Source: Gemmatimonadales bacterium
GTDB taxonomy: Bacteria > Gemmatimonadota > Gemmatimonadetes > Gemmatimonadales > GWC2-71-9
Reading direction: 5' to 3'
Assembly (NCBI GenBank): GCA_025927545.1
Contig: JAICLE010000003.1
Span: forward strand, 20,923 to 84,922
Length of the DNA: 64,000 nucleotides
Below, piece by piece: positions 1 through 64,000 of the stretch (positions are counted from its first letter, which is position 1; the number at the start of each line of letters is the position of its first letter). The notes below the pieces were generated by a model, which saw nothing but the letters and a program-made list of their open reading frames with translations, did no database searches and had not been told where the DNA came from. A program made the translations under genes and the position numbers.

Positions 1-195
1 GCCGCGCCACCAGTCCGGCAGCTCGGCGGTCTTGAGGGTCTTCCGCGTCCGGGGATCACGGCGGCGCGGAGGAGGCGAGGACCCGTAGCTTTGCGGCCCC
101 GGCTTTCGCCGGGTGTGCTGTGGGCGAACGGTGAGGCGCGCCCACTCTATGGGCCCGTGCGGACCTCGTCAAGCAGGCAGCTTCTGCCCCCTCCT

Positions 196-1098
196 CTAAA
201 TGCGCAGCGGGCGCGCTACCAGTATGCCTGTTGCCTGGCGAATTGCCGCGACATACTCGGGGAGCGTGGCCCGTGTGATCGCCACCAGCCCCCCCGACAA
301 CGGAGCGTGGAGCACACGGAGGATATCGCCGGCGTCACGATAGGCGAGCGCCGCATGAGTCACGTCCAGACCCGCAATGCCGGTCGCGAACGCGAGCACG
401 TCCCCGGTCTCGATCCGGTCCACCACCTGGGGAATCCGCTTGGTGGGCACCACCCGCCGCGGGTGGCGGTCGAGGCGGCGCTCCATCGCCTCGATCTCAC
501 GGAAGACGCCGTCGTCGGCCAGGGCGGGGTAGCGCTCGCGATGCGCCGTCATGAAGCGGAGCGGCCGCGAGTCCTCGGCGCCGCCCAGTGCCGCGCCGAC
601 GTTCCGGAGCAGGCCGCGCCGCTCGCCGTCGCTCATCCATTCACTGAAGTAGTGCAGCCGGGAGGCGTACCCGCGGCGCGTACCGCCGCGGTAGCGCATT
701 CGCTCGATCTCGCGCCCGAAGAGCTCCCACGACGGGCTTGCGCCCGCGTCCGCCACTCTCGCTACCGCCAGGCACGACTCCACCAGCGTGGCGCAGTCGA
801 ACCGGGTGAGCGAGAGCGTCAGCGGCTCGGTGCCGGACGGGCTGCCGCCGGCGCGGAGGTAGGCCTCGAGCGTGTACGGCTCGTACGGCGTGCCGACGGC
901 CAGCTCGCCGACCCGGGCGGCCTCGACACCAAGCGGCGCCCGGAGCCTCGCCGGGCCCATCCGGCGGAGCGCGGCAGCCCAGGCCGTGAGCCGAACCCGG
1001 TCGGGGTCGCGCGCCGGGAGCCGCACGGGCAGGAGCGCGGCGGCGGCCGTGGTGGCGGCCATCCGGAGCAGGTCTCGGCGGGAGAGGGGCAAATTCAC
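196..1098 (-). CDS. Secreted DUF1460-type (N-acetylmuramoyl-L-alanine amidase-like) protein with twin-arginine signal
   Basis: Track ORF 196..1263. Motif TRFDCATLVESCLAVARV is typical of DUF1460. A Tat-like SRRDLLRMAATTAAAALL sits near the N-terminus, so I place the start at the in-frame GTG (1096-1098) rather than ATG 1263. Start uncertain. Confidence 0.7.
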   Translation of the reverse strand: MNLPLSRRDLLRMAATTAAAALLPVRLPARDPDRVRLTAWAAALRRMGPARLRAPLGVEAARVGELAVGTPYEPYTLEAYLRAGGSPSGTEPLTLSLTRFDCATLVESCLAVARVADAGASPSWELFGREIERMRYRGGTRRGYASRLHYFSEWMSDGERRGLLRNVGAALGGAEDSRPLRFMTAHRERYPALADDGVFREIEAMERRLDRHPRRVVPTKRIPQVVDRIETGDVLAFATGIAGLDVTHAALAYRDAGDILRVLHAPLSGGLVAITRATLPEYVAAIRQATGILVARPLRI

Positions 1099-1207
1099 GG
1101 TGGTTGTAGGATAAAACAGATCCGATGCGGAGCCAGGCCCGTATACCGTCTGTCCCCCCGCGGGGGTGACCTGGGTACCCCATTGTCCGGATCTGGAGGA
1201 GCTCACC

Positions 1208-1927
1208 ATGCAACGCCACCATCTGCTCGCGCTCGGCACCGCGCTTACCCTCGGTTCGCTCACCGGCTGTTCCGATCCGGAGGGGACGGCGCCCGATGCG
1301 CCGGCCGCTCTCGCGGCGGGACACGACGCCGGGGCTCACGCTCTCCCCGAGGGCGCGCTCTTCGTGGCGGAGCTTCACCCGCTGAACCCGCGCGTCCAGC
1401 AGACACTCGATCCCGACCCGCGCACACCCCATGGCGTGGCGGGAGGGAAAGCGTATTTCCGGGTGGTGAACGGCATGCTCGACGCGGTAGTGGACGTCCG
1501 CGGCGCCGAGCCGGCCGATGCCGCGTTTCCCGACGGACTGCACCCGCAGCACATTCACGCCGCGGCCAGTTGTCCCACGATGTCGGCGGACGTCAACGGC
1601 GACGGCATCGTGGACGTGATCGAGGGCCTCCCCTTCTATGGGCCGATCATGATCCCGCTCGACGCTGACCTGGCCGATACCAGCTCGCAGATCCCCACGT
1701 TCCCGCTCGCCTCGGGCGTTCGGGGCAGCTATCGCTATGCCGCGAGCGCATCGATTGCGGCGCTCGAAGCCGCCCTGCACCACGCGCTCGATCTGCCGAC
1801 GAGGCACGTCGTCATCCACGGCGTGGACCTGAACACGCCGCTTCCGGCGAGCGTCCAATCGCTGCCCGGCGTGCCGGCGCAACTCACCCTTCCGATTGCG
1901 TGCGGCGAGCTGCGCCGGATTCGCTGA
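1208..1927 (+). CDS. Hypothetical lipoprotein (function unknown)
   Basis: Track ORF 1166..1927. The internal start MQRHHLLALGTALTLGSLTGC gives a lipobox (LTGC). GC3-rich coding frame. Contains LHPQHIHAA and DVNGDGIVD motifs, but I recognise no family confidently. Confidence 0.6.
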   Translation: MQRHHLLALGTALTLGSLTGCSDPEGTAPDAPAALAAGHDAGAHALPEGALFVAELHPLNPRVQQTLDPDPRTPHGVAGGKAYFRVVNGMLDAVVDVRGAEPADAAFPDGLHPQHIHAAASCPTMSADVNGDGIVDVIEGLPFYGPIMIPLDADLADTSSQIPTFPLASGVRGSYRYAASASIAALEAALHHALDLPTRHVVIHGVDLNTPLPASVQSLPGVPAQLTLPIACGELRRIR

Positions 1928-2216
1928 GCCGCCACGGACGCACCGCTACAAATCGCCAGAGCTCTTGCACCGCTCAGCGTGAGATGTTCGGACGGGCCGT
2001 CCGTGTGAGTGCAACGAGCTGCACCGTGGACCCCCGGCTGGCGGCGATCTCGTCGCCAGAGCGGGGGTTAGCGCGGATTTGCCCGGGCTTCCACGCCCAC
2101 GACTCCGGCCGGCCAGTCGGGCCTGGGTCTTGCTTTCTCCGGTCCGCCGGCCGGAACGTCTCGCCCGGCTCCCCCCTCGATTCGCCCGCAGTTCACTCCA
2201 GTACCCTCGCTCGTGA

Positions 2217-3965
2217 GTGGCCGCCATGACGTTTACGTTCAAGCTGTCCCGCAGGATCGCTCGCCTTCGAGCGCCCGTGTTCGCCGCCTGCCTCTTCACC
2301 CTCGTCAGTTGTAACGGCACCGACTCCCTCGAGCCCGACAACAGCGCCCCGGCCACGGCCGGAGACCAGGTTCAGCCCGCGTTCGCCTCGACCGGGTTCG
2401 CCGGCGGCATCCCGTTCGGGACGTCCGCTCTGCCCACCAGTGAGTTCGGCGATCGGTACAACGGCGCCATGCGCAACATCTGGCCCGAGTACCTCGTCCA
2501 GGAGCTCGCGGCGATCCGGGAGCGCGGCGGCCGGGTGGTGCTCATGTTCGCCGGCAAGGAAGACAACTACAAGGACGCGGAGGGCCACTTCAGCCTGACC
2601 AAGTGGAAGCAGCGGGTGGACCGGTTCCGCGGCGTAAATTTCTCCGCGTATGTCCAGGACGGCACGATCATCGGCCACTACCTGATCGACGAGCCGAACG
2701 ATCCGGCCAACTGGAACGGCGAGCCGATCTCGCCGTCCACCGTCGAGGAGATGGCGCAGTACAGCAAGCAGCTCTGGCCCGGCATGACGACGATCGTCCG
2801 CGCCGAGCCCGGGTACTTCGGGGACAGCCATCCGTACCTGGACGCCGCGTGGGCCCAGTACGTCAACCGGAAAGGCGACGCCGGCGACTACATCCGCCGC
2901 AACGTCGCCGACGCGCAGAGCCGGGGTCTCGGACTCATCGTCGGGCTTAACCTGATCCTGGGGGGAGTCAACGGATCGGCGATGACCGCGAGCCAGGTCG
3001 AGGCGTGGGGCTCGGCGCTGCTGGGCAGCTCGTATCCGTGCGCGTTCATCAGTTGGCAGTATGACGCCGGCTACCTGGCCTCCAGCAGCGTGAAGAGCGC
3101 GATGGATGCCCTGCGTGCGCAGGCAGAGAACCGGGCCACCCGGACCTGCGGCAGCGCGGGCTCGCCTCCGCCGCCGCCACCGCCGCCCCCATCGACATCG
3201 GCGTCCGCCTTGCCGTTCGGGCTCTCCTTCGCACCTGCTACTGAGTACTCGACGCGCTGGACGGGGACGCTTTACCGGGCCCGGCCTGCCGACGTCGTGG
3301 CACGGCTCGACCGCGCGGAGAGCGCTGGAATGCGGATCGTGGTGCAGTTGGCGGCCCGGGGACAGTCGAAGAATGCCGATGGCACCTTCAGCCTGACCCG
3401 GTGGAAGGCCGCGGTGGACCGGTATCGGAGCCTGCCGCTCGACCGCTACGTCTCCAATGGGACGTTCTACCTGCACCACCTGGTGGATCTGCCCGACTGT
3501 GCCTCCTGCTGGGGCGGCCAGGCCATCCCGTGGGAGACGCTGGAAGCCATGGCGCGCTACAGCAAGTCGATCTGGCCGTCGCTCCCGACCGTGGCCCGCG
3601 TGTCCCCCACCGCGCTGGCGTCGGCCGGCTTCCGCTGGACCTACCTTGACGCTGGGTGGGCCCAGTACACCACCCGGCAGGGTGACTTGCGCACCTACGT
3701 GGCCAACGAGGCCGCCCGGGCCAAGCTCGAGGGGCTGGGGCTGGTCGTCGGCCTCAATCTGCTCGAGGGAGCCAGCTCGGGAGCGATGACGGCGAGCCAG
3801 ATCAAGCAGTTCGGCACCATCCTGGCCCAGGAGCCGTCGGCCTGTGCCCTCGTGGGCTGGAGCTACGACGCCGGCTACCTGGGGCAGAGCGGAATTCGCG
3901 AGGCCCTGGATTCGGTGGCGACGGTGGCCCGGCGCCGGAATGCGGCCTCCTGTGTCGTGACCTGA
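2217..3965 (+). CDS. Lipoprotein with internally duplicated TIM-barrel/glycoside-hydrolase-like domain joined by a poly-Pro linker
   Basis: Track ORF 582 aa. Lipobox LFTLVSC (ATG 2226 is an alternative start). The two ~250-aa halves align (FSLTKWKQRVDRFR / FSLTRWKAAVDRYR; LDAAWAQY / LDAGWAQY; GLGLIVGLNL / GLGLVVGLNL; AMTASQ in both) and are separated by PPPPPPPPPSTS. Confidence 0.8.
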   Translation: MAAMTFTFKLSRRIARLRAPVFAACLFTLVSCNGTDSLEPDNSAPATAGDQVQPAFASTGFAGGIPFGTSALPTSEFGDRYNGAMRNIWPEYLVQELAAIRERGGRVVLMFAGKEDNYKDAEGHFSLTKWKQRVDRFRGVNFSAYVQDGTIIGHYLIDEPNDPANWNGEPISPSTVEEMAQYSKQLWPGMTTIVRAEPGYFGDSHPYLDAAWAQYVNRKGDAGDYIRRNVADAQSRGLGLIVGLNLILGGVNGSAMTASQVEAWGSALLGSSYPCAFISWQYDAGYLASSSVKSAMDALRAQAENRATRTCGSAGSPPPPPPPPPSTSASALPFGLSFAPATEYSTRWTGTLYRARPADVVARLDRAESAGMRIVVQLAARGQSKNADGTFSLTRWKAAVDRYRSLPLDRYVSNGTFYLHHLVDLPDCASCWGGQAIPWETLEAMARYSKSIWPSLPTVARVSPTALASAGFRWTYLDAGWAQYTTRQGDLRTYVANEAARAKLEGLGLVVGLNLLEGASSGAMTASQIKQFGTILAQEPSACALVGWSYDAGYLGQSGIREALDSVATVARRRNAASCVVT

Positions 3966-3987
3966 CGCGACCAGGCCTCCGTGATTC

Positions 3988-4026
3988 GCGAGCCCCCGGG
4001 CGTGTGCCCGGGGGCTCGTTCGTCTT
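3988..4026 (+). terminator. Rho-independent terminator after 2217..3965
   Basis: Perfect 12-13 bp GC stem (3989/3990-4001 pairs with 4006-4017/4018), GTGT loop, followed by TTCGTCTT. Starts 23 nt after the stop codon. Confidence 0.7.
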
Positions 4027-4101
4027 AAAGGGCGACTGGGCTTAGATTTCAGCAGGCGGCCTTCGCCACGAACCGTCGCCCGTCTCGAGCCGGGAGTTTC
4101 A

Positions 4102-4356
4102 GTGAGCAGCTATAAAGTCGAGCAGTGTCGCGTTACCTGGGGTGGCCGCACCTTTCATTTCGTCTCCTATGACCGCCAGCCCGCCAACGAGCGCCGGGGC
4201 GATCCCGAGGTGCCGGCGATGTGGTACCTCATGGGCCCGGGCAAGCGTTGGCCGGTGATGCCCCAGGTGGCGGGCCAGGGCGACGAGGAGATCGAGCGCG
4301 AGCTGACCGCGTGGCTCAAGACCCAGGGGCTGGTCCGGATGGCCCGGGCACGCTGA
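4102..4356 (+). CDS. Small hypothetical protein (84 aa)
   Basis: Track ORF with GTG start. GC3-rich frame and non-repetitive sequence (MSSYKVEQCRVTWGGRTFHFVSYD...). No recognisable family. Confidence 0.5.
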   Translation: MSSYKVEQCRVTWGGRTFHFVSYDRQPANERRGDPEVPAMWYLMGPGKRWPVMPQVAGQGDEEIERELTAWLKTQGLVRMARAR

Positions 4357-4457
4357 CCTGCACAATGCCGCGGCGGTCCGGCTAGGTTGCGGCATCTCCC
4401 GAGCCCCCGGCCGGCATCCCGCCCGCCGAATCGTCCCTCCCCCCGGAGCGCCCCGCC

Positions 4458-4634
4458 TTGCCCAAGCGCAACTATGGATACGAAAAGCGTCAGAAGGAGC
4501 TCACGAAGCAGCATAAGCGCGAGGAGAAGCGCCAGCGGAAGCTCGAGCGCTCCGCTCCCCCGGCCGGCGATTCCCGGCCGGACGAGCCGGGGATAGTAAC
4601 CCAGGACACGTCGGAGGGGCCGGCACCCTCGTAA
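4458..4634 (+). CDS. Small Lys/Arg/Glu-rich protein (58 aa), missing from the ORF track because it is under 60 aa
   Basis: Hand translation from TTG 4458: LPKRNYGYEKRQKELTKQHKREEKRQRKLERSAPPAGDSRPDEPGIVTQDTSEGPAPS, stop TAA 4632-4634. About 24 of the first 30 codons end in G/C, a better coding signature than the overlapping track ORF 4387..4596. TTG is the only ATG/GTG/TTG start after the in-frame stop at 4383-4385. Confidence 0.45.
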   Translation: MPKRNYGYEKRQKELTKQHKREEKRQRKLERSAPPAGDSRPDEPGIVTQDTSEGPAPS

Positions 4635-4698
4635 ATTCTGCAGGTCGAGTCGGCGCGAGCCGCTGCCGCGAACCCTCCCTGCCTCGGATGGGCCAGCC

Positions 4699-6294
4699 AT
4701 GCAGTTCTGTCCCACGCCCGCTGCACCCATCATCGCCCGCGCCGTCCTCTTCGGCGCCTTCGCACTGCTCTGGCAGGGGTGCGGCGGCGAGGACCTCACC
4801 GCGCCCAGCACCGGCGATATCGCGGTCACGGTCGCGACCACCGGTGACCAGCAGGACCCCGACGGCTATACGCTCAGTCTCGATGGCCTGCAGGGAGTCG
4901 CCATCGACGACAACGCCACCCGCACGCTGACGGTCCAGGAAGGGAACCACACCGTCGAGCTCGCCGGCCTCGCCGCCAACTGCGCCTTGCAGCAGGAGGC
5001 CGTGCAGTCGGTGCAGGTCCCGGCGGGCGGGAGTGTGGCGGTCACGTTTACCGTCGTGTGCAGCACCACGGCGGGCGGAATCACGATCGTCACAACGACG
5101 GCAGGGGACATTTTGGACCCGAACGGCTACGCCGTCGCGGTGGACCAGGGGGCGGCCCAGCCGATCGGCGACAACGCTTCCGTCACCGTGGGCGGGCTCG
5201 CCGCGGGAAACCACACCGTGGTGCTGTCGGACGTGGATGCGCACTGCAGCGTGGCTGGCGACAATCCGCGGACCATTCCCGTATCCGCCGGCGACGTCGC
5301 AGTGGTGACGTTCGCCGTCGCCTGTACGGGCAGCGTGGAGCAATGGACGCCGGTGACGAGCGGGACCACGGCCGACCTGGTGGACGTCTGGGGGGCCTCG
5401 TCCACCGACGTCTTCGCGCTCGGCGAGCTCGACACGCCGCGCCGGCTCGCCTCGGTGATCCTGCATTTCGACGGGACCGGCTGGGTGCGGCAGCTCGACC
5501 AGGCCGACCTGGAGCTGCAGTCGGTGTGGGGAAGCTCGCCGTCCGACGTGTATGCGGTGGGGTTCGATTCCTTCCGGCCGATCGCGAGGGTGCTGCACTT
5601 CGACGGCACGAGCTGGGTCGAGATTCCGGGCTTCGCCTCGATCGACGGCTCCGAGGCGTTCGCGCTCCAGTCGGTCTGGGGCAGCTCCGCTTCCGATGTC
5701 TTCGCCGTGGGCGGGGCCGTCTCCGGCGGGTTCGACCTGTCGCTGATCTTCCACTTCGATGGGTCGAGCTGGCAGCGGATGCCCGTCACCGGCGATGTGC
5801 TGCCGAGCCTGAGCGACGTCTGGGGAAGCTCCGCCACCGATGTATGGGCGGTAGGTCGCGACGAGACGGTGGACCCGTCGGACGGCGTGGTGCTGCGCTA
5901 CGACGGCGCCGCGTGGCGGCCGGTGCTGCAGCACGAGGGGCTGGTGCCGAACGGGGTGTGGGCGAGCTCGGCCACGGACGTCTTCGTGGCCGGGTTCCAG
6001 GTGGACGAGTCGGATAGCGGCGAGTTCACGGTCGCAGGGTCGGTGTGGCACTACGACGGCGCCACCTGGACCTCCATGCCGCTACCGAGCGCGTCGGTCC
6101 TGAACGAGATCTGGGGCTCGTCGGCCACGGACGTGTTCGCGGTGGGCGAGGACGGCGTCGTGCTCCATTACGACGGCACCGCCTGGACGCTCGCGACGCC
6201 CACGCGAGGCGGGCTGCTGGGTGTGTGGGGGAGCTCGCCGGGCGACGTGTACGCGGTCGGGACAGCCGGGACGATCCTGCACGGGACCCCGTGA
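4699..6294 (+). CDS. Lipoprotein: two Ig-like 'DPDGY' modules plus a 7-bladed beta-propeller
   Basis: Lipobox LLWQGC. Two ~85-aa modules each end in F(T/A)V(V/A)C. They are followed by seven repeats of the type VWG(A/S)SxxDV(F/Y)A(L/V)G. Confidence 0.85.
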   Translation: MQFCPTPAAPIIARAVLFGAFALLWQGCGGEDLTAPSTGDIAVTVATTGDQQDPDGYTLSLDGLQGVAIDDNATRTLTVQEGNHTVELAGLAANCALQQEAVQSVQVPAGGSVAVTFTVVCSTTAGGITIVTTTAGDILDPNGYAVAVDQGAAQPIGDNASVTVGGLAAGNHTVVLSDVDAHCSVAGDNPRTIPVSAGDVAVVTFAVACTGSVEQWTPVTSGTTADLVDVWGASSTDVFALGELDTPRRLASVILHFDGTGWVRQLDQADLELQSVWGSSPSDVYAVGFDSFRPIARVLHFDGTSWVEIPGFASIDGSEAFALQSVWGSSASDVFAVGGAVSGGFDLSLIFHFDGSSWQRMPVTGDVLPSLSDVWGSSATDVWAVGRDETVDPSDGVVLRYDGAAWRPVLQHEGLVPNGVWASSATDVFVAGFQVDESDSGEFTVAGSVWHYDGATWTSMPLPSASVLNEIWGSSATDVFAVGEDGVVLHYDGTAWTLATPTRGGLLGVWGSSPGDVYAVGTAGTILHGTP

Positions 6295-6306
6295 CCGCCC
6301 GGGCGA

Positions 6307-7407
6307 CTATGGCTCGACGACGACCTGCGCGGTCATGAACGGATGCGGGCTGCAGTGGTACGCGTAGCTGCCCGGCTGCGCGAACACCCGCTCGTAGCTT
6401 TGCCCCGGCTCGATCAGGCCGGAGTCGAACGACCCGTCATCCGCCGTCACGGAGTGCTGCAACTGGTCCTGATTGACCCACCGTACGCGGCTCCCGACGT
6501 GCACGTGGAGCTCCTTCGTGGTGAACGACAGGTTCGCGATCCGTACCATCGCGGCCCCAGCCGCGGCCGCGCCGCCGGCCGCGGGAGCGGGCGCCGCCGG
6601 CGCCTGAGCCGCGGGTGGCGCGGCCGCCGGCGGCTTGCCCCGGCGGCCGAAGTAGCGCGACAGGGTGATCGGGATGGTGAACTCGAACCCCGCCATGTGC
6701 GCGCCCCGAACCCCGCGCGACGCCCCTTCGATCGAGCCGCTCTGCGTGTTGGTGAGCTGGATCGAGAAGCTGTGCGGGCTGTAGGGGATCCGGAGCTGCA
6801 CCCCGGCGCCCCACGCCGCGGGTGAGGAGCCCGGAGCGTTGACCAGGCCGAAGACATCGCCCGCCAGGCTGAGCCAGTTGGTCAGTCGCACCACCGCCCC
6901 GCCGCCGGCGCCCCACATCGACCGCTGGACGTCGTATCCCGACGAGATCCCGCGCACCGTGCCGAGCAGGTGTACGGGGCCGACCTGGCGACCGAGGCCC
7001 ACTTCGCCGTCCACGCTCTGCGGAGCGAAGTTGTACCCGCCGGTCACGGTCACGTCGAGCGGGTTCCCCCGCGCCTGACGCAGCAGCGGACGCCGAAGCG
7101 CGAGCTGGTACTCGTTGGGGATCCCGGTAAAGACGCTCGAGTTGGTGGCGTAATCGAGCTGGAGGTTGAAGGCCAGCGGCAGCCCGGTGGCGAGATGGAA
7201 GTTGGGAAAGCTGGTGACCTTCCGGGGCGGTGGCGGGCTCACCTCGAAACGGTGCAGGAAGTTGAACTGGATGACGCCGGGGGGCACGGTCCAGCCGTCG
7301 TCGACGTTCGGCGTGCGGTTGACCACCGCCTGCGCGGCGAGACCCGGCGCAGCGATGACGAATAGCAGCGCCGCGAGCGACGGCCGGCGCACTCCCCACT
7401 TCCGCAT
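6307..7407 (-). CDS. Signal peptide + beta-rich (outer-membrane-barrel-like) domain + Ala/Pro linker + amicyanin-like cupredoxin
   Basis: Signal MRKWGVRRPSLAALLFVIAAPGLAAQA. Linker PPAAAPPAAQAPAAPAPAAGGAAAAGAA. The C-terminus QHSVTADDG...YAYHCSPHPFMTAQVVV carries His/Cys/His/Met type-1 Cu ligands. Confidence 0.8.
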   Translation of the reverse strand: MRKWGVRRPSLAALLFVIAAPGLAAQAVVNRTPNVDDGWTVPPGVIQFNFLHRFEVSPPPPRKVTSFPNFHLATGLPLAFNLQLDYATNSSVFTGIPNEYQLALRRPLLRQARGNPLDVTVTGGYNFAPQSVDGEVGLGRQVGPVHLLGTVRGISSGYDVQRSMWGAGGGAVVRLTNWLSLAGDVFGLVNAPGSSPAAWGAGVQLRIPYSPHSFSIQLTNTQSGSIEGASRGVRGAHMAGFEFTIPITLSRYFGRRGKPPAAAPPAAQAPAAPAPAAGGAAAAGAAMVRIANLSFTTKELHVHVGSRVRWVNQDQLQHSVTADDGSFDSGLIEPGQSYERVFAQPGSYAYHCSPHPFMTAQVVVEP

Positions 7408-7419
7408 GACGTCTCCCGG

Positions 7420-7776
7420 CTACGGCGTGACGGTGAGCGTGGCCTTCATGAACGGGTGAATCCGGCAGAAGTAGGTGTACGTGCCCGGCGCGCCCGCGGT
7501 GAACTGGAAGGTACCTCCCTTGGCGAGCGCGCCCGAGTCGAACGTCGTCCCGTCTTCGGCCGACACGGTATGGGATACGTCATCCTGATTGGTCCAGGTG
7601 ACGGATGCGCCGCTGGCGACGCTCAGGTTCGGCGGAACGTAGGCGAAGTTCTGGATGGCGACGGTCGAGCCGCCGCCGGGCGGAGGCTCGGGCCCGGTGG
7701 CGGGACGCTCGCTGACGCACGCGGCCAGGCCGCCCAGGAGGAGGGCCAGGCTCGCGGTCCGGCGGGTAAGACGCAC
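7420..7776 (-). CDS. Cupredoxin lipoprotein (amicyanin/plastocyanin-like)
   Basis: Lipobox LGGLAAC. SHTVSAEDG...YTYFCRIHPFMKATLTV gives the C-x2-H-x2-M copper loop. Confidence 0.88.
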   Translation of the reverse strand: MRLTRRTASLALLLGGLAACVSERPATGPEPPPGGGSTVAIQNFAYVPPNLSVASGASVTWTNQDDVSHTVSAEDGTTFDSGALAKGGTFQFTAGAPGTYTYFCRIHPFMKATLTVTP

Positions 7777-7787
7777 CGTGCTCGAGG

Positions 7788-8192
7788 CTATTGCACCACG
7801 AGCGTGCCGCTCATGGCGGCGCCGTGCACGGCGCAGTCATACTGGTACGTACCCGGCGTGGTGAAGATCTGGGTGTAGGTCTGCCCCTCGCCGGTGAGGG
7901 TGGCGCTGCTGGTGAAACCGGGCGAGCCCTGCGATTGCACGCTGTGGGGCGTGCTCCCGGTGCCGGTCCAGGTCCAGGTGACCGTGGTACCGGCGGCCAC
8001 CGTGTCCACGGCCGGATTCCGGGTGCCGTTGTGCCCGCTCTGGAAGAAGATGTTGCCGACGGTGATGGCACCGGCAGCGGCACCACCGCCGCCGGGGGTG
8101 CCACCGTCGGTGGGGGACGTACTGTTATCGGAGCAGCCGATGGCCACCGCTGCGGCGGCCGCCAGCATCAGGGTACGCGTGGGTCGCATCAT
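7788..8192 (-). CDS. Cupredoxin lipoprotein (variant copper loop)
   Basis: Real start is MMRPTRTLMLAAAAAVAIGC (ATG at 8190-8192, preceded by GAGGAGGGC). TPHSVQS...YQYDCAVHGAAMSGTLVV gives C-x2-H-x3-M. The longer track ORF to 8711 is an upstream extension. Confidence 0.85.
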   Translation of the reverse strand: MMRPTRTLMLAAAAAVAIGCSDNSTSPTDGGTPGGGGAAAGAITVGNIFFQSGHNGTRNPAVDTVAAGTTVTWTWTGTGSTPHSVQSQGSPGFTSSATLTGEGQTYTQIFTTPGTYQYDCAVHGAAMSGTLVVQ

Positions 8193-8221
8193 GCCCTCCT
8201 CGGTTCTTGCGCCGACGCTGA

Positions 8222-8290
8222 GCATATCTGTTATCACAGGTCCCGTCAAGACGCCCGCCCATCTGGGCTCTTGGTCGAGTGGCGATATGC
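8222..8290. promoter_or_regulatory. Candidate operator elements in the MarR/cupredoxin divergent region
   Basis: GCATATC (8222-8228) and its reverse complement GATATGC (8284-8290). Near-palindrome CTGTTATCACAG (8228-8239, 10/12 symmetric). Confidence 0.3.
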
Positions 8291-8306
8291 TTGTACCTTG
8301 CCCGCC

Positions 8307-8774
8307 ATGCGACGCCTCCGGCAGATCATCAAGCAGCGAAAGCCCTTCGAAAGCCTCCAGCAGGAGGTGTTTCTGGAAGTGCTCAGGACGGGAAACGCGA
8401 TGGTGCAGGATCTGGTGGAGCTGCTCCGGCCCCACGGGTTGACCCAGCCGCAATACAACGTGCTGCGCATCCTGCGCGGTGCCGGGCCCGAGGGGCTCCC
8501 GACGGGCGAGGTGGGCGAGCGCATGGTGGTAAGCCGCGAGCCGGACGTCACCCGGCTGCTGGTCAGGATGGAGGGCCTGGGCCTGATCGAGCGGGAACGG
8601 CGGGCGGACAACCGGCGGTTCGTGAACGCGCGAATCACGCGCGAGGGGCTGCAAGTCCTCAAGGCACTCGACGAGCCGGTTCGCCGGATGCACGCACGGC
8701 AGCTCCAGCACATGTCACGCCCGGCCCTCGAGACGCTGGCCGGACTGCTCGAGCAGGTGCGGCGGGAGGAGTAA
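8307..8774 (+). CDS. MarR-family transcriptional regulator
   Basis: MRRLRQIIKQRKPFESLQQEVFLEVLRT...LTQPQYNVLRILRGAGPEGLPTGEVGERMVVSREPDVTRLLVRMEGLGLIERER is a typical MarR winged helix. ATG 8307 lies inside track ORF 7791..8774. Confidence 0.88.
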   Translation: MRRLRQIIKQRKPFESLQQEVFLEVLRTGNAMVQDLVELLRPHGLTQPQYNVLRILRGAGPEGLPTGEVGERMVVSREPDVTRLLVRMEGLGLIERERRADNRRFVNARITREGLQVLKALDEPVRRMHARQLQHMSRPALETLAGLLEQVRREE

Positions 8775-8801
8775 CCGCGATCCCCCGCCGGGACGGCCGC
8801 T

Positions 8802-10598
8802 CTACGTCCCGAGCAGCGCCTCCGCCAACTCTTCCACATCCACCGGCCAGAGGCAGCGGGGGCGCGGACGGCCGGTGCCCGGCAGCGCGCGGCAGCTCAG
8901 GACCAGCCGGCGCCAGCGCGGCGGGATCGCTGCGCGGCCGTGTACGGCGCCGAGCAGAGCACCGGCCACCGCGCCGTTGGTGTCCGTGTCGCCCCCGGCC
9001 ATGACGGTTTGCACCACACCCCCCTCGAGCGTCTCTGCGTGCAGCGCCTGGTAAAAGGCATTCTGCAGCGCGATCAGCACCCAGCCCATGTGCCGCGCAT
9101 ACTCCGCCGGCGGCTCGGCGGCCGCGGCCTCCAGTGCGCCCACGACCGATGCGTCCGCCCCGGCCGCCCGGGCCCACGCGAGCGCAGCGCCATGGGCCGC
9201 CGCCGCGCCCTCGCCCGTGCGCACCGCATGAGCGATCGCGACCGCGAAGGCGGCGCTTGCGTCGCTGCACGCCGCGTGAGGGTGGGTGATGGCGCTCTCC
9301 GCGCGCGCGAGCCGGCCCAGCTCGTCCGGCGGCAGCGCGCGACCCCAGACCCCGAGCGGGCTCACCCGCATCAGGCTGCCGTTCGCCTGGCTGTCGAGAT
9401 CGTGTCGGCCCAGCAGCCCCGACGACGTGGTCCTGCCGATATCGAACGGGCCCGAGTGCATCCACGCACGGTACACCTCGCGCACCGCTTCGGAGTCGAG
9501 TCCGCCGTCCCGCGCGAGCGTGCGCGCGAGGAGGAGCGCGAGCTCCGAGTCGTCGGTCGGCTGGCCCGCGAGCGTGTTCCAGGAGCCGCCGTTCCTGAGC
9601 TCCCGCAGGCCATCGGGGAACTCCGCCCGGATCGACGCCGCGGTGCGGAACTCGACCTGCGCGCCGAGCGCATCGCCCGCCACCTGGCCGAGCATGCAGC
9701 CCTGTGCCCGGCTCAACAGGCCGGCGTCGGTGGCGCGGACTCCCGGCGTGACCCGCCGCGGAAATCGCGCGCTGAGCGGGTCGGGCGGCATGGCCTCGAA
9801 GACCGCGCCCCAGCGGCGCGCCGCGAGGGCCTTCCCCACCGGGAGCGACGCGCCGAAGATCCGGCGGGAGGTCGCCTGCCCATCGAGGGCGTAGGTGATC
9901 GGCCGGCCCGACTCGTCCATCAGCTCGCCGCCCACGGCGCGGAGCAGCGCGTGGCCCCCGCCGAAGTCCCACGCCACCGGACCGCTGAGCGACGCGGTCG
10001 CCTCGCCCTCGCCCACCGCGACGAGCGCCAGGCGGTAGGCGATGCTCGGCATGGCGCGGAAGCGGGCCGGCGCCAGGCACCGCGCGTTGGCGTCGGCGTT
10101 GCGGTCGGCGCCACCGCTCAGCAGGACGATGTCGTACGGTCCCAGCGCCTCGGGGAGCGGCGCGCGCGCGACCGGCCTCCCGTTCCGCGTGAGCGGCAGC
10201 CCCTCCGCCCAGGCGATCAGGTCGCCCGCGTCGTCCGGCGCCACGGGTGCGTAGACCACGCCAAGCACCGGTACTCCGTCACGGACAAGACCGATCGACA
10301 CCGCGGTGCCACGGCGGCGCTTGATGAACGAAACGGTGCCGTCGTTGGGATCCACCAGCCAGCGGTGCGGCGACTCCGGCGGCCCGTCCCTGCCGGTCTC
10401 CTCGCCCAGATAGGACCAGTCGGGGAATGCCGAACGGAGCAGGCCCCGGATCAGGAGCTCCGCCTCGTCGTCCACGGGCGCGTGGCCGCCACTCCCGCGC
10501 GGGCCGCCGGGCCGATGGAACTCGCTCCGGAGGAGCGCGCCGGCCCGCACGGCCGCATCGACGGCGGTGCGGAGCGCCGGCTCGTAGGACGGTGGCAT
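8802..10598 (-). CDS. Fusion protein: inositol monophosphatase-family domain + ADP-ribosylglycohydrolase domain
   Basis: N-terminal half has WLVDPNDGT and VAWDFGGGHALL (IMPase motifs). C-terminal half has GCMLGQVAGDALGAQVEF and GGDTDTNGAVAGALLGAVHG (ARH/DraG-like motifs). Confidence 0.85.
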   Translation of the reverse strand: MPPSYEPALRTAVDAAVRAGALLRSEFHRPGGPRGSGGHAPVDDEAELLIRGLLRSAFPDWSYLGEETGRDGPPESPHRWLVDPNDGTVSFIKRRRGTAVSIGLVRDGVPVLGVVYAPVAPDDAGDLIAWAEGLPLTRNGRPVARAPLPEALGPYDIVLLSGGADRNADANARCLAPARFRAMPSIAYRLALVAVGEGEATASLSGPVAWDFGGGHALLRAVGGELMDESGRPITYALDGQATSRRIFGASLPVGKALAARRWGAVFEAMPPDPLSARFPRRVTPGVRATDAGLLSRAQGCMLGQVAGDALGAQVEFRTAASIRAEFPDGLRELRNGGSWNTLAGQPTDDSELALLLARTLARDGGLDSEAVREVYRAWMHSGPFDIGRTTSSGLLGRHDLDSQANGSLMRVSPLGVWGRALPPDELGRLARAESAITHPHAACSDASAAFAVAIAHAVRTGEGAAAAHGAALAWARAAGADASVVGALEAAAAEPPAEYARHMGWVLIALQNAFYQALHAETLEGGVVQTVMAGGDTDTNGAVAGALLGAVHGRAAIPPRWRRLVLSCRALPGTGRPRPRCLWPVDVEELAEALLGT

Positions 10599-10605
10599 GT
10601 GCCGG

Positions 10606-12774
10606 CTACGGGTGGGGCACCGTGAGTCTCGGGTCGGCCCTCCGGATCTGGTCCACCACGAAGGCGTAGCGGAAGGCGTCGTCGTGGAGCGCCTCGTAGC
10701 GGCCCGACCTCCCGCCGTGTCCCGCGCCCATGTTGATCCTGAACAGGAGCGGGTTGGCGTCGGTCTTCATGGCGCGGAGCCTGGCCACCCATTTCGCCGG
10801 TTCCCAGTAGTTCACTCTGGGGTCGTTGAGCCCGGCGGTCGCCAGGATCGCCGGATAGGCTTTCGCCTCCACGTTGTCGTAGGGCGAATACGAGCGGATG
10901 TAGGCGAACTGCTCGGGCACGCTGGGGTTTCCCCACTGCTGCCATTCCTGGGTGGTGAACTCGAGCGTCGGGTCGCGCATGGTGTTGATCACGTCGACGA
11001 ACGGGACGTCCGCCACCACCACGCGGAACAGATCGGGGCGCATGTTGGTCACGGCGCCCATCAGGAGCCCGCCCGCGCTGCCGCCGCGGATGGCGAGCCG
11101 GTCGGGTGCGGTGTAGCCCTGCTGCTCGAGCCACTCTGCCGCGGCGACGAAATCGGTGAAGGTGTTCTTCTTCCGGAGCATCTTGCCGTCGTCGTACCAG
11201 CGACGCCCCATCTCCTGCCCGCCGCGGATGTGCGCGATGGCGAAGATGTATCCGCGGTCCACGAGCGGCAGGATGCGCGGGCTGAAGCCCGGGTCGGTGC
11301 TCGCCCCGTACGATCCGTAGGCGTAGAGCAGCATCGGGCGGGGCCGGCCCCGACGGAGCGGCGTTCGGTAGAAGAGCGAGATCGGCACCCGCACGCCGTC
11401 GGGGGCAGGGGCCCACAGCCGCTCGGTCGCGTATCGCGTCGGCTCGAAGCCGGGGACCTCCGTCCGCTTTCGCAGCGTGCGCGTGCGGGTGGTGAGGTCG
11501 TAATCGTACACGGTCGGCGGCGTGCGGGGTGAGCTGTAGGTAAATCGCAGCGTACGGGAGTGGAAATCCGGATTCCGCCCGGGCTCGAGCGCGTGAACTA
11601 CCTCGGGAAAGTCCACGTCGTAGGGTGCGCCGCCGCCGAACGGGAGCACGCGGATCTGCTGGCGCGCGTCGCCCCGGCGATAGAGCACGAGGTGGTGCTC
11701 GAACACGTCCATCCCCTCGAGCAGGGCGGAGTCGTCGGCCGGGACGAGCTCGGTCCAATGAGCAGAATCGGGAGCGGCGGTCGGCACGCGCATCAGCTTG
11801 AAGTTCACCGCGCCGTCGTTGGTGAGCACGAGGAAATCGCCGCCGTGGTGCTCGGCCGAGTACTCGACCCCCTCTCGCCGCGGCAGCAGGACCCGCCATT
11901 CGTCCGCCGGCCGGGCGGCGGGCAGATAGCGCACCTCGCCCGTGGTGAAGCTGGAGCTCTGCGCCAGGAGATAGGCCCGGTCCTTGGACTTGCCCAGGGC
12001 GAGAAAGTAGAGCGAGTCGGGCTCGCGCACGACCACCGTCTCGGCCGAGTCGCCGAGGGCGCGACGGTAGATGCGGTCGGGCCGGTGCGCGGGGGTGTCG
12101 CGGGTGAAGAAGAGCGTCCGGTTGTCGGCCGCCCACTCGAGGCCGTAGCTCACGCTGTCCACGACATCGGGGAGGAGCCGGCCGGTGCGGAGGTCCTTGA
12201 CCCGCACGGTGTACCACTCGGAGCCGGTGGTGTCGTGGGTGTACGCCAGGAGCGTTCCGTCGGGGCTCACCTGCCGCGCCCCGATGCGCGAGTACGCGTG
12301 CCCTCGTGCCGCGGCGTTCTCATCCAGCAGCACCTGCTCGGGGGCCGACATGCTGCCCCGCTTCCGGCAGAAGATCGGGTATTGCTTCCCCTTCTCGGTC
12401 CGGGAGTAGTAGTAGAACCCATAAACCAGCTCGGGGACCGAGAGGTCGGTCTCCCTGATGTGGCCCACCATCTCGTGGAACAGCGTATCCTGCAGCGCCC
12501 GCGTGCGCCGGGTCACCGCTTCCGTATACGCGTTCTCGCGACGCAGATAGTCGAGCACTTCCGGCCGTTCGCGCCGGTCGTCACGCAGCCAGAAGTACGG
12601 ATCGCTCAGCGCAACGCCGGCTACCGTATCGATGTGGGGGACGCGCGCGGCCACGGGCGGGGTCGCTGCGGGACCGCTCGACGATGCCTGTCCCGCGAGA
12701 CCTGCCGGAGCCAGAAGGGGCGGCAGCGCCACGAGGAGGAGCGAGCAGCGGGTGGCGAGGAGGGTGGCGGGCAT
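10606..12774 (-). CDS. ptrB: Oligopeptidase B / S9A prolyl oligopeptidase-family serine protease (secreted)
   Basis: GGSAGGLLMGAV nucleophile motif and overall S9A layout. Start placed at MPATLLATRCSLLLVALPPLLAPAGLAGQ (ATG at 12772-12774, signal peptide) inside track ORF 10606..12918. Confidence 0.88.
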   Translation of the reverse strand: MPATLLATRCSLLLVALPPLLAPAGLAGQASSSGPAATPPVAARVPHIDTVAGVALSDPYFWLRDDRRERPEVLDYLRRENAYTEAVTRRTRALQDTLFHEMVGHIRETDLSVPELVYGFYYYSRTEKGKQYPIFCRKRGSMSAPEQVLLDENAAARGHAYSRIGARQVSPDGTLLAYTHDTTGSEWYTVRVKDLRTGRLLPDVVDSVSYGLEWAADNRTLFFTRDTPAHRPDRIYRRALGDSAETVVVREPDSLYFLALGKSKDRAYLLAQSSSFTTGEVRYLPAARPADEWRVLLPRREGVEYSAEHHGGDFLVLTNDGAVNFKLMRVPTAAPDSAHWTELVPADDSALLEGMDVFEHHLVLYRRGDARQQIRVLPFGGGAPYDVDFPEVVHALEPGRNPDFHSRTLRFTYSSPRTPPTVYDYDLTTRTRTLRKRTEVPGFEPTRYATERLWAPAPDGVRVPISLFYRTPLRRGRPRPMLLYAYGSYGASTDPGFSPRILPLVDRGYIFAIAHIRGGQEMGRRWYDDGKMLRKKNTFTDFVAAAEWLEQQGYTAPDRLAIRGGSAGGLLMGAVTNMRPDLFRVVVADVPFVDVINTMRDPTLEFTTQEWQQWGNPSVPEQFAYIRSYSPYDNVEAKAYPAILATAGLNDPRVNYWEPAKWVARLRAMKTDANPLLFRINMGAGHGGRSGRYEALHDDAFRYAFVVDQIRRADPRLTVPHP

Positions 12775-12953
12775 GCCGCGGCTCCATGAGAGAGAGGAAA
12801 CTCCGGTGCGGGCTGCCCTACGATGGCGCCGAGGGCTCGAGGGCGCAACGGCTTGTCTCGGGTCGCGTGCCAGAAGCAGCCCGGCTGCAGGCAAGGCCCA
12901 CGCGCGAGTGGCCACCACGTGCGCCCGGCGCCCGACTCCGGCATCTTCCTCCC

Positions 12954-14990
12954 ATGCCAGCCTCCACCGATCCCCTCGACAGCCTGGTCCACTTGTCCCA
13001 CCTCCTCGGCCGGGAGACGCGCCTGGTTCAACCCGGTGGTGGAAACACGTCGATCAAGCTGGGTGACGCACTCCTGGTGAAGGGCAGCGGCACCGACCTC
13101 CGCACCATCGGGCGCGAGGGCTTTACCCGCCTGTCGCTCGCGCGCCTGGCACCGCTGGCCGCGGCCGACGCCATGAGCGACGCCGACATGATGCGCTTCA
13201 TGGCGAGCTGCATGCTGCAGGAGGGCCCCGCGCCCAGCGTGGAGACTCCGCTGCACTTCCTGCTGCCGCATCGCGTCGTCGCCCACACGCACGACGTCGC
13301 GACGATGAGCCTGACCAACGTCCCCGACGGCACGGCGGAGCGGCTGATCGGCGAGCTGTTCGGCGGCAGGATCGTCTACGTCCCGTACAGCCGGCCCGGC
13401 TTCCCGCTCGCCAAATCGGTACGCGGGATCGTCGACCGGATCCCGCCCGATGCGATCGGGCTCACGCTGGCGCACCACGGGCTGGTGGTCTGGGGGGATG
13501 ATGGGGAGCAGGCGCATGCCCGTCTGGTGGAGGTCGTGGCGCGCATCGACGAGTACCTGGCCGCCTGCGGGCGCGGCCGATTGCTGCTCGGGGCAGTTCG
13601 CAATCCTGGCCCCGCCACCGAGCAGCGGCGTCGCTTGGCGGAGCTGGTGCTGCCGGTCGTGCGCGGAAGCCTGAGCCAGGGGCCGCCAGGCCGCCCGGAG
13701 CGGGTGGTTCTCCACTACGACGACGCCGACGACGTGCTGGCCACCCTCGGGGGAGAGCGGGTACCGGAGCTGGTGCGGCGCGGGATGGCGACGCCGGAGC
13801 ACCTGCTCCGCGCCGGCCGGCTGCCGGTGTGGCTCGACCTCGACCTGGCGGCGCCGGCGGAGCAGTTGACGGCGGAGGTGCGCAGCAGACTCGCCGCCGC
13901 GCGTGCGGAGTACGAGGAGTACCACCTGCGCCACGCCGCGCCCGGCGAGCGCCCGCTCGACGACTGGGCCAAGGTGGTGCTCGCGCCCGGGCTCGGGCTG
14001 ATCACGGCATTCACCGACAAGCGGAGCGCGGTGACCGCGAACCTCTGCTACCGGGCGACGCTCGAGGCCATCGCCGGCGCGGAAGCGGTGGAGCGCTTCG
14101 AGTTCATCGCCGAGCGGGACGTGTTCGAGTTCGAGCACTGGCCGCTGGAGCGTCGAAAGGTAGAGGAACAGAGTGCGCGAGACCGTGCCGGTAAGGAGCT
14201 CCCGCGCCATGTGGTGGTGGTGATCGGCGGCGGCAGCGGCATCGGGAAGGCGGCCGCACTCCGGTTCGCGGAGGAGGGCGCGCACGTCGTCGTGGCGGAC
14301 CTCGACGGCGCGCTGGCGGAAGCCGTGGCGGCGGAGCTCGCGGCCCGATTCCCCGGCCGGCTGCTCGGCCTGCCGGCGGACGTGCGCGACGATGCCAGCC
14401 TCGACGACCTGTTCGGTCGTACGGTGCTCGAGTTCGGCGGCCTCGACTCGCTGTTCTACACCGCCGGGCTGCCGCCACGGTTCGCGCCGGTCACCGAGAT
14501 CCGGCGGGAGGACCTGCAGCGGCAGCTCGAGGTGCACTACCTGGGTGCGGTCGGCGCGATCGGACGGGCGGCCACGATCATGCGTCGCCAGGGACTCGGC
14601 GGGGCGATCGTGGCGTCCGTGTCCAAGGCGGCGCTGGTGCCGGGGCGTGAAGCGGTCGCCTACGGCGGGAGCAAGGCGGCGCTGCTGCAGGCGCTCAGGG
14701 TGGCTGCCGTGGAACTGGGGGGCGACGGCATCCGGGTGAACGCCATCAACGCCGATCAGGTGGACACGCCGCTGTTCCGCCGCTTCGTCGGCGAGCGGGC
14801 CGCGAGGCGCGGGGTGACGGAGGGGGAGCAGCTCGAGAGCTACCGCCGACGGAATCTCATGGGCGTGGGCCTCATTCCCGCGGAGGCGGTGGCCGATCTG
14901 GCGGTCCTGCTCGCGAGCGAGCGGTTCCGCTTCACCACGGGCGACATCCTGACCGTGGACGGCGGGCTGGCGGAGGGGTTCCCCCGGTAG
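12954..14990 (+). CDS. Bifunctional class II aldolase / short-chain dehydrogenase (rhamnulose-1-phosphate aldolase/SDR type)
   Basis: Start MPASTDPLDSLVHLSHLLG...GGGNTSIK (ATG 12954). The C-terminal SDR has VVVIGGGSGIGKAAA and YGGSKAA. About 678 aa, as expected for this fusion family. Confidence 0.88.
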   Translation: MPASTDPLDSLVHLSHLLGRETRLVQPGGGNTSIKLGDALLVKGSGTDLRTIGREGFTRLSLARLAPLAAADAMSDADMMRFMASCMLQEGPAPSVETPLHFLLPHRVVAHTHDVATMSLTNVPDGTAERLIGELFGGRIVYVPYSRPGFPLAKSVRGIVDRIPPDAIGLTLAHHGLVVWGDDGEQAHARLVEVVARIDEYLAACGRGRLLLGAVRNPGPATEQRRRLAELVLPVVRGSLSQGPPGRPERVVLHYDDADDVLATLGGERVPELVRRGMATPEHLLRAGRLPVWLDLDLAAPAEQLTAEVRSRLAAARAEYEEYHLRHAAPGERPLDDWAKVVLAPGLGLITAFTDKRSAVTANLCYRATLEAIAGAEAVERFEFIAERDVFEFEHWPLERRKVEEQSARDRAGKELPRHVVVVIGGGSGIGKAAALRFAEEGAHVVVADLDGALAEAVAAELAARFPGRLLGLPADVRDDASLDDLFGRTVLEFGGLDSLFYTAGLPPRFAPVTEIRREDLQRQLEVHYLGAVGAIGRAATIMRRQGLGGAIVASVSKAALVPGREAVAYGGSKAALLQALRVAAVELGGDGIRVNAINADQVDTPLFRRFVGERAARRGVTEGEQLESYRRRNLMGVGLIPAEAVADLAVLLASERFRFTTGDILTVDGGLAEGFPR

Positions 14991-15013
14991 TCGCGCGCGA
15001 TCACATCGGGTGG

Positions 15014-15042
15014 TTGTCACAGCCTGTCGCGATCCTTACCTT
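15014..15042 (+). promoter_or_regulatory. Candidate promoter upstream of rmuC
   Basis: TTGTCA (15014-15019), 17-nt spacer, TACCTT (15037-15042). A hairpin follows at 15044-15051/15069-15076. See findings for the alternative RecA-NDp-like reading. Confidence 0.35.
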
Positions 15043-15134
15043 GGTCGGGTCGGCAGATCCCCACCGCTGACCCGACTTCACATCATCACCGCGCTTCTGC
15101 GGCCACTCCGCCCGGCATCCGCCCAGGGAGAGTC

Positions 15135-16433
15135 ATGGACGTCCCCAGCCTGCTGCTCGGCATTGCGCTCGGCCTCGTGGCCGGTGGCATCGCCGCCTGG
15201 CTCGCCGGCCGCGGCACCACCGCACGGCTCGAGGAGCGGGTGGCAGCCGAGCGCCGCGCGGGGGAGGAGAAGCTCGCCCTCCTCGCGCAGGCGGAGTCCA
15301 AGCTGCGCGATGCCTTCGCCGCGCTCTCCGCGGAGGCCCTCCGGCGGAACAACCAGTCGTTCCTCGATCTTGCCCGGACCAGCCTGGGCGAGTTCCAGCA
15401 GTCCGCGTCGTCCGAGCTGGAGCAGCGGCAGAAGGCGGTGGGCGACCTCGTCCGGCCGATTCAGGAGGCGCTCGCCCGGGTGGACGGGAAGCTCGGGGAG
15501 GTCGAGAAGGAGCGGATCGCCAGCTACGCCGCCCTGGTGGAACAGGTGCGGGCGATGGCCCGGACGCAGGAGGCCCTGCAGGCCGAAACCGGCAAGCTGG
15601 TCAAGGCGCTCCGCGCGCCGCAGGTGCGCGGGCGCTGGGGCGAGATCCAGCTCAAGCGGGTGGTCGAGATGGCCGGGATGCTCGACTACTGCGACTTCGA
15701 GGAACAGGCGAGCGTCGAGACGGCGGACGGCCGGCTCCGGCCCGATCTGATCGTCCGGCTCCCGGGCGGCAAGACCGTCGTCGTGGACGCGAAGGCCCCG
15801 CTCGCCGCGTACCTCGACGCGATCGACGGCAAGGGCGACGACGACGCGCGCGAGGCGCTGCTCCGGGACCACGCCCGCCAGGTGCGGGAGCACATGGTGG
15901 ACCTCGGAGGCAAGGCGTACTGGAACCAGTTCCAGCCCGCGCCCGACTTCGTCGTCATGTTCCTTCCCGGTGAGGCCTTCTTCAGCGCCGCATGCCAGCA
16001 CGACCCGTCGCTGATCGAGTTCGGTGTAAGCCGGCAGGTGATTCCGGCCAGTCCGACCACCCTGATCTCGCTGCTCCGGGCGATCGCGTACGGCTGGCGC
16101 CAGGAGCGGATCGCGCAGAACGCGCAGGAGATCAGCGAGCTGGGGCGGGAGCTGTACGAGCGGATCGCCACGATGGCCGAGCACTTCGACGGGCTTGGCC
16201 GGGCGCTCGAGCGGTCGGTCGAGACGTATAACCGGGCCGTGGGCTCGCTCGAGAGCCGGGTGCTGGTCTCCGCCCGGCGCTTCCGGGAGCTGGGGGTGGC
16301 GGGGGAGGAGCTGCCCGCACCGCCATCGATCGACCGGGCGGTGCGGGGTGTCGTCGCCGTGGAAATGACGTCGATGCTGCCTGAACTGGCCGTGGCGCCG
16401 GCCCGTCCGGCGACGTTCCCCGAGTCCCACTGA
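15135..16433 (+). CDS. rmuC: DNA recombination protein RmuC
   Basis: N-terminal TM helix ([19 protein letters not shown]), coiled-coil region, and C-terminal [21 protein letters not shown] nuclease-like core typical of RmuC. Confidence 0.9.
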
Positions 16434-16438
16434 CCAGG

Positions 16439-16759
16439 GTGCCCAGACGCTCGAAGGGCCGGTTCCCCCCGTTCCACCTGGCCGACAGCCTGCACGACGC
16501 GCCGGTGGCATCGGTGCTGGACCTGCATGGCTTCGGCGCCGGCGAGGTGCCCGCGGCGCTCCGGAATTTTCTCGCCACCTGGCAGCGGCGCGGCCGCGGC
16601 CTCGTGGTGCACGTGATCACCGGACGCGGCCGGAACTCGGCCCACGGGCCCGTGCTCCGCGGCAAGGTGTCGGCACTCCTCAAGGGAGAGCTCGCCACGC
16701 TCGTTGCCGATTGGGGGCCCGATGAAAGCGATGGCGGGTTCAAGGTAAGGCTCCGGTAG
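16439..16759 (+). CDS. Smr-domain protein (small MutS-related nuclease)
   Basis: LDLHG and HVITGRGRNS motifs. GTG start 6 nt after the rmuC stop. Confidence 0.82.
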   Translation: MPRRSKGRFPPFHLADSLHDAPVASVLDLHGFGAGEVPAALRNFLATWQRRGRGLVVHVITGRGRNSAHGPVLRGKVSALLKGELATLVADWGPDESDGGFKVRLR

Positions 16760-16874
16760 CGTCCGTCGGTCCTGCGTTCCCGCAACATTCCGTCTCCGGT
16801 ACAGCGCCGACAGGAAGGCTCGTCTGGCCCAGATTCAGCTCGTCCTCGCCCACGATCCCCTGCGGCTGCTCGAA

Positions 16875-19800
16875 ATGGCGGCGGACGGCTTCCTCACCCC
16901 CCAGCCAGGGACGCGCGATCAGCCGTTCCCCTCGCCGTCCTATCTTCTCGCGCTGCGCCAGGGCGGGCTGCGGGACGATCTGATCGCGCTCGCCGCGGCG
17001 CGCGGGGTGCCCGGCTGGTTCGACCCACCGCTCTGCACCTTCCACGACCTGCCCGACTGGCTCGGCGGCACCGAGCGCAAGCCGTGCGACGACTTCGAGC
17101 GCGCTGTGATCCTGGGTGGCGTGCTCCGCCGGCTGGGCGGTGAGGTGTTCGGACGGATGCACCGGGCGGAGGACTTCATCGGCGCGGTGGACCGGCTGTT
17201 CGGGGAGCTCATCGCCGAAGGGGTCGAGCCGGATGGGTTCCGGGCGTCGCTCGAGGGCTGCGGCCAGCGCGACCAGTTCGAGCGGCAACGCGACAGCGAA
17301 CTGGCCATTGCGTACGCGGAATACGGCGCGGCACTCGGGGCAAAGGGGCGGCGCGACGGGCGGGACGCATGGCTCGATTGCGCGCGCGCCATTGCGGCCG
17401 ATCCCGAGGGGCTGCTGCGGCGGCTCGGGGGCAGGCGGGAAATCCGGCTGCTCGGATTGCAGGACCTCCGCGGTGGGTGGCGGAGGCTGCTGCGGGCGCT
17501 CGCAGCGACGCCGGAGCTCCACCGGGTGGTGATCTATTCGTGGGGCGAGCTGGACCTGGGCGAGGGTATCGAAGTTGAGGTCCGGCGCGCGGATTCGCCT
17601 GGCGCCGGGAGCGCGACGCCGGCCGGGACCGTGCAGGTGATCTCCGCCCCCGATGTCGAGCGCGAGCTGGAGCTCGTGGCCACCCGCGTCCGCGCGCTCG
17701 TGGATGGCGGCACGCCGCCCGCGCGCATCGCGGTGGTGACCCGGCAGGCGCGGCCGTACGTGGACCTGGCGCTCACCGCCCTCGACAAGGCCGCCGTGCC
17801 GGCCACGGCGCGCCGCCGCATCGCGCTGTGCGAGGTGCCGGTGGTGCGCGCGCTCCGCGCCCTCCTGGCCGCCGCGGCCGACGGCTGGTCGCGCCACGGA
17901 CTGGTGGAGCTGGCCGACCAGCCCTGCGCCGCCACCGAGCTGGACGCGCGGATTCTCAACTTCGCCGGTTTCCGCCGCCGGGTGCGCGGGCTCCGCGCGT
18001 GGCACCAGGCGCTCGGGGAGCTGGTGACCGACGCCCGGCGCGAGGACGAGCGGAGGCGCGCCGGGGAGGAACCCGACGACCATCGGAAGCCGCTCCCGCC
18101 GTTGCTGCGCTGCGAGCGTGCCGCCGCGCAGTTCGAGCGCTTCGCCGAGCGCGCGGCCGCGCTGGACGGCACGCACACGCTCCGGCACTGGCTCGGCTGG
18201 CTGGACGATTTTCTCACCGCCGACCCGTGGCACCTCCGCGAACTCATCTACCAGGTCCCCGGCCGCCGGTTCGACATCGTCCGGCTGGACCTGAACGGCT
18301 GGCGGGGGCTCACGGACATCGTGCGGGGCTGGCGCGCGGCGCTCGACGAGTGGGGCGGCGCCAACGCGCCGATCGACGTCGCCGAGTTCTACCGCCAGTT
18401 CTCCGACCTGCTCGACGGCGATGTCGCCCTCTGGACCGAGACGCAGCGCGGGGTGCAGGTCCTGGAAGGTCTGGCCGCGGCCTACCGCACGTTCGATCAC
18501 ATGTTCCTCGTGGGCCTCGAGGCCGGGCGGTTCCCGCTGCCGGCGTCCACCTCGCCGATTCTCGACGAGCGCGAGCGGCAGGTGCTGCATGAGGCCGGAC
18601 TTCCGCTCGAGCTGCGGGCGACCTGGGACGCCCGCGAGCGCGAGCTGTTCGGCGTGCTGGTCGCGGGCGCGAAGCGGCTCACCGTCTCCTACGCCAGACT
18701 CGATCCCTCCGGCCGCGAGGTGGTCCGCTCCGCGCTGGTCGAAGAGCTGGGTGACACCTGCCTGCTCACGGGGGCGGAGGAGGGCGAGGAGATCCCCGCG
18801 TCGTGCGTTTCCATCCCGGGTATCCGGCTCTACGCCGCCCCCGAGCTGCGCGAGCAGGCCGTCCACGCCGCGCGAATCGAATGGGGGCGCCGGAGCCGCG
18901 ACCCCTCGCCCTGGAACGGGCTGATCGAGGACCCGGCGCTCGTCGCGCACCTCGCGCGGGAGTTCGGGGACGACCGGCTCTGGAGCCCGACCCAGCTCGA
19001 GTCCTACGCCAAGTGTCCCTGGTCCTATCTCTCCGCCCGACTGCTGGGCCTCGACCGCCTGGGCGATCCCGACGAGGAGATGGACGCCGCCACCCGGGGC
19101 TCGCTGCTGCACGACGCACTCGCGCGCTTCTACGGCCGCGCGCAGGAGCGGACGGCCGCCCCGGTCTTTCTCCGGGCAATCGATCTGGGCTGGGCGCGGC
19201 CGTTGATGGTCCAGGCGATGGACGATTCGCTCGCCGACGCCCGCGGCCACAGGTGGCTCGGCAACGGCCTGCTGCTCCCCGCCAAGCGGGAGGAGCTGCG
19301 GCGCATGCTCGAGCGGTTTCTCGACTGGGAGGTGCAGGAACACGAAGACATGGAGAACCCGAAGAAGAAGAACGCGCCTCGCATGGTGCGGACCGCCGTC
19401 ACCGGTCACGAGGTCGCGTTCCATGACATCGTACTCGACCGGGGTGGCGTGCGCTTCCGCTTCCGCGGCTCGGTGGACCGGGTCGAAGTCGGCGTGGATG
19501 AGCGCATCGACAACCCCGGACGGTTCATCGCGGCCGTGGACTACAAGACAACGAAGTACGCCGTCCCCGGTGCCGGCGCGAAGGAGGCCTGGGGTGACGG
19601 CGTGGTGCTTCAGGTGCCACTCTACGCCTACGCACTTTCCCTGGTGCGGCCCGGAAGCGAGACCGCCCGCGTCGAGTACCGCGCCCTCAGGAAGCCGGAA
19701 TCGGTGCACGCGCTCGAGCTGTATCAGTTCGACCAACGTACCGGCGGCGCGGTACACAACGAGGCCGCCGCCGAGCTGATGGAGGCGGCGCTCGACCAGG

Positions 19801-19937
19801 TCGCCCACCACGTGCTCCGGGCCCGGCGCGGCGAGTTTCCGGCGTCGCCGCCGGACTCCTGTGGCTGCCCCGAGTTCTGCCATGCGATCGAGATCTGCCG
19901 GACGGCCGGCGGTCCCCGCCGGAACGGCTGGAAATGA
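16875..19937 (+). CDS. AddB-like helicase-nuclease subunit (PD-(D/E)XK nuclease, no Walker A)
   Basis: C-terminal nuclease has AAVDYKTTK, QVPLYAYAL and Cys signature SYAKCPWSY ... CGCPEFCHAIEIC. The true start is probably upstream: the frame is open from 16749, and a CTG at 16824 is preceded by AGGAAGG. Confidence 0.85.
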   Translation: MAADGFLTPQPGTRDQPFPSPSYLLALRQGGLRDDLIALAAARGVPGWFDPPLCTFHDLPDWLGGTERKPCDDFERAVILGGVLRRLGGEVFGRMHRAEDFIGAVDRLFGELIAEGVEPDGFRASLEGCGQRDQFERQRDSELAIAYAEYGAALGAKGRRDGRDAWLDCARAIAADPEGLLRRLGGRREIRLLGLQDLRGGWRRLLRALAATPELHRVVIYSWGELDLGEGIEVEVRRADSPGAGSATPAGTVQVISAPDVERELELVATRVRALVDGGTPPARIAVVTRQARPYVDLALTALDKAAVPATARRRIALCEVPVVRALRALLAAAADGWSRHGLVELADQPCAATELDARILNFAGFRRRVRGLRAWHQALGELVTDARREDERRRAGEEPDDHRKPLPPLLRCERAAAQFERFAERAAALDGTHTLRHWLGWLDDFLTADPWHLRELIYQVPGRRFDIVRLDLNGWRGLTDIVRGWRAALDEWGGANAPIDVAEFYRQFSDLLDGDVALWTETQRGVQVLEGLAAAYRTFDHMFLVGLEAGRFPLPASTSPILDERERQVLHEAGLPLELRATWDARERELFGVLVAGAKRLTVSYARLDPSGREVVRSALVEELGDTCLLTGAEEGEEIPASCVSIPGIRLYAAPELREQAVHAARIEWGRRSRDPSPWNGLIEDPALVAHLAREFGDDRLWSPTQLESYAKCPWSYLSARLLGLDRLGDPDEEMDAATRGSLLHDALARFYGRAQERTAAPVFLRAIDLGWARPLMVQAMDDSLADARGHRWLGNGLLLPAKREELRRMLERFLDWEVQEHEDMENPKKKNAPRMVRTAVTGHEVAFHDIVLDRGGVRFRFRGSVDRVEVGVDERIDNPGRFIAAVDYKTTKYAVPGAGAKEAWGDGVVLQVPLYAYALSLVRPGSETARVEYRALRKPESVHALELYQFDQRTGGAVHNEAAAELMEAALDQVAHHVLRARRGEFPASPPDSCGCPEFCHAIEICRTAGGPRRNGWK

Positions 19938-22900
19938 AGCGGCCGACCGACTCCCAGTGGGAGGCGATCCGCACGACGGACCGGCACCTGCTGGTGTCGG
20001 CCGGCGCCGGTACCGGCAAGACGAGCACCGTCGTCGGCCGCATCCTCTTCCTGCTCGGCGCCGAGATCCGGGGCGAGACCTGCACCGCCCCGCTCGCGCT
20101 GCGTGACATCGGCGCGATCACCTACACCAACGCCGCCGCCGCCGACCTCAAGCGCAAGCTGCGGAAGGAGCTCCGCGCCGCCGGCCGGCGCGATGCGGCC
20201 TATGAAGTGGACTCGGCGAGGATCGGCACGATCCACGGCTTCTGCGGCGATATCCTGCGCGAGTTCGCGCTCAGAGGCGGCTGGAGCCCGTCGGTGCGCG
20301 TGCTGGAGGAGACCGACGGCACGGCACTCGTGGCCGAGTCGGTGCACGACGTGGTGCTGGCGGCGCTGGAGGAGCGGTCGGTCGAGGGACTCGATGGGCT
20401 CTTCGCCGCGTGGCCGGTGGGCAAGGTCGAGGGCTGGGTGTCGGGCCTGGTGGAAGAGAGCGCGCGGCTCGACCGCATCGCCGCCGAGCGGGACGGACTC
20501 GGCGCGCTCGAGCGCTCGGTGGTGGACCTGGCGCAGCTCGCGCGCACGGAGCTCACCCGCCGCCTGCGGGAGGCCGGCGCCGTGGATTTCGATCGGATGA
20601 TCGTCTGGACCCGTGACCTGCTCGCGCGCGATCCGCTCGTCCGTCGGACGCTCCAGCGGCGGCTCCGCACTCTCATCGTGGATGAGTTTCAGGATGTGGA
20701 CCCCGCGCAGCGGGAGATCGCCTACCTGCTCGGTGAGCCGGCCTCCGGTCGCGCCGACACCACGCGGCTCATGCTCGTGGGCGATCCGAAGCAGAGCATC
20801 TTCCGGTTTCGGCGGGCCGACGTGACGGTGTGGCGCCAGGTGGAAGACGACTTCGCCGGCCGTGGACTCGGCGCGGTGGTGGCGCTGGCGGACAACTTCC
20901 GGAGCGTGGAACCCGTGCTGGCGTTCGTGGACGCGACGGTGGGGAAGGTTCTCGACGCGCCGATCGACGGCAAGGCGCCGCAGCAGTTCGAGGTCGCGTA
21001 TCAGGCGGTCCGGGCCGCACGCGCCGCGGCGGCGCCGGCGACGGACGAGGCGCCGGTGGAATTGCTCTTCGTCACCGCCGCGGACGGCGAGAAGCCGAAT
21101 GCGCTCGAGCTCCGCGCGGCGGAGGCCGCCGCCACCGCGCGCCGGGCCCGTGAGCTGAACGCACGAGGGCTCGACTGGCGGGAGATGGCGGTGCTCCTGC
21201 CGGTCTGGACGGACGCCGACCTCTACGAGGCGGCGCTCCGGCGTGCGGGCATTCCGACGTACGCGCTCCGCGGCGAAGGCTTCTACGGCCGCCGCGAGGT
21301 GCTCGACCTGATCCTCGCGCTCGAGGCCCTGCGCGACCCGCGCGACGACCGCGCGCTGCTCGGCTTTCTCCGAAGCCCCTTCGTTGGCCTGCGGGACGAG
21401 ACGCTGCTCGAAATCGCCCGCCAGGCCGACCAACCCTACTGGGACTATCTCGACATCGTCGAGGTGAAGGAGCAGCCGCGGCTCGACCGTGCGCGGGCGT
21501 TGCTCGAGGAGCACGTCGCCCTCCGCGACCGGATCCCGGCCGACCGCCTGCTCGAGCACCTGCTCGACCGGAGCGGCTATCTCGCCCACCTGCACGTGCT
21601 CGGCGCGGGGGCCGAGCAGGCGCTCGCCAACGTACGCAAGTTCGTCCGCATCGCCCGGCTCTCGCCCGAGGCGAGCGTCGGCGACTTCCTCCGTGCGCTG
21701 CGCGAGGCGCGTGACCGCGGGGTGCGCGAGGGCGACGCGCGGCTCTACGGCGAGGGCGAGAACGTCCTCACCATCACCTCGATCCACAGCGCGAAAGGCC
21801 TCGAGTGGTCCGTGGTGTTCTGGTGCGACCTGCTCCGGAAGCCGCAGGGCGTGACGGGCGACGTCCTCGTGGGCCGTGACCGGATCGTGCTGCGCGACCC
21901 CGAGTGCGAGGCGAAGGATCAGCCGCTGCACTACCTGTCGCTCAAGCACGACGAGGAAGCCGAGCAGTGCGCCGAGCGGAAGCGGCTCTGGTACGTCGCG
22001 GCGACGCGGGCGAAGGACCGGCTGATTCTTTCGGCGTTGTGCGAGGGAAAGCCTCCCCGCCTGTGTCCCGCCGAGGCGATCCTCGGCGAGCTGGGCGGGA
22101 TCGCGCGGGTGGGCGGCGAACGGGTTGCCTACGTCGGACGGGACGGCAAAACGTTCGATGCGAGCGTGCGAACCTGTGACGTGGGCGAGACGGAGCCTCG
22201 GCCGGCGCCCGGCGCGGCGGTGCGGAATGGCCGGTTCGAGCCCGGCCCGCTTCCCGACCTCCTGTCCCCGGTTGTAATCCAGGCCGGCCGGACGCGCCAT
22301 TCGGCGACCGAGCTGATGCTCCATGCCCGCTGCCCGCAGCGACACTGGTTCCGCTTTGTCGCGGGGGTCCGCGAGCCGCCGGTGGACCGATCGCGACCCG
22401 AGTACACCAGCGCGATCGCCAGGGGGCAGATCGTGCACGAGGTGCTCGAGCGGCTCGACCGGGACGACGCGCTCGACGCGCTGCTCGACGCGGCCATTGG
22501 CCGCTGGCAGCCGGAAGATGCCGCGCCCGATGCGTCGCCCCGGCGTACGCTCCGCGACGAGCTGCGTGCCGAGGTGTTGGCCGTCGCCCATGATCCCGGG
22601 TACCGCGCGCTCGCCGACCAGCCCACCGCCCGGCGGGAGCTACCCTTTCTCGCGATCCTCGGCGCCGATGAGGTGGCGGAGGGCAAGGTGGATCTCGTGG
22701 CGCTCGAGGGAGACCGGCTGGCCGTTCTCGACGTAAAGACCGGCGGTGGCGATGCCGAGGAGGCGCACCGCAAGGCGCGGCAGTACGATCTGCAGCGGGA
22801 CACCTACGTGATCGCGCTCGAACGGATCGGCGGCATCCCGGTCGGACGGTTCGCGTTCCAATTTTCGGCGGCCGGTCTGCAAATCTCGGAGGCGATCACC

Positions 22901-23071
22901 GCCGAGGCGAGGCGCGCGGCGGCAGCGGAAATCCCGCGAATCATGGCGCACATGGGCGTGGGACGGCCGGGCCTCGCGCGGGATCCCGAGGACTGCCGCT
23001 GGTGCGGGTACAAGCGCGTGGGGTGGTGCGGCGGCGTCCCCGCGGCCGGCGACTCGCCTGGCAGCGAATGA
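19934..23071 (+). CDS. AddA-like UvrD/Rep-family helicase with C-terminal PD-(D/E)XK nuclease
   Basis: Helicase motifs GAGTGKT, VDEFQD, GDPKQSIFRFRRAD, SIHSAKGLEWSVVF, YVAATRAKDRL. Nuclease motifs VDLVAL...LDVKTGG, QRDTYVIAL. The ATGA overlap at 19934-19937 couples it to the upstream gene. Confidence 0.9.
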   Translation: MKRPTDSQWEAIRTTDRHLLVSAGAGTGKTSTVVGRILFLLGAEIRGETCTAPLALRDIGAITYTNAAAADLKRKLRKELRAAGRRDAAYEVDSARIGTIHGFCGDILREFALRGGWSPSVRVLEETDGTALVAESVHDVVLAALEERSVEGLDGLFAAWPVGKVEGWVSGLVEESARLDRIAAERDGLGALERSVVDLAQLARTELTRRLREAGAVDFDRMIVWTRDLLARDPLVRRTLQRRLRTLIVDEFQDVDPAQREIAYLLGEPASGRADTTRLMLVGDPKQSIFRFRRADVTVWRQVEDDFAGRGLGAVVALADNFRSVEPVLAFVDATVGKVLDAPIDGKAPQQFEVAYQAVRAARAAAAPATDEAPVELLFVTAADGEKPNALELRAAEAAATARRARELNARGLDWREMAVLLPVWTDADLYEAALRRAGIPTYALRGEGFYGRREVLDLILALEALRDPRDDRALLGFLRSPFVGLRDETLLEIARQADQPYWDYLDIVEVKEQPRLDRARALLEEHVALRDRIPADRLLEHLLDRSGYLAHLHVLGAGAEQALANVRKFVRIARLSPEASVGDFLRALREARDRGVREGDARLYGEGENVLTITSIHSAKGLEWSVVFWCDLLRKPQGVTGDVLVGRDRIVLRDPECEAKDQPLHYLSLKHDEEAEQCAERKRLWYVAATRAKDRLILSALCEGKPPRLCPAEAILGELGGIARVGGERVAYVGRDGKTFDASVRTCDVGETEPRPAPGAAVRNGRFEPGPLPDLLSPVVIQAGRTRHSATELMLHARCPQRHWFRFVAGVREPPVDRSRPEYTSAIARGQIVHEVLERLDRDDALDALLDAAIGRWQPEDAAPDASPRRTLRDELRAEVLAVAHDPGYRALADQPTARRELPFLAILGADEVAEGKVDLVALEGDRLAVLDVKTGGGDAEEAHRKARQYDLQRDTYVIALERIGGIPVGRFAFQFSAAGLQISEAITAEARRAAAAEIPRIMAHMGVGRPGLARDPEDCRWCGYKRVGWCGGVPAAGDSPGSE

Positions 23072-24144
23072 AGTCGCCCAAGGTCCAGCGCTGGATCGAC
23101 CTCCTGGCCGCGCTCCTCACCCGACGCTTTCCCGTCACGCTCGACGACCTCACCCGCGAGGTTCCGGCCTACGGGAAGGGCCAGGCCAAGGAGGCGCTGC
23201 GGCGGATGTTCGAGCGCGACAAGGACGAGCTGCGCGCGTTCGGCGTGCGGATCGAGACGGTCGAGATGCCGGAGGACGATGCCGTCGGTTACCGGCTGCT
23301 CGCCCGCGACTTCTACCTGCCCTATCTCGCGCTCATGGAAGAGGGCCGGCCGAGCAAGCCGCGCAAGCTGGGCACATACGGGTACGGCGCGCTCCCGACG
23401 GTCACCTTCGAGCCCGACGAGCTGGCCGCCGTGGCCGACGCGGGCGCGCGCGTTCGCGAGTTGGGTGACCCGCTCCTGGCCGAGCACGCCGAGTCGGCGC
23501 TCCGGAAGCTCGCCGTGGACCTGCCGCTCGATGCCGCGCGGCCCGGCGATGCCCGGATAGCGCCCCCCCCGCCCGTTGCCGACCCGCGGGTCTTCGAGGT
23601 CCTCGGCTCCGCGCTGGAGCACCGGAAGCGGGTGCAGTTCGAGTATCACGCGATGGGTGACGATGCCACCGGCCGGCGGGAGGTCGAGCCGTACGGCCTC
23701 TTCTTCCTGAATCAGCACTGGTATCTCGCCGCGCGTGCCGAGGGCGAAGCGATCGTCAAGAACTACCGGCTCAGCCGGATCAGCGGACCGGAGGAGAACG
23801 CGAGCAGGCCCGGCACCCGGGACTACGAGATTCCCGCCGGCTTCCGGCTCCAGGAGCACGCCCGTTCGAGACAGGCATGGGAGCTGGGCGACGGGGACGC
23901 GGTCGACGCCGTCGTCGAGATCCGTCGCGCCGATGGGGCGGCGCTGGCCGCGGCGCGCCTCGGCGATCCCGTCCCCGATCAGCCGGACCGGCGGCGTTTC
24001 CTGGTCCGCCGGCGCGACGCGTTCGCCCGGTGGCTGCTCTCGTTCGCGGGCGACGTCGTGCCGCTCGCGCCCGCGGACCTGGTGGCCGAATACGCCGAGC
24101 TGGTTCGGCGCACCCTCGCGCTCTACCGGCAGCCGGCCTCGTGA
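23068..24144 (+). CDS. PafB/PafC-type HTH-WYL transcriptional regulator (first of pair)
   Basis: QRWIDLLAALLTRRFPVTLDDL...RRMFERDKDELRAFGVRIETV (PafBC-type wHTH). WYL core FFLNQHWYLAARAEG. The ATG at 23068 overlaps the addA-like stop (ATGA). Confidence 0.85.
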   Translation: MKSPKVQRWIDLLAALLTRRFPVTLDDLTREVPAYGKGQAKEALRRMFERDKDELRAFGVRIETVEMPEDDAVGYRLLARDFYLPYLALMEEGRPSKPRKLGTYGYGALPTVTFEPDELAAVADAGARVRELGDPLLAEHAESALRKLAVDLPLDAARPGDARIAPPPPVADPRVFEVLGSALEHRKRVQFEYHAMGDDATGRREVEPYGLFFLNQHWYLAARAEGEAIVKNYRLSRISGPEENASRPGTRDYEIPAGFRLQEHARSRQAWELGDGDAVDAVVEIRRADGAALAAARLGDPVPDQPDRRRFLVRRRDAFARWLLSFAGDVVPLAPADLVAEYAELVRRTLALYRQPAS

Positions 24145-25088
24145 GCGACACCGCCACCGCGCAGCTCCGCCGCATTCTCCAGGTCATCCCGCAGCTCGGC
24201 GATGGCGAGCCGCACCCGATCGCCGAGGTGGTCGAGCGGGCGGGCGTCGACCGTGCCGTGCTGCTCAGGGACCTGCGGACGATCACCGAGCGGCTCGAGG
24301 TGCCGGGCGGGTTCGTGGAAGGTCTCCAGATCTTTCTCGATCCCGAGACCGTGGCCATCAACCCGTCGCACTTCCTGCGTCCCATGCGGCTCAACCGCCC
24401 GGAGCTCTGCGCGCTGGAGCTGGGCCTCGCGATGCTGAGGGGCTCGCGCCCCGCCGAGGAGCATCGCGCGATCGACCGGGCCCGTGACCGCCTCCGCCGC
24501 GCCATCTCCGCCGCGGGTTCCTCGGGGGACGACGATCGCTTCGCCTCCCTCGGCCCGGCCGGCGATCCGGAGCATCTCCGCCGCCTCCGGGCCGCGCATC
24601 GCGACCGGCGCAGGGTCCGGCTCACCTATCGGAAACCGGATGCCGAGGAAGCCGCCAGCCGGCTGCTCTGTCCCTACGGCATCGTGTTCACGCGGGGGAT
24701 GTGGTACGTGGTGGCGAACTGCGGTGAGGAAAGCCTGCGGATCTTCCGGCTCGATCGGGTCGAGGGCGTGGAGGTGCTGGAGGAGCGCTACCCGGCGCCC
24801 AGGGATTTCTCGCTCGACGCGGTGGTGCGGGACGGGAAGGCGTTCCAGTCGACGGACGCGGAGACACTGCGGGTGCGCTACTCACCCGCCATCGCGCGCT
24901 GGATCGCCGAGCGCGAGGGCAAAGCGGTGGAGCCCGACGGCTCACTGGTGCTTGAGCATCCGCTGGCGGACGAGGACTGGGCGGTGCGGCATGTCCTGCA
25001 ATACGGGCCGGACGCCGAGGTGCTGGAGCCCCGGGAGGTGCGCGAGGCCATCGTCCGGCGGCTGGCGGGAGTGCGGGTCAGGGGCTAG
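24141..25088 (+). CDS. PafC-type HTH-WYL transcriptional regulator (second of pair)
   Basis: LRRILQVIPQLGDGEPHPIAEVVERAGVDRAVLLRDLRTI...RPMRLNRPELCALELGLAML. WYL core FTRGMWYVVANCGEE. The GTG at 24141 overlaps the upstream stop (GTGA). Confidence 0.82.
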   Translation: MSDTATAQLRRILQVIPQLGDGEPHPIAEVVERAGVDRAVLLRDLRTITERLEVPGGFVEGLQIFLDPETVAINPSHFLRPMRLNRPELCALELGLAMLRGSRPAEEHRAIDRARDRLRRAISAAGSSGDDDRFASLGPAGDPEHLRRLRAAHRDRRRVRLTYRKPDAEEAASRLLCPYGIVFTRGMWYVVANCGEESLRIFRLDRVEGVEVLEERYPAPRDFSLDAVVRDGKAFQSTDAETLRVRYSPAIARWIAEREGKAVEPDGSLVLEHPLADEDWAVRHVLQYGPDAEVLEPREVREAIVRRLAGVRVRG

Positions 25089-25097
25089 GATGCCGGG

Positions 25098-25916
25098 ATG
25101 ACCGATATTACCGACCGATGCCGTGAGTTCCGCCGGCTTCACCAGTCCGGCTGCTTCGTGATTCCCAATCCCTGGGACCCGGGCAGCGCCCGCACGCTCG
25201 CCCGGCTCGGCTTTCCGGCGCTCGCGACGACCAGCTCCGGTTTTGCCTGGTCCCTGGGCCGGCGGGACAACAGCATCCCGCTGGAGACAGTGCTGGTCCA
25301 TCTGCGGGCCATCGCCGAGAGCGTCGAGGTGCCGGTCAACGCCGATTTCGAGGGCGGGTTCGCGATCGAGCCCGCCGAGGTCGGCTCCAACGTTGCCGCG
25401 GCGGCGCGCACGGGGGTCGCCGGCCTCTCCATCGAGGATTCCACCGGCAATCCATCGCGTCCGCTGTTCGACTTCAACCTGGCGGTCGAGCGGATTCGTG
25501 CCGCCCGCCGTGCCATCGACGAGAGCGGCACGGGGGTGCTGCTCACCGGCCGGTCCGAGGGGTTCATCGCCGGCCGGCCCGACCTGCCCGAAACCATCCG
25601 CCGGCTCACGGCCTACGCCGAAGCAGGCGCTGAGTGTCTCTACGCGCCGGGCATCCGCAGCATGGCCGATATCGCGGCGGTCGTGCGGGCGGTGGCCCCC
25701 AGGCCGGTCAACGTGCTGGTCGGGAGCGACTTCGCCACCGTGACCGAGCTGGCCGGGGCGGGCGTCCGCCGGATCAGCGTGGGCGGCGCGCTCGCGCGAG
25801 CGGCCTGGACCGGGTTCCTTGCGGCGGCAAGGGAGATCGCGGAGAAGGGGACGTTTACGAACCTCGGGCGGGCGGTGTCGCACGCGGAACTCGACGGGTC
25901 GTTCGGGGCGGGGTAG
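25098..25916 (+). CDS. Isocitrate lyase/PEP mutase-family enzyme (2-methylisocitrate lyase / phosphorylmutase-like)
   Basis: N-terminus FRRLHQSGCFVIPNPWDPGSARTLARLGFPALATTSSG and the 272-aa length fit the ICL/PEPM family. Confidence 0.85.
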   Translation: MTDITDRCREFRRLHQSGCFVIPNPWDPGSARTLARLGFPALATTSSGFAWSLGRRDNSIPLETVLVHLRAIAESVEVPVNADFEGGFAIEPAEVGSNVAAAARTGVAGLSIEDSTGNPSRPLFDFNLAVERIRAARRAIDESGTGVLLTGRSEGFIAGRPDLPETIRRLTAYAEAGAECLYAPGIRSMADIAAVVRAVAPRPVNVLVGSDFATVTELAGAGVRRISVGGALARAAWTGFLAAAREIAEKGTFTNLGRAVSHAELDGSFGAG

Positions 25917-25960
25917 GGGCGGGTGCCGGCGGGTGACGTTCGCGGGAAAATCACGCCACT

Positions 25961-25987
25961 GTCATCCCTCGCTGCGCTCGGGATGAC
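25961..25987. other. Hairpin element between convergent genes (possible bidirectional terminator / REP-like unit)
   Basis: GTCATCCC (25961-25968) pairs with GGGATGAC (25980-25987) across an 11-nt loop, TCGCTGCGCTC. Confidence 0.4.
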
Positions 25988-26047
25988 GCTTGCCGTCAGG
26001 TTGTGCTGCCTCTCCCGCCTTCCATCCGCTCGCGACCTCCGCCACCG

Positions 26048-28195
26048 CTACTGCACGTGCACCAGCTTTCCTGCCGACGGCACCCCGTTCCGATTCAGAA
26101 TGAAGAGCTGGTAGTGGCCGGGCGGTGCGAGATTCGGGCTGGCCGGCGCGGTCACGTCCACGCCGGTCGCTGTCGGCGTGAAGCTCAACGTGTTCGCGCG
26201 CTGGCCCGCGTCGAAGGCGTGGGTCACCGAGCCCAGCTTGATCCAGCGGACGCCGGTGATCTGCGCGGCGTTCGGCGTGGCGACGGAGAACGTCTGGCCG
26301 TACGACACGTCCGTGGGCGCGCTCGTGATCGTGGGCCGTGCACCCTTGAACAGGTAGGGCGGCGAAAAGATCTCGTGGTTGTTCTCGTCGGGCACCACCT
26401 GGATGCCGGCCATCGCGTTGCCGCTCGCGCCGTGGAGCACGGTGCCGTCCGGCAGGAGCAGCGAGACCGAGTGATAGACCCGCATCTTGCTGTTGGCCGC
26501 GAGCGTGGTCCACTGGTTGGTGGCCGGGTTCCAGAGCTCCGCGTTGCGGGCAGCGTCGCCCACGTTGATGTCCACGAAGCCGCCGCCGGTGGTGCCGCCG
26601 GTGATCAGCACCTGGCCGTCCGGCAGGACGGTGGAATTGAGGTGCCGCCGGGGGAACGCCATCGTGCCGGCGCTGGTCCATGCCGGTGACGCCGCGTTCA
26701 GATCGATCTTCTCGGCGATGGCCGTCGGCACGTTGGCCTTGGGATCCGGCGTGGGCCAGCCGGTATCACCGCCGCCACCGGTGTAGAGGATCTTGCCCGC
26801 CTCGTACATGACGGCTGTGCCGTAGTCCCGGTTCTTCAGATAGATGTGCATCGGGCCGCTGATCCACCGCCCGCGCCCCCCCGCCGACGATCCGTCCACG
26901 TCGAACCAGCGCGACTGGATCCGCTCGCCGGCCATGAAGACCAGCCCGTTCTTCGGGTCCACGAAGTTGCGCGGGTAGTACGGGATCTCCAGCCCGTTGC
27001 CGCCCGGGAGCTGGACCCACTGGTTGTTCTCCCAGATCTCCGGGATCTCCACCACCTGACCCGCCGAGTCCCGCCCGGCCATCGTGAGCATCCGGCCGTC
27101 CGGCAGCTCGGTGACGGTCGGGTACCAGCGCCCGAAAGCCATCTTCGGAAGTCCCGGCTGGAAGCTCTCGCTCGCCGGGTCGAAGATCTCGGTGACGTCG
27201 ATGCCCTTGTCGTCTGCCTTGTGGCCGCCGGACGTCATGAGCTTTCCGTCCGCCATGAACGCATGGCCGGCGCAGAAGAGCATGGTGTCCACCTCGATCA
27301 TCCGCGCGGTGGTGGGCGGCCCGGCGGCCGGGTCCCACAGCCGCGGCCGGCCACCCATGGTGCCGTTCACGCCCGAGTCGTACTTGCCCCATGCCAGGAT
27401 CTTGCCCGTGGGCAGCAGATGCATGTGCAGCGGCACCATGGGCCAGTCGATGACCGGGCCCCATTTCCCGGTGGTCGCCTCGGCGGGGAGCGGCTGCACT
27501 TCGACGGGCGCGGAGGTCACGCTGCTCGCGCCGGCCGTGAAGGCGAGGGTAAAAGATCCCGTGCCGCGGATGCCAAGATCGCCGAACCGCGCGACCCCGC
27601 CCGCATCCGTGGTGGCGGTGGTGCTCCCCTCGAGCGTGCCGCTCCCCGAGGCCAGCGCCGCCGTCACCTGGACGCCGCTCGCCGGGGCGTTGTTGGCGTC
27701 CGTCACCTGAAGCACGGGCTGGACGCTGGGATCGAACACCTCGCCGGTCAGCGCCGAGGTGGGGGGATTGGTGGCGATCGCGATGCCGGCACCGCCGGTT
27801 CCCTCGGTCGCCGTCGCCGTGAAGGTGATCGGCGAGCCCTGCAGCCCGCTTACGGAGGCGGTCGTCGTCTGCTCGCCCGGGGTGGGGCCGAGCACCCGCT
27901 GGACCGCGGCCCGACCATCGGAGCCGGACTGAACGGTGGTCGCAGAGACGCTTCCGGCCCCAGCCGCATCCCAATGCACGGTCACGCCCTGGACCGGATT
28001 GCCGTCGGCATCGGTGACCAGCACCACCAGGGGGCTGGGGAGCGCGGCGCCCACGGTGCCGCTCTGCCCGTCGCCCGCGACTATCTCGATGGCGGCCGCG
28101 GTGGTCGGCTGGGTGGTGTCGCCGCCGCAGTGAAGCGAAACGGCGGCGAGGATAGTGGCGAGAGCTGAATGGGTGAACTGCCGGGCTCGGGTCAT
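26048..28195 (-). CDS. Galactose oxidase/GlxA-like radical copper oxidase with N-terminal Ig-like (Big) domains
   Basis: N-terminal IEIVAGDGQSGTVGAALPSPLVVLVTDADGNPVQGVTVHW (Big-type). MLFCAGHAF (Cys of the Tyr-Cys cofactor), RVYHSVSLLLPDGTV (Tyr-His ligands). DUF1929-like C-terminus ...APPGHYQLFILNRNGVPSAGKLVHV. Confidence 0.85.
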   Translation of the reverse strand: MTRARQFTHSALATILAAVSLHCGGDTTQPTTAAAIEIVAGDGQSGTVGAALPSPLVVLVTDADGNPVQGVTVHWDAAGAGSVSATTVQSGSDGRAAVQRVLGPTPGEQTTTASVSGLQGSPITFTATATEGTGGAGIAIATNPPTSALTGEVFDPSVQPVLQVTDANNAPASGVQVTAALASGSGTLEGSTTATTDAGGVARFGDLGIRGTGSFTLAFTAGASSVTSAPVEVQPLPAEATTGKWGPVIDWPMVPLHMHLLPTGKILAWGKYDSGVNGTMGGRPRLWDPAAGPPTTARMIEVDTMLFCAGHAFMADGKLMTSGGHKADDKGIDVTEIFDPASESFQPGLPKMAFGRWYPTVTELPDGRMLTMAGRDSAGQVVEIPEIWENNQWVQLPGGNGLEIPYYPRNFVDPKNGLVFMAGERIQSRWFDVDGSSAGGRGRWISGPMHIYLKNRDYGTAVMYEAGKILYTGGGGDTGWPTPDPKANVPTAIAEKIDLNAASPAWTSAGTMAFPRRHLNSTVLPDGQVLITGGTTGGGFVDINVGDAARNAELWNPATNQWTTLAANSKMRVYHSVSLLLPDGTVLHGASGNAMAGIQVVPDENNHEIFSPPYLFKGARPTITSAPTDVSYGQTFSVATPNAAQITGVRWIKLGSVTHAFDAGQRANTLSFTPTATGVDVTAPASPNLAPPGHYQLFILNRNGVPSAGKLVHVQ

Positions 28196-28425
28196 GGTCT
28201 CACGGGTTCGCGGGCTCGTGGCGGAGCGTCACATGCACCTTCCGGGCCCGCGGCGCCGCGGGACGAGCCGACATATAGCGTTGAGTCTGCATCACTTATA
28301 GCGCACGCACCGGGTGCCGTTGCGCGGGCGCTGCGGGAAGCGAGCCACCCCGCGATTCACCCCTGCATCGGCACCCGGGAGGATCCTAACACCGTGACGA
28401 CGCCTCTGCTGTCCGCACGGCCTGG

Positions 28426-30456
28426 TCAGGGGGCGGCGGCCAGCTCCTTCACCGCGCCTGCCAGCGTCCGCACCTTGGCCGCGTCGGCCGAGCCCTGTGC
28501 GTCGCCGTCCAGCCGCGCGGCGAGCTTCGTCAGCGCCTCCTGGCGTTCCGTCCCCGATGCCTGCTCCGCGTTGGTCAGCCGCTCCCGGACATCGGAGATT
28601 TTGCCTGACTCGAGCCCCTTCGAGCGCTCGAGCTGGTCCACATATGCCCGGGCCAGCGCGAAGCTCGCCGGCCAGACGAATTTCGGCTGGCCCTGGGTGT
28701 TCAGGTAGTCGAGGTGCACCGACCGGGCGGCGTCGATCTCGTTCTGAGAGACGAGCGCGCTCGGCGTCAGCTCGAAGATGTCGAGACCCCGCGCGATCTC
28801 GGAGCTGACCATGACGCCGTTGTACCAATAGACCGACCATGATCCGCCGCTCTCCATCCGGGTCGAGTCGACCGGGCCGCGATCGAAGAAGGCGATCTCC
28901 TTCGGGTGCGCCGCATCGGTCCAGTCGAAGACCGAGATGCCGCCCTGATACCACGCCTGGACCATCACGTCCCGTCCGGGGATCGGGATCAGCGACCCGT
29001 TGTGGGCCACGCAGTTCTCCTGCGGGGTCTGGGGCGCCGGCAGCTTGTAATAGCTCTGGAACTGCATCTTCCGGTCGGTGAGCGTGAAGATGGCGTCCGC
29101 GCCCCACTCGCGCTTGTCCGTGGCGCGGCACTTCGGCTGGCCTCCGCCGCCCCACTCGTCCGAGAAGAGGATCTTGGTGCCATCATTGTTGAACGTCGCC
29201 GAGTGCCAGTAGGAGAAGTTGGAGTCGGAGACGGCGCCGATGCGGGTCGGATGCGCCGGGTCGCTGATGTCGAGCAGCAGGCCGTAGCCCTCGCACGCGC
29301 CGCCGGCCAGGCCGATCGCGGGGTAGACGGTAATATCGTGGCACTGGGTGGGCCCGGGCGCGGGGCCGCCGTCGGTGCCCGACGGCTCCCCCATCATGGC
29401 GGCGATGATGCCGGGCAAGCCCTGGCGCAGGGCAGCGCTGTCCGCCGCGGTCGGCGCGCCCGTGCCGTGGCGCGCCGCGACGATGCTGTCGAGCAGCATC
29501 GAGGTAAACTGGGGGTGCAGGACGTGCTCCTCGCCGTGAACCGTCGCGGTGAACCCACCCGCGGCGCGAGCGGAGTCCGCAGCCCGCTTGGCCGCCGCGA
29601 TGTCCGCCGGCATCTCCCCGTGCTCGGGCGGGGCCACCAATCCCTGGAAAATCCGGGGAGAGCTCACGATCGCCGCCTGCTCGGGATGGGCCAGCGGCAC
29701 CTTGATGACCTCGATCCGGAAGAGCGCCGAGTTCGGGTCCTCCGATGGGGCCGCGGCCACGCAGCCGGGCAGCTCGCTGGGCGAGCGCACCCGGGACGAG
29801 CCGGAGATGTAGACGTAGACGTTCTCCGTGTCCTTCGGATCCACCAGCACGGTGTGGGTGTGCGAGCCGCGGCAGGTCTGCACGTTGCCGACGTTCTTCG
29901 GGTGGCGGATGTCGCTGATGTCGAAGATCCGGAGGCCGCGCAACCGAGCCGAGCTGACCGTGTCCTCGACGCCCTGGGTGCCGCAGTCGAGCCGCCCCGA
30001 AAGCCCCTCGCCGGAGACGAACAGGAGATTCCGGTAGACCGAGACGTCGCTCTGCGAGGCCGGACAGACGTAGGCGGTGGCCAGCGCGGGCGCTTTCGGG
30101 TCCGAGATGTCCCACACCTGGAAGCCGTTGTAGCTGCCCTGAATGGCGTACTTGCCCGTAAAGCTCAGGTCGGAGTTGGTGATGCCGGCGAACTGCTCCG
30201 ACGGCGGCGTCTGCGAGAGGACGCGCAGGTTCCACGCGGCTTCACCGGCATCCGTCAGGCCGGCGCGAAGCCCGACGCGCGGGTCCGGACTCGGGGCGGT
30301 GGCCGACATGTCCGCCGCCGGCGCGGGGGCGTCCGCTGGCGACGAGGACGTCGAATGGGCGCATGCCGCCGAAGCCAGCAGTGCGAGGGCGAGCGGGAAA
30401 TGCCGGAGTGGAACGGGTGCCATGACGGGTTCCTTGGAGAGCAGGGGAAGGGTCAT
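28426..30456 (-). CDS. Secreted LVIVD-repeat beta-propeller protein
   Basis: Signal peptide LALALLASAACA. Repeats of the type LRIFDISDIRHPKNVG, LLLDISDPAHPTRIG, LDIFELTP. Confidence 0.65.
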   Translation of the reverse strand: MTLPLLSKEPVMAPVPLRHFPLALALLASAACAHSTSSSPADAPAPAADMSATAPSPDPRVGLRAGLTDAGEAAWNLRVLSQTPPSEQFAGITNSDLSFTGKYAIQGSYNGFQVWDISDPKAPALATAYVCPASQSDVSVYRNLLFVSGEGLSGRLDCGTQGVEDTVSSARLRGLRIFDISDIRHPKNVGNVQTCRGSHTHTVLVDPKDTENVYVYISGSSRVRSPSELPGCVAAAPSEDPNSALFRIEVIKVPLAHPEQAAIVSSPRIFQGLVAPPEHGEMPADIAAAKRAADSARAAGGFTATVHGEEHVLHPQFTSMLLDSIVAARHGTGAPTAADSAALRQGLPGIIAAMMGEPSGTDGGPAPGPTQCHDITVYPAIGLAGGACEGYGLLLDISDPAHPTRIGAVSDSNFSYWHSATFNNDGTKILFSDEWGGGGQPKCRATDKREWGADAIFTLTDRKMQFQSYYKLPAPQTPQENCVAHNGSLIPIPGRDVMVQAWYQGGISVFDWTDAAHPKEIAFFDRGPVDSTRMESGGSWSVYWYNGVMVSSEIARGLDIFELTPSALVSQNEIDAARSVHLDYLNTQGQPKFVWPASFALARAYVDQLERSKGLESGKISDVRERLTNAEQASGTERQEALTKLAARLDGDAQGSADAAKVRTLAGAVKELAAAP

Positions 30457-31082
30457 TCGAAGGTCAGGCTGGCGAGCATATGCTCCATACGGGCGATCTC
30501 GGTGGTTTGATCCACGTTGACGTCATTGGCAAACTTGAAGACTATCTCGTCCTGGGCGGCGCCCCTCGACCCGAACAGGTCCCGCACCATGGAGACGGCA
30601 CCCCGGTGGTGCTGGATCATGAACCGCAGAAAGAGGATGTCGAACTCCTCGCCCTGCGCGCGGTCGAGCTCCCCGAGCTGGGCTGCCGTGAGCATCCCGG
30701 GCATCAGCATCGTGTGCTCGGTGCCCTGTGGCACCGGCTGCAGCCGATCACGCAGCCAGCGCTGCATCGTCCCGATCTCGTCCTCTTGGGCGTTCACGAT
30801 CCGCGAGGCCAGGGTGCGGACGGACGGGCTGGCCCCGTGGCTCGGCGCCCAGCCCGCCATCAGGATGGCCTGCGCGTGGTGCCCGATCATCGCGGTCATG
30901 AAGTGAATGTCCGCCGCGGTATAGGGACGACGGACGCTGTCCGCCCGGGCCCGGGCCACGGCCGACGGTTCGGGCCGGGCGATGGTGGCCGGGTGCGGGG
31001 AGGTTTGCATGGCCGCGTTGGACGCGCCGCCGCACGCGCCCAAGCTCAACGCGGCCGCCAGGGCCGCCGTGATCGACCGCAT
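30453..31082 (-). CDS. DUF305-family (ferritin-like, metal-associated) secreted protein
   Basis: Start MRSITAALAAALSLGACGG (lipobox). Duplicated DIHFMTAMIGHHAQAILMA and FDILFLRFMIQHHRGAVSMV motifs. The stop overlaps the LVIVD gene start by 4 nt. Confidence 0.78.
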   Translation of the reverse strand: MRSITAALAAALSLGACGGASNAAMQTSPHPATIARPEPSAVARARADSVRRPYTAADIHFMTAMIGHHAQAILMAGWAPSHGASPSVRTLASRIVNAQEDEIGTMQRWLRDRLQPVPQGTEHTMLMPGMLTAAQLGELDRAQGEEFDILFLRFMIQHHRGAVSMVRDLFGSRGAAQDEIVFKFANDVNVDQTTEIARMEHMLASLTFE

Positions 31083-31145
31083 GTGGTGTTCGCCTCTGCG
31101 ACGTGGTCTGAAGGTGCCTGGCCGAGTCATGAACGATGCTCGAAC

Positions 31146-31163
31146 GGGTGAATATTATCACCC
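31146..31163. promoter_or_regulatory. 18-bp palindromic operator candidate in a divergent promoter region
   Basis: GGGTGA-ATATTA-TCACCC: perfect 6-bp inverted arms around an AT hexamer. Lies between the DUF305 start (31082, minus) and the 31262 gene (plus). Confidence 0.4.
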
Positions 31164-31261
31164 CCGTGCGGCGCTGGCGCTCCCGCCGGTCCCCGCCCAG
31201 ATTTCGGCTCCGATTTCCCAATCACGCTCGATCGACCGCTCCACGTCATCAAGGAGAGAGC

Positions 31262-32290
31262 ATGCGGAGTCCGTGCAGGCGAATCGCCATCACGGCGCGA
31301 GTGGGCGCGGTGGCGATCCTCGCGCTGGGTGTCACCACGCCGGCCTGGGCGCAGTTCGGCGGGCTGAAGAAGCGGCTGAAGAGCGCGGCGGGCCAGGAGG
31401 GGGCGTCGAAGGCTGCCGACGCCGCCACGGGCGACGCAGCCGCCAGGCCGACGGAGACGGGGAACGCCGCGACGCCAGGCGGCGCCGGCGGCATGATCGT
31501 CCTGACCCAGGACGTGGTCGATCAACTGCTCGCCGGCCTCAAGGCGGGTCAGGCCGAGCGCGCCGCCGCTGCCAGGGAAGACACGCCCTACGGCCGCTAC
31601 ACGCAGGGTTCGGCGGCGTACAAGGAGGCGGAGGCCAAATGCCAGGCCGCGCAGCAGACCTTTGCCCAGCGGATGGCGGGGAACCAGAAGGTGATGGACA
31701 AGTACAGCGCGCTGGTGGACAAGATGGTGGCCGCGCAGTCCAAGCCCGATCCCAAGCTGGTGGAGATCTACCAGGACTCGGCGATGGCCATGCAGGATCC
31801 GAGCTGCATCGTGAAGCGGCCCGAGCAGCCCAAGGACTACTACGAAGCCCAGCGCGACATCGACGCCCGGGCGGAGCAGCAGGAGATCAAGGGCTCGGGG
31901 CTCAGCCGGGACGAGCTGGCGGCGGTCAAGGAACGGGCTGACGCGATCCTCCGGGGCGCGACGCCTCCGGGGGGTGCCTCACCGGCGGAGAAGTCGGCGG
32001 TAGCCGCCAGGGCAGCCGAGCTCAAGCCGCTGCTCGGCATTCAGGACGAGCCCTCGGCTCGCGCTCAGAAGCCCGCGCCGGCACCCGCGGCGCCGGCCGC
32101 CGCGCCGAGCCCGACCCCCCAGTCGGGCGTCAGCGCCTGCATGACCCGAAACCTCCAGTCCCATCAGGCGGAGCTCGAAGCGCTGGGGAAGCGTGCCGAG
32201 GCGGCGCAGGCGGCCGGCGATACGGAACGGCTGATGGCCATCGCCGACACGCTGCAGCAGCTCCAGATGGCCGGTTGCGGCGGGCGGTAG
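31262..32290 (+). CDS. Secreted alpha-helical hypothetical protein
   Basis: ATG 31262 is preceded by AAGGAGAG. Signal peptide ITARVGAVAILALGVTTPAWAQ. Ala/Gln/Glu-rich with four Cys. No family recognised. Confidence 0.65.
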   Translation: MRSPCRRIAITARVGAVAILALGVTTPAWAQFGGLKKRLKSAAGQEGASKAADAATGDAAARPTETGNAATPGGAGGMIVLTQDVVDQLLAGLKAGQAERAAAAREDTPYGRYTQGSAAYKEAEAKCQAAQQTFAQRMAGNQKVMDKYSALVDKMVAAQSKPDPKLVEIYQDSAMAMQDPSCIVKRPEQPKDYYEAQRDIDARAEQQEIKGSGLSRDELAAVKERADAILRGATPPGGASPAEKSAVAARAAELKPLLGIQDEPSARAQKPAPAPAAPAAAPSPTPQSGVSACMTRNLQSHQAELEALGKRAEAAQAAGDTERLMAIADTLQQLQMAGCGGR

Positions 32291-32295
32291 CGGGG

Positions 32296-33240
32296 GTGAG
32301 TCCCATCCTCCGAGCGATCGCCACGAGTAGCGCGGCCGCGGCGCTCGCCGGCAGCGCCATCGGTGCGGTGGCGTCCGGCGCGGCCTCCGGCCGCCCGGCG
32401 GACGCGCTGGCGGTTCGGGACGGCCCCGGGTGGCTCACCTGGTGGCGAGCCGACCATGCGCCGGCCCGGTGGTCGGACGCGGCGCCGCTCGCGGGCCGCG
32501 TCGCCTGGCACCCGGGAGCCGGCGGCATGGAGTGGGGCGAGCTGCAACTCCGCGGGGCAAGCGAGGCCTGGCGCACGCGGGTGGTCGTCGTCCGGCTGAA
32601 CCCGCGCCGACTCGAGTTGTCGCTGGTGCCGGCGTTCACCCGGGGCGGCCGCTGGACGGTAGCCGAGGCCAGCCGCGACGCGGCACTGGCGCTCGACGCG
32701 GGGCAGTTCCGCGGGTCGCTCCCCTGGGGCTGGGTCGTGACCGGCGGCCACGAGATGCTCGCGCCGCAATACGCGCCCCTGGCCGGGGCGGTGGTGCTCG
32801 ACGATTCGGGGGCCCTGCGCGTAGTGGCACCGGATCGCGTGGCGGCCGAGCGGGCAAGCGGAACCGCGCGCGAGGCGTTCCAGAGCTACCCGATGCTTCT
32901 GCGGGACGGCGTGGTTCCGGAAGCGCTCCTGCAACCTGGCAGGGGTGTCGATCTCGTGCACCGGGACGCGCGGCTCGCCCTCGGGACGCTCGCTGATGGG
33001 CGCGTCGTCATCGCCCTCACGCGGTTCGACCTGCTCGGCCCCTCGCTCGGCCGGGTGCCGTTCGGGCTGACGTCGCCCGAGATGGCGGCAGTGATGGGCG
33101 CGCTCGGCTGCCGCCAGGCGCTCCTGCTCGACGGCGGGATCTCGGGGCAGCTCCTGGTGCGTGAGGCCGGGGGCCAGCCGCGGACATGGCCGGGAGCGCG
33201 GGGCGTGCCGCTGGGCCTAATAGGTCGGGCGAGACAGTGA
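32296..33240 (+). CDS. Phosphodiester glycosidase-family (DUF2233/NAGPA-like) protein
   Basis: C-terminal GCRQALLLDGGISGQLLV and overall similarity to DUF2233 proteins. GTG 32296 lies 6 nt after the upstream stop (start uncertain; the track gives 32275). Confidence 0.6.
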   Translation: MSPILRAIATSSAAAALAGSAIGAVASGAASGRPADALAVRDGPGWLTWWRADHAPARWSDAAPLAGRVAWHPGAGGMEWGELQLRGASEAWRTRVVVVRLNPRRLELSLVPAFTRGGRWTVAEASRDAALALDAGQFRGSLPWGWVVTGGHEMLAPQYAPLAGAVVLDDSGALRVVAPDRVAAERASGTAREAFQSYPMLLRDGVVPEALLQPGRGVDLVHRDARLALGTLADGRVVIALTRFDLLGPSLGRVPFGLTSPEMAAVMGALGCRQALLLDGGISGQLLVREAGGQPRTWPGARGVPLGLIGRARQ

Positions 33241-35525
33241 TGCCCGGCCTGCGCTCGCTCGTCGGGGGCATCGTCCTCGGCGTGACGCTTCCGAGCGCGC
33301 TCCCCGCCCAAGGGCCGGACTCCTCGCTCGTCACGCTCGATCGCGTATTCAACTCCGACGAGTTCGCGCCGGAGCGCATCGGGGCCGTGCGCTGGCTTGA
33401 CGGCCAGGCGGCGTATACCCGGCTCGAGTCGGACAGCGCCGCGCCGGCGGCCCGCGCGCTGGTCCGGTACGACGCCGCGACCGGCCGGCGCGAGGTCTGG
33501 GTCCCTGCCGCGCGCCTGGTCCCACCGGGCGACTCGATCCCGCTCGGGATCGAGGACTACACGGTTGCTCCCGACACGCGGCGCCTCCTGCTGTTCACCA
33601 ACTCGCGCAAGGTCTGGCGGCAGAACACCCGCGGCGATTTCTGGGCGCTCGATCTCTCGACCTGGCGGTTGCGTAAGCTCGGCGGTCCGGGCGCCGCGCC
33701 GTCCACCCTCATGTTCGCCAAGTTCTCGCCCGATGGCCGGCGAGTGGCCTACGTGCGGGAGCACAACCTCTACGTCGAGGATCTCGCGGACGGCCGCATC
33801 ACCCAGCTCACCCACGACGGTTCCCGCACCATCATCAACGGCACCTTCGACTGGGTCTACGAGGAGGAGCTCAACCTGCGTGACGGGTTCCGCTGGAGCC
33901 CCGACGGCCGGCGGATCGCCTTCTGGCAGCTCGACGCCTCCGGGGTCCGCGACTTCGACCTGATCAACGACACCGACTCGCTCTACTCGTTCGTCATCCC
34001 GGTGCAGTATCCCAAGGCCGGCACCACCAACTCCGCCGGCCGGGTCGGCGTGGTCAGCGCCGACGGCGGTCGCCCGGTGTGGCTCGACGTCCCCGGCGAT
34101 CCGCGCAACAACTACATCGCCCGACTGGAGTGGGCGGCCAGCCCGGACGAGGTCGTCCTCGAGCACCTGAACCGCGCGCAGAACACCCTTCAGGTGATGT
34201 TGGGCGACGCGAGCACCGGCCGCGTCCGGACCGTGCTCACCGAGCGCGACAGCGCCTGGGTGGACGTGGTGGACGATCTCCGCTGGATCGAGGGCGGCAG
34301 GAGCTTCACCTGGATCAGCGAGCGCGACGGCTGGCGGCACCTGTACGTGGTGTCGCGCGACGGATCGAGGACGCGGCTGGTGACGCGTGGCGCCTTCGAT
34401 CTGCACAACCCCGCGAGCGCCTTCGGGCAGCCGTTCGTCGCGGGCGTGGACTCGGCGGCCGGCTGGGTCTACTACACGGCGTCGCCCGAAAACGCCACAC
34501 AGCTCTACCTGTATCGCAGCCGCATCGACGGGAAAGGCAAACCGCAGCGTGTCACGCCGGCGAACCAACCCGGCTACCACCTGTACCAGCTCTCGACCGA
34601 TGGGCGGTGGGCGCTTCACCAATACTCCTCGCTCGGGAAGCCGCCCGTGGTCGAGGTCGTCAGCCTGCCGAAGCACCGGGTGGTACGCACGCTGGTGCGC
34701 AACCAGCGGCTTCGCGACGCGGTCGCCCGGCTCCGGCGCGGGCCCGCCGAGTTCGTGAAGGTGGACGCGGGAAACGGGCTTCGGCTCGACGGCTGGGTGA
34801 TGAAGCCGCCCGGCTTCGACTCCACGAGGCGATACCCGGTGTTCTACGTGGTCTACGGCGAGCCCGCCGCCCAGACCGCCCTCGACGCATGGGGCGGCAA
34901 CGACTATCTCTGGCACCTCATGCTCACCCAGCAGGGCTACGTGGTGGCGACGGTGGACAACCGGGGCACACCCGCGCCGCGCGGACGGGCCTTCCGGAAA
35001 GCCATCTACAAGAAAATCGGCGTGGTCAACTCGGCCGATCCGGCCGCCGCCGCGCGCACCATGCGCCGATGGTCCTGGGTGGATTCCACCCGGATCGGCG
35101 TGTGGGGCTGGAGCGGGGGCGGCTCGACGACGCTAAATCTGCTGTTCCGCTACCCCGGGCTCTACCAGACGGGCATGTCGGTAGCGCCGGTGCCGGACGA
35201 GCGGCTGTACGACACGATCTACCAGGAGCGCTACATGGGGCTGCCGCAGGAGAACGAGGCGGCCTACCGGGAAGGCTCGGCGCTCACCTTCGCCGATAGT
35301 CTGCGGGGCAATCTGCTCGTGGTCCACGGGTCGGGCGACGACAACGTGCACTACCAGGGGACCGAGCGGCTGGTCAACCGGCTGGTGGCCGCGGATCGGC
35401 CGTTCACGCTGATGGTGTATCCCAACCGCTCGCATTGCATCTGCGAGGGCGAGGGGACGAGCCTCCACCTGTACTCGCTGCTCACCCGTTACCTCGAGCA
35501 TAACCTGCCCCCAGGGGCGCGGTGA
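33240..35525 (+). CDS. Dipeptidyl peptidase IV (S9B serine peptidase), secreted
   Basis: MPGLRSLVGGIVLGVTLPSALPAQG signal. DPPIV N-terminal propeller region (NGTFDWVYEEEL). GVWGWSGGGSTT nucleophile elbow. The start overlaps the upstream stop by 1 nt. Confidence 0.9.
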   Translation: MPGLRSLVGGIVLGVTLPSALPAQGPDSSLVTLDRVFNSDEFAPERIGAVRWLDGQAAYTRLESDSAAPAARALVRYDAATGRREVWVPAARLVPPGDSIPLGIEDYTVAPDTRRLLLFTNSRKVWRQNTRGDFWALDLSTWRLRKLGGPGAAPSTLMFAKFSPDGRRVAYVREHNLYVEDLADGRITQLTHDGSRTIINGTFDWVYEEELNLRDGFRWSPDGRRIAFWQLDASGVRDFDLINDTDSLYSFVIPVQYPKAGTTNSAGRVGVVSADGGRPVWLDVPGDPRNNYIARLEWAASPDEVVLEHLNRAQNTLQVMLGDASTGRVRTVLTERDSAWVDVVDDLRWIEGGRSFTWISERDGWRHLYVVSRDGSRTRLVTRGAFDLHNPASAFGQPFVAGVDSAAGWVYYTASPENATQLYLYRSRIDGKGKPQRVTPANQPGYHLYQLSTDGRWALHQYSSLGKPPVVEVVSLPKHRVVRTLVRNQRLRDAVARLRRGPAEFVKVDAGNGLRLDGWVMKPPGFDSTRRYPVFYVVYGEPAAQTALDAWGGNDYLWHLMLTQQGYVVATVDNRGTPAPRGRAFRKAIYKKIGVVNSADPAAAARTMRRWSWVDSTRIGVWGWSGGGSTTLNLLFRYPGLYQTGMSVAPVPDERLYDTIYQERYMGLPQENEAAYREGSALTFADSLRGNLLVVHGSGDDNVHYQGTERLVNRLVAADRPFTLMVYPNRSHCICEGEGTSLHLYSLLTRYLEHNLPPGAR

Positions 35526-35531
35526 GCAGGA

Positions 35532-36083
35532 GTGAGCCGCATCAGTCTGCTCGCTGTCTGCGGCAGTCTTCGCGCGAGCTCCTCCAACCGCACGCTGCTC
35601 CAGGCAGCCGCGGCGCTTGCCCCTGCTGACGTGACGGTGCGGCTCTCCGAGCACCTCGCCGCGCTGCCGCATTTCAACCCGGACCTCGACGGCGACGCTC
35701 GGCCGGCCGCTGCCGAGGCATGGCGCCGTGCGGTCGGGAGCGCGGACGGTCTTCTGCTCTCCACACCGGAGTACGCGCATGGGCTGCCGGGGGCGTTCAA
35801 GAACGGGCTCGACTGGCTGGTGAGTGATCCCGCGCTGCTCCACAAGCCGATCGCGATCTGGAACGTCTCGGCGCGAGGCACGTACGCGCAGGCGTCGCTG
35901 GTCGAGATTCTGCGCACCATGTCCACCCGGATCGTGGAGGCGGCGGGGGTGACGCTCCCGCTGCTCGACCAGCCACTCCAGCCCGCGGCACTCACAGGCA
36001 CTCCCGCCATACGTGACATGCTGCGGGACGCGCTTGACGCCTTGGTGCGGTCCATTCGTGAGGCGCGGGCCGAGCAGCCCTGA
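35532..36083 (+). CDS. NAD(P)H-dependent FMN reductase
   Basis: ISLLAVCGSLRASSSNR and TPEYAHGLPGAFKNGLDWL motifs. GTG start preceded by GCAGGAG. Confidence 0.85.
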   Translation: MSRISLLAVCGSLRASSSNRTLLQAAAALAPADVTVRLSEHLAALPHFNPDLDGDARPAAAEAWRRAVGSADGLLLSTPEYAHGLPGAFKNGLDWLVSDPALLHKPIAIWNVSARGTYAQASLVEILRTMSTRIVEAAGVTLPLLDQPLQPAALTGTPAIRDMLRDALDALVRSIREARAEQP

Positions 36084-36129
36084 GGGTGGCAGGCCATGTC
36101 TCCGCGAGTCCCTCCCGCGAGTCGCGGAT

Positions 36130-36152
36130 GCCGCGGCAGTTGATGCCGCGGC
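36130..36152. terminator. GC hairpin between convergent genes (possible bidirectional terminator)
   Basis: GCCGCGGC (36130-36137) pairs with GCCGCGGC (36145-36152) across the 7-nt loop AGTTGAT. No clear U-tract. Confidence 0.35.
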
Positions 36153-36154
36153 GC

Positions 36155-36898
36155 CTACTCCCGCACCAGATCCACCCTGAGCGACCGGTCCGCGTTCTCT
36201 CCCAGCACCACCGTCACCAGCTCCCCCGCTGCGGCGTCGATGTCGGCCGAGCTTAGCACCAGCCGCGTGGTCCCCGCCTCCGTGAACTCGACCGTATAGC
36301 GCCCCGGCCGCCTGACGAGGTCGGCAATGAGCGCCAGACTGCCGTACTCGAACGGCTGAAACGCCGGCACCGTATCCAGCGGCGCACCGGCGGGCGTGAG
36401 GTACGGATCGAGCGGCGGCGCATGCGGCGCGGCGTGCACGATCCGGAACCGCGCGGCATCCGTCAACGGAGGCGGCGGGTTGCCGCTGTCCACGGGCTCG
36501 CCCGGCATCGATGGAGGCACCGGCTCCGCTGTCCCGGACCCGGTGTCCACCGACACCATGACCGTAAGCGCCTGCAACGGTCCCGCCGCGAATACGGTGT
36601 AGGACCTTCCTGCCTCCAGCACCAGCGGGACCGACGCGAGCATCGCCGAGGTGCCCGTGGCTCGCACCTCGCCCGTGGCGCGGCCGGCGGCCACCTCACT
36701 GGCCGCCGACGCCTCTGTGCGCCCGACGGCCCGGGCCACCGTCTTTCCATTCACCAGCAGGTCCAGCGCGCCCGCGTCGGGCGACGCGCTCGCCAGCCGG
36801 AGCCGGGCGGACCCGTCCTCCGGGGGCGCGGTGCCGTCGGAAGCGCAGCCCTGGAGAGCGAGGGCGGCAACGACGGCCGCCAGCAATGCGAATCGCAT
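36155..36898 (-). CDS. DUF4397-domain lipoprotein
   Basis: Start MRFALLAAVVAALALQGC (lipobox). RLASASPDAGALDLLVNGKTVA and a second RIVHAAPHAPPLDPYL repeat fit DUF4397. Confidence 0.65.
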   Translation of the reverse strand: MRFALLAAVVAALALQGCASDGTAPPEDGSARLRLASASPDAGALDLLVNGKTVARAVGRTEASAASEVAAGRATGEVRATGTSAMLASVPLVLEAGRSYTVFAAGPLQALTVMVSVDTGSGTAEPVPPSMPGEPVDSGNPPPPLTDAARFRIVHAAPHAPPLDPYLTPAGAPLDTVPAFQPFEYGSLALIADLVRRPGRYTVEFTEAGTTRLVLSSADIDAAAGELVTVVLGENADRSLRVDLVRE

Positions 36899-37022
36899 GG
36901 GATGAATCTCCTGCCGCAAGGTGAAACGTGCTGCTTCGGTCGGCCACTAGGGACCTCAACTCGAGAGACTTCGCGAGTTCTCGCCGCGTCACATCGGTCC
37001 CGCGATTGCCGCGGTGTGACGG

Positions 37023-37589
37023 ATGACGGCGTCGCCGGGTCTCCTTCAGGTGAGTCCGCCGGATGCCGAGCTCGTGGAGCGGGTGCGCCAGGGCGACCTG
37101 GACGCCTTCGGGCTGCTGATGACCCGGTACCGGCTTCGCTTCGGCCGGTACGCGTTTCACCTGCTCGGCAACGAGAGCGATGCCGAGGAGGCGCTGCAGG
37201 ATGCCTTCATCCGGGCGTATCGGTCAATCGACCGGTGCCGCCATCCCGAGCGCTTCGCGGCCTGGCTGTTCCGGATCCTCATCAACCGGTGCCGGACCGC
37301 CGCCGTTCGGCGCGGACGGGAACTCGCCCGGCGGGCGCCGCTCGAGGCGGCGAACGGCGTGGGCGTGACGGATTCGGCTGAGGCGGCGATGCACCGGGAT
37401 GACATTCTGCTGGGGCTCGCCGGACTGGTGCCGGAGCAGCGGGAGGCGTTCCTGCTCAAGTACGTCGAAGAGCTGAGCTACGAGGAAATGGCCGAGCTGA
37501 CCGGCGCGGGCGAGTCCGCGCTCAAGATGCGGGTCAAGCGTGCCTGCGAGCGGCTGCGCGACCTGCTGGGCGATCATCATGCCACCTGA
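37023..37589 (+). CDS. ECF-type RNA polymerase sigma-70 factor
   Basis: Region 2 (EEALQDAFIRAYRSIDRCRHPERFAAWLFRILINRCRT) and region 4 (EQREAFLLKYVEELSYEEMAELTGAGESALKMRVKRA). Confidence 0.9.
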   Translation: MTASPGLLQVSPPDAELVERVRQGDLDAFGLLMTRYRLRFGRYAFHLLGNESDAEEALQDAFIRAYRSIDRCRHPERFAAWLFRILINRCRTAAVRRGRELARRAPLEAANGVGVTDSAEAAMHRDDILLGLAGLVPEQREAFLLKYVEELSYEEMAELTGAGESALKMRVKRACERLRDLLGDHHAT

Positions 37590-38112
37590 CGACCGGCTCG
37601 ACCCGGAGCACGACGACTTCATCGAGCGCGTGGCCGCGCGGCTCCGCGCGTCGGTACCGCTCTCCGAACGGGTGGAGCGCACGGTGCTGGAGCGGCTGCG
37701 GGCCGGCCCGCCCGCGGCCGCTCGCTCGGTTCCACCGCGCCGGTACGAAGCCAGGATCGCGGCGGCGTTGGCCGCGTCGCTGGCCGTGGTCTTCGGCCTC
37801 GGCATTCTGGTGGGGCGCCGGAGCGTGGCCGGGTCGGAGGCGGGTCCCCGCCCGGTCGAATTCGCGCTCCGCGCCCCGGCGGTTTCGACCGTGGCCGTAG
37901 TGGGAGACTTCAACGATTGGGACTCTCGTGCGACGCCGCTGCATAACGGGTCCGATGGCCTCTGGACCGTCACGGTTCCGCTCCGGCCGGGGCGCTATCG
38001 TTATACGTTCATCGTGGACGGCACCCGGTGGCGCCGGGATCCGTCGGCGCCTCCCGCGCTGGAGGACGACTTCGGCGCGCCTACCTCCGTGATCACGGTG
38101 GCTCAGCGGTGA
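37579..38112 (+). CDS. Putative anti-sigma factor: one TM helix + C-terminal AMPK-CBM/E-set (glycogen-binding-like) domain
   Basis: Overlaps the sigma gene end by 11 nt. TM helix IAAALAASLAVVFGLGILV. VAVVGDFNDWDSRATPLHNGSDGLWTVTVPLRPGRYRYTFIVDGTRWRRDP matches the AMPK1_CBM pattern. Confidence 0.6.
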   Translation: MPPDDRLDPEHDDFIERVAARLRASVPLSERVERTVLERLRAGPPAAARSVPPRRYEARIAAALAASLAVVFGLGILVGRRSVAGSEAGPRPVEFALRAPAVSTVAVVGDFNDWDSRATPLHNGSDGLWTVTVPLRPGRYRYTFIVDGTRWRRDPSAPPALEDDFGAPTSVITVAQR

Positions 38113-38116
38113 TGGC

Positions 38117-38653
38117 ATGCTCCGCGTGACCACTCTGCTGCTTTTGCTCGCGCTCCTCCGGCCGGCGCCGGCCGCGGGACAGGACCCGCGGCTGGACGCC
38201 AGGCTCGACTCTGTCACGCGGATGCGGGTCAACGCGTTGCTCGACTCGGCGCGCAGCGACGGGCTCCCGACCGAGCCGATCGTGCAGAAGGCGCTGGAGG
38301 GGTCGAGCAAGGGCGCGGCGGGGCCTCGCATCGCCGTCGCCGTCGAGGCGGTGCTCACGGATCTGCGCCGCGCGCGCGGGGCGCTCGGGCGCGGCGCGGC
38401 AACCGACGAGCTCGTCGCGGCCGCCGCCGCGCTCCGTGCCGGCGCCACGCCGGCCATGCTCGGAGAGATCCGCCGGGTGGGCCCGCGGGGCGGGGTCGCC
38501 GTCCCGCTCGCGGTCTTTACGGACCTCGTGGCAGGTGGCATGGCGGTGGAGGTGGCGTGGCGCTCGGTGGCGGAGCTCGCCGAGCGCGGAGGAGACGCCG
38601 GTGAGTTCCTCGACCTGCGCGACCGGCTCAGGCCGGCAGCGGGGGCGCCGTGA
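38117..38653 (+). CDS. Secreted hypothetical protein (ECF operon member)
   Basis: Signal MLRVTTLLLLLALLRPAPAAGQ. Begins 4 nt after the upstream stop, and its stop overlaps the next start (GTGA). Confidence 0.6.
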   Translation: MLRVTTLLLLLALLRPAPAAGQDPRLDARLDSVTRMRVNALLDSARSDGLPTEPIVQKALEGSSKGAAGPRIAVAVEAVLTDLRRARGALGRGAATDELVAAAAALRAGATPAMLGEIRRVGPRGGVAVPLAVFTDLVAGGMAVEVAWRSVAELAERGGDAGEFLDLRDRLRPAAGAP

Positions 38654-39744
38654 GCATCCGCCGCCGATGGCTCCATGCCACCTGCGCCGGGTTTGCGCTA
38701 TTCGCCACGCGGGCACAGGATGTCGCCGCGCTGCAGCTCGGCCTGACGGCGGATCTCGGCACCGGCCCGGCGGCATGGGACCAGCTCGACTCCGAGGAGC
38801 CGCTCACCCACGGCGCCCTCGGCGCGACCTACCGGACCACACCACTGCTGGGACTGCAGCCCGAGCTGGCCGGAGCGTTCGGCCTGAGCACCGCCGTCGC
38901 GGCGCGTACCGCGATGCAATGGGATCTGGCGGCACGGCTGCACACGCGCGGTGCGACTGCCGGGGCGTGGCTCGGCGCGGCGATCGGGGGCGCCGGCCTG
39001 GGCACGCGAACGGCGGCGCTCACCCGGCTCGAGGGAGGTGCCCGGCGCGCCATCGGCCCGGCGGGCGTGAACGTGTGGGTGTCGCGAACGACGTTCGGCA
39101 GCCGGCCCACGCCGCAAGGAGGCCTGGGTCAGGACGGGGGGCCTGGTCCGGACACGCTGCCAGTACGCCGCCTGGCCGAGTACACCGACCTCGGCTCGCG
39201 CGCGACGGTCGGACTGGGCAACTACGAGCTCGGCGTCACGCTGGTCCAGCGACTGGGCGCTGCGCCGCTCCGGCGTACCGGCTGGGAGGTGAGCGCCGTC
39301 TGGTGGCTCGCGCCGAGCGTCGGCCTGGTCGGTGCCGCGGGACATTCACTCCCGCAGGTCGGCGTGGCGATGCCCGGCGCGCGCTACGGCACCGTGGGCG
39401 TGCGCCTCGCCCTTGGCGCCGCATCGCGAGATGCCCGGAGGCCTTCCGGCCGCGCGACCGAGGCCACGGCGGAAGTCCCGCGCCTCCTGCTCGTGCCCCG
39501 GCGGCGGCTCGCGATTGCCGGCCCGAAGGCCGGGCGCGCGGAAGTGATGGGCGATTTCACCAACTGGGAGATCCGCCGGCTGGTGCCCGCGGGTGCCGGT
39601 CGCTGGATGTTTCCTGAGGCGCTCAGCCCCGGGGTCCACCAGCTCAACGTGCGCTTCGATGGATCGGCGTGGCTGGTGCCGGAAGGTGCGGTATCCGTGG
39701 ACGACGGATTCGGAGGACGGGCCGGCCTCTTCGTCGTGCGGTGA
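38650..39744 (+). CDS. Secreted beta-rich protein with C-terminal AMPK-CBM/E-set-like domain
   Basis: GTG start. Signal-like CAGFALFATRAQD. C-terminus AEVMGDFTNWEIRRLVPAGAGRWMFPEALSPGVHQLNVRFDGSAWLVPEG. Confidence 0.6.
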   Translation: MSIRRRWLHATCAGFALFATRAQDVAALQLGLTADLGTGPAAWDQLDSEEPLTHGALGATYRTTPLLGLQPELAGAFGLSTAVAARTAMQWDLAARLHTRGATAGAWLGAAIGGAGLGTRTAALTRLEGGARRAIGPAGVNVWVSRTTFGSRPTPQGGLGQDGGPGPDTLPVRRLAEYTDLGSRATVGLGNYELGVTLVQRLGAAPLRRTGWEVSAVWWLAPSVGLVGAAGHSLPQVGVAMPGARYGTVGVRLALGAASRDARRPSGRATEATAEVPRLLLVPRRRLAIAGPKAGRAEVMGDFTNWEIRRLVPAGAGRWMFPEALSPGVHQLNVRFDGSAWLVPEGAVSVDDGFGGRAGLFVVR

Positions 39745-39753
39745 TCGCGTTGC

Positions 39754-40743
<990 letters not shown>

Positions 40744-40794
40744 TCAACGATAGGAGCGGCGGGCGGAGCTGTCCACTCGCGGCATCCCCTTCTC

Positions 40795-42888
40795 CTGCGC
40801 GCACGGTGGCTCCCGCTTCTCCTCGCCCTGGTCAGGGCGCCCGCACCCGCCGGCGCGCAGGGACCGGGCGTCCCGGTAGACACGACCGCGCTTCAGCGCC
40901 TCCTCGTGGCGGAGGATGCGCGGGGGACCGGCCGGGACGGACTCGAGCCGCTCCTGAGCGCGCTCACCGGCAGCGATACGCTCCTGCGCCGGCTGGCGGT
41001 GCGCGGTCTCGGGCGGCTGCAGCGTCCGGAACTCGGACGCCGGCTGCTGCCGTTGCTCGCCGATCCGGTCCCGTCAGTACGCGCCGAGGCAGCCAACGCC
41101 ATCGCGCAGTCGATGCGCCGTGCCCCACGCGACACGACCCTTGCCGACGCCGGCCAGTTCATGACGAGTGAGGCCGCCAGCGCGCTCGAGCGTGCGCTCG
41201 AGCGCGCGCCCGCGGGCGCGACAGACGCCGGTGTGGTGGACGCGCTGGCGCAGTCTCTCGGACGCCTGCCGCTTTCGGACACCGCCGCGGCGCGCGCGGC
41301 CGAAGCGGCCATCCGCGCGCGGTTCGCGGCCAGGCAGACGACCGGTACGGCCCACGGGCTTTATACCCTCGCGCGAGCGCACCGTGCGACGGGCAATCTC
41401 GAGCCGGCGAGCGTAGCGCTGCTCCGACGCGCCGCCGTGACGTCGCCCGATACGGCGGTCCGCCGGTTGGCGCTCCGCACGCTGGCGGCGACCGGCGGGC
41501 TGGACAGCGCTACCGCCACCCGGGCGAGCCGCGATCCTGACGACGAAGCACGGCGCATGACGTTGAGCGGGAGTAGCACACTCTCGCCCGGGCTTCGCGC
41601 ACGTCTGGTGCGCCGGGCACTGGCCGACTCGAGCACAATCGTCCGGGTGGAGGCCATTGCCGCGGCGCGACTGGGCGGGGGCCCACCCGACTGTGCGCCG
41701 ATTCTCGCCGCCACGCGGGACCGCGAGCCCTACGTCGCGCTCGTCGCAATCGACTCGCTCGGAGGCGGCTGCACCGACCGTCGCGCCGCGCCGGCATTAC
41801 TCGAGCGGCTGGCCGATACGCCGGTGACGAGCGGTCCTCCCGACCACCGCTGGCAAGCCGCCGCCCACGCGCTGGTGGCGCTGGCCCGGGCGGACCGTGC
41901 GGCCGCGGCGGCCAGACTGCCGCGCTTCGCCGGCGCGGAGCGGTGGGAGCATCGGCTCTACGCCGCGCGCGCCGCGGCACTCCTGGGCGCGCGTCGCGTG
42001 CTCCTCCGCCTCTCGGCCGACCCCGACCGCAACGTGCAGGCGGAGGCGATCGCCGGGCTCGCCGGCACGGCGGGACACGAGGCGGACAGCGTCTATCTGC
42101 GGGCGCTCGGCTCCAGCGGCCATCAGGTGGCGCTCGCCGCGGCCCTCGCGCTCGAGGGCTCGCCGCATCCCGGGGCACTCGCCGCGCTCCTGGCCGCGTT
42201 CCAAGGCCTGAGTACGCACCGGAGCGAGAACGCCCGCGACCCCCGCGTCGCCATGCTCCAGCGCATCGGCGAGCTAGGCTCCGTCGCGAGCGCGACGCGC
42301 CTGGCGCCGTTCCTCGCCGACTATGACACGACCGTGGCCGCGCTGGTCGCCACCACGCTTGCCGGCTGGACCGGCGCGCCGGTCGAGGCCCGGCCGGTGC
42401 CGCTGCCGATCCGGCTCGAGCCCCTGGCCGGCGTGTTCCTGCGCCGGACCGTCCGGCTCGAGGTGACCATGGCGCCATCGAGCGGCGGTGGCAGCTTCAC
42501 GGTGCGGCTCTTCCCGGACGAGACGCCGGCCACGGTCGCGCGGGTGCTACGCCTGGTGCGGGAGGGTTTCTACGACGGGAAGGTGTTTCAGCGGGTCGAG
42601 CCGGATTTCGTGGTGCAGGGGGGTGGGCCGGATGCGAACGAGTATGTCGGCGACTCGCTGTTCATGCGGGACGAGCTCACCCCGCGCATCCACGCCCGGG
42701 GCACACTCGGGATCTCGGCTCGCGGCCGCGACACGGGCGATGGTCAATGGTTCATCAACCTGGTGGACAACCCGCTGCTCGACCACGAGTACACGGTCTT
42801 CGGCCGGATCGAGCGCGGCCGGGCCGTGGCCGAGCGGATCCTCGAGGGCGACCGAATCGCGCGAGTGCAGGTGATCGAAGCTCGGTGA
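40795..42888 (+). CDS. Secreted HEAT-repeat protein fused to a cyclophilin-type peptidyl-prolyl isomerase
   Basis: C-terminus FTVRLFPDETPATVARVLRLVREGFYDGKVFQRVEPDFVVQGGG...GTLGISARGRDTGDGQWFINLVDNPLLDHEYTVFGRI is cyclophilin. Upstream are Ala/Leu/Arg-rich HEAT-like repeats. Start unresolved: the signal-like RARWLPLLLALVRAPAPAGAQG has no ATG/GTG/TTG in frame upstream of it (between about 40650 and the GTG at 40905); CTG 40795 is used here. Confidence 0.7.
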   Translation: MRARWLPLLLALVRAPAPAGAQGPGVPVDTTALQRLLVAEDARGTGRDGLEPLLSALTGSDTLLRRLAVRGLGRLQRPELGRRLLPLLADPVPSVRAEAANAIAQSMRRAPRDTTLADAGQFMTSEAASALERALERAPAGATDAGVVDALAQSLGRLPLSDTAAARAAEAAIRARFAARQTTGTAHGLYTLARAHRATGNLEPASVALLRRAAVTSPDTAVRRLALRTLAATGGLDSATATRASRDPDDEARRMTLSGSSTLSPGLRARLVRRALADSSTIVRVEAIAAARLGGGPPDCAPILAATRDREPYVALVAIDSLGGGCTDRRAAPALLERLADTPVTSGPPDHRWQAAAHALVALARADRAAAAARLPRFAGAERWEHRLYAARAAALLGARRVLLRLSADPDRNVQAEAIAGLAGTAGHEADSVYLRALGSSGHQVALAAALALEGSPHPGALAALLAAFQGLSTHRSENARDPRVAMLQRIGELGSVASATRLAPFLADYDTTVAALVATTLAGWTGAPVEARPVPLPIRLEPLAGVFLRRTVRLEVTMAPSSGGGSFTVRLFPDETPATVARVLRLVREGFYDGKVFQRVEPDFVVQGGGPDANEYVGDSLFMRDELTPRIHARGTLGISARGRDTGDGQWFINLVDNPLLDHEYTVFGRIERGRAVAERILEGDRIARVQVIEAR

Positions 42889-43086
42889 GCGGAGGCCCGG
42901 TGCAGCATCTCGTCACTTCGACGCTGCAGTCTGCCACGCCTGCTTGAAGGAACAGTATGAAACGACGTCAGGAGGTTCTCGTGCCCCGGCGCGGTTCGCA
43001 TATCATGGCGCATCCCGCTAGCTTTGGACACACCCTCGTCCCATCCCGGCACGGAGGCGCTCCCCGTTCCCGATTGGAAGGCCCCC

Positions 43087-43479
43087 ATGTCCGATCTTCC
43101 GCCTCGCAAAAGCGGTTCGGCCTCTTCCCAGCTTCCCCAGACGGTTATCGACAAGGTGTTGGCGCGCGTGAGCGATGCCGCGTTGAGCGTAGACCAGCGC
43201 TCCCAGGCCACTCGGCCCCGTACCTCACGCGGGCGCCCGGCCCCGCTCGACCGCCTGGCTGCCGACGCCACGCGCACGCCGGAGCAGGTACGAGAAGCCC
43301 GGTCGCTCCGCCTGGTCTTCAGCGAGTTCGGCGATTCCTACCGCGAGTTCCGCCGGCGCACCGGCGCGCCGGTTTCGGCGGACGTGCGGGATGCCGCCAC
43401 CCGGTTCCGCCGGGAGCTCAGCGTCAACTCGCTCGCGACGGTGGCCGCCAGGCTGGAAGAGCTGCAGATCGCGTGGTAG
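43087..43479 (+). CDS. Hypothetical protein (130 aa)
   Basis: Track ORF 43024..43479. ATG 43087 is preceded by GGAAGG. GC3-rich. No family recognised. Confidence 0.45.
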   Translation: MSDLPPRKSGSASSQLPQTVIDKVLARVSDAALSVDQRSQATRPRTSRGRPAPLDRLAADATRTPEQVREARSLRLVFSEFGDSYREFRRRTGAPVSADVRDAATRFRRELSVNSLATVAARLEELQIAW

Positions 43480-44366
43480 TCCTGCCCGCGCTGACGCTCG
43501 CGCTCATGGCGGTGTCGGCGGACAGCGCCGTCGTGCGGAACATCGAGGTAGCTCCAGGCGAGATCCTGCGCACCACGACCATGGGGGCAGGCCGGCCGCT
43601 CGTCCTCATTCCCGGGATCTTCGGCGCCGCCTACGGCTACCGGAAGATCACCGGGCCCCTGGCCACCGACGGGTACCGGGTCATCATTGTCGAGCCGCTT
43701 GGCTACGGCTGGTCGTCGCACCCGAAGGCGGCGGATTACTCGTTCACCGCCCAGACCGGGAGGGTCGGCCACGCGCTCGACAGTCTAGGGGTTCGGGGGG
43801 CCCTGTTCATCGCGCAGTCGAGCGGGGCGGCGATCGCCTTCCGCCTGGCGATCGTCCGGCCCGACCTGGTGCGCGGACTCCTCTCGATCGATGGCGGCCC
43901 CGCCGAAAGCGCGGCCACGCCGGGCATGCGGAAGGCGTTCAAGTTCGGCGGTGGTCTCGTCAAGTTCGCGATGGATGAATCGAAGCTGCGGCACGACGTC
44001 CGCCGCGAGATCGTCCGCAACTCGGGCGATACCACCTGGGTCACCGATGCCGTGATCCGGGGCTACACCGCCGGACAGGTGGCCGATCTCAGCGGGTCGA
44101 TCGATGCCTTCCAGCGGATGTCGAAGTCCAGCGAGGAGTCGGGGTCGCTCGCCGACCGGCTGCACCGGTGCGTCGTGCCCGTGCGGCTGCTGATCGGTAC
44201 CGTGCCGCACCCCGCGGAGGTGACCTCCGACGAGCGTGAGCTGCTCAGCACCAGATTGCCGAACTTCGGTACCGACAGCGTTCCGGGCTCCGGCCAGTAC
44301 ATCCAGGAGGAGCAGCCGGCCGCGGTGCTCGCGGCGGTGGCCCGGCTCGCGGCCGCGGCGAACTGA
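43473..44366 (+). CDS. Alpha/beta hydrolase
   Basis: RPLVLIPGIFGAAYGY, nucleophile elbow FIAQSSGAAIAF, C-terminal GSGQYIQEEQP. The GTG at 43473 overlaps the upstream stop. The longer track ORF from 42957 is an out-of-context extension. Confidence 0.78.
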   Translation: MVVLPALTLALMAVSADSAVVRNIEVAPGEILRTTTMGAGRPLVLIPGIFGAAYGYRKITGPLATDGYRVIIVEPLGYGWSSHPKAADYSFTAQTGRVGHALDSLGVRGALFIAQSSGAAIAFRLAIVRPDLVRGLLSIDGGPAESAATPGMRKAFKFGGGLVKFAMDESKLRHDVRREIVRNSGDTTWVTDAVIRGYTAGQVADLSGSIDAFQRMSKSSEESGSLADRLHRCVVPVRLLIGTVPHPAEVTSDERELLSTRLPNFGTDSVPGSGQYIQEEQPAAVLAAVARLAAAAN

Positions 44367-44378
44367 GCCCGGTGCGCC

Positions 44379-47126
44379 TTACGGGCGCACCGGCACCCGC
44401 ATCTGCCGGCTCCCTACACGGTCGGAGACGCTGAGGTCCAGCGCCGTCCGGCCGGTCTGCACCACCGCTTCGCCTCCCCGGGCAAACGACAGCACCTCTC
44501 CCGTGTCGGGGTCCCGCACCATGATCATCGGGTTCGTCGCCGCGTCCCACCGGATCGCGACGCCGCCCGCCACCCGCCGGGCGTCGATGGTCTCCATCGT
44601 CCGCACCGCGCCGATAACCGGCGCGGGGCGATCCGCCGCGGCCGCACCGGCGGATCCCGAAAGCCGGAGCCCGCTCAGGCGCGCGGCCGCCGCTTCGTCG
44701 AGCGGCACCGTGAAGGCGAACTGGCGCCCGCCGTGCGGATCGTCCGCGATCCGGGCGGCGTCGAACGACAGATGGAAGAGCCGCGCGCCGTCCGCCGCGA
44801 GGGCCTCGACCGAGTAGGGTCCGGGCGCGGTGGGCAGGCTCGGGCGGGTCATCAGCTCGAATGCGGGCTCGAGCACCGCGCGGCCGTTCACGATGCGCCC
44901 CCAGACCAGCAGGCAGCGCTCCGCCTGGCCAAACGCCGCGGCCGCCATCGCGGGGGCATGCCCGCGGAACTCCAGGATTTTCCGGTAGGTATAGTCACTG
45001 ATCCACGGATCGCCGCAGTAGCCCATGATGTCGGGTGTCGAGGGGTCCCTGAGCACCTGGTTCTGCATGTCGAACCCGTACACCCCGATGACTCCGCCTG
45101 GATACGGGTAGTCGGGGTCGGCATCCGAGGGGTTGCCGCAGGGCGAATGGGGCCGGCCCCAGTTGTGGCCAAGCTCGTGGGCCATCACACGGCTCCGGTC
45201 GAACTCGCGGTCGTACCCCATCGCGGTGGGGCGGCCGATGTAGCCCAGACCCGCGATGCCCGAGGGGTAGTCGATCTGCACCACCCCGTAGTAGTTCCGC
45301 GTGCTGCCTTCGGCCAGGCGAAGGGCATCCAGCTCGCTCAGCACGGCTGTCCACGCGCCATTCGCATCGTCCGGCACCAGCGGCTCGCTGGTCGTCGTGG
45401 TGTAGACCGCGTGCACGTCGCCATCGGCGCCGGGGAGCGGGTGCATCCGCCTGCTCATCTCGAGGAAGCGCGACTTGTTCGCCGTCGAGACATCTCCCAC
45501 CAGGCCGTTCGCCTGCTGCTTCACCGGCACGAAGGTGAGGCCCAGGATCGGCGCGTCGCCCACGTTCTGGGGCTGCGGTGCACCCGAGGCGGGATAGCTG
45601 TTGTCGGTCTCGTTGGTCTCCGGTACCGTGTTGTCCGGGTCGACCTCGGCCAGCACCGATAGTCCGGGCACGACGAGCTCCCGGGGGATCTTCACGTTCC
45701 ACGAGCTGGCGAGTTTGCCCTCGTCCCGAGCGATCGGCGTGGACGCCGCCGGCGAGGGAATCGTGAGAGTGGCCATCGGCGCGCCGTTACGGTAGAGCCG
45801 CACCCGGACGTTCGGCGCGGCCTTGTTGGCCCCATCCGAGACGACGAAGACCCGCAGGTACCCCTCACGGTTCGCCACCAGCGGCACGTCGCCGCTCGGG
45901 GTCTGGGTGCTCTGGCTCAGATACCAGCCGTCCACCTTGAGGTTGATCGAGGCGCCCGCTGCCGCGGTGTAGGTAATCGTCAGGGCTGCCGTCTGGCCCG
46001 CCGTAACCGCGACATTCCGGCGAGCCGGAGTTGCGGTGTAGCTCGTCCCTCCGCTGGTGACCTCCGCCGCCGCCACCGTGTAGCTCCCGGGCTCGAGGCC
46101 GGCGACCGTAGTGCTCGCGATCACCTGCAGGGCATAGCTGTTCGGTCCGGAAACCGTCACCGCCGCACCGGCCCCCGCGGGCAGTCCGGCAATCGTGAGC
46201 TCCATCGTCCCGGTCGAAGGCGGGAGCGGTGTGCAGGTGATGCTGAAGACGACCTCGACTGCGCCGCCGGCCGGCACTTGCACGCTTCGCTGGGTGGCTC
46301 CGGCCACCGTGCAGTTGCCTGCTACCCCTGAGAGCTCCACCGCGTGCGCTCCGGCCGGGAGATTGGCCAGCGCGACCGTGCCCGCGGGGCCGATCGCCTG
46401 GCTCGAGCCGCCATCCACCGTGAAGCTGTAGCCGTCCGCGTCCTGGTCGGTCCCGCTCGTCCGGGTGGTGACCTGCAGGGTTCCGACCGTGGGCGGTGCG
46501 GGGGCACAGACGACGGCGAGCAGTACGTCGGCCGTATCGCCGGCTGCGACCATCACCGCGCGCGGATTGTCGCCGCCCAGGGTGCAGTTGGCCGCGAGCC
46601 CGCCCAGGCCCACGGTGTGACTCCCTGGGGTCAGGCCGGGAATGGTGACTGTCGCGCTGATCCCCACCGGCTGGGACACCGCCCCGTCCAGAAGGAGCTG
46701 GTAGCCGTCCGGGTCGGCGGGTGTGCCGGCGGATGTGGTGACCTGAATGGCCCCCGTGGTGGGAGCGCAGGTGACCGCGAAGCTCGCGGCCGTCACGGAG
46801 TTCGCGGTGATACTGACGCTCTCCCGAGCGGACGGGACGGTGCAGTTGGCGGCCAGTCCGGACAGCTCCACCGTGTGACTGCCCGCGGTGAGGCCGTCGT
46901 GCCGCGCCGTCGCATTGGTGCCGATCGCTCCCGGGGCGCCGCCGTCGATGCTGACGGCGTAGCCGTCGGCGTCGGGCTCCGGACCGGAGGTCGCAGTGGT
47001 GACGTCGAGCGAGCCCAGCTCGGGACCGGCCAGGTCGGCACCGCCGCCGCCGCCGCAACCGAGCCAGAGGACAGCGGGCGCCGCCATGGCGGCGGCGAGA
47101 ATCCGGGAACGACTTCCGAGGCGCAT
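44379..47126 (-). CDS. Large metzincin-type zinc metalloprotease lipoprotein with three N-terminal Ig-like 'DxDGY' modules
   Basis: Start MRLGSRSRILAAAMAAPAVLWLGCGG (lipobox). HELGHNWGRPH fits HExxHxxGxxH. Three ~85-aa modules end in FAVTC, LAVVC and FSITC. Confidence 0.85.
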   Translation of the reverse strand: MRLGSRSRILAAAMAAPAVLWLGCGGGGGADLAGPELGSLDVTTATSGPEPDADGYAVSIDGGAPGAIGTNATARHDGLTAGSHTVELSGLAANCTVPSARESVSITANSVTAASFAVTCAPTTGAIQVTTSAGTPADPDGYQLLLDGAVSQPVGISATVTIPGLTPGSHTVGLGGLAANCTLGGDNPRAVMVAAGDTADVLLAVVCAPAPPTVGTLQVTTRTSGTDQDADGYSFTVDGGSSQAIGPAGTVALANLPAGAHAVELSGVAGNCTVAGATQRSVQVPAGGAVEVVFSITCTPLPPSTGTMELTIAGLPAGAGAAVTVSGPNSYALQVIASTTVAGLEPGSYTVAAAEVTSGGTSYTATPARRNVAVTAGQTAALTITYTAAAGASINLKVDGWYLSQSTQTPSGDVPLVANREGYLRVFVVSDGANKAAPNVRVRLYRNGAPMATLTIPSPAASTPIARDEGKLASSWNVKIPRELVVPGLSVLAEVDPDNTVPETNETDNSYPASGAPQPQNVGDAPILGLTFVPVKQQANGLVGDVSTANKSRFLEMSRRMHPLPGADGDVHAVYTTTTSEPLVPDDANGAWTAVLSELDALRLAEGSTRNYYGVVQIDYPSGIAGLGYIGRPTAMGYDREFDRSRVMAHELGHNWGRPHSPCGNPSDADPDYPYPGGVIGVYGFDMQNQVLRDPSTPDIMGYCGDPWISDYTYRKILEFRGHAPAMAAAAFGQAERCLLVWGRIVNGRAVLEPAFELMTRPSLPTAPGPYSVEALAADGARLFHLSFDAARIADDPHGGRQFAFTVPLDEAAAARLSGLRLSGSAGAAAADRPAPVIGAVRTMETIDARRVAGGVAIRWDAATNPMIMVRDPDTGEVLSFARGGEAVVQTGRTALDLSVSDRVGSRQMRVPVRP

Positions 47127-47204
47127 GCGAGCCCCCACGAGGACGAAACCGCGGGCGAGCGGGGACCAAGAATGGAGGGAGGGTGAGACAATCTTGTATG
47201 CTAA

Positions 47205-47229
47205 GCGCCCGGAGGCAAGCTCCGGGCGC
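47205..47229 (-). terminator. Hairpin terminator candidate downstream of the TPR gene
   Basis: Perfect 10-bp stem GCGCCCGGAG/CTCCGGGCGC with a 5-nt loop, 22 nt after the TAA at 47251-47253. The U-tract is weak. Confidence 0.45.
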
Positions 47230-47250
47230 GCGTTCGGAGTCCCGACGGGA

Positions 47251-48777
47251 TTACTGCCGCGACATTGCCCTTGCCTCCTTCCTGACGAACGCGTACGTCG
47301 CGAGCGGCAGCACGTGCGCGTCCGCCGCCCGGGCGGCGTACTCCCTTGCCTTGGCCCCGTCACCCTTCCCCCGCCAGGCCTGCGCGGTCCAGTAGACCAC
47401 CTGAGGATCCTGCTGATTTCCCAGGGCCAGCTCGGCCAGCGCGTCGTCCCACCGCTTCTCCTTCAGCGCGATGGTGCCCGCCAGCTCGTGGGCCTGCCGG
47501 ACCCGGAAGCTGTTCTGCCGGGCAGCGGCCCCCTCAGCGTAGGACTTTGCTTCTGACTTGGCGGTGGCCAGCTCACCGCGGCTGAGCGCAACGCGGGCGC
47601 GGTTATAACGGTCGGCCAGCCTGGTGTCCTGCTTTACCTGGGCCGAGAGGCCCGAGTGCTCGACGAGGTCGAGCGCCTGCCGGAAGCGCTTCGCGGCCTC
47701 CTCGGTGCGCCCCGCGTTGAGGAGGATGTTGCCGATCAGCTGGGCGTCGCCGCTCATGTTGGCCGAGTCAGCCAGGCGTGCGTCGAGCGCGTACTCGCGC
47801 TCGATCTCCTCGAGGGCTGCGCCGGCTCGTCCCGCGTCCACCAGGATCACGCCCTTGACGAACAGCGCGGTGCGCCGGTCCGCGTCGTCGCGCGCCCGGC
47901 GGTACAAGTCGTCCATCGCGGCGGCGGCTGTGTCGGGCTTTCCCTGATACATCAGGTTGGTCGCGATCCCCACCCGCGAGGGACTGAAGTGCGGGTCCAC
48001 CGAGAGCGCCTTCCGGTACTGGGCAAGGGACTCCTCGAAGCGGCCGGTCTTCATCAGGAGCTCGGCGTAGGAGTCGTACGGATTGGGGTCGCCCGGGATC
48101 AACTCGATGTACTTCCGGAATGACGTCTCGGCGTCGCCGTATTTCTCCACCGCCCGGTAGGCATAGCCCAGGAGATTGTACGCGGGAGAGAAGCGGGGGT
48201 TGAGCGTGAGCGCGGCCCGGTACTGCTCGATCGCGCTGGCATAGTCCTGCCGCCCGAAGTAGCCGTTGCCCAGGAGGAAGTGAGCGCGCTCGTCGTCCGG
48301 GTACCGGGCCACCAGCTCTGCCTGGTACTTCATCGCCTTGGCGGGATCGGCGTTGCCGCCCGCCTCGAGTGCGAGGATCATCAACCGCTCGCCTTCAGAG
48401 ACGCTGTCCACCAGCGCCGCGGCCCGCTTCATCTGCTCGAAGAAATCCCGGGCCGTGGCCGCGTTCGCGGCGAGCTGGTAGTGGGCCATGGCGAAGGAGG
48501 GATCCGCCGCCGCGGCGCGGCGGAAGAGCTCGCGGCCATCGTGGGCGCGGAGCTGCTCGGACAGAGCTCGCCCCTCGAGATAGAGCCGGCGGGCATCGGC
48601 GGAGGCGGTGGTGAGGGGGACGGCGCCCTTGTTCGCCCAGGTGCCGGCGGCGGTGTCGATCGTCGTCGCAGCGCCGGCGCTTTCGGTGCGGGCACGTCCG
48701 GCGTCGCAGCCGGAGAGGGCGGTGAGCAGCACGGCCGTGCCGAGGCCGAGCATTGGTGAGGTCAGTGCACGCGGCAT
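47251..48777 (-). CDS. TPR-repeat lipoprotein
   Basis: Lipobox LLTALSGC. Multiple TPR-like units (AMAHYQLAANA, FLLGNGYFGRQDYASAIEQYRAAL, AYNLLGYAYRAVEKYGDAETSFRKYIEL). GGAGG lies 6 nt before the ATG. Confidence 0.85.
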   Translation of the reverse strand: MPRALTSPMLGLGTAVLLTALSGCDAGRARTESAGAATTIDTAAGTWANKGAVPLTTASADARRLYLEGRALSEQLRAHDGRELFRRAAAADPSFAMAHYQLAANAATARDFFEQMKRAAALVDSVSEGERLMILALEAGGNADPAKAMKYQAELVARYPDDERAHFLLGNGYFGRQDYASAIEQYRAALTLNPRFSPAYNLLGYAYRAVEKYGDAETSFRKYIELIPGDPNPYDSYAELLMKTGRFEESLAQYRKALSVDPHFSPSRVGIATNLMYQGKPDTAAAAMDDLYRRARDDADRRTALFVKGVILVDAGRAGAALEEIEREYALDARLADSANMSGDAQLIGNILLNAGRTEEAAKRFRQALDLVEHSGLSAQVKQDTRLADRYNRARVALSRGELATAKSEAKSYAEGAAARQNSFRVRQAHELAGTIALKEKRWDDALAELALGNQQDPQVVYWTAQAWRGKGDGAKAREYAARAADAHVLPLATYAFVRKEARAMSRQ

Positions 48778-49020
48778 ACTGTCCTCCGGCGCGTTTCGAT
48801 GGTGGACGGCGATGTTGCCTGGTGGCGAGAGGTCCTCCTTTACCTACGCCAGGGGGGAGGGGTGGTTTCAGGTGTGGTCCTGAGCGTCCCACAGCACGCT
48901 ATTCCCGAATCCACAACGTCCACAGATGTCTACCGAATCCTGAATGACCGACGCCGCTTGCGGTTACTCTGCACAACCCCTCCACACTTCGTGTGCGTAA
49001 CCCCGAACAAAATCGGGCGC

Positions 49021-49048
49021 TTGAACGGTTTGGTCCGATTGGTACATT
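49021..49048 (+). promoter_or_regulatory. Candidate sigma-70 promoter with extended -10
   Basis: TTGAAC (49021-49026), 16-nt spacer ending in TGG, then TACATT (49043-49048). Located in the lower-GC stretch. Confidence 0.35.
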
Positions 49049-49094
49049 GACATTCCCCTGTCCCACCATGCTCATCGCTCGGCGGAGGTCCCCC

Positions 49095-49370
49095 ATGAGG
49101 CGCGAAGCTCGCCTGAAACAGGAGTACGCCCATCTCTATCCCGGGCTCGAGTCCGATGCGTGGGAATCCGCCGCCGTGCTCGCCGACAAGGTGCTGGCCT
49201 GCCGACTCCTGCTCCCCAGCGGCGGCTTCGTGCTGAGCGATCGGGCCTTGTCCACCGGCCACTTCGAGTTTCGCGGCGGCTTGCCGCCGAGGGGAGCGGC
49301 ACCGGCAACGCTGGCGGCAGACCCGCGCGCCGGCGCGTCCCTGGACGCGGCGCTCACCGGCGCCGACTGA
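49095..49370 (+). CDS. Orphan small protein (91 aa)
   Basis: ATG 49095 has GGAGG 6 nt upstream (49084-49088). GC3-rich frame. MRREARLKQEYAHLYPGLESDAWESAAVLADKVLACRLL... No family recognised. Confidence 0.5.
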   Translation: MRREARLKQEYAHLYPGLESDAWESAAVLADKVLACRLLLPSGGFVLSDRALSTGHFEFRGGLPPRGAAPATLAADPRAGASLDAALTGAD

Positions 49371-49407
49371 CCCTCAGCTGGATGGGCGGTGGGTGATTAG
49401 TCTCTGC

Positions 49408-49436
49408 TTGACGGTTCCGGGTTCCTTCCATAGGGT
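49408..49436 (+). promoter_or_regulatory. Candidate promoter for the 49582 ORF
   Basis: TTGACG (49408-49413), 17-nt spacer, TAGGGT (49431-49436). Confidence 0.3.
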
Positions 49437-49508
49437 AGTCACGCTGGCCTCGAGAAAGCATGCCCGGCGCGAGCCGGGGCCGTAGCGCCCCCGGTTCCGA
49501 CTGCCACG

Positions 49509-49539
49509 ATCGCCGAGCTGCCCACGCCAGCTCGGCGAT
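49509..49539 (+). other. Perfect 12-bp hairpin followed by a T-rich run (attenuator/terminator-like) in the leader of the 49582 ORF
   Basis: ATCGCCGAGCTG (49509-49520) pairs with CAGCTCGGCGAT (49528-49539) across a 7-nt loop, followed by TTCGTT. Confidence 0.45.
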
Positions 49540-49581
49540 TTCGTTGAAGGTGTTCACGCGGTTCACGGATCGAGGTGAAGT

Positions 49582-49980
49582 ATGCAAGCACGCGTCACTG
49601 CCGCTTCCCAGACCTATCGGCTGAGGGAGCGAATGGAAAAGGCAGAGGTCGAGCACGGGCAGGAGATCAGGGCGGATCTTCCGGGCGTCCGGGTCATGTC
49701 CATGGCCCGCGACTGGCTCACGCTCCGACCGCACGCCACCGGTGAAGTGTTCTTCTGCACCATGGGCTCGGTGCGGGTGCGGAAGGAGTCGATCCCGGGC
49801 GACGGCCGCACGCTGCCGGCCAACGTGATCCTCGATGGGCTGGACGTTCCGGCCGCGGGGACGTACGACCTGCTCAACGTGCTCGTGCGGTCCAACGGAG
49901 ACCTGCGGCTCATCTTGGACGAGGCGTCGCGGGTCGTGCGCGCGCCGGCCGAGGGGGCGCCCGTGCCGACCGCACCCTGA
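49582..49980 (+). CDS. Orphan hypothetical protein (132 aa)
   Basis: Track ORF. In-frame TGA immediately upstream (49576-49578). GAGG a few nt before the ATG. GC3-rich. No family recognised. Confidence 0.5.
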   Translation: MQARVTAASQTYRLRERMEKAEVEHGQEIRADLPGVRVMSMARDWLTLRPHATGEVFFCTMGSVRVRKESIPGDGRTLPANVILDGLDVPAAGTYDLLNVLVRSNGDLRLILDEASRVVRAPAEGAPVPTAP

Positions 49981-49996
49981 CGCGAGGCCTTGCCGG

Positions 49997-50023
49997 GCCT
50001 GCCTTGGGGCGGGCTCGGCAGGC
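49997..50023 (+). terminator. Weak terminator candidate after the 49582 ORF
   Basis: GCCTGCC (49997-50003) pairs with GGCAGGC (50017-50023) across a 13-nt loop, followed by TTCTC. Confidence 0.3.
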
Positions 50024-50102
50024 TTCTCAGGGCCGGGCCCGCCGCTTTCCCTCCCGTTCGACCGCACACTCGCCCCTGCCAAGCCGATTTATAACTCTCG
50101 TG

Positions 50103-50132
50103 TTGACACGAGGGGACTGCGGCAGGCGTAAT
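50103..50132 (+). promoter_or_regulatory. Candidate promoter for the peroxidase-like gene
   Basis: TTGACA (50103-50108), 18-nt spacer, CGTAAT (50127-50132). A TTGC-N6-TCAA element lies at 50137-50150. Confidence 0.3.
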
Positions 50133-50239
50133 GCTATTGCAGAAAGTCAAGAATTTTCTTACCTTATTGCGCCAATCCTCGACCCCAAGCGCTCGAGGCG
50201 CTCCCCGCCGCCGCGGCGACAAGCAATAAGGAGGACCGG

Positions 50240-51409
50240 ATGAGAGTTCACTCTAGCGCGATGACCGCCCGCTTCCTGCTGACCATCGCGGGGCTCACCC
50301 TGTTCGCGGCCTGCAGTGACGACGGGCCGGCGACCGAACCGCAGCCGCCGCAGCTCGACGGCAGACAGATCTTCCGCTTCGACACGTTCGGGGACCAGAC
50401 CTTCTGGACCGACACGCTCCGGATGCATGAGGTCATCCAGGCGGCGGTCGATCCGGTGACTGCACTGTCTGTCGGGCTCAAGGTGGACGCGGATGCGCTC
50501 CCGCCGGGCATCCTGGCCAGCGCGGACCTCCACGATCCCGCCACCACCGTGGCACTGCTCAAGCTCAACGCCGTCGTCGGGCTGCAGGGAACGGTCGAAA
50601 CGGTGAATGGCAAGGACACCCTTACGAGTGTCGGGATCACCTGCGCGCTCTGCCATTCGAGCGTGGACAACTCGACCGCGCAGGGGATCGGCCACCGGCT
50701 GGATGGCTGGCCCAACCTGGATCTCAACCCCGGCGCGATCATCGCCCTCTCGCCGGCGCTGACGGCCGACCAGAAGGCGGTCTACAACTCGTGGGGACCC
50801 GGCCGCTACGACCCGAGGTACAACCGCGACGGCCTCAACGCGCCGGTGCCGATCCCGCCGGCCTACGGGTTGGCCGGCGTGAGCCTGGCGACCGCCACCG
50901 GCGATGGCGACATCTCCTACTGGAACGCCTATGTCGCCATCACCCAGATGCACGGACACGGGACCTTCGTGGACCCGAGAATCGGGGCCGACATCCACCA
51001 GACGCCCGACCTGGTGACCCCCAAGCTCCCGGCGCTCAAGGCGTACCAGGTGAGCCTGCCCGCTCCGCCGCCTCCGACCGGCAGCTTCGACGCGGCCGCC
51101 GCCGCGCGCGGGGCCACCGTGTTCGCCGGCGCTGCCCGGTGCGCGAGCTGCCACGTCCCGCCCACCTTCACCGATGACCGGCTGCATGATCCGTCGGAAG
51201 TCGGCGCGGACCCGAGCTATGCCCAGCGGAGCGCCACCCGGCAGTACCGCACCACCCCGCTCCGGGCGCTGTGGCAGCACGCACCGTACTTCCACGACGG
51301 GAGCGCGGCGACTCTGGACGACGTGGTGGCGCACTACGAGTCCGTCCAGCAGCTGCAGCTTACGCCGGAGCAGCGGGCCGATCTGGTCGAATACCTGAAG
51401 TCGCTCTAG
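50240..51409 (+). CDS. Di-haem cytochrome c peroxidase/MauG-family lipoprotein
   Basis: Two CxxCH motifs (GITCALCHSS, ARCASCHVPP). C-terminal TPLRALWQHAPYFHDGSAATLDDVVAHY is typical of the CCP/MauG family. Lipobox LTLFAAC. AAGGAGG lies 6 nt before the ATG. Confidence 0.78.
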   Translation: MRVHSSAMTARFLLTIAGLTLFAACSDDGPATEPQPPQLDGRQIFRFDTFGDQTFWTDTLRMHEVIQAAVDPVTALSVGLKVDADALPPGILASADLHDPATTVALLKLNAVVGLQGTVETVNGKDTLTSVGITCALCHSSVDNSTAQGIGHRLDGWPNLDLNPGAIIALSPALTADQKAVYNSWGPGRYDPRYNRDGLNAPVPIPPAYGLAGVSLATATGDGDISYWNAYVAITQMHGHGTFVDPRIGADIHQTPDLVTPKLPALKAYQVSLPAPPPPTGSFDAAAAARGATVFAGAARCASCHVPPTFTDDRLHDPSEVGADPSYAQRSATRQYRTTPLRALWQHAPYFHDGSAATLDDVVAHYESVQQLQLTPEQRADLVEYLKSL

Positions 51410-51416
51410 CGCTGGC

Positions 51417-51710
51417 TCAGCGCTCGAGCCCGAGCTTGTGCTCGCGCGCCTCCGTGGCCTGACCTTCCGGGCTGTCCTCCGCCGGGCGGGCCGATGCCTT
51501 CCGCCGCGCGCGCGCCGCGGCGGAGAGCATGAGCAGCCCGAAGAGCAGCATCACCGCGCCCCACCACAGGTTGACGTTCACGGAGAGCGAGCGCGCGTAC
51601 CGCGCCGAGTCGCCCGCCGTCGCCGCGCCGTAGCCGGTGAGCAGGAGGCCGAGCAGGGCGAACAGGCCTCCGATCGGGAGCCGGATGTCGAGACCCAGTG
51701 CTCCACTCAT
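51417..51710 (-). CDS. Small two-TM membrane protein downstream of the symporter
   Basis: MSGALGLDIRLPIGGLFALLGLLLTGYG...WWGAVMLLFGLLMLSAAA. GGAGG before the ATG. 8 nt after the symporter stop. The track embeds it in ORF 51417..52736. Confidence 0.6.
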   Translation of the reverse strand: MSGALGLDIRLPIGGLFALLGLLLTGYGAATAGDSARYARSLSVNVNLWWGAVMLLFGLLMLSAAARARRKASARPAEDSPEGQATEAREHKLGLER

Positions 51711-51718
51711 GCGGCCTC

Positions 51719-53494
51719 CTAGAAGAACACGAGGTTGAGCGCCAGCGTCAGCGCCAGGACCACGACCGCCAGCACCCACGGCCGCTTCCGGAGCGGGAGT
51801 CCCGCGTCGCTCGGCCGGGGTGTCATGGAATAGACCAGCCCGCGCAGCTCGTCGGCCGGGCGGGGCCGGGTGGCGAGGCTCACGACGATCGTCACCACGA
51901 AGCAGGTGACCCAGGCGACGATCGCAGTCCAGAATGTCTGCGCCAGCTCGCTGGGATACGTGTGCACCACACCGAAGTACCCTCCCTTGACCCCGGCCGG
52001 CATGCCGGCCGGCAGCGTGAGCCCGTGGTGGACGGCGGCGGCCAGGGTGCCGGCCAGGAGACCGGTGAACGCGCCGTGGCCCGTGGTCCTGCGCCAGAAC
52101 ATCCCCAGCGCGAAGGTGGCGAACAGCGGCGCGTTCACGAACGCGAAGACGAGCTGGAGCAGGTCCATGATGTTGTTGAACGCGCCCGCCACATACGCCG
52201 CCGCGACCGCGAGCGCGACCCCGCCGACGGTGGCCACCCGTCCCATCCACAGGTAGTGCGCGTCCGAGGCGCCGCGCCGGATGTGGCTCTGGTAGATGTC
52301 GTAGGTCCACACCGTATTGAACGCCGTCACGTTCCCGGCCATGCCCGACATGAACGAAGCCAGCAGCGCAGTGAGGCCAAGACCCAGCATCCCCGACGGG
52401 AAGAGGCGCACCAGCATCATCGGAGTGGCCAGATCGTAGTCGAGCACCACCCGGCCGGCGCTGTCGAGGAGCGGCGCGCCGTCGGCGGCGAGCTTGGCCG
52501 GCACGAGTCCCTGGGCGCCGGCGGCTGCCTCGTGTCCCGCTCCCAGCACCAGCGCGATCATCCCGGGCAGGATGACCAGGAAGGGAAACAGCATCTTCGG
52601 CAACGCCGCGATGAGCGGCGTGCGGCGTGCGGCGGTCATCGAGTCGGCCGCCATGGCGCGCTGCACCACCAGGAAGTCGGTGCACCAGTAGCCGAAGGAG
52701 AGCACGAAGCCGAGCCCCATGACGAGTCCGAACCACTCGACTCCGATCGGGTTCTGCGACGCGTCGCCCAGGGTGGACCAGGTGTGGGTGTACGCCCCGG
52801 CCGGCAGCCCCCGGGCGGACGCCACCTCGACGAGTCGCGCGGAGAGTCCCTCCCAGCCGCCGACCGCATGGAGCCCGAGCGCCACCAACGGCGCGAATCC
52901 GAAGACGATCAGGAAAAACTGCAGCACCTCGTTGTAGATGGCGCTGGTGAGCCCGCCGAGCAGCACGTAGGCGAGCACGATCGCCGCGGAGGCCAGCACG
53001 CTCACGTCGAAGCTCCAGCCGAGCAGAAGATTGAGGAGCTTGCCCATGGCATACATCGACACGCCGGAGGAGAAGACCGTCATCACGGCGAACGAAACCG
53101 CGTTGAGGGTGCGCGTCTTTTCATCGAAGCGGAGCCGCAGATATTCGGGCACGGACCGGGCGCGCGACCCATAATAGAACGGCATCATGAACAGTCCGAC
53201 GAACACCATGGCCGGGATCGCGCCCACCCAGTAGAAATGGCTGGTGGCGATCCCGTACTTGGCGCCCGACGCCCCCATGCCGATCACCTCCTGCGCGCCG
53301 AGATTGGCCGAGATGAAGGCGAGGCCGGTGATCCAGGCCGGCAGCGAGCGGCCCGAGAGGAAGAAATCGGTGCTCGTCCGGGTGAGCCGCCGAAGTCCCC
53401 AGCCGACGCCCAGCACGGCGGCGAAGTAGACGGCCATCACGACGTAGTCGATCGAGGCGAGCCGGGTGACGGGGTCGGGAGTCATGACGCTCAT
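51719..53494 (-). CDS. Sodium:solute symporter family (SSF/SGLT-like) transporter
   Basis: Start MSVMTPDPVTRLASIDYVVMAVYFAAVLGVGW...DFFLSGRSLPAWITGLAFISANLGAQE. About 13 hydrophobic segments. Only the C-terminal 591 aa of track ORF 51719..55255 belong to it. Confidence 0.9.
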   Translation of the reverse strand: MSVMTPDPVTRLASIDYVVMAVYFAAVLGVGWGLRRLTRTSTDFFLSGRSLPAWITGLAFISANLGAQEVIGMGASGAKYGIATSHFYWVGAIPAMVFVGLFMMPFYYGSRARSVPEYLRLRFDEKTRTLNAVSFAVMTVFSSGVSMYAMGKLLNLLLGWSFDVSVLASAAIVLAYVLLGGLTSAIYNEVLQFFLIVFGFAPLVALGLHAVGGWEGLSARLVEVASARGLPAGAYTHTWSTLGDASQNPIGVEWFGLVMGLGFVLSFGYWCTDFLVVQRAMAADSMTAARRTPLIAALPKMLFPFLVILPGMIALVLGAGHEAAAGAQGLVPAKLAADGAPLLDSAGRVVLDYDLATPMMLVRLFPSGMLGLGLTALLASFMSGMAGNVTAFNTVWTYDIYQSHIRRGASDAHYLWMGRVATVGGVALAVAAAYVAGAFNNIMDLLQLVFAFVNAPLFATFALGMFWRRTTGHGAFTGLLAGTLAAAVHHGLTLPAGMPAGVKGGYFGVVHTYPSELAQTFWTAIVAWVTCFVVTIVVSLATRPRPADELRGLVYSMTPRPSDAGLPLRKRPWVLAVVVLALTLALNLVFF

Positions 53495-55839
53495 GGGGAC
53501 GGGAGCCGGGCCAGCAGGTACTGCAGGGCGAGATCGGTGCTGCTCCAGAGCTGGACGTCGGAGCTCGTGCCGTAGCGGGTTGGGAGGAGGCGGCCGCGCT
53601 CGATCCGGTAGCTCCAGAGCTCGTTGTGCTCCAGCCCCGAGGCGCGCACCGCCGCGAGCGTGCGCCGGAGGGCGTCGGCCGCGCGGCCGACCGAAGGTCC
53701 GGCCGGCCGTCCGGACCCGCGCTCCACCTCGTGGGCCAGGCCGAGCAACAGGAGGTTCACCTCGCGGCCCCAGACAACCCGGGGGGAGTGGTAGGCGTCC
53801 CTGGCGAACGCCTCCCAGACGCGGCGCGGGGCGTACGCGTCGTTGGCGACGACGGGGCCCAGGCGGTCCACGAAGAGCCCGACCGGGTAGGGGCGCATGA
53901 ACGACTCCAGCGCATCGAGTCTTGCGGGGCGGGGCGAGGTCGCGTCGAGGAAGAGCTCGGTGGCCGGGTCGGTGTTGACGACAGGGATGGGCCGCGCGGC
54001 CGAGTCGAGCGCCAGGGCCAGGAACGCGAGCGAGTCGCCAGCTCCCGGGTGGTCGGCCAGGATTCCGCGCCAGTAGGCGCCCTCCGCCGCAGGCAGCCAC
54101 GCCAGCTTCGCTTCTGTCCGGGTGGAGATCTCCCGGGGACCCAGCGCTACAACGAAGTGGTGCCAGGCGCGATTCCACAGGCCGATCGCGCGGCGGAGCG
54201 ACGTCGTGTCGGCCAGGTAGTTGCCGAGCGTGCCCTTCGCGAGGTCCGGGGCAACCGAGTCGAGCGTCTGCCGGGTGACGCCCGCCGCCGGCAGCGCCGC
54301 AAGGATGCTGCCGATCGCCTCCAGCGCGCGCGGCGCCCAGATGGCGTTGATATCCATCGCGAAGCGGCCGTTCGCGTAGCCCGCGTCGCTGTCGCGCCAG
54401 CTCGCGGAGCGCCAGTGTGTGGAGTCGCGCTTCTCGAAGCTCACGAGGTTGCCGGGACGGGGGTCCCGGACGTACGCCTCGGTCTCGGCCGCCACGAGGG
54501 CCAGCTCGCGCAGCATCGACGCGAGGCGAGACGGGCCGCCGCCGGCCGCGCCGAGCAGGAACGCCCGTTTGCGATCGGCCGGCACGGTCGAGTCGGTGAG
54601 GTAGCGGGATTCCAGAATGGGGAGCTGGAACTCGTCGTCCAGCATGTGGTAGTTCTCGCGGGTCCGCTGGAGGTTCGCGAGAATGGCGCGGGCACGCGAC
54701 AGGAGGCCGAGCGAGTCGCTCGCCCGGCCGCCGGCGTACTCCGCCATCAGTGCGTTGTACTCCGCCGCGTTCTCCCGGATCGCCTGCCCGCCGAGCGCCT
54801 CCTCGTGGCTCACGTCTCCTCTGGGCGAGAGCTTGCGCAGCACGCTCGCGATCACGTGCTCCGACATCGCCGGGCGCCAGACCGGGCGCATCATGAGCGC
54901 CGTCATCAGCATGTCGCGCCCGAAATAGGTCGCGAAGTTGGGCAGGCCGGCCATTAGCTTCTCTTCCGAGCTGAGCAGCTCGACGCTCCGTACCTCGCGC
55001 TCCAGCCGCCGGGATCCGGCGCGGGCCAGGAAGTCGAGGAACTCGCGGCTGAAGATCGAGTCTCGCGGCAGCGGCGTCAGCGCCGCAGCGTCGGTCGCGA
55101 TCCGGACGGTCAGCTCCACCGGGGCGCCCGACCTCGACTCGATCGCGACCGTTCGGCCCAGGACCCGGGTACGCGCCCGGCGACGATCGACCCGGAGCTC
55201 CAGCCCCAGATGGTTCCTGCCGTCCAGCGACAACCGCTCGACCCGGACCACGCACTCGGCCGCGGTGCAGGCCGGCAGGAGCGTGGGCAGCAGCCGCGCG
55301 CGGAGCGCCGCCACACTCGCGGCGTCGAGCAGCGCGAGCTGCTGCCGCCGCTCGCCGGCTGGGAGCCGGGCCACGTTGGCCACCAGCAGCGACTCCTCGG
55401 CCACCCGGTAGGGCGGCGCGGTGAACGGCCGGAGCTGCGCGTCGGCGTATTGGAAGTCGCGCTCGACGCGCATAGAGCCGAGCAGAAACCAGCCGAGCGT
55501 GACGCGCGGCGTCCGGGCGTTCAGCCGGTATTCCAGCGTCCGCATCGCGCCGGAATCGCCGGCCTCGGCGCCGTCGGCACCCCAGGTCAGCCGCGCCGGA
55601 CGGCCGCTCCCGTCGCGCACGGTGAATCCCAGGCTCTCGTCCGCCGCGTCGGCCCAGAGGTTGACCACCCGGCCGCCCCGCGGCTCGAGGTAGATCTGGA
55701 CGGTATTGCCCTTGGAATCACGGTAGAACCGGGTGGCGTAGCCCTGATAGGCGGCTGTGTCGTCCACACCCGCCTCGGGAAAGGTGAGCACCGCCGGCTG
55801 CGCCGTCTGGAGCAGGAGCAGCAGGGCGACGGGTATCAC
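53491..55839 (-). CDS. Putative (alpha/alpha)6-barrel glycoside hydrolase-like protein (GDE_C/amylo-alpha-1,6-glucosidase-like)
   Basis: Track ORF 782 aa with GTG start. N-terminal hydrophobic segment. NFATYFGRDMLMTALMM resembles the FGRD motif of GDE_C-type domains. Overlaps both neighbours by 4 nt. The family call is tentative. Confidence 0.5.
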   Translation of the reverse strand: MIPVALLLLLQTAQPAVLTFPEAGVDDTAAYQGYATRFYRDSKGNTVQIYLEPRGGRVVNLWADAADESLGFTVRDGSGRPARLTWGADGAEAGDSGAMRTLEYRLNARTPRVTLGWFLLGSMRVERDFQYADAQLRPFTAPPYRVAEESLLVANVARLPAGERRQQLALLDAASVAALRARLLPTLLPACTAAECVVRVERLSLDGRNHLGLELRVDRRRARTRVLGRTVAIESRSGAPVELTVRIATDAAALTPLPRDSIFSREFLDFLARAGSRRLEREVRSVELLSSEEKLMAGLPNFATYFGRDMLMTALMMRPVWRPAMSEHVIASVLRKLSPRGDVSHEEALGGQAIRENAAEYNALMAEYAGGRASDSLGLLSRARAILANLQRTRENYHMLDDEFQLPILESRYLTDSTVPADRKRAFLLGAAGGGPSRLASMLRELALVAAETEAYVRDPRPGNLVSFEKRDSTHWRSASWRDSDAGYANGRFAMDINAIWAPRALEAIGSILAALPAAGVTRQTLDSVAPDLAKGTLGNYLADTTSLRRAIGLWNRAWHHFVVALGPREISTRTEAKLAWLPAAEGAYWRGILADHPGAGDSLAFLALALDSAARPIPVVNTDPATELFLDATSPRPARLDALESFMRPYPVGLFVDRLGPVVANDAYAPRRVWEAFARDAYHSPRVVWGREVNLLLLGLAHEVERGSGRPAGPSVGRAADALRRTLAAVRASGLEHNELWSYRIERGRLLPTRYGTSSDVQLWSSTDLALQYLLARLPSP

Positions 55840-58013
55840 CGGGGCGCCGCTTCGGCATGGGGCAGCAGCCGCCGGCCGGCGGAGTCTACGGCCACGTCGT
55901 AGCGCCTTCCGCGGACGTGCAGGTTCCGGATCAGCAGCCGGGAGACCCGGGAGGGGAGGACCGCGGGAAACGCCGGCTCGAGCCCGCGGTCACCCAGGCG
56001 GAGGCCGGTGTAGCCGAAGATCACCTGCTGGAGGAAGCCGCCGGCGCCCGTCAGGAAGTTCACCGCGTTGTTCGTCGGCGTCTCCGAGAGCATCAGGAAG
56101 GGTCCGCGCAGGTGTCCCTGGTAGCTGAAGGGAAGGAGCGAGTCCACCAGACGCCGGTCGCCCAGCTCCGCCGCATCCACGGAAAGCAGGGTGATTCCCA
56201 TCATCGCGCCTGCTGCCTCGTCCGCGAGCCGCCGCACGGCTTGCTCGAGATGGGTGCGCTTGGCCTCGTCGCTCATCGGCACGCCGAGCGGGTAGCTGAG
56301 GAGCGGGGTGATCACGCCGAGCGTCGAGTCGGGTGCTCCCGCATAGGTGCGCCACGCACCGGTGGCGGAGTCGATCGGCATGTTGAGCTTGGTCGCCACC
56401 TCGCGCCAGCGCGGGTCGGCGGCAAGGCCGAGTCGCGCGCTCGCGGCCGCGGCGATCTCCAGGTTCTTCCGGGCGACGGCGTTGGTGTACGCGTCGTCAT
56501 CGACGCCGACCAGCCCCTCCGCCACCGACACGACGTTCCGGATGTGGTAGACGTCTCGGCTGGAATCACGGGTCGCCCGGCTCACCCAGAAGTCGGCGGT
56601 CCCGCGGATCACCGGGAACCCCTCGCGCGCGAGCCACGCCGAGTCGCCGGTCGCCTGGTAGTACTGCCACTGCGCCAGGGCAACGTCGCCGTTCACGTGG
56701 ATCTCGGAGCGGGCATTCTGCACGGCGAAGTGCGGCGTGGTTTCGTTGCCCAGCTCGTCGGCTTCCCAGGGATACATCGTGCCGCGGTAGCCGTTCCCGC
56801 GGGCATTGTCCCGAGCGGCGGGAACGGTGCGGGAGCGGAAGGCCACGAGCGAGCGGGCCACGTCGGGATGGGTCAGCACCAGCGCCGGGAACATCCAGGT
56901 ATCGGAGTCCCAGAACACGTGCCCGTAGTAGCCGGCGCTCGAGAGTCCCATCGGAGGGATGCCGAGCCCGGTGCCCGAGTCGGCGCTGCAGAGGAGATAG
57001 AAGAGCATGGAGCGGACGACCCGCTGGAGCGCGGGATCGCCGTCGAGCACGATATCGGTTTCCCACCGCCGGGCCCACGCCGCGACGTTGGCGGCGGCCG
57101 CTCCCGCGTAGCCGCTCGTCCCCGCCGCCTCGACCCGGCGGGCGGCGACGGCGAGCGGCCTGGCCGTCTCCAGCGAGGTGACGAGGCTTACGAGATGGGT
57201 AAACGTGTACGGCCGGCCGGGCGAGGCATCGAAGGCGATCTCGACCGCCGCGGTATCGCCGGCAGCCGTGGCGTGCGCGGCCGCCCGAGCGAGGTTCCGT
57301 GGCCAGGTGACGTGCGCCACCTGTGCCAGGGTGGTCCGGCGCCCCTCCGGGACGGAAGTCATCGAGAGGCTGGCGAGCCCCGGCCGCGCGGTGGCCGCGC
57401 GCGTGCGGACGAGCATGTGTCCGGGATACCAGATGTCCGCCGGCGTCCAGCCGGGCTCCGCCCGCTTGAGCCGCGCGAGCGCGAGCCGCCGGGGCGGTGG
57501 CCACCCCGCGAGAGCGAACCGCACGCGCATCGGGCCGGGCTGCCGGGGCACCAGCTCGAGCCGGACTGCCGCGAGGCGGGGAGCGGCGCGGGAGACGAAG
57601 GTCTCGATCAGGACCGACGTTCGCCGGGCGCCGTCCACCCAGTCATAGGTGGTCCGGGCCGTGCCGGTCCGCATGTCCACGGTCTGGCGGTAGTCGCGAA
57701 TCGAGCTGTCGGTCGGTGGCTCGGCACCGAGCCACCGCGTCCCGTCGAACACGTCAATGGCGTTCCAGGCGGGTGCCGCCACGATGCGCGGCACGTCGTC
57801 CGGCCCGTGCTCGTAGAGTCCCGCCACCAGCGAACGCGACGCGCCGATCCCGAGCGCCGGGATCACGACACCCACGCGTCCATTGCCGAGGAAGGGCGAC
57901 GGCGAGCGCCGGACGTCGCGCGTGGAAAGCAGGAAGGTGGAGTCCGGCGCCTGCGCGGAAAGACGGCCGGTGGCGAGGGCCAGCAGACAGCAGGCCCCCG
58001 CCACCAGCGTCAC
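55836..58013 (-). CDS. Glycoside hydrolase family 65 protein with signal peptide
   Basis: Signal MTLVAGACCLLALATGRLSAQAP. GLSSAGYYGHVFWDSDTWMFPALV and YRGTMYPWEADELGNE fit the GH65 catalytic domain. Confidence 0.82.
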   Translation of the reverse strand: MTLVAGACCLLALATGRLSAQAPDSTFLLSTRDVRRSPSPFLGNGRVGVVIPALGIGASRSLVAGLYEHGPDDVPRIVAAPAWNAIDVFDGTRWLGAEPPTDSSIRDYRQTVDMRTGTARTTYDWVDGARRTSVLIETFVSRAAPRLAAVRLELVPRQPGPMRVRFALAGWPPPRRLALARLKRAEPGWTPADIWYPGHMLVRTRAATARPGLASLSMTSVPEGRRTTLAQVAHVTWPRNLARAAAHATAAGDTAAVEIAFDASPGRPYTFTHLVSLVTSLETARPLAVAARRVEAAGTSGYAGAAAANVAAWARRWETDIVLDGDPALQRVVRSMLFYLLCSADSGTGLGIPPMGLSSAGYYGHVFWDSDTWMFPALVLTHPDVARSLVAFRSRTVPAARDNARGNGYRGTMYPWEADELGNETTPHFAVQNARSEIHVNGDVALAQWQYYQATGDSAWLAREGFPVIRGTADFWVSRATRDSSRDVYHIRNVVSVAEGLVGVDDDAYTNAVARKNLEIAAAASARLGLAADPRWREVATKLNMPIDSATGAWRTYAGAPDSTLGVITPLLSYPLGVPMSDEAKRTHLEQAVRRLADEAAGAMMGITLLSVDAAELGDRRLVDSLLPFSYQGHLRGPFLMLSETPTNNAVNFLTGAGGFLQQVIFGYTGLRLGDRGLEPAFPAVLPSRVSRLLIRNLHVRGRRYDVAVDSAGRRLLPHAEAAPR

Positions 58014-58017
58014 GGAC

Positions 58018-60741
58018 CTACTGCGGCCCGCCGAAATCGTACGTCACCGACACCATGAACCGCCGCGGCAGGATGGGCCGCGCGAGGAAGATGGGATTGC
58101 CGCCCGTGCCGAGCAGCCGCGGGTTGCCTTCCTCGAGCCCCTTTCCCTGGAAGGCGTTCAGCAGGTCGACGTTGATGCGCGTGCCCGTGTTCGGCAACGC
58201 GTACCCCGCGCCGAAGTTGAAGTAGTTGTAGGCCGGCAGCGAGATACCGAGGGTCTGATCGACCGGGCGCGAGTCTACCCAGTGCCAGTCAGCCTTGAAC
58301 TGCAGAGCGGTCCGGGGCACCGAGTACACTCCCGAGATGTTCGCCAGCGAGGTGGGGACGCCGTTGATCCGGCTCCCGATGTCGGCACCGGCCCCGGTGC
58401 CCAGCTCGGCCTTGAGGATCGTGGAGTTGGCGAAGAGCTGCAGCCCTTCCAGCGGATTCACCACCAGCTCGAGCTCCGCCCCGTACGAGCGGTTCTCGGG
58501 CGAGGTAACGATGATCCAGGTCGAGCCACCGGTGACCGAGTCCACGACAAGGCCCTGGCTGACGATGTTGGTCAGTTTGGTGAAGAACCCGTTGAGCGTG
58601 AACCCGAACCGCCCCGTCACGCCCTTGATCCCGCCCTCGACCGACTGCACTTCGCGCGAATCGAACAGATCCACCTGCGCCGCGGCCGTGGCATTCAGGA
58701 ACTCGTCCAGGGCCGGCATCTTGTAGCCGCGCGACCCGGAGGCGTAGAGCGAGAGGTTGTCCCTGAGCGTGTAGTTGAGGCCGATGGAGCCGGCCCAGTC
58801 GGTCAGGTTCTTGGTGAAGTGCCGGAAGCTGTGGTCGCCGAAGGTCTCGTTGTCGAAGGTCGTCGCCGGGTTGTTGTCGAGATCGACGGTCGCGGTGTTC
58901 TCCGAGCTCTGCACGAAGTTGTTGTACTCCACCCGCGCCCCGAGATCGGCCCTGAGCTTCTCGGTCAGCTGGATCTCGCCCCCGACGACCCCGGAGAAGA
59001 CGGACGTCTGCCCGCGGCCGTTGGCGTAGCCCGAGAGATAGTTGAGGAAGCCGTTCTGCGTGATGGCGGTCGGCGTGCCTCCGGGCGTCGTCACCACGGC
59101 GTCGAGAAACCGCGGGTTATCCCGGACGTCCGTCAGGATCTGGGTGAAGTACCAGTGGTTGTCCTGCGAGTAGTTGGCAAAGTAGGCGCCCGCGGACAGC
59201 GTGTGGCGGCCGAGGGTCTTCCGGATCTGGAACTGGTCCTGGAACGCCGAGATCGGCTTGGAGACGTGGATGTCCTGCCCGGGCGCGACAAGGCCGTTCG
59301 GGGTGTCGAACGGCAGCCCGGGAGCTCCGGTCGTGTCCGCCGTGAAATGGTTGGTGTACGTGAGCTGGACGGTCGAACCGGCCGGCAGCCCGAGCCCCGC
59401 CTGGCCCTTGGGGAGCGTCAGGAAGTCCTGCACCGTCATGGCGCTCGAGGGCACGATCGCGTTCCACTCCTGCTGATTCCGCATGGCCTGTGCGGTGTTC
59501 TGGATGTGCCAGCCGTCCTCGAGGTCGAACGCCGCGTCGGCGGTGAACCAGCCCGCCGACGTCTTGAGGCCGTTGTCGAGTGGCAGGGTCAGGTCGCCGG
59601 TCGGGATCGGGACCCGAAGGTCGAGGCCCTCGTTGGTGTTCATGGACCCGTAGTCGCCGAAGCCGCTCACGAACGCCGGGTCTTTCGCATTCTCGAACGG
59701 CAGATCGAGAATGAACTGGTTCCGGTCGTCGATCACTTTGCCGGTGAGCCGGATGTAGCCGTTGGAGAGGTTCCGGGTGAGGCTCGCCTTCACCTGGCCG
59801 CCGCGAATGCCGGGGTAGCCGGGGTCTCGGACGCCGTGGTCGTAGCGGTAGAATCCGCCGACGTTGAACCGCCAGTCCCGGCCAAGCGGACCGTTGACAT
59901 TGAGATCGTAGCGCGCGAGGCCCTCGGTGGCGGCCGACGCCCGCATGGTCCCGGCCAGGTGATCGCCGCCGGTCTTGTTGATGAAGTTGATGATGGCGCC
60001 CGGTGTATTGGAGCCGAAGAGCGACGAGGCGCCGCCCCGCACCACTTCCATCCGCTCGATGTTCTCGTCGGCCCGGAAGAGGTTGTCGGCATTCATGAAG
60101 AAGGTATGCATCGTCGGAAAGACCGGCATGCCATCCTCCATGAACATCACGTACTCGACGCCGAGGATCCCGCGCATCGCGATGTTCTCGTTCACTTCGC
60201 CGCCCGAGCTCTCGACCCGGGTGAAGCCGGGGACGTAGCGAAGCATCTCGGTCGTGCTCCGGGGCGCCGCCCGTTCGATGTCCGCCGGCGTCAGACTGGT
60301 CACCGCCACGCTCGCATCGAGGTTGATGCGGGGCGTCTGAGTGCCGGTGACGACCATCGTCTGGAGCTGGAGCGGGTTGCGGCGGAGCGTGAAGTCATGC
60401 GTGGCGGTCTCGCCCTCGGCGACGGTGACGCTGGCCGAGTCGGGCCCGAAGCCCAGCATGCGGACGCGGATCATGCGGGTCCCGGCGGGGACCCGTTCGA
60501 GCACGTACGCTCCGTTGTCCTGCGTCTGGGCGGTCGCCGGCGTGCCCGCGGCGGACACCTGCGCCCCGGAGATCGGGCCGCCGCGATCGTCCACCACCGT
60601 GCCGCTGATCGTGCCGGTCTGCGCCGTCTGCTGCGCGTACGCGCTGGCCGGCCCGACGACCGGCATGACGAGCTGCCACGCGAGCGCCAGCGCGGCGAGG
60701 CGACGCAGGGGGAACCGTTCCACACGCGAGATGGGGATCAC
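58018..60741 (-). CDS. TonB-dependent receptor with N-terminal carboxypeptidase-regulatory-like domain
   Basis: GTISGTVVDDRGGPISGAQVSAAGT...YVLERVPAG (CarbopepD_reg). Plug region (VTSLTPADIERAAPRSTTEMLRYVPG). Long beta-barrel. GTG 60741 has GGGAGG 6 nt upstream. The track ORF extends to 60951. Confidence 0.9.
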   Translation of the reverse strand: MIPISRVERFPLRRLAALALAWQLVMPVVGPASAYAQQTAQTGTISGTVVDDRGGPISGAQVSAAGTPATAQTQDNGAYVLERVPAGTRMIRVRMLGFGPDSASVTVAEGETATHDFTLRRNPLQLQTMVVTGTQTPRINLDASVAVTSLTPADIERAAPRSTTEMLRYVPGFTRVESSGGEVNENIAMRGILGVEYVMFMEDGMPVFPTMHTFFMNADNLFRADENIERMEVVRGGASSLFGSNTPGAIINFINKTGGDHLAGTMRASAATEGLARYDLNVNGPLGRDWRFNVGGFYRYDHGVRDPGYPGIRGGQVKASLTRNLSNGYIRLTGKVIDDRNQFILDLPFENAKDPAFVSGFGDYGSMNTNEGLDLRVPIPTGDLTLPLDNGLKTSAGWFTADAAFDLEDGWHIQNTAQAMRNQQEWNAIVPSSAMTVQDFLTLPKGQAGLGLPAGSTVQLTYTNHFTADTTGAPGLPFDTPNGLVAPGQDIHVSKPISAFQDQFQIRKTLGRHTLSAGAYFANYSQDNHWYFTQILTDVRDNPRFLDAVVTTPGGTPTAITQNGFLNYLSGYANGRGQTSVFSGVVGGEIQLTEKLRADLGARVEYNNFVQSSENTATVDLDNNPATTFDNETFGDHSFRHFTKNLTDWAGSIGLNYTLRDNLSLYASGSRGYKMPALDEFLNATAAAQVDLFDSREVQSVEGGIKGVTGRFGFTLNGFFTKLTNIVSQGLVVDSVTGGSTWIIVTSPENRSYGAELELVVNPLEGLQLFANSTILKAELGTGAGADIGSRINGVPTSLANISGVYSVPRTALQFKADWHWVDSRPVDQTLGISLPAYNYFNFGAGYALPNTGTRINVDLLNAFQGKGLEEGNPRLLGTGGNPIFLARPILPRRFMVSVTYDFGGPQ

Positions 60742-61208
60742 AAGCGACCTCCCTGTGGTAGGAATCGTCCACGCACGCCGGGAGAGCCTGGTGCCGGTAC
60801 GGGCGCGCGGGAGCGGGGCGGATGGCGGAGTGATGCGGGGAATGACTGGGCTGGAGGATTGGGCGGATGGCCTGGACGGACGGAATACCAAACCCGGCAG
60901 CACCGTCCGACAAGCTCGCGGTGCACCGGGTTCATACGGAGACGAGGGCACAGCGGCCCTCGGGGCGGCGGTCCGCTCGGGACATGATCCATGCCGATTC
61001 CGACGAATGAACTGCCGTCGGCACCGGGATGAGCCGACGCACCAACACTGTTATGCCATCCTCGATTCTTCGCAAGGGGCGCGCGCCGTCGCCTGGCACC
61101 CGGCGCGGTCGCGTGTTAGCGTGTTCGGGTCCACGCCTGGCCTCCGCTTCGCCGGGAGACCCTCCGATTCTCACGCCGATTGGTGCCGTTGTCCGCCGTG
61201 TGCCGGGC

Positions 61209-62465
61209 ATGTGTCTCGGTCTGTTGCTGGCGCTCGGCTGCGGTCGCGCACCGGCCGGCGGGCCCGCCGTGGTCACCTTCCCCGGCAGCGCGCTCGGCGC
61301 CGAGGGCCAGGTGCTGCGCCGTCAACTGGAGCGGTTCGCGGCGCTGCGTCCCGACATCCGCGTGGTGCAGCGGCCCACCCCCGACGCGGCCGACCAGCGT
61401 CACCAGCTCTACGTGCAGTGGCTCAACGCCGGGGCGAGCGATCCCGACATCCTCCAGCTCGACGTGGTCTGGACGCCGGAGTTTGCCGCGGCCGGCTGGA
61501 TCCTCAACCTGGACCGGTTCCACCCCGCGACCAATGCGTTCTTTCCCGCCACCGTCACGGCCAACCAGTGGCATGGCCGCCTCTACGCCGTGCCCTGGTT
61601 CGTGGACGTGGGCATGCTGTACTGGCGCACCGACCTGATGTCCGCGCCGCCCGCCACTTTCGCCGACCTCGCGCGGGAGGCGTCCCACGCCCAGGCGGAC
61701 CGCGGCCTTCGGTATGGCCTCGTGTGGCAGGGCGCGCGCTACGAGGGGCTGGTGACGGTGTTCAGCGAGTATCTCGGCGGATTCGGCGGTCGGATCCTCG
61801 ACGGCGGGACCGTCACGGTGAGCTCGCCGGCCGGTGTCCGGGCGCTCACCGCCATGCGTGACGAGATCTACCGGGACGGGATCGTGCCCCAGAGCGCGCT
61901 CACGTGGCACGAGGAGGAGTCCCGTTTCGCGTTCCAGAATGGCGAGGCGGCGTTCATGCGCAACTGGCCGTATGCGTACGCGCTCATGGAGGACACCGCG
62001 GCGTCGCGGGTGGCCGGCCGTTACGCCGTCGCCACCATGCCCGCGGCGCCCGGCGGCCGTCCCACGGCCGCGCTCGGGGGCGCGCAGCTCGCCATCAACG
62101 CGCGCAGCGACCACCCCGAGGCGGCCTGGGCAGTCGTCGAGTACCTGACCCGGCCGGAGCAGATGCTCGAGCGCGCGCGCGGGGTCGGCCAGTTTCCCAC
62201 GCGGCCCGCGCTCTACGCTGAGCCGGAGCTGGCCCGGGCGCTCGCCATTCCGCCGGCGCAGGCGCGGGCGATCATCGAGCACGCGGTGCCCCGGCCGGTG
62301 ACGCCGGTGTATACCCAGTTGTCGGAAATCCTCCAGATCGACCTGCACCGCGCGCTCACGCGCCAGCAGGAGCCGGCCGCCGCGCTGGCGCACGCCGCGC
62401 GGGAGATGCAGGCGCTGCTCGATCGGGTGGGCCTCGGGGAAGGAGGTCCGGGTGCGGGCCGGTGA
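61209..62465 (+). CDS. ABC transporter substrate-binding lipoprotein (carbohydrate, family 1)
   Basis: MCLGLLLALGCG lipobox. DILQLDVVWTPEFAAAGW and AVPWFVDVGMLYWRTDL are typical of sugar SBPs. Start uncertain: a GTG at 61200 is also possible and the track gives 61029. Confidence 0.85.
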   Translation: MCLGLLLALGCGRAPAGGPAVVTFPGSALGAEGQVLRRQLERFAALRPDIRVVQRPTPDAADQRHQLYVQWLNAGASDPDILQLDVVWTPEFAAAGWILNLDRFHPATNAFFPATVTANQWHGRLYAVPWFVDVGMLYWRTDLMSAPPATFADLAREASHAQADRGLRYGLVWQGARYEGLVTVFSEYLGGFGGRILDGGTVTVSSPAGVRALTAMRDEIYRDGIVPQSALTWHEEESRFAFQNGEAAFMRNWPYAYALMEDTAASRVAGRYAVATMPAAPGGRPTAALGGAQLAINARSDHPEAAWAVVEYLTRPEQMLERARGVGQFPTRPALYAEPELARALAIPPAQARAIIEHAVPRPVTPVYTQLSEILQIDLHRALTRQQEPAAALAHAAREMQALLDRVGLGEGGPGAGR

Positions 62466-63360
62466 GGGCGCCGAGCGGCGCGAGGCCCGTCTGGCGTGGC
62501 GACTGGTGGCGCCCGCGCTCGCCACCATCCTGCTCATCGCCCTGTTCCCGCTGCTCTGGACGGTGTGGGAGTCGGTGCACTTGCACGATCTCCGCATGCC
62601 GTGGCTCGGCCGACCGTTCATCGGCGCGGCCAACTACCTGGAGGCCTTCCGCGACGCCCGCTTCTGGGGCGCGCTCGGGCACACGCTCCTGTTCACCGTC
62701 GTCACCGTCACGCTCGAGCTCGGACTCGGCTGCGTCCTGGCCCTCGCGATGAACCGCGCGTTCCGCGGCCGGGCGGTGGTGCGCGCGGCGGTCCTCATTC
62801 CGTGGGCGATTCCCACCGTGGTCGCCGCGCTGCTCTGGCGGTTCATCTTCGAAGGGCAGACCGGCATTGCCAACACGCTGCTGGTGGACGCGGGACTCGT
62901 GCGCGACCCGCCGGTCTGGTTCATCCACTCCGGCCTCGCGTGGGTTCCGGTGGTCCTGGCCGACGTGTGGAAGACGACGCCGTTCGTCGCCCTGCTGCTG
63001 CTTGCGGGGCTGCAGAACATCGACGCTTCCCTCTACGAGGCCGCGCGGATCGACGGCGCGTCCGCCTGGCGGCAGTTTCGCTACGTGACCCTGCCGCTGC
63101 TCAAGCCCGCGATTCTCGTCGCCCTGATCTTTCGCACGCTCGACGCATTCCGCGTCTTCGACCTGATCTACGTGATGACCGGCGGCGGGCCCGGCACCTC
63201 GACGGAGCCGATCGCCCTCTACACCTTCAACTCACTACTGCAGAACCTCCGATTCGGCTACGGCAGCGCGCTTTCGGTGATCGTCTTCCTCATCACTTTC
63301 GCGCTCGCCCTGGGGTACATCCGGTTTCTGGGGGCCGGGCTCACCGAGACCCGGGCATGA
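62452..63360 (+). CDS. Carbohydrate ABC transporter permease (MalF/UgpA-like)
   Basis: Six TM segments and the EAA-type loop ASLYEAARIDGASAWRQFRYVTLPLL. GTG start preceded by GGAAGGAGG. Confidence 0.9.
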   Translation: MRAGEGAERREARLAWRLVAPALATILLIALFPLLWTVWESVHLHDLRMPWLGRPFIGAANYLEAFRDARFWGALGHTLLFTVVTVTLELGLGCVLALAMNRAFRGRAVVRAAVLIPWAIPTVVAALLWRFIFEGQTGIANTLLVDAGLVRDPPVWFIHSGLAWVPVVLADVWKTTPFVALLLLAGLQNIDASLYEAARIDGASAWRQFRYVTLPLLKPAILVALIFRTLDAFRVFDLIYVMTGGGPGTSTEPIALYTFNSLLQNLRFGYGSALSVIVFLITFALALGYIRFLGAGLTETRA

Positions 63361-64000
63361 CCCCGCGAAGCCGGTGGGGCACCGCCGCGCTGGGCCTGCT
63401 GGTGCTGGCCACCGCCTTCCCGTTCTACTGGGCCATCGTCTCCTCGTTCACGCCTGAGGCGCGCCTGTTCCAGCGGCCGTCGTTGCTGCCCACGACCCTG
63501 GTGCTGGATCACTATCGCGCCCTCTTCACCGAGCGCAACTTCTGGGTGCCGATCCGGAACTCGCTCATCGTGGCGGGCGCCACGACGGCCATCTGCGTCA
63601 GCATCGGCGGCCTCTGCGCCTACGCCCTCGCGCGCTTGCGGTTTCGCGGGAAGGCGCCGCTGCTCGGCCTGATCCTCGCCGTCAGTGTCTTTCCCCAGAT
63701 CTCCGTGGTCTCGCCGCTCTACCTGCTGCTCAGGCGCCTCCACCTCATCAACACGTATCCGGGGCTCATCCTGCCCTATCTGACCTTCGCCATGCCCCTC
63801 ACCGTCTGGCTCCTCGTCGGATTCTTCCGCCAGCTCCCGGCGGAGCTGGAGGAAGCGGCCATGGTGGATGGTGCGAGCCGCCTGCGCGCACTGTGGGAGG
63901 TGATCCTGCCGCTGGCGCTGCCGGGCCTCGCCGCCACGGCCATCCTCACCTTCGTCTACAGCTGGAACGAGTTCCTGTTCGCGCTCTCGTTCACACTCGG
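63357..64000 (+). CDS. Carbohydrate ABC transporter permease (MalG/UgpE-like), truncated by the window end
   Basis: ATGA overlap with the upstream permease. FPFYWAIVSSF N-terminus. EEAAMVDGASRLRALWEVILPLA EAA loop. The frame runs off the window. Confidence 0.88.
   Translation, partial: MTPRSRWGTAALGLLVLATAFPFYWAIVSSFTPEARLFQRPSLLPTTLVLDHYRALFTERNFWVPIRNSLIVAGATTAICVSIGGLCAYALARLRFRGKAPLLGLILAVSVFPQISVVSPLYLLLRRLHLINTYPGLILPYLTFAMPLTVWLLVGFFRQLPAELEEAAMVDGASRLRALWEVILPLALPGLAATAILTFVYSWNEFLFALSFTL

Follow-up and report, generated by a model that had tools for sequence, protein, structure and literature searches.

Does the gene pair that ends a helicase-nuclease operon of a Gemmatimonadales bacterium encode a regulator that responds to the very DNA made by that enzyme? 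The host lives in soil and belongs to Gemmatimonadota, a phylum that has been little studied, and the locus lies in a stretch of 64,000 nucleotides (hereafter, the window). An earlier reading of the letters alone (the sequence-only reading) proposed that an AddAB-like enzyme, which generates single-stranded DNA (ssDNA) at breaks, may be hard-wired here to a PafBC-like ssDNA sensor. Most likely, the locus is a six-gene operon, rmuC-smr-addB-addA-pafB-pafC, with pafB and pafC as its last two genes. Its features are as follows.

15014-15042, + strand: PafBC-type promoter candidate
15135-16433, + strand: rmuC, RmuC family (DNA recombination protein; Pfam RmuC 4.4e-102), first gene of the operon
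16439-16759, + strand: small Smr-domain protein (Pfam Smr 1.6e-7), beginning 5 nt past rmuC
16875-19937, + strand: AddB-like subunit (Pfam PDDEXK_1 1.2e-29)
19934-23071, + strand: AddA-like subunit, a UvrD-type SF1A motor with a RecB-type nuclease (Pfam UvrD-helicase 2.7e-48, UvrD_C, PDDEXK_1)
23068-24144, + strand: ORF1, PafB-like, wHTH-WYL-WCX, 358 aa; predicted DNA-reading and main ssDNA-binding subunit
24141-25088, + strand: ORF2, PafC-like, HTH_PafC-WYL-WCX, 315 aa; predicted partner subunit
25098-25916, + strand: PEP-mutase/isocitrate-lyase-family gene (Pfam PEP_mutase 2.2e-75), 9 nt 3' of pafC

Identity of the regulator pair

The translation of ORF1 contains RRMFERDKDELRAFGVRIETV and NQHWYLAARAEG, and that of ORF2 contains RPMRLNRPELCALELGLAML and RGMWYVVANCGEE; these are the motifs quoted in the sequence-only reading, which had assigned both ORFs a PafB/PafC-type layout. 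The assignment holds. WYL and WCX domains were found by Pfam in ORF1 (1.8e-17 and 1.4e-5) and in ORF2 (3.6e-20 and 9.6e-18), and ORF2 also carries HTH_PafC (PF19187; 1.4e-10, 41.4 bits vs. a cut-off of 32). The N-terminal HTH of ORF1 had no Pfam match; residues 4-89 align with the HTH of Mycobacterium smegmatis (Msm) PafB (7P5X_AY, domain E-value 4e-9). When compared with PDB sequences, ORF1 matched nothing but PafB chains and, in 6SJ9, the half that corresponds to PafB, while the best matches of ORF2 were Msm PafC and the PafC half. The two ORFs can be aligned with each other over the WYL region alone (33% across 101 aa). A moderate-confidence AF2 model of ORF2 (mean pLDDT 69, pTM 0.36) was searched with Foldseek, and its best matches were DriD (8TP8, E-value 1.6e-13) and PafBC (~1e-13), with BrxR and CapW weaker (E-value ~1e-7).

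In M. smegmatis, the promoter GTC is read by R46 and R50 of PafB (PMC8635444), and WYL residues of PafB and PafC have roles in ssDNA binding (PMC8635444, PMC11804915). The GTC-reading residues of ORF1 are likewise R46 and R50, within RRMFERDK, and are invariant in 49 Gemmatimonadales PafB relatives. The same holds for R204, Y219, R234 and R237 of ORF1, which correspond to Msm PafB R181, Y196, R211 and R214. In ORF2, R203 and R206 correspond to Msm PafC R201 and R204 and are invariant in 19 PafC relatives (alignment A1). Msm PafB R204 is unconserved (E227 in ORF1), and the position of Msm R208 is occupied by K or R. Most likely, ORF1 is the PafB and ORF2 the PafC of a heterodimeric activator of the PafBC kind that responds to ssDNA; formation of the heterodimer, binding of ssDNA and binding of the promoter are predicted from sequence.

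The actinobacterial PafBC proteins (M. smegmatis and M. tuberculosis; the fused PafBC of A. aurescens; PDB 6SJ9, 7P5X, 9FND) are likewise encoded by neighbouring paralogues of wHTH-WYL-WCX type, with the PafC-type HTH in the second, and their GTC-reading arginines and the ssDNA-binding arginines and tyrosine of the WYL domain are kept here. PafBC as described there governs a LexA-independent DNA damage response, as a 1:1 heterodimer that ssDNA activates and that recruits RNAP-sigmaA. The differences are phylogenetic distance (Actinobacteria vs. Gemmatimonadota), a low full-length match to the actinobacterial proteins (47.9-91.5 bits) and genomic context. No pup, proteasome, pafA, lexA or recA gene is present among the window genes scanned with Pfam (all but a few small ORFs), which bears out the sequence-only reading as to pup and the proteasome. 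Pup ligase, Pup and proteasome domains are also absent from the Pfam-annotated related loci L001, L003 and L004. Linkage to pafA and the Pup-proteasome genes is the historical origin of the PafBC name and no requirement for regulator function. A second relative, DriD of Caulobacter crescentus, is a wHTH-WYL-WCX activator of an ssDNA-switched, SOS-independent damage response. DriD binds an upstream site, and it is a single-gene homodimer, whereas the two subunits found here have diverged and differ in HTH type.

The operon and its helicase-nuclease

Consecutive genes overlap between addB and addA (ATGA, 19934-19937), between the addA stop and the ORF1 start (ATGA, 23068-23071, 4 nt) and between the ORF1 stop and the ORF2 start (GTGA, 24141-24144, 4 nt), as the sequence-only reading had stated. 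Such four-base overlaps are frequent in high-GC operons; they mark operon membership and are nothing unusual. The gene order rmuC-smr-addB recurs in four related loci (L004, L006, L007, L074).

The AddA-like protein has B. subtilis AddA as its closest solved relative (3U44_A, 3.8e-46) and GAGTGKT as its Walker A motif, and it scores 232 bits with the NCBIfam AddA model (equivalog cut-off 707). The AddB-like protein combines a degenerate helicase-like N-terminal part, devoid of Walker A, with a PD-(D/E)XK nuclease and a C-terminal cysteine cluster (Cys714, Cys996/998/1002/1008). It had no match in the PDB by phmmer, and its NCBIfam AddB matches are weak (44 bits vs. an equivalog cut-off of 904). 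The composition of AddA motor and RecB-type nuclease is shared with AddAB of B. subtilis, AdnAB and RecBCD, as is the addB-then-addA order. AddB proper pairs an inactivated helicase-like domain with a nuclease that bears a Fe-S cysteine cluster; the AddB-like protein resembles it in lacking Walker A and in its nuclease domain and C-terminal cysteines, but its sequence match to AddB is weak. Two features differ from AddAB: the AddA-like protein too has a C-terminal cysteine cluster, and the genes share one operon with rmuC, smr and the presumed regulator.

Upstream of the ATG at 16875 and in its frame, positions ~16833-16874 encode the AddB N-terminus, IQLVLAHDPLRLLE, which is conserved. The true addB start is probably a non-canonical codon upstream of the annotated ATG, at ~16824-16833. 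The stretch 16760-16874, which the sequence-only reading had suggested as a binding region for the regulator, was rejected as a regulatory spacer: its 3' part codes for this N-terminus, and most of it is addB coding sequence.

The PEP-mutase gene beyond pafC may be co-transcribed with the operon. It is probably a passenger, found after pafC in the closest relatives only (L005-L007); PUA-like or unrelated genes take its place elsewhere.

Linkage and promoter motif in related loci

A PafC relative is encoded by 263 GTDB species representatives, and the best 80 of the 263 loci are all labelled Gemmatimonadota, save one MAG labelled Bacillota. In every locus with sequence available upstream of pafC, pafB lies immediately 5' of it. 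Linkage was counted in the 54 related loci in which 3.3 kb or more of sequence precedes pafB. In 30 of these, pafBC adjoins an end-resection machine, usually directly upstream and overlapping, sometimes divergent. The AddBA of the window is directly upstream of pafB on the same strand in 11/54 loci (0-36 nt), is separated from it by a Uma2 gene in two and is divergent from it in four. A second AddB/AddA-like pair, 25-31% identical, is found in ten loci; recC-recB-recD in three (and in two further truncated loci); and an SF1 helicase(-nuclease) in six. No recognised helicase-nuclease was found upstream of pafBC in 13/54 loci. Viewed from the enzyme, pafBC follows addA in just two of six AddA-centred loci with enough downstream DNA. 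Linkage of pafBC to a resection machine is frequent, not universal. Stop/start overlaps tie pafB to the final gene of three non-orthologous machines. The synteny seen in the sequence-only reading is conserved and turns out to be wider, the pair being attached in Gemmatimonadales to any of three distinct end-resection machines.

A bipartite motif, TGTCA(C/G)A-N9-TAnnnT, recurs in these related loci. PafBC target promoters have a GTC-containing -26 element and a -10 at a fixed distance, but no -35; the mycobacterial consensus is tGTCgg(N10)tA(N3)T, with the same N12 spacing between TGTC and TAnnnT. The architecture is the same in both (GTC, 13 nt, TAnnnT), though TGTCA(C/G)A takes the place of mycobacterial tGTCgg as the upstream element. 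The pattern TGTC-N12-TAnnnT had 81 matches in 1.17 Mb, compared with 19.0 +/- 4.7 in Markov resamples, and 78 of the 81 lie outside called genes. Enrichment was confined to N12: the other spacings from N6 to N21 gave 7-21 matches each. For the TGTCA version, there were 69 matches at N12 and 0-8 at other spacings.

Sites lie directly upstream of addB, of rmuC-smr-addB, of the second AddB-like gene, of recC and of stand-alone pafB, and the distance from site to pafB is bimodal (34-178 nt or 6.2-8.9 kb). The motif is 5' of addB in five of eight AddA-centred metagenome loci, including one without pafBC downstream (L093). In two loci where addB and pafB are divergent (L038, L080), strict N12 sites occur, one facing each way.

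Within the window, the best match on both strands to a position weight matrix (PWM) is at 15014-15042 (17.9 vs. 10.8 for the next); the PWM was made from matches to a pattern of our own choosing and site scores are not independent of it, a circularity that the Markov and spacing controls address. The top site (15015) lies 93 nt 5' of rmuC. Its -26-like element is TTGTCACA at 15014-15021 (TGTC at 15015-15018), and its candidate -10, GATCCT at 15031-15036, stands at the canonical TGTC-N12 spacing. The strict pattern has no match in the window; the candidate -10 begins with G, not T. A second -10-like hexamer, TACCTT at 15037-15042, is separated by 17 nt from TTGTCA, which could serve as its -35. 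The footprint GTTGTCACA...GAyCCTTAsCTTGG is conserved upstream of rmuC in the window and in L004, L006 and L007, and the same promoter variant occurs twice in L017. A simple scan of 14800-26200 revealed neither a consensus sigma-70 promoter nor an enrichment of terminator-like sites. The near match of the window falls within 15014-15042, one of the two regions that the sequence-only reading had suggested for binding by the pair.

A probable self-inducing break response and its alternatives

We consider it likely that the operon is a PafBC-type, ssDNA-activated, self-inducing break-response unit behind a hybrid promoter at 15014-15042. The process would start from basal PafBC, for which the same promoter, read in its overlapping TTGTCA-N17-TACCTT form, may be the source. 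AddAB would unwind and resect a double-strand break, and the resulting ssDNA would enter the arginine-lined WYL/WCX tunnel of PafBC. With the TGTCA element ~26 bp before the transcription start, its GTC would then be read by the HTH of PafB, and PafC would contact sigma region 4 ('sigma adaptation'). Transcription of the operon would rise and yield more RmuC, Smr, AddAB and PafBC, a positive feedback, and other motif-bearing promoters would also be switched on. The loop would fade once the ssDNA is consumed. As for the earlier proposal that the ssDNA generator is hard-wired to the ssDNA sensor, its genetic side stands in comparative terms, through the linkage to three machines and the motif of PafBC architecture in front of the operons; induction by damage, the feedback and the making of the signal by AddAB are inferred.

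Alternatively, the locus would be an ordinary operon transcribed from a housekeeping promoter, TTGTCA-N17-TACCTT, with PafBC as a passenger that regulates genes elsewhere; there would then be no feedback and no special coupling to AddAB. The failure of the window site to fit the strict pattern is in line with this, as are the -35/-10-like reading, which is well spaced and recurs in L004, L006 and L007, the commonness of 4-nt overlaps in high-GC operons and the absence of damage induction of pafBC in mycobacteria (PMC7617703). However, the sigma-70 scan detected no promoter there, and the same site is the top PWM match of the window at PafBC spacing. Orthologous addB genes elsewhere have strict N12 sites, including those of the divergent loci L038 and L080 and of the pafBC-less L093, and chance would hardly account for a tie of pafBC to three distinct resection machines. 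We judge a passenger role unlikely.

The stop/start overlaps between pafB and the gene before it, seen with three non-orthologous machines, could also reflect physical partnership, in which PafBC binds the helicase-nuclease or its emerging ssDNA as a post-translational accessory or by direct hand-off, besides or instead of acting in transcription. An ssDNA-binding WYL domain is described as stimulating the helicase in Thermotoga Pif1, a result cited in PMC6789036. This is very improbable here: both subunits retain a complete HTH with invariant DNA-reading residues, the divergent or unlinked arrangements (L038, L080, L003, L093) speak against an obligate complex, and the promoter motif accounts for the linkage without physical contact.

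The least probable reading, raised in the sequence-only reading and unsupported here, is a defence module in which the WYL pair, as a BrxR/CapW-like repressor released by ssDNA or phage cues, gates the nuclease-helicase (with RmuC) against invading DNA. In its favour, PADLOC gives generic matches to WYL, a GajB-like UvrD and a DRT-associated RmuC; pafBC neighbourhoods in relatives are variable (Uma2 nucleases, VWA proteins, AAA ATPases, ARPP-1/ADP-ribosylglycohydrolase genes), in part behind the same motif; and WYL regulators of Moraxellaceae govern both damage response and defence (PMC12392091). Against it, PADLOC recognises no defence system as such, RecBCD substitutes for AddAB in other species, the window flanks are ordinary chromosomal genes, and the enzyme here is of AddA/AddB make-up, with B. 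subtilis AddA as closest solved relative. BrxR and CapW share the wHTH-WYL-WCX fold, and CapW also senses ssDNA, but they are homodimeric repressors, each from a single gene in front of BREX, CBASS and other systems, with palindromic operators. Here, a PafB/PafC pair closes the operon at its 3' end, its fold is nearer to the activators DriD and PafBC, and its motif has a promoter -26/-10 architecture with no operator palindrome.

For the self-inducing break response, a precedent comes from mycobacteria: PafBC alone accounts for the expression of adnA, the gene for one subunit of the AddAB-like AdnAB (PMC8682763), and adnAB is a core target there, whereas the AddAB-like genes share an operon with the regulator here. 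Since pafBC in mycobacteria is reported not to be damage-induced (PMC7617703), autoregulation would set this operon apart from its model; here, the regulator lies inside apparent target operons or behind its own motif, an arrangement that predicts positive autoregulation. The repeated joining of pafBC to a species' own end-resection enzyme points to break resection as a main source of activating ssDNA. A broader possibility, about which we are doubtful, is that PafBC with its sigma-adaptation promoter is not peculiar to Actinobacteria but is also the master switch of a LexA-independent damage response in Gemmatimonadota, captured at least three separate times by operons of non-orthologous resection machines (AddAB, the second AddAB-like pair, RecBCD). 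If so, resection-derived ssDNA would be the physiological PafBC signal, and selection would favour co-expression, possibly physical coupling, of signal generator and sensor in a self-amplifying loop.

Work on PafBC and its -26/-10 hybrid promoters has, to our knowledge, been confined to Actinobacteria. The breadth of PafBC conservation has been raised as a question (PMC7617703), and our literature search found nothing on the DNA damage response of Gemmatimonadota. The protein pair, its critical residues and its promoter architecture are placed here in a second, distant lineage. In MAGs assigned to Gemmatimonas aurantiaca, an AddAB-like pair is followed by pafBC (L048, L066); as this species is in culture, the prediction is open to test.

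The regulator pair and its operon

The regulator pair had been described from the sequence alone as two overlapping PafBC-type genes coupled to an AddAB-like enzyme, in a window whose G+C content is about 70% throughout. The coordinates, the peptides quoted from both translations and the stop/start overlaps (ATGA at 19934-19937, ATGA at 23068-23071, GTGA at 24141-24144) all checked true, and Pfam found WYL in both genes and HTH_PafC in the second:

23068-24144, + strand, ORF1 (PafB-like gene), 358 aa; WYL and WCX domains
24141-25088, + strand, ORF2 (PafC-like gene), 315 aa; HTH_PafC, WYL and WCX domains

The genes 5' of the pair encode RmuC, Smr, an AddB-like protein (PDDEXK only) and an AddA-like protein (UvrD motor and PDDEXK). 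Neither a consensus sigma-70 promoter nor an excess of terminator-like sites turned up in a simple scan of 14800-26200, which is consistent with a single transcript from rmuC to pafC. The remaining window genes scanned (a GC3-based gene call with Pfam, covering nearly all of them) have ordinary chromosomal functions; pup, proteasome, pafA, lexA and recA genes were all absent from this set, in agreement with the earlier statement on pup and the proteasome.

When compared with all PDB sequences, ORF1 matched only M. smegmatis PafB (7P5X_AY, 9FND_X) and A. aurescens PafBC, the latter best via its PafB half, while the best match of ORF2 was the PafC half of 6SJ9 (domain score 68 bits), followed by M. 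smegmatis PafC. Similarity between ORF1 and ORF2 is confined to the WYL region (33% over 101 aa); thus they are distinct subunit types and not the products of a recent duplication. The two guanines of the -26 GTC triplet are read by PafB R46 and R50 (PMC8635444), and the ssDNA tunnel is lined by PafB R181, Y196, R211 and R214, all essential for ssDNA binding, together with PafC R201 and R204 (PMC11804915). By PDB alignment, the equivalents are R46, R50, R204, Y219, R234 and R237 in ORF1, invariant in 49 Gemmatimonadales PafB sequences, and R203 and R206 in ORF2, invariant in 19 PafC sequences.

The AlphaFold2 model of ORF2, of moderate confidence (pLDDT 69, pTM 0.36), had DriD, A. aurescens PafBC and M. 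smegmatis PafBC as its best structural matches (E ~1e-13), with BrxR and CapW at E ~1e-7. The alternative that a BrxR/CapW-type pair gates the nuclease as a defence module was judged unlikely; the PADLOC matches were only generic.

The AddA protein has a Walker A motif, and its best solved relative is B. subtilis AddA. AddB is without Walker A, carries a C-terminal Cys cluster and had no match among solved structures by phmmer. Both score far under the NCBIfam equivalog cut-offs, and therefore "AddAB-like" is the right term. All relatives of AddB share an N-terminal (I/V)xLV(L/I)xxDPxxLLE extension; in the window this segment, IQLVLAHDPLRLLE, is read in the addB frame from about 16833 to 16874, just before the ATG at 16875. 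Since this conserved segment has no in-frame ATG, GTG or TTG in the window, the start of AddB is probably non-canonical, at ATT 16833 or CTG 16824; alternatively, the ATG at 16875 truncates the protein. With a non-canonical start, most of the seeming 115-nt gap that separates smr from addB is probably coding. The C-terminus of AddA (window 23006-23035, DCRWCGYKRVGWC) also holds a Cys cluster of the Cas4/AddB Fe-S type, consisting of C800 with C1021, C1024 and C1032. In B. subtilis AddAB, an iron-sulfur cluster is known from AddB only. Because AddA here also ends in such a cluster, both nuclease domains of the AddAB-like enzyme may carry one.

Linkage of pafBC to end-resection machines

In every related locus with upstream sequence available, pafB directly precedes pafC. 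Where at least 3.3 kb of sequence precedes pafB (54 loci), the genes in that stretch were classified, with identities assigned by Pfam.

Table. Genes upstream of pafB in 54 related loci
Window-type addB-addA, same strand, 0-36 nt from pafB: 11/54
Window-type addB-addA with a Uma2 nuclease gene between addA and pafB: 2/54
addBA divergent from pafB (adjacent in L038 and L080): 4/54
Second AddB/AddA-like pair, 25-31% identical to the first: 10/54
recC-recB-recD (e.g. L077): 3/54, and two more truncated loci
SF1 helicase, in some cases fused to nuclease-like domains: 6/54
No recognised helicase-nuclease: 13/54

The synteny noted in the window recurs: pafBC adjoins an end-resection machine in 30 of the 54 loci, counted as species, and the machine differs among species. 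Nothing argues more strongly for a functional linkage than this recurrence with differing machines. In the reverse test, in which AddA was used as a query on metagenome contigs, pafBC followed addA in 2/6 loci with enough downstream sequence. The addBA-pafBC fusion is frequent, not obligatory.

On the 3' side, about 22 related loci have a gene of ~385 aa after pafC, usually with a 4-nt overlap (L001 10977-12122, L004 10933-12090, L044 10948-12102); it does not occur in the window, and its sole Pfam match is weak and PUA-like (PF24405, 7.8e-7). Often the next gene encodes a VWA-domain protein of ~420 aa and has its own PafBC-type site. The window's clade instead has a PEP-mutase-family gene after pafC.

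A PafBC-type promoter motif

Inspection of upstream DNA revealed a recurrent cTGTCA(C/G)A-N9-TAnnnT before the first operon genes. In 1.17 Mb of loci, TGTC-N12-TAnnnT had 81 matches, compared with 19.0 +/- 4.7 expected from first-order Markov resamples, and 78 of the 81 fell outside called genes. When the spacer was varied from 6 to 21 nt, each length other than 12 gave 7-21 matches; for the TGTCA version, there were 69 matches at N12 versus 0-8 at other spacers. N12 is the exact spacing of the mycobacterial PafBC motif, tGTCgg(N10)tA(N3)T. A PWM built from the motif sites gave bimodal scores in independent loci: L086 has two sites scoring 22.6 and 27.4, and all the rest are below 5.

Table. 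Placement of sites with a PWM score of at least 14
Directly upstream of addB or rmuC-smr-addB: L001, L004, L006, L007, L009, L010, L033, L054, L083, L074
Opposite strand, divergent addBA copies: L038, L080, L063, L070
Upstream of the second AddB-like gene: L041, L048, L056, L062, L064, L066, L067, L081
Upstream of recC: L077; probably L044
Immediately upstream of stand-alone pafB: 14 loci

A same-strand site precedes pafB, with no opposing gene between, in 38/69 loci. The distances are bimodal, either 34-178 nt or 6.2-8.9 kb, the latter being the length of the helicase-nuclease genes. In MAGs assigned to Gemmatimonas aurantiaca, a strict motif match (at 2282 in L048 and 2222 in L066) stands before the genes for the second AddB/AddA-like pair, followed by pafB and pafC. 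Among the AddA-centred loci, 5/8 have a site upstream of addB, including L093, a metagenome locus with no pafBC downstream, and PafC relatives of only 34% identity still have one upstream of their pafB. Other genes behind the motif encode VWA, RCC1-repeat, DUF2779 and ARPP-1/ADP-ribosylglycohydrolase proteins.

In the window itself, strict TGTC-N12-TAnnnT and CTGTCASA had no match, and the site was recovered solely via the PWM and by aligning the upstream regions of orthologous loci. The best PWM match on both strands of the 64 kb lies at 15015, 93 nt upstream of rmuC, with a score of 17.9 versus 10.8 for the next. Its sequence is TGTCAC-N10-GATCCT (GATCCT at 15031-15036) with TACCTT immediately after (15037-15042), and the block GTTGTCACA...GAyCCTTAsCTTGG upstream of rmuC is kept between diverging flanks in the window, L004, L006 and L007. 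The tandem -10 variant was found twice in L017. The site can be read as a PafBC-type promoter whose first -10 base is weak, and also as TTGTCA-N17-TACCTT; the two readings may overlap, one basal and the other inducible.

Two further candidates were discarded. The match at 47169-47190 (-), TGTCTC-N10-CATTCT, is the one scoring 10.8, ~100 nt before the gene for a 902-aa M66/CARDB peptidase (44379-47087, -); it was treated as noise, probably a chance match. The region 16760-16874, previously suggested for binding by the pair, was rejected as a second regulatory site: it has no PWM match, and the conserved AddB frame continues through it, making it largely coding.

Back-to-back sites ~55-60 nt apart, each facing one of addBA and pafBC, occur in L038 (8644-8934) and L080 (9130-9467), and similar pairs were seen in L009 (11946/11989), L014, L019, L031, L043 and L082. 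Loci with a divergent Uma2 gene (L009, L010, L016, L020, L024) have no PafBC-type site before pafB. They share a conserved element, TAACCATTT, TAACC(A)TTT, ~21 nt before the pafB start (L009 8780-8898; 110 nt before the start in L024).

ADP-ribosylglycohydrolase genes recur near pafBC (window 8802-10598, -; L035 5176-8876; L086 13778-14851). The window gene is a fusion with inositol monophosphatase, and those of relatives are fusions with ARPP-1 or PTPase domains. Strong PafBC-type sites directly precede the L035 and L086 genes, a hint that the regulon may have an ADP-ribosylation branch.

Predicted self-induction and distribution

Mycobacterial adnA is the textbook gene exclusively dependent on PafBC (PMC8682763), and thus a functional tie of PafBC to an AddAB-like enzyme is already established in trans; here, the genes are joined in cis. 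Mycobacterial pafBC is reported not to be damage-induced (PMC7617703) and sits with pafA, whereas the window-type pair sits behind its own motif type, from which positive autoregulation is predicted. The comparative evidence supports the preferred view of the sequence-only reading, in which the generator of ssDNA is tied to its sensor in what would be a self-contained, break-sensing and self-inducing operon.

In the literature searched, no paper names both PafBC and Gemmatimonadota, none connects WYL proteins to AddAB or RecBCD operons, and none covers a damage response in Gemmatimonadota. The PafBC system itself is already known, and the novelty lies in its variant features: the phylum, a promoter architecture conserved outside Actinobacteria, the repeated fusion of pafBC to different resection machines, and the predicted self-induction.

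Among named proteins, those closest to ORF2 come from Gemmatimonadales MAGs, and in many JGI records they already bear the name "proteasome accessory factor C"; relatives with 93-97% identity are labelled Gemmatimonadales. With one genome scanned per GTDB species, PafC relatives appeared in 263 stretches; the best 80 of these 263 loci are all labelled Gemmatimonadota, except for one Bacillota-labelled MAG with a same-looking locus (L033, JBLMWC010000019.1). Since its addB-addA-pafB-pafC is 55-58% identical to that of the window and has the same promoter motif, this contig has probably been binned or labelled wrongly. At the 50%-identity level, the ORF2 query gave 195 representatives with E <= 1e-30. 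The closest of these include several natural fusions of PafB and PafC in a single chain, 685-763 aa long (P0123, P0127, P0143, P0144, P0146, P0152, P0168 and P0185), which parallel the fused PafBC of some Actinobacteria.
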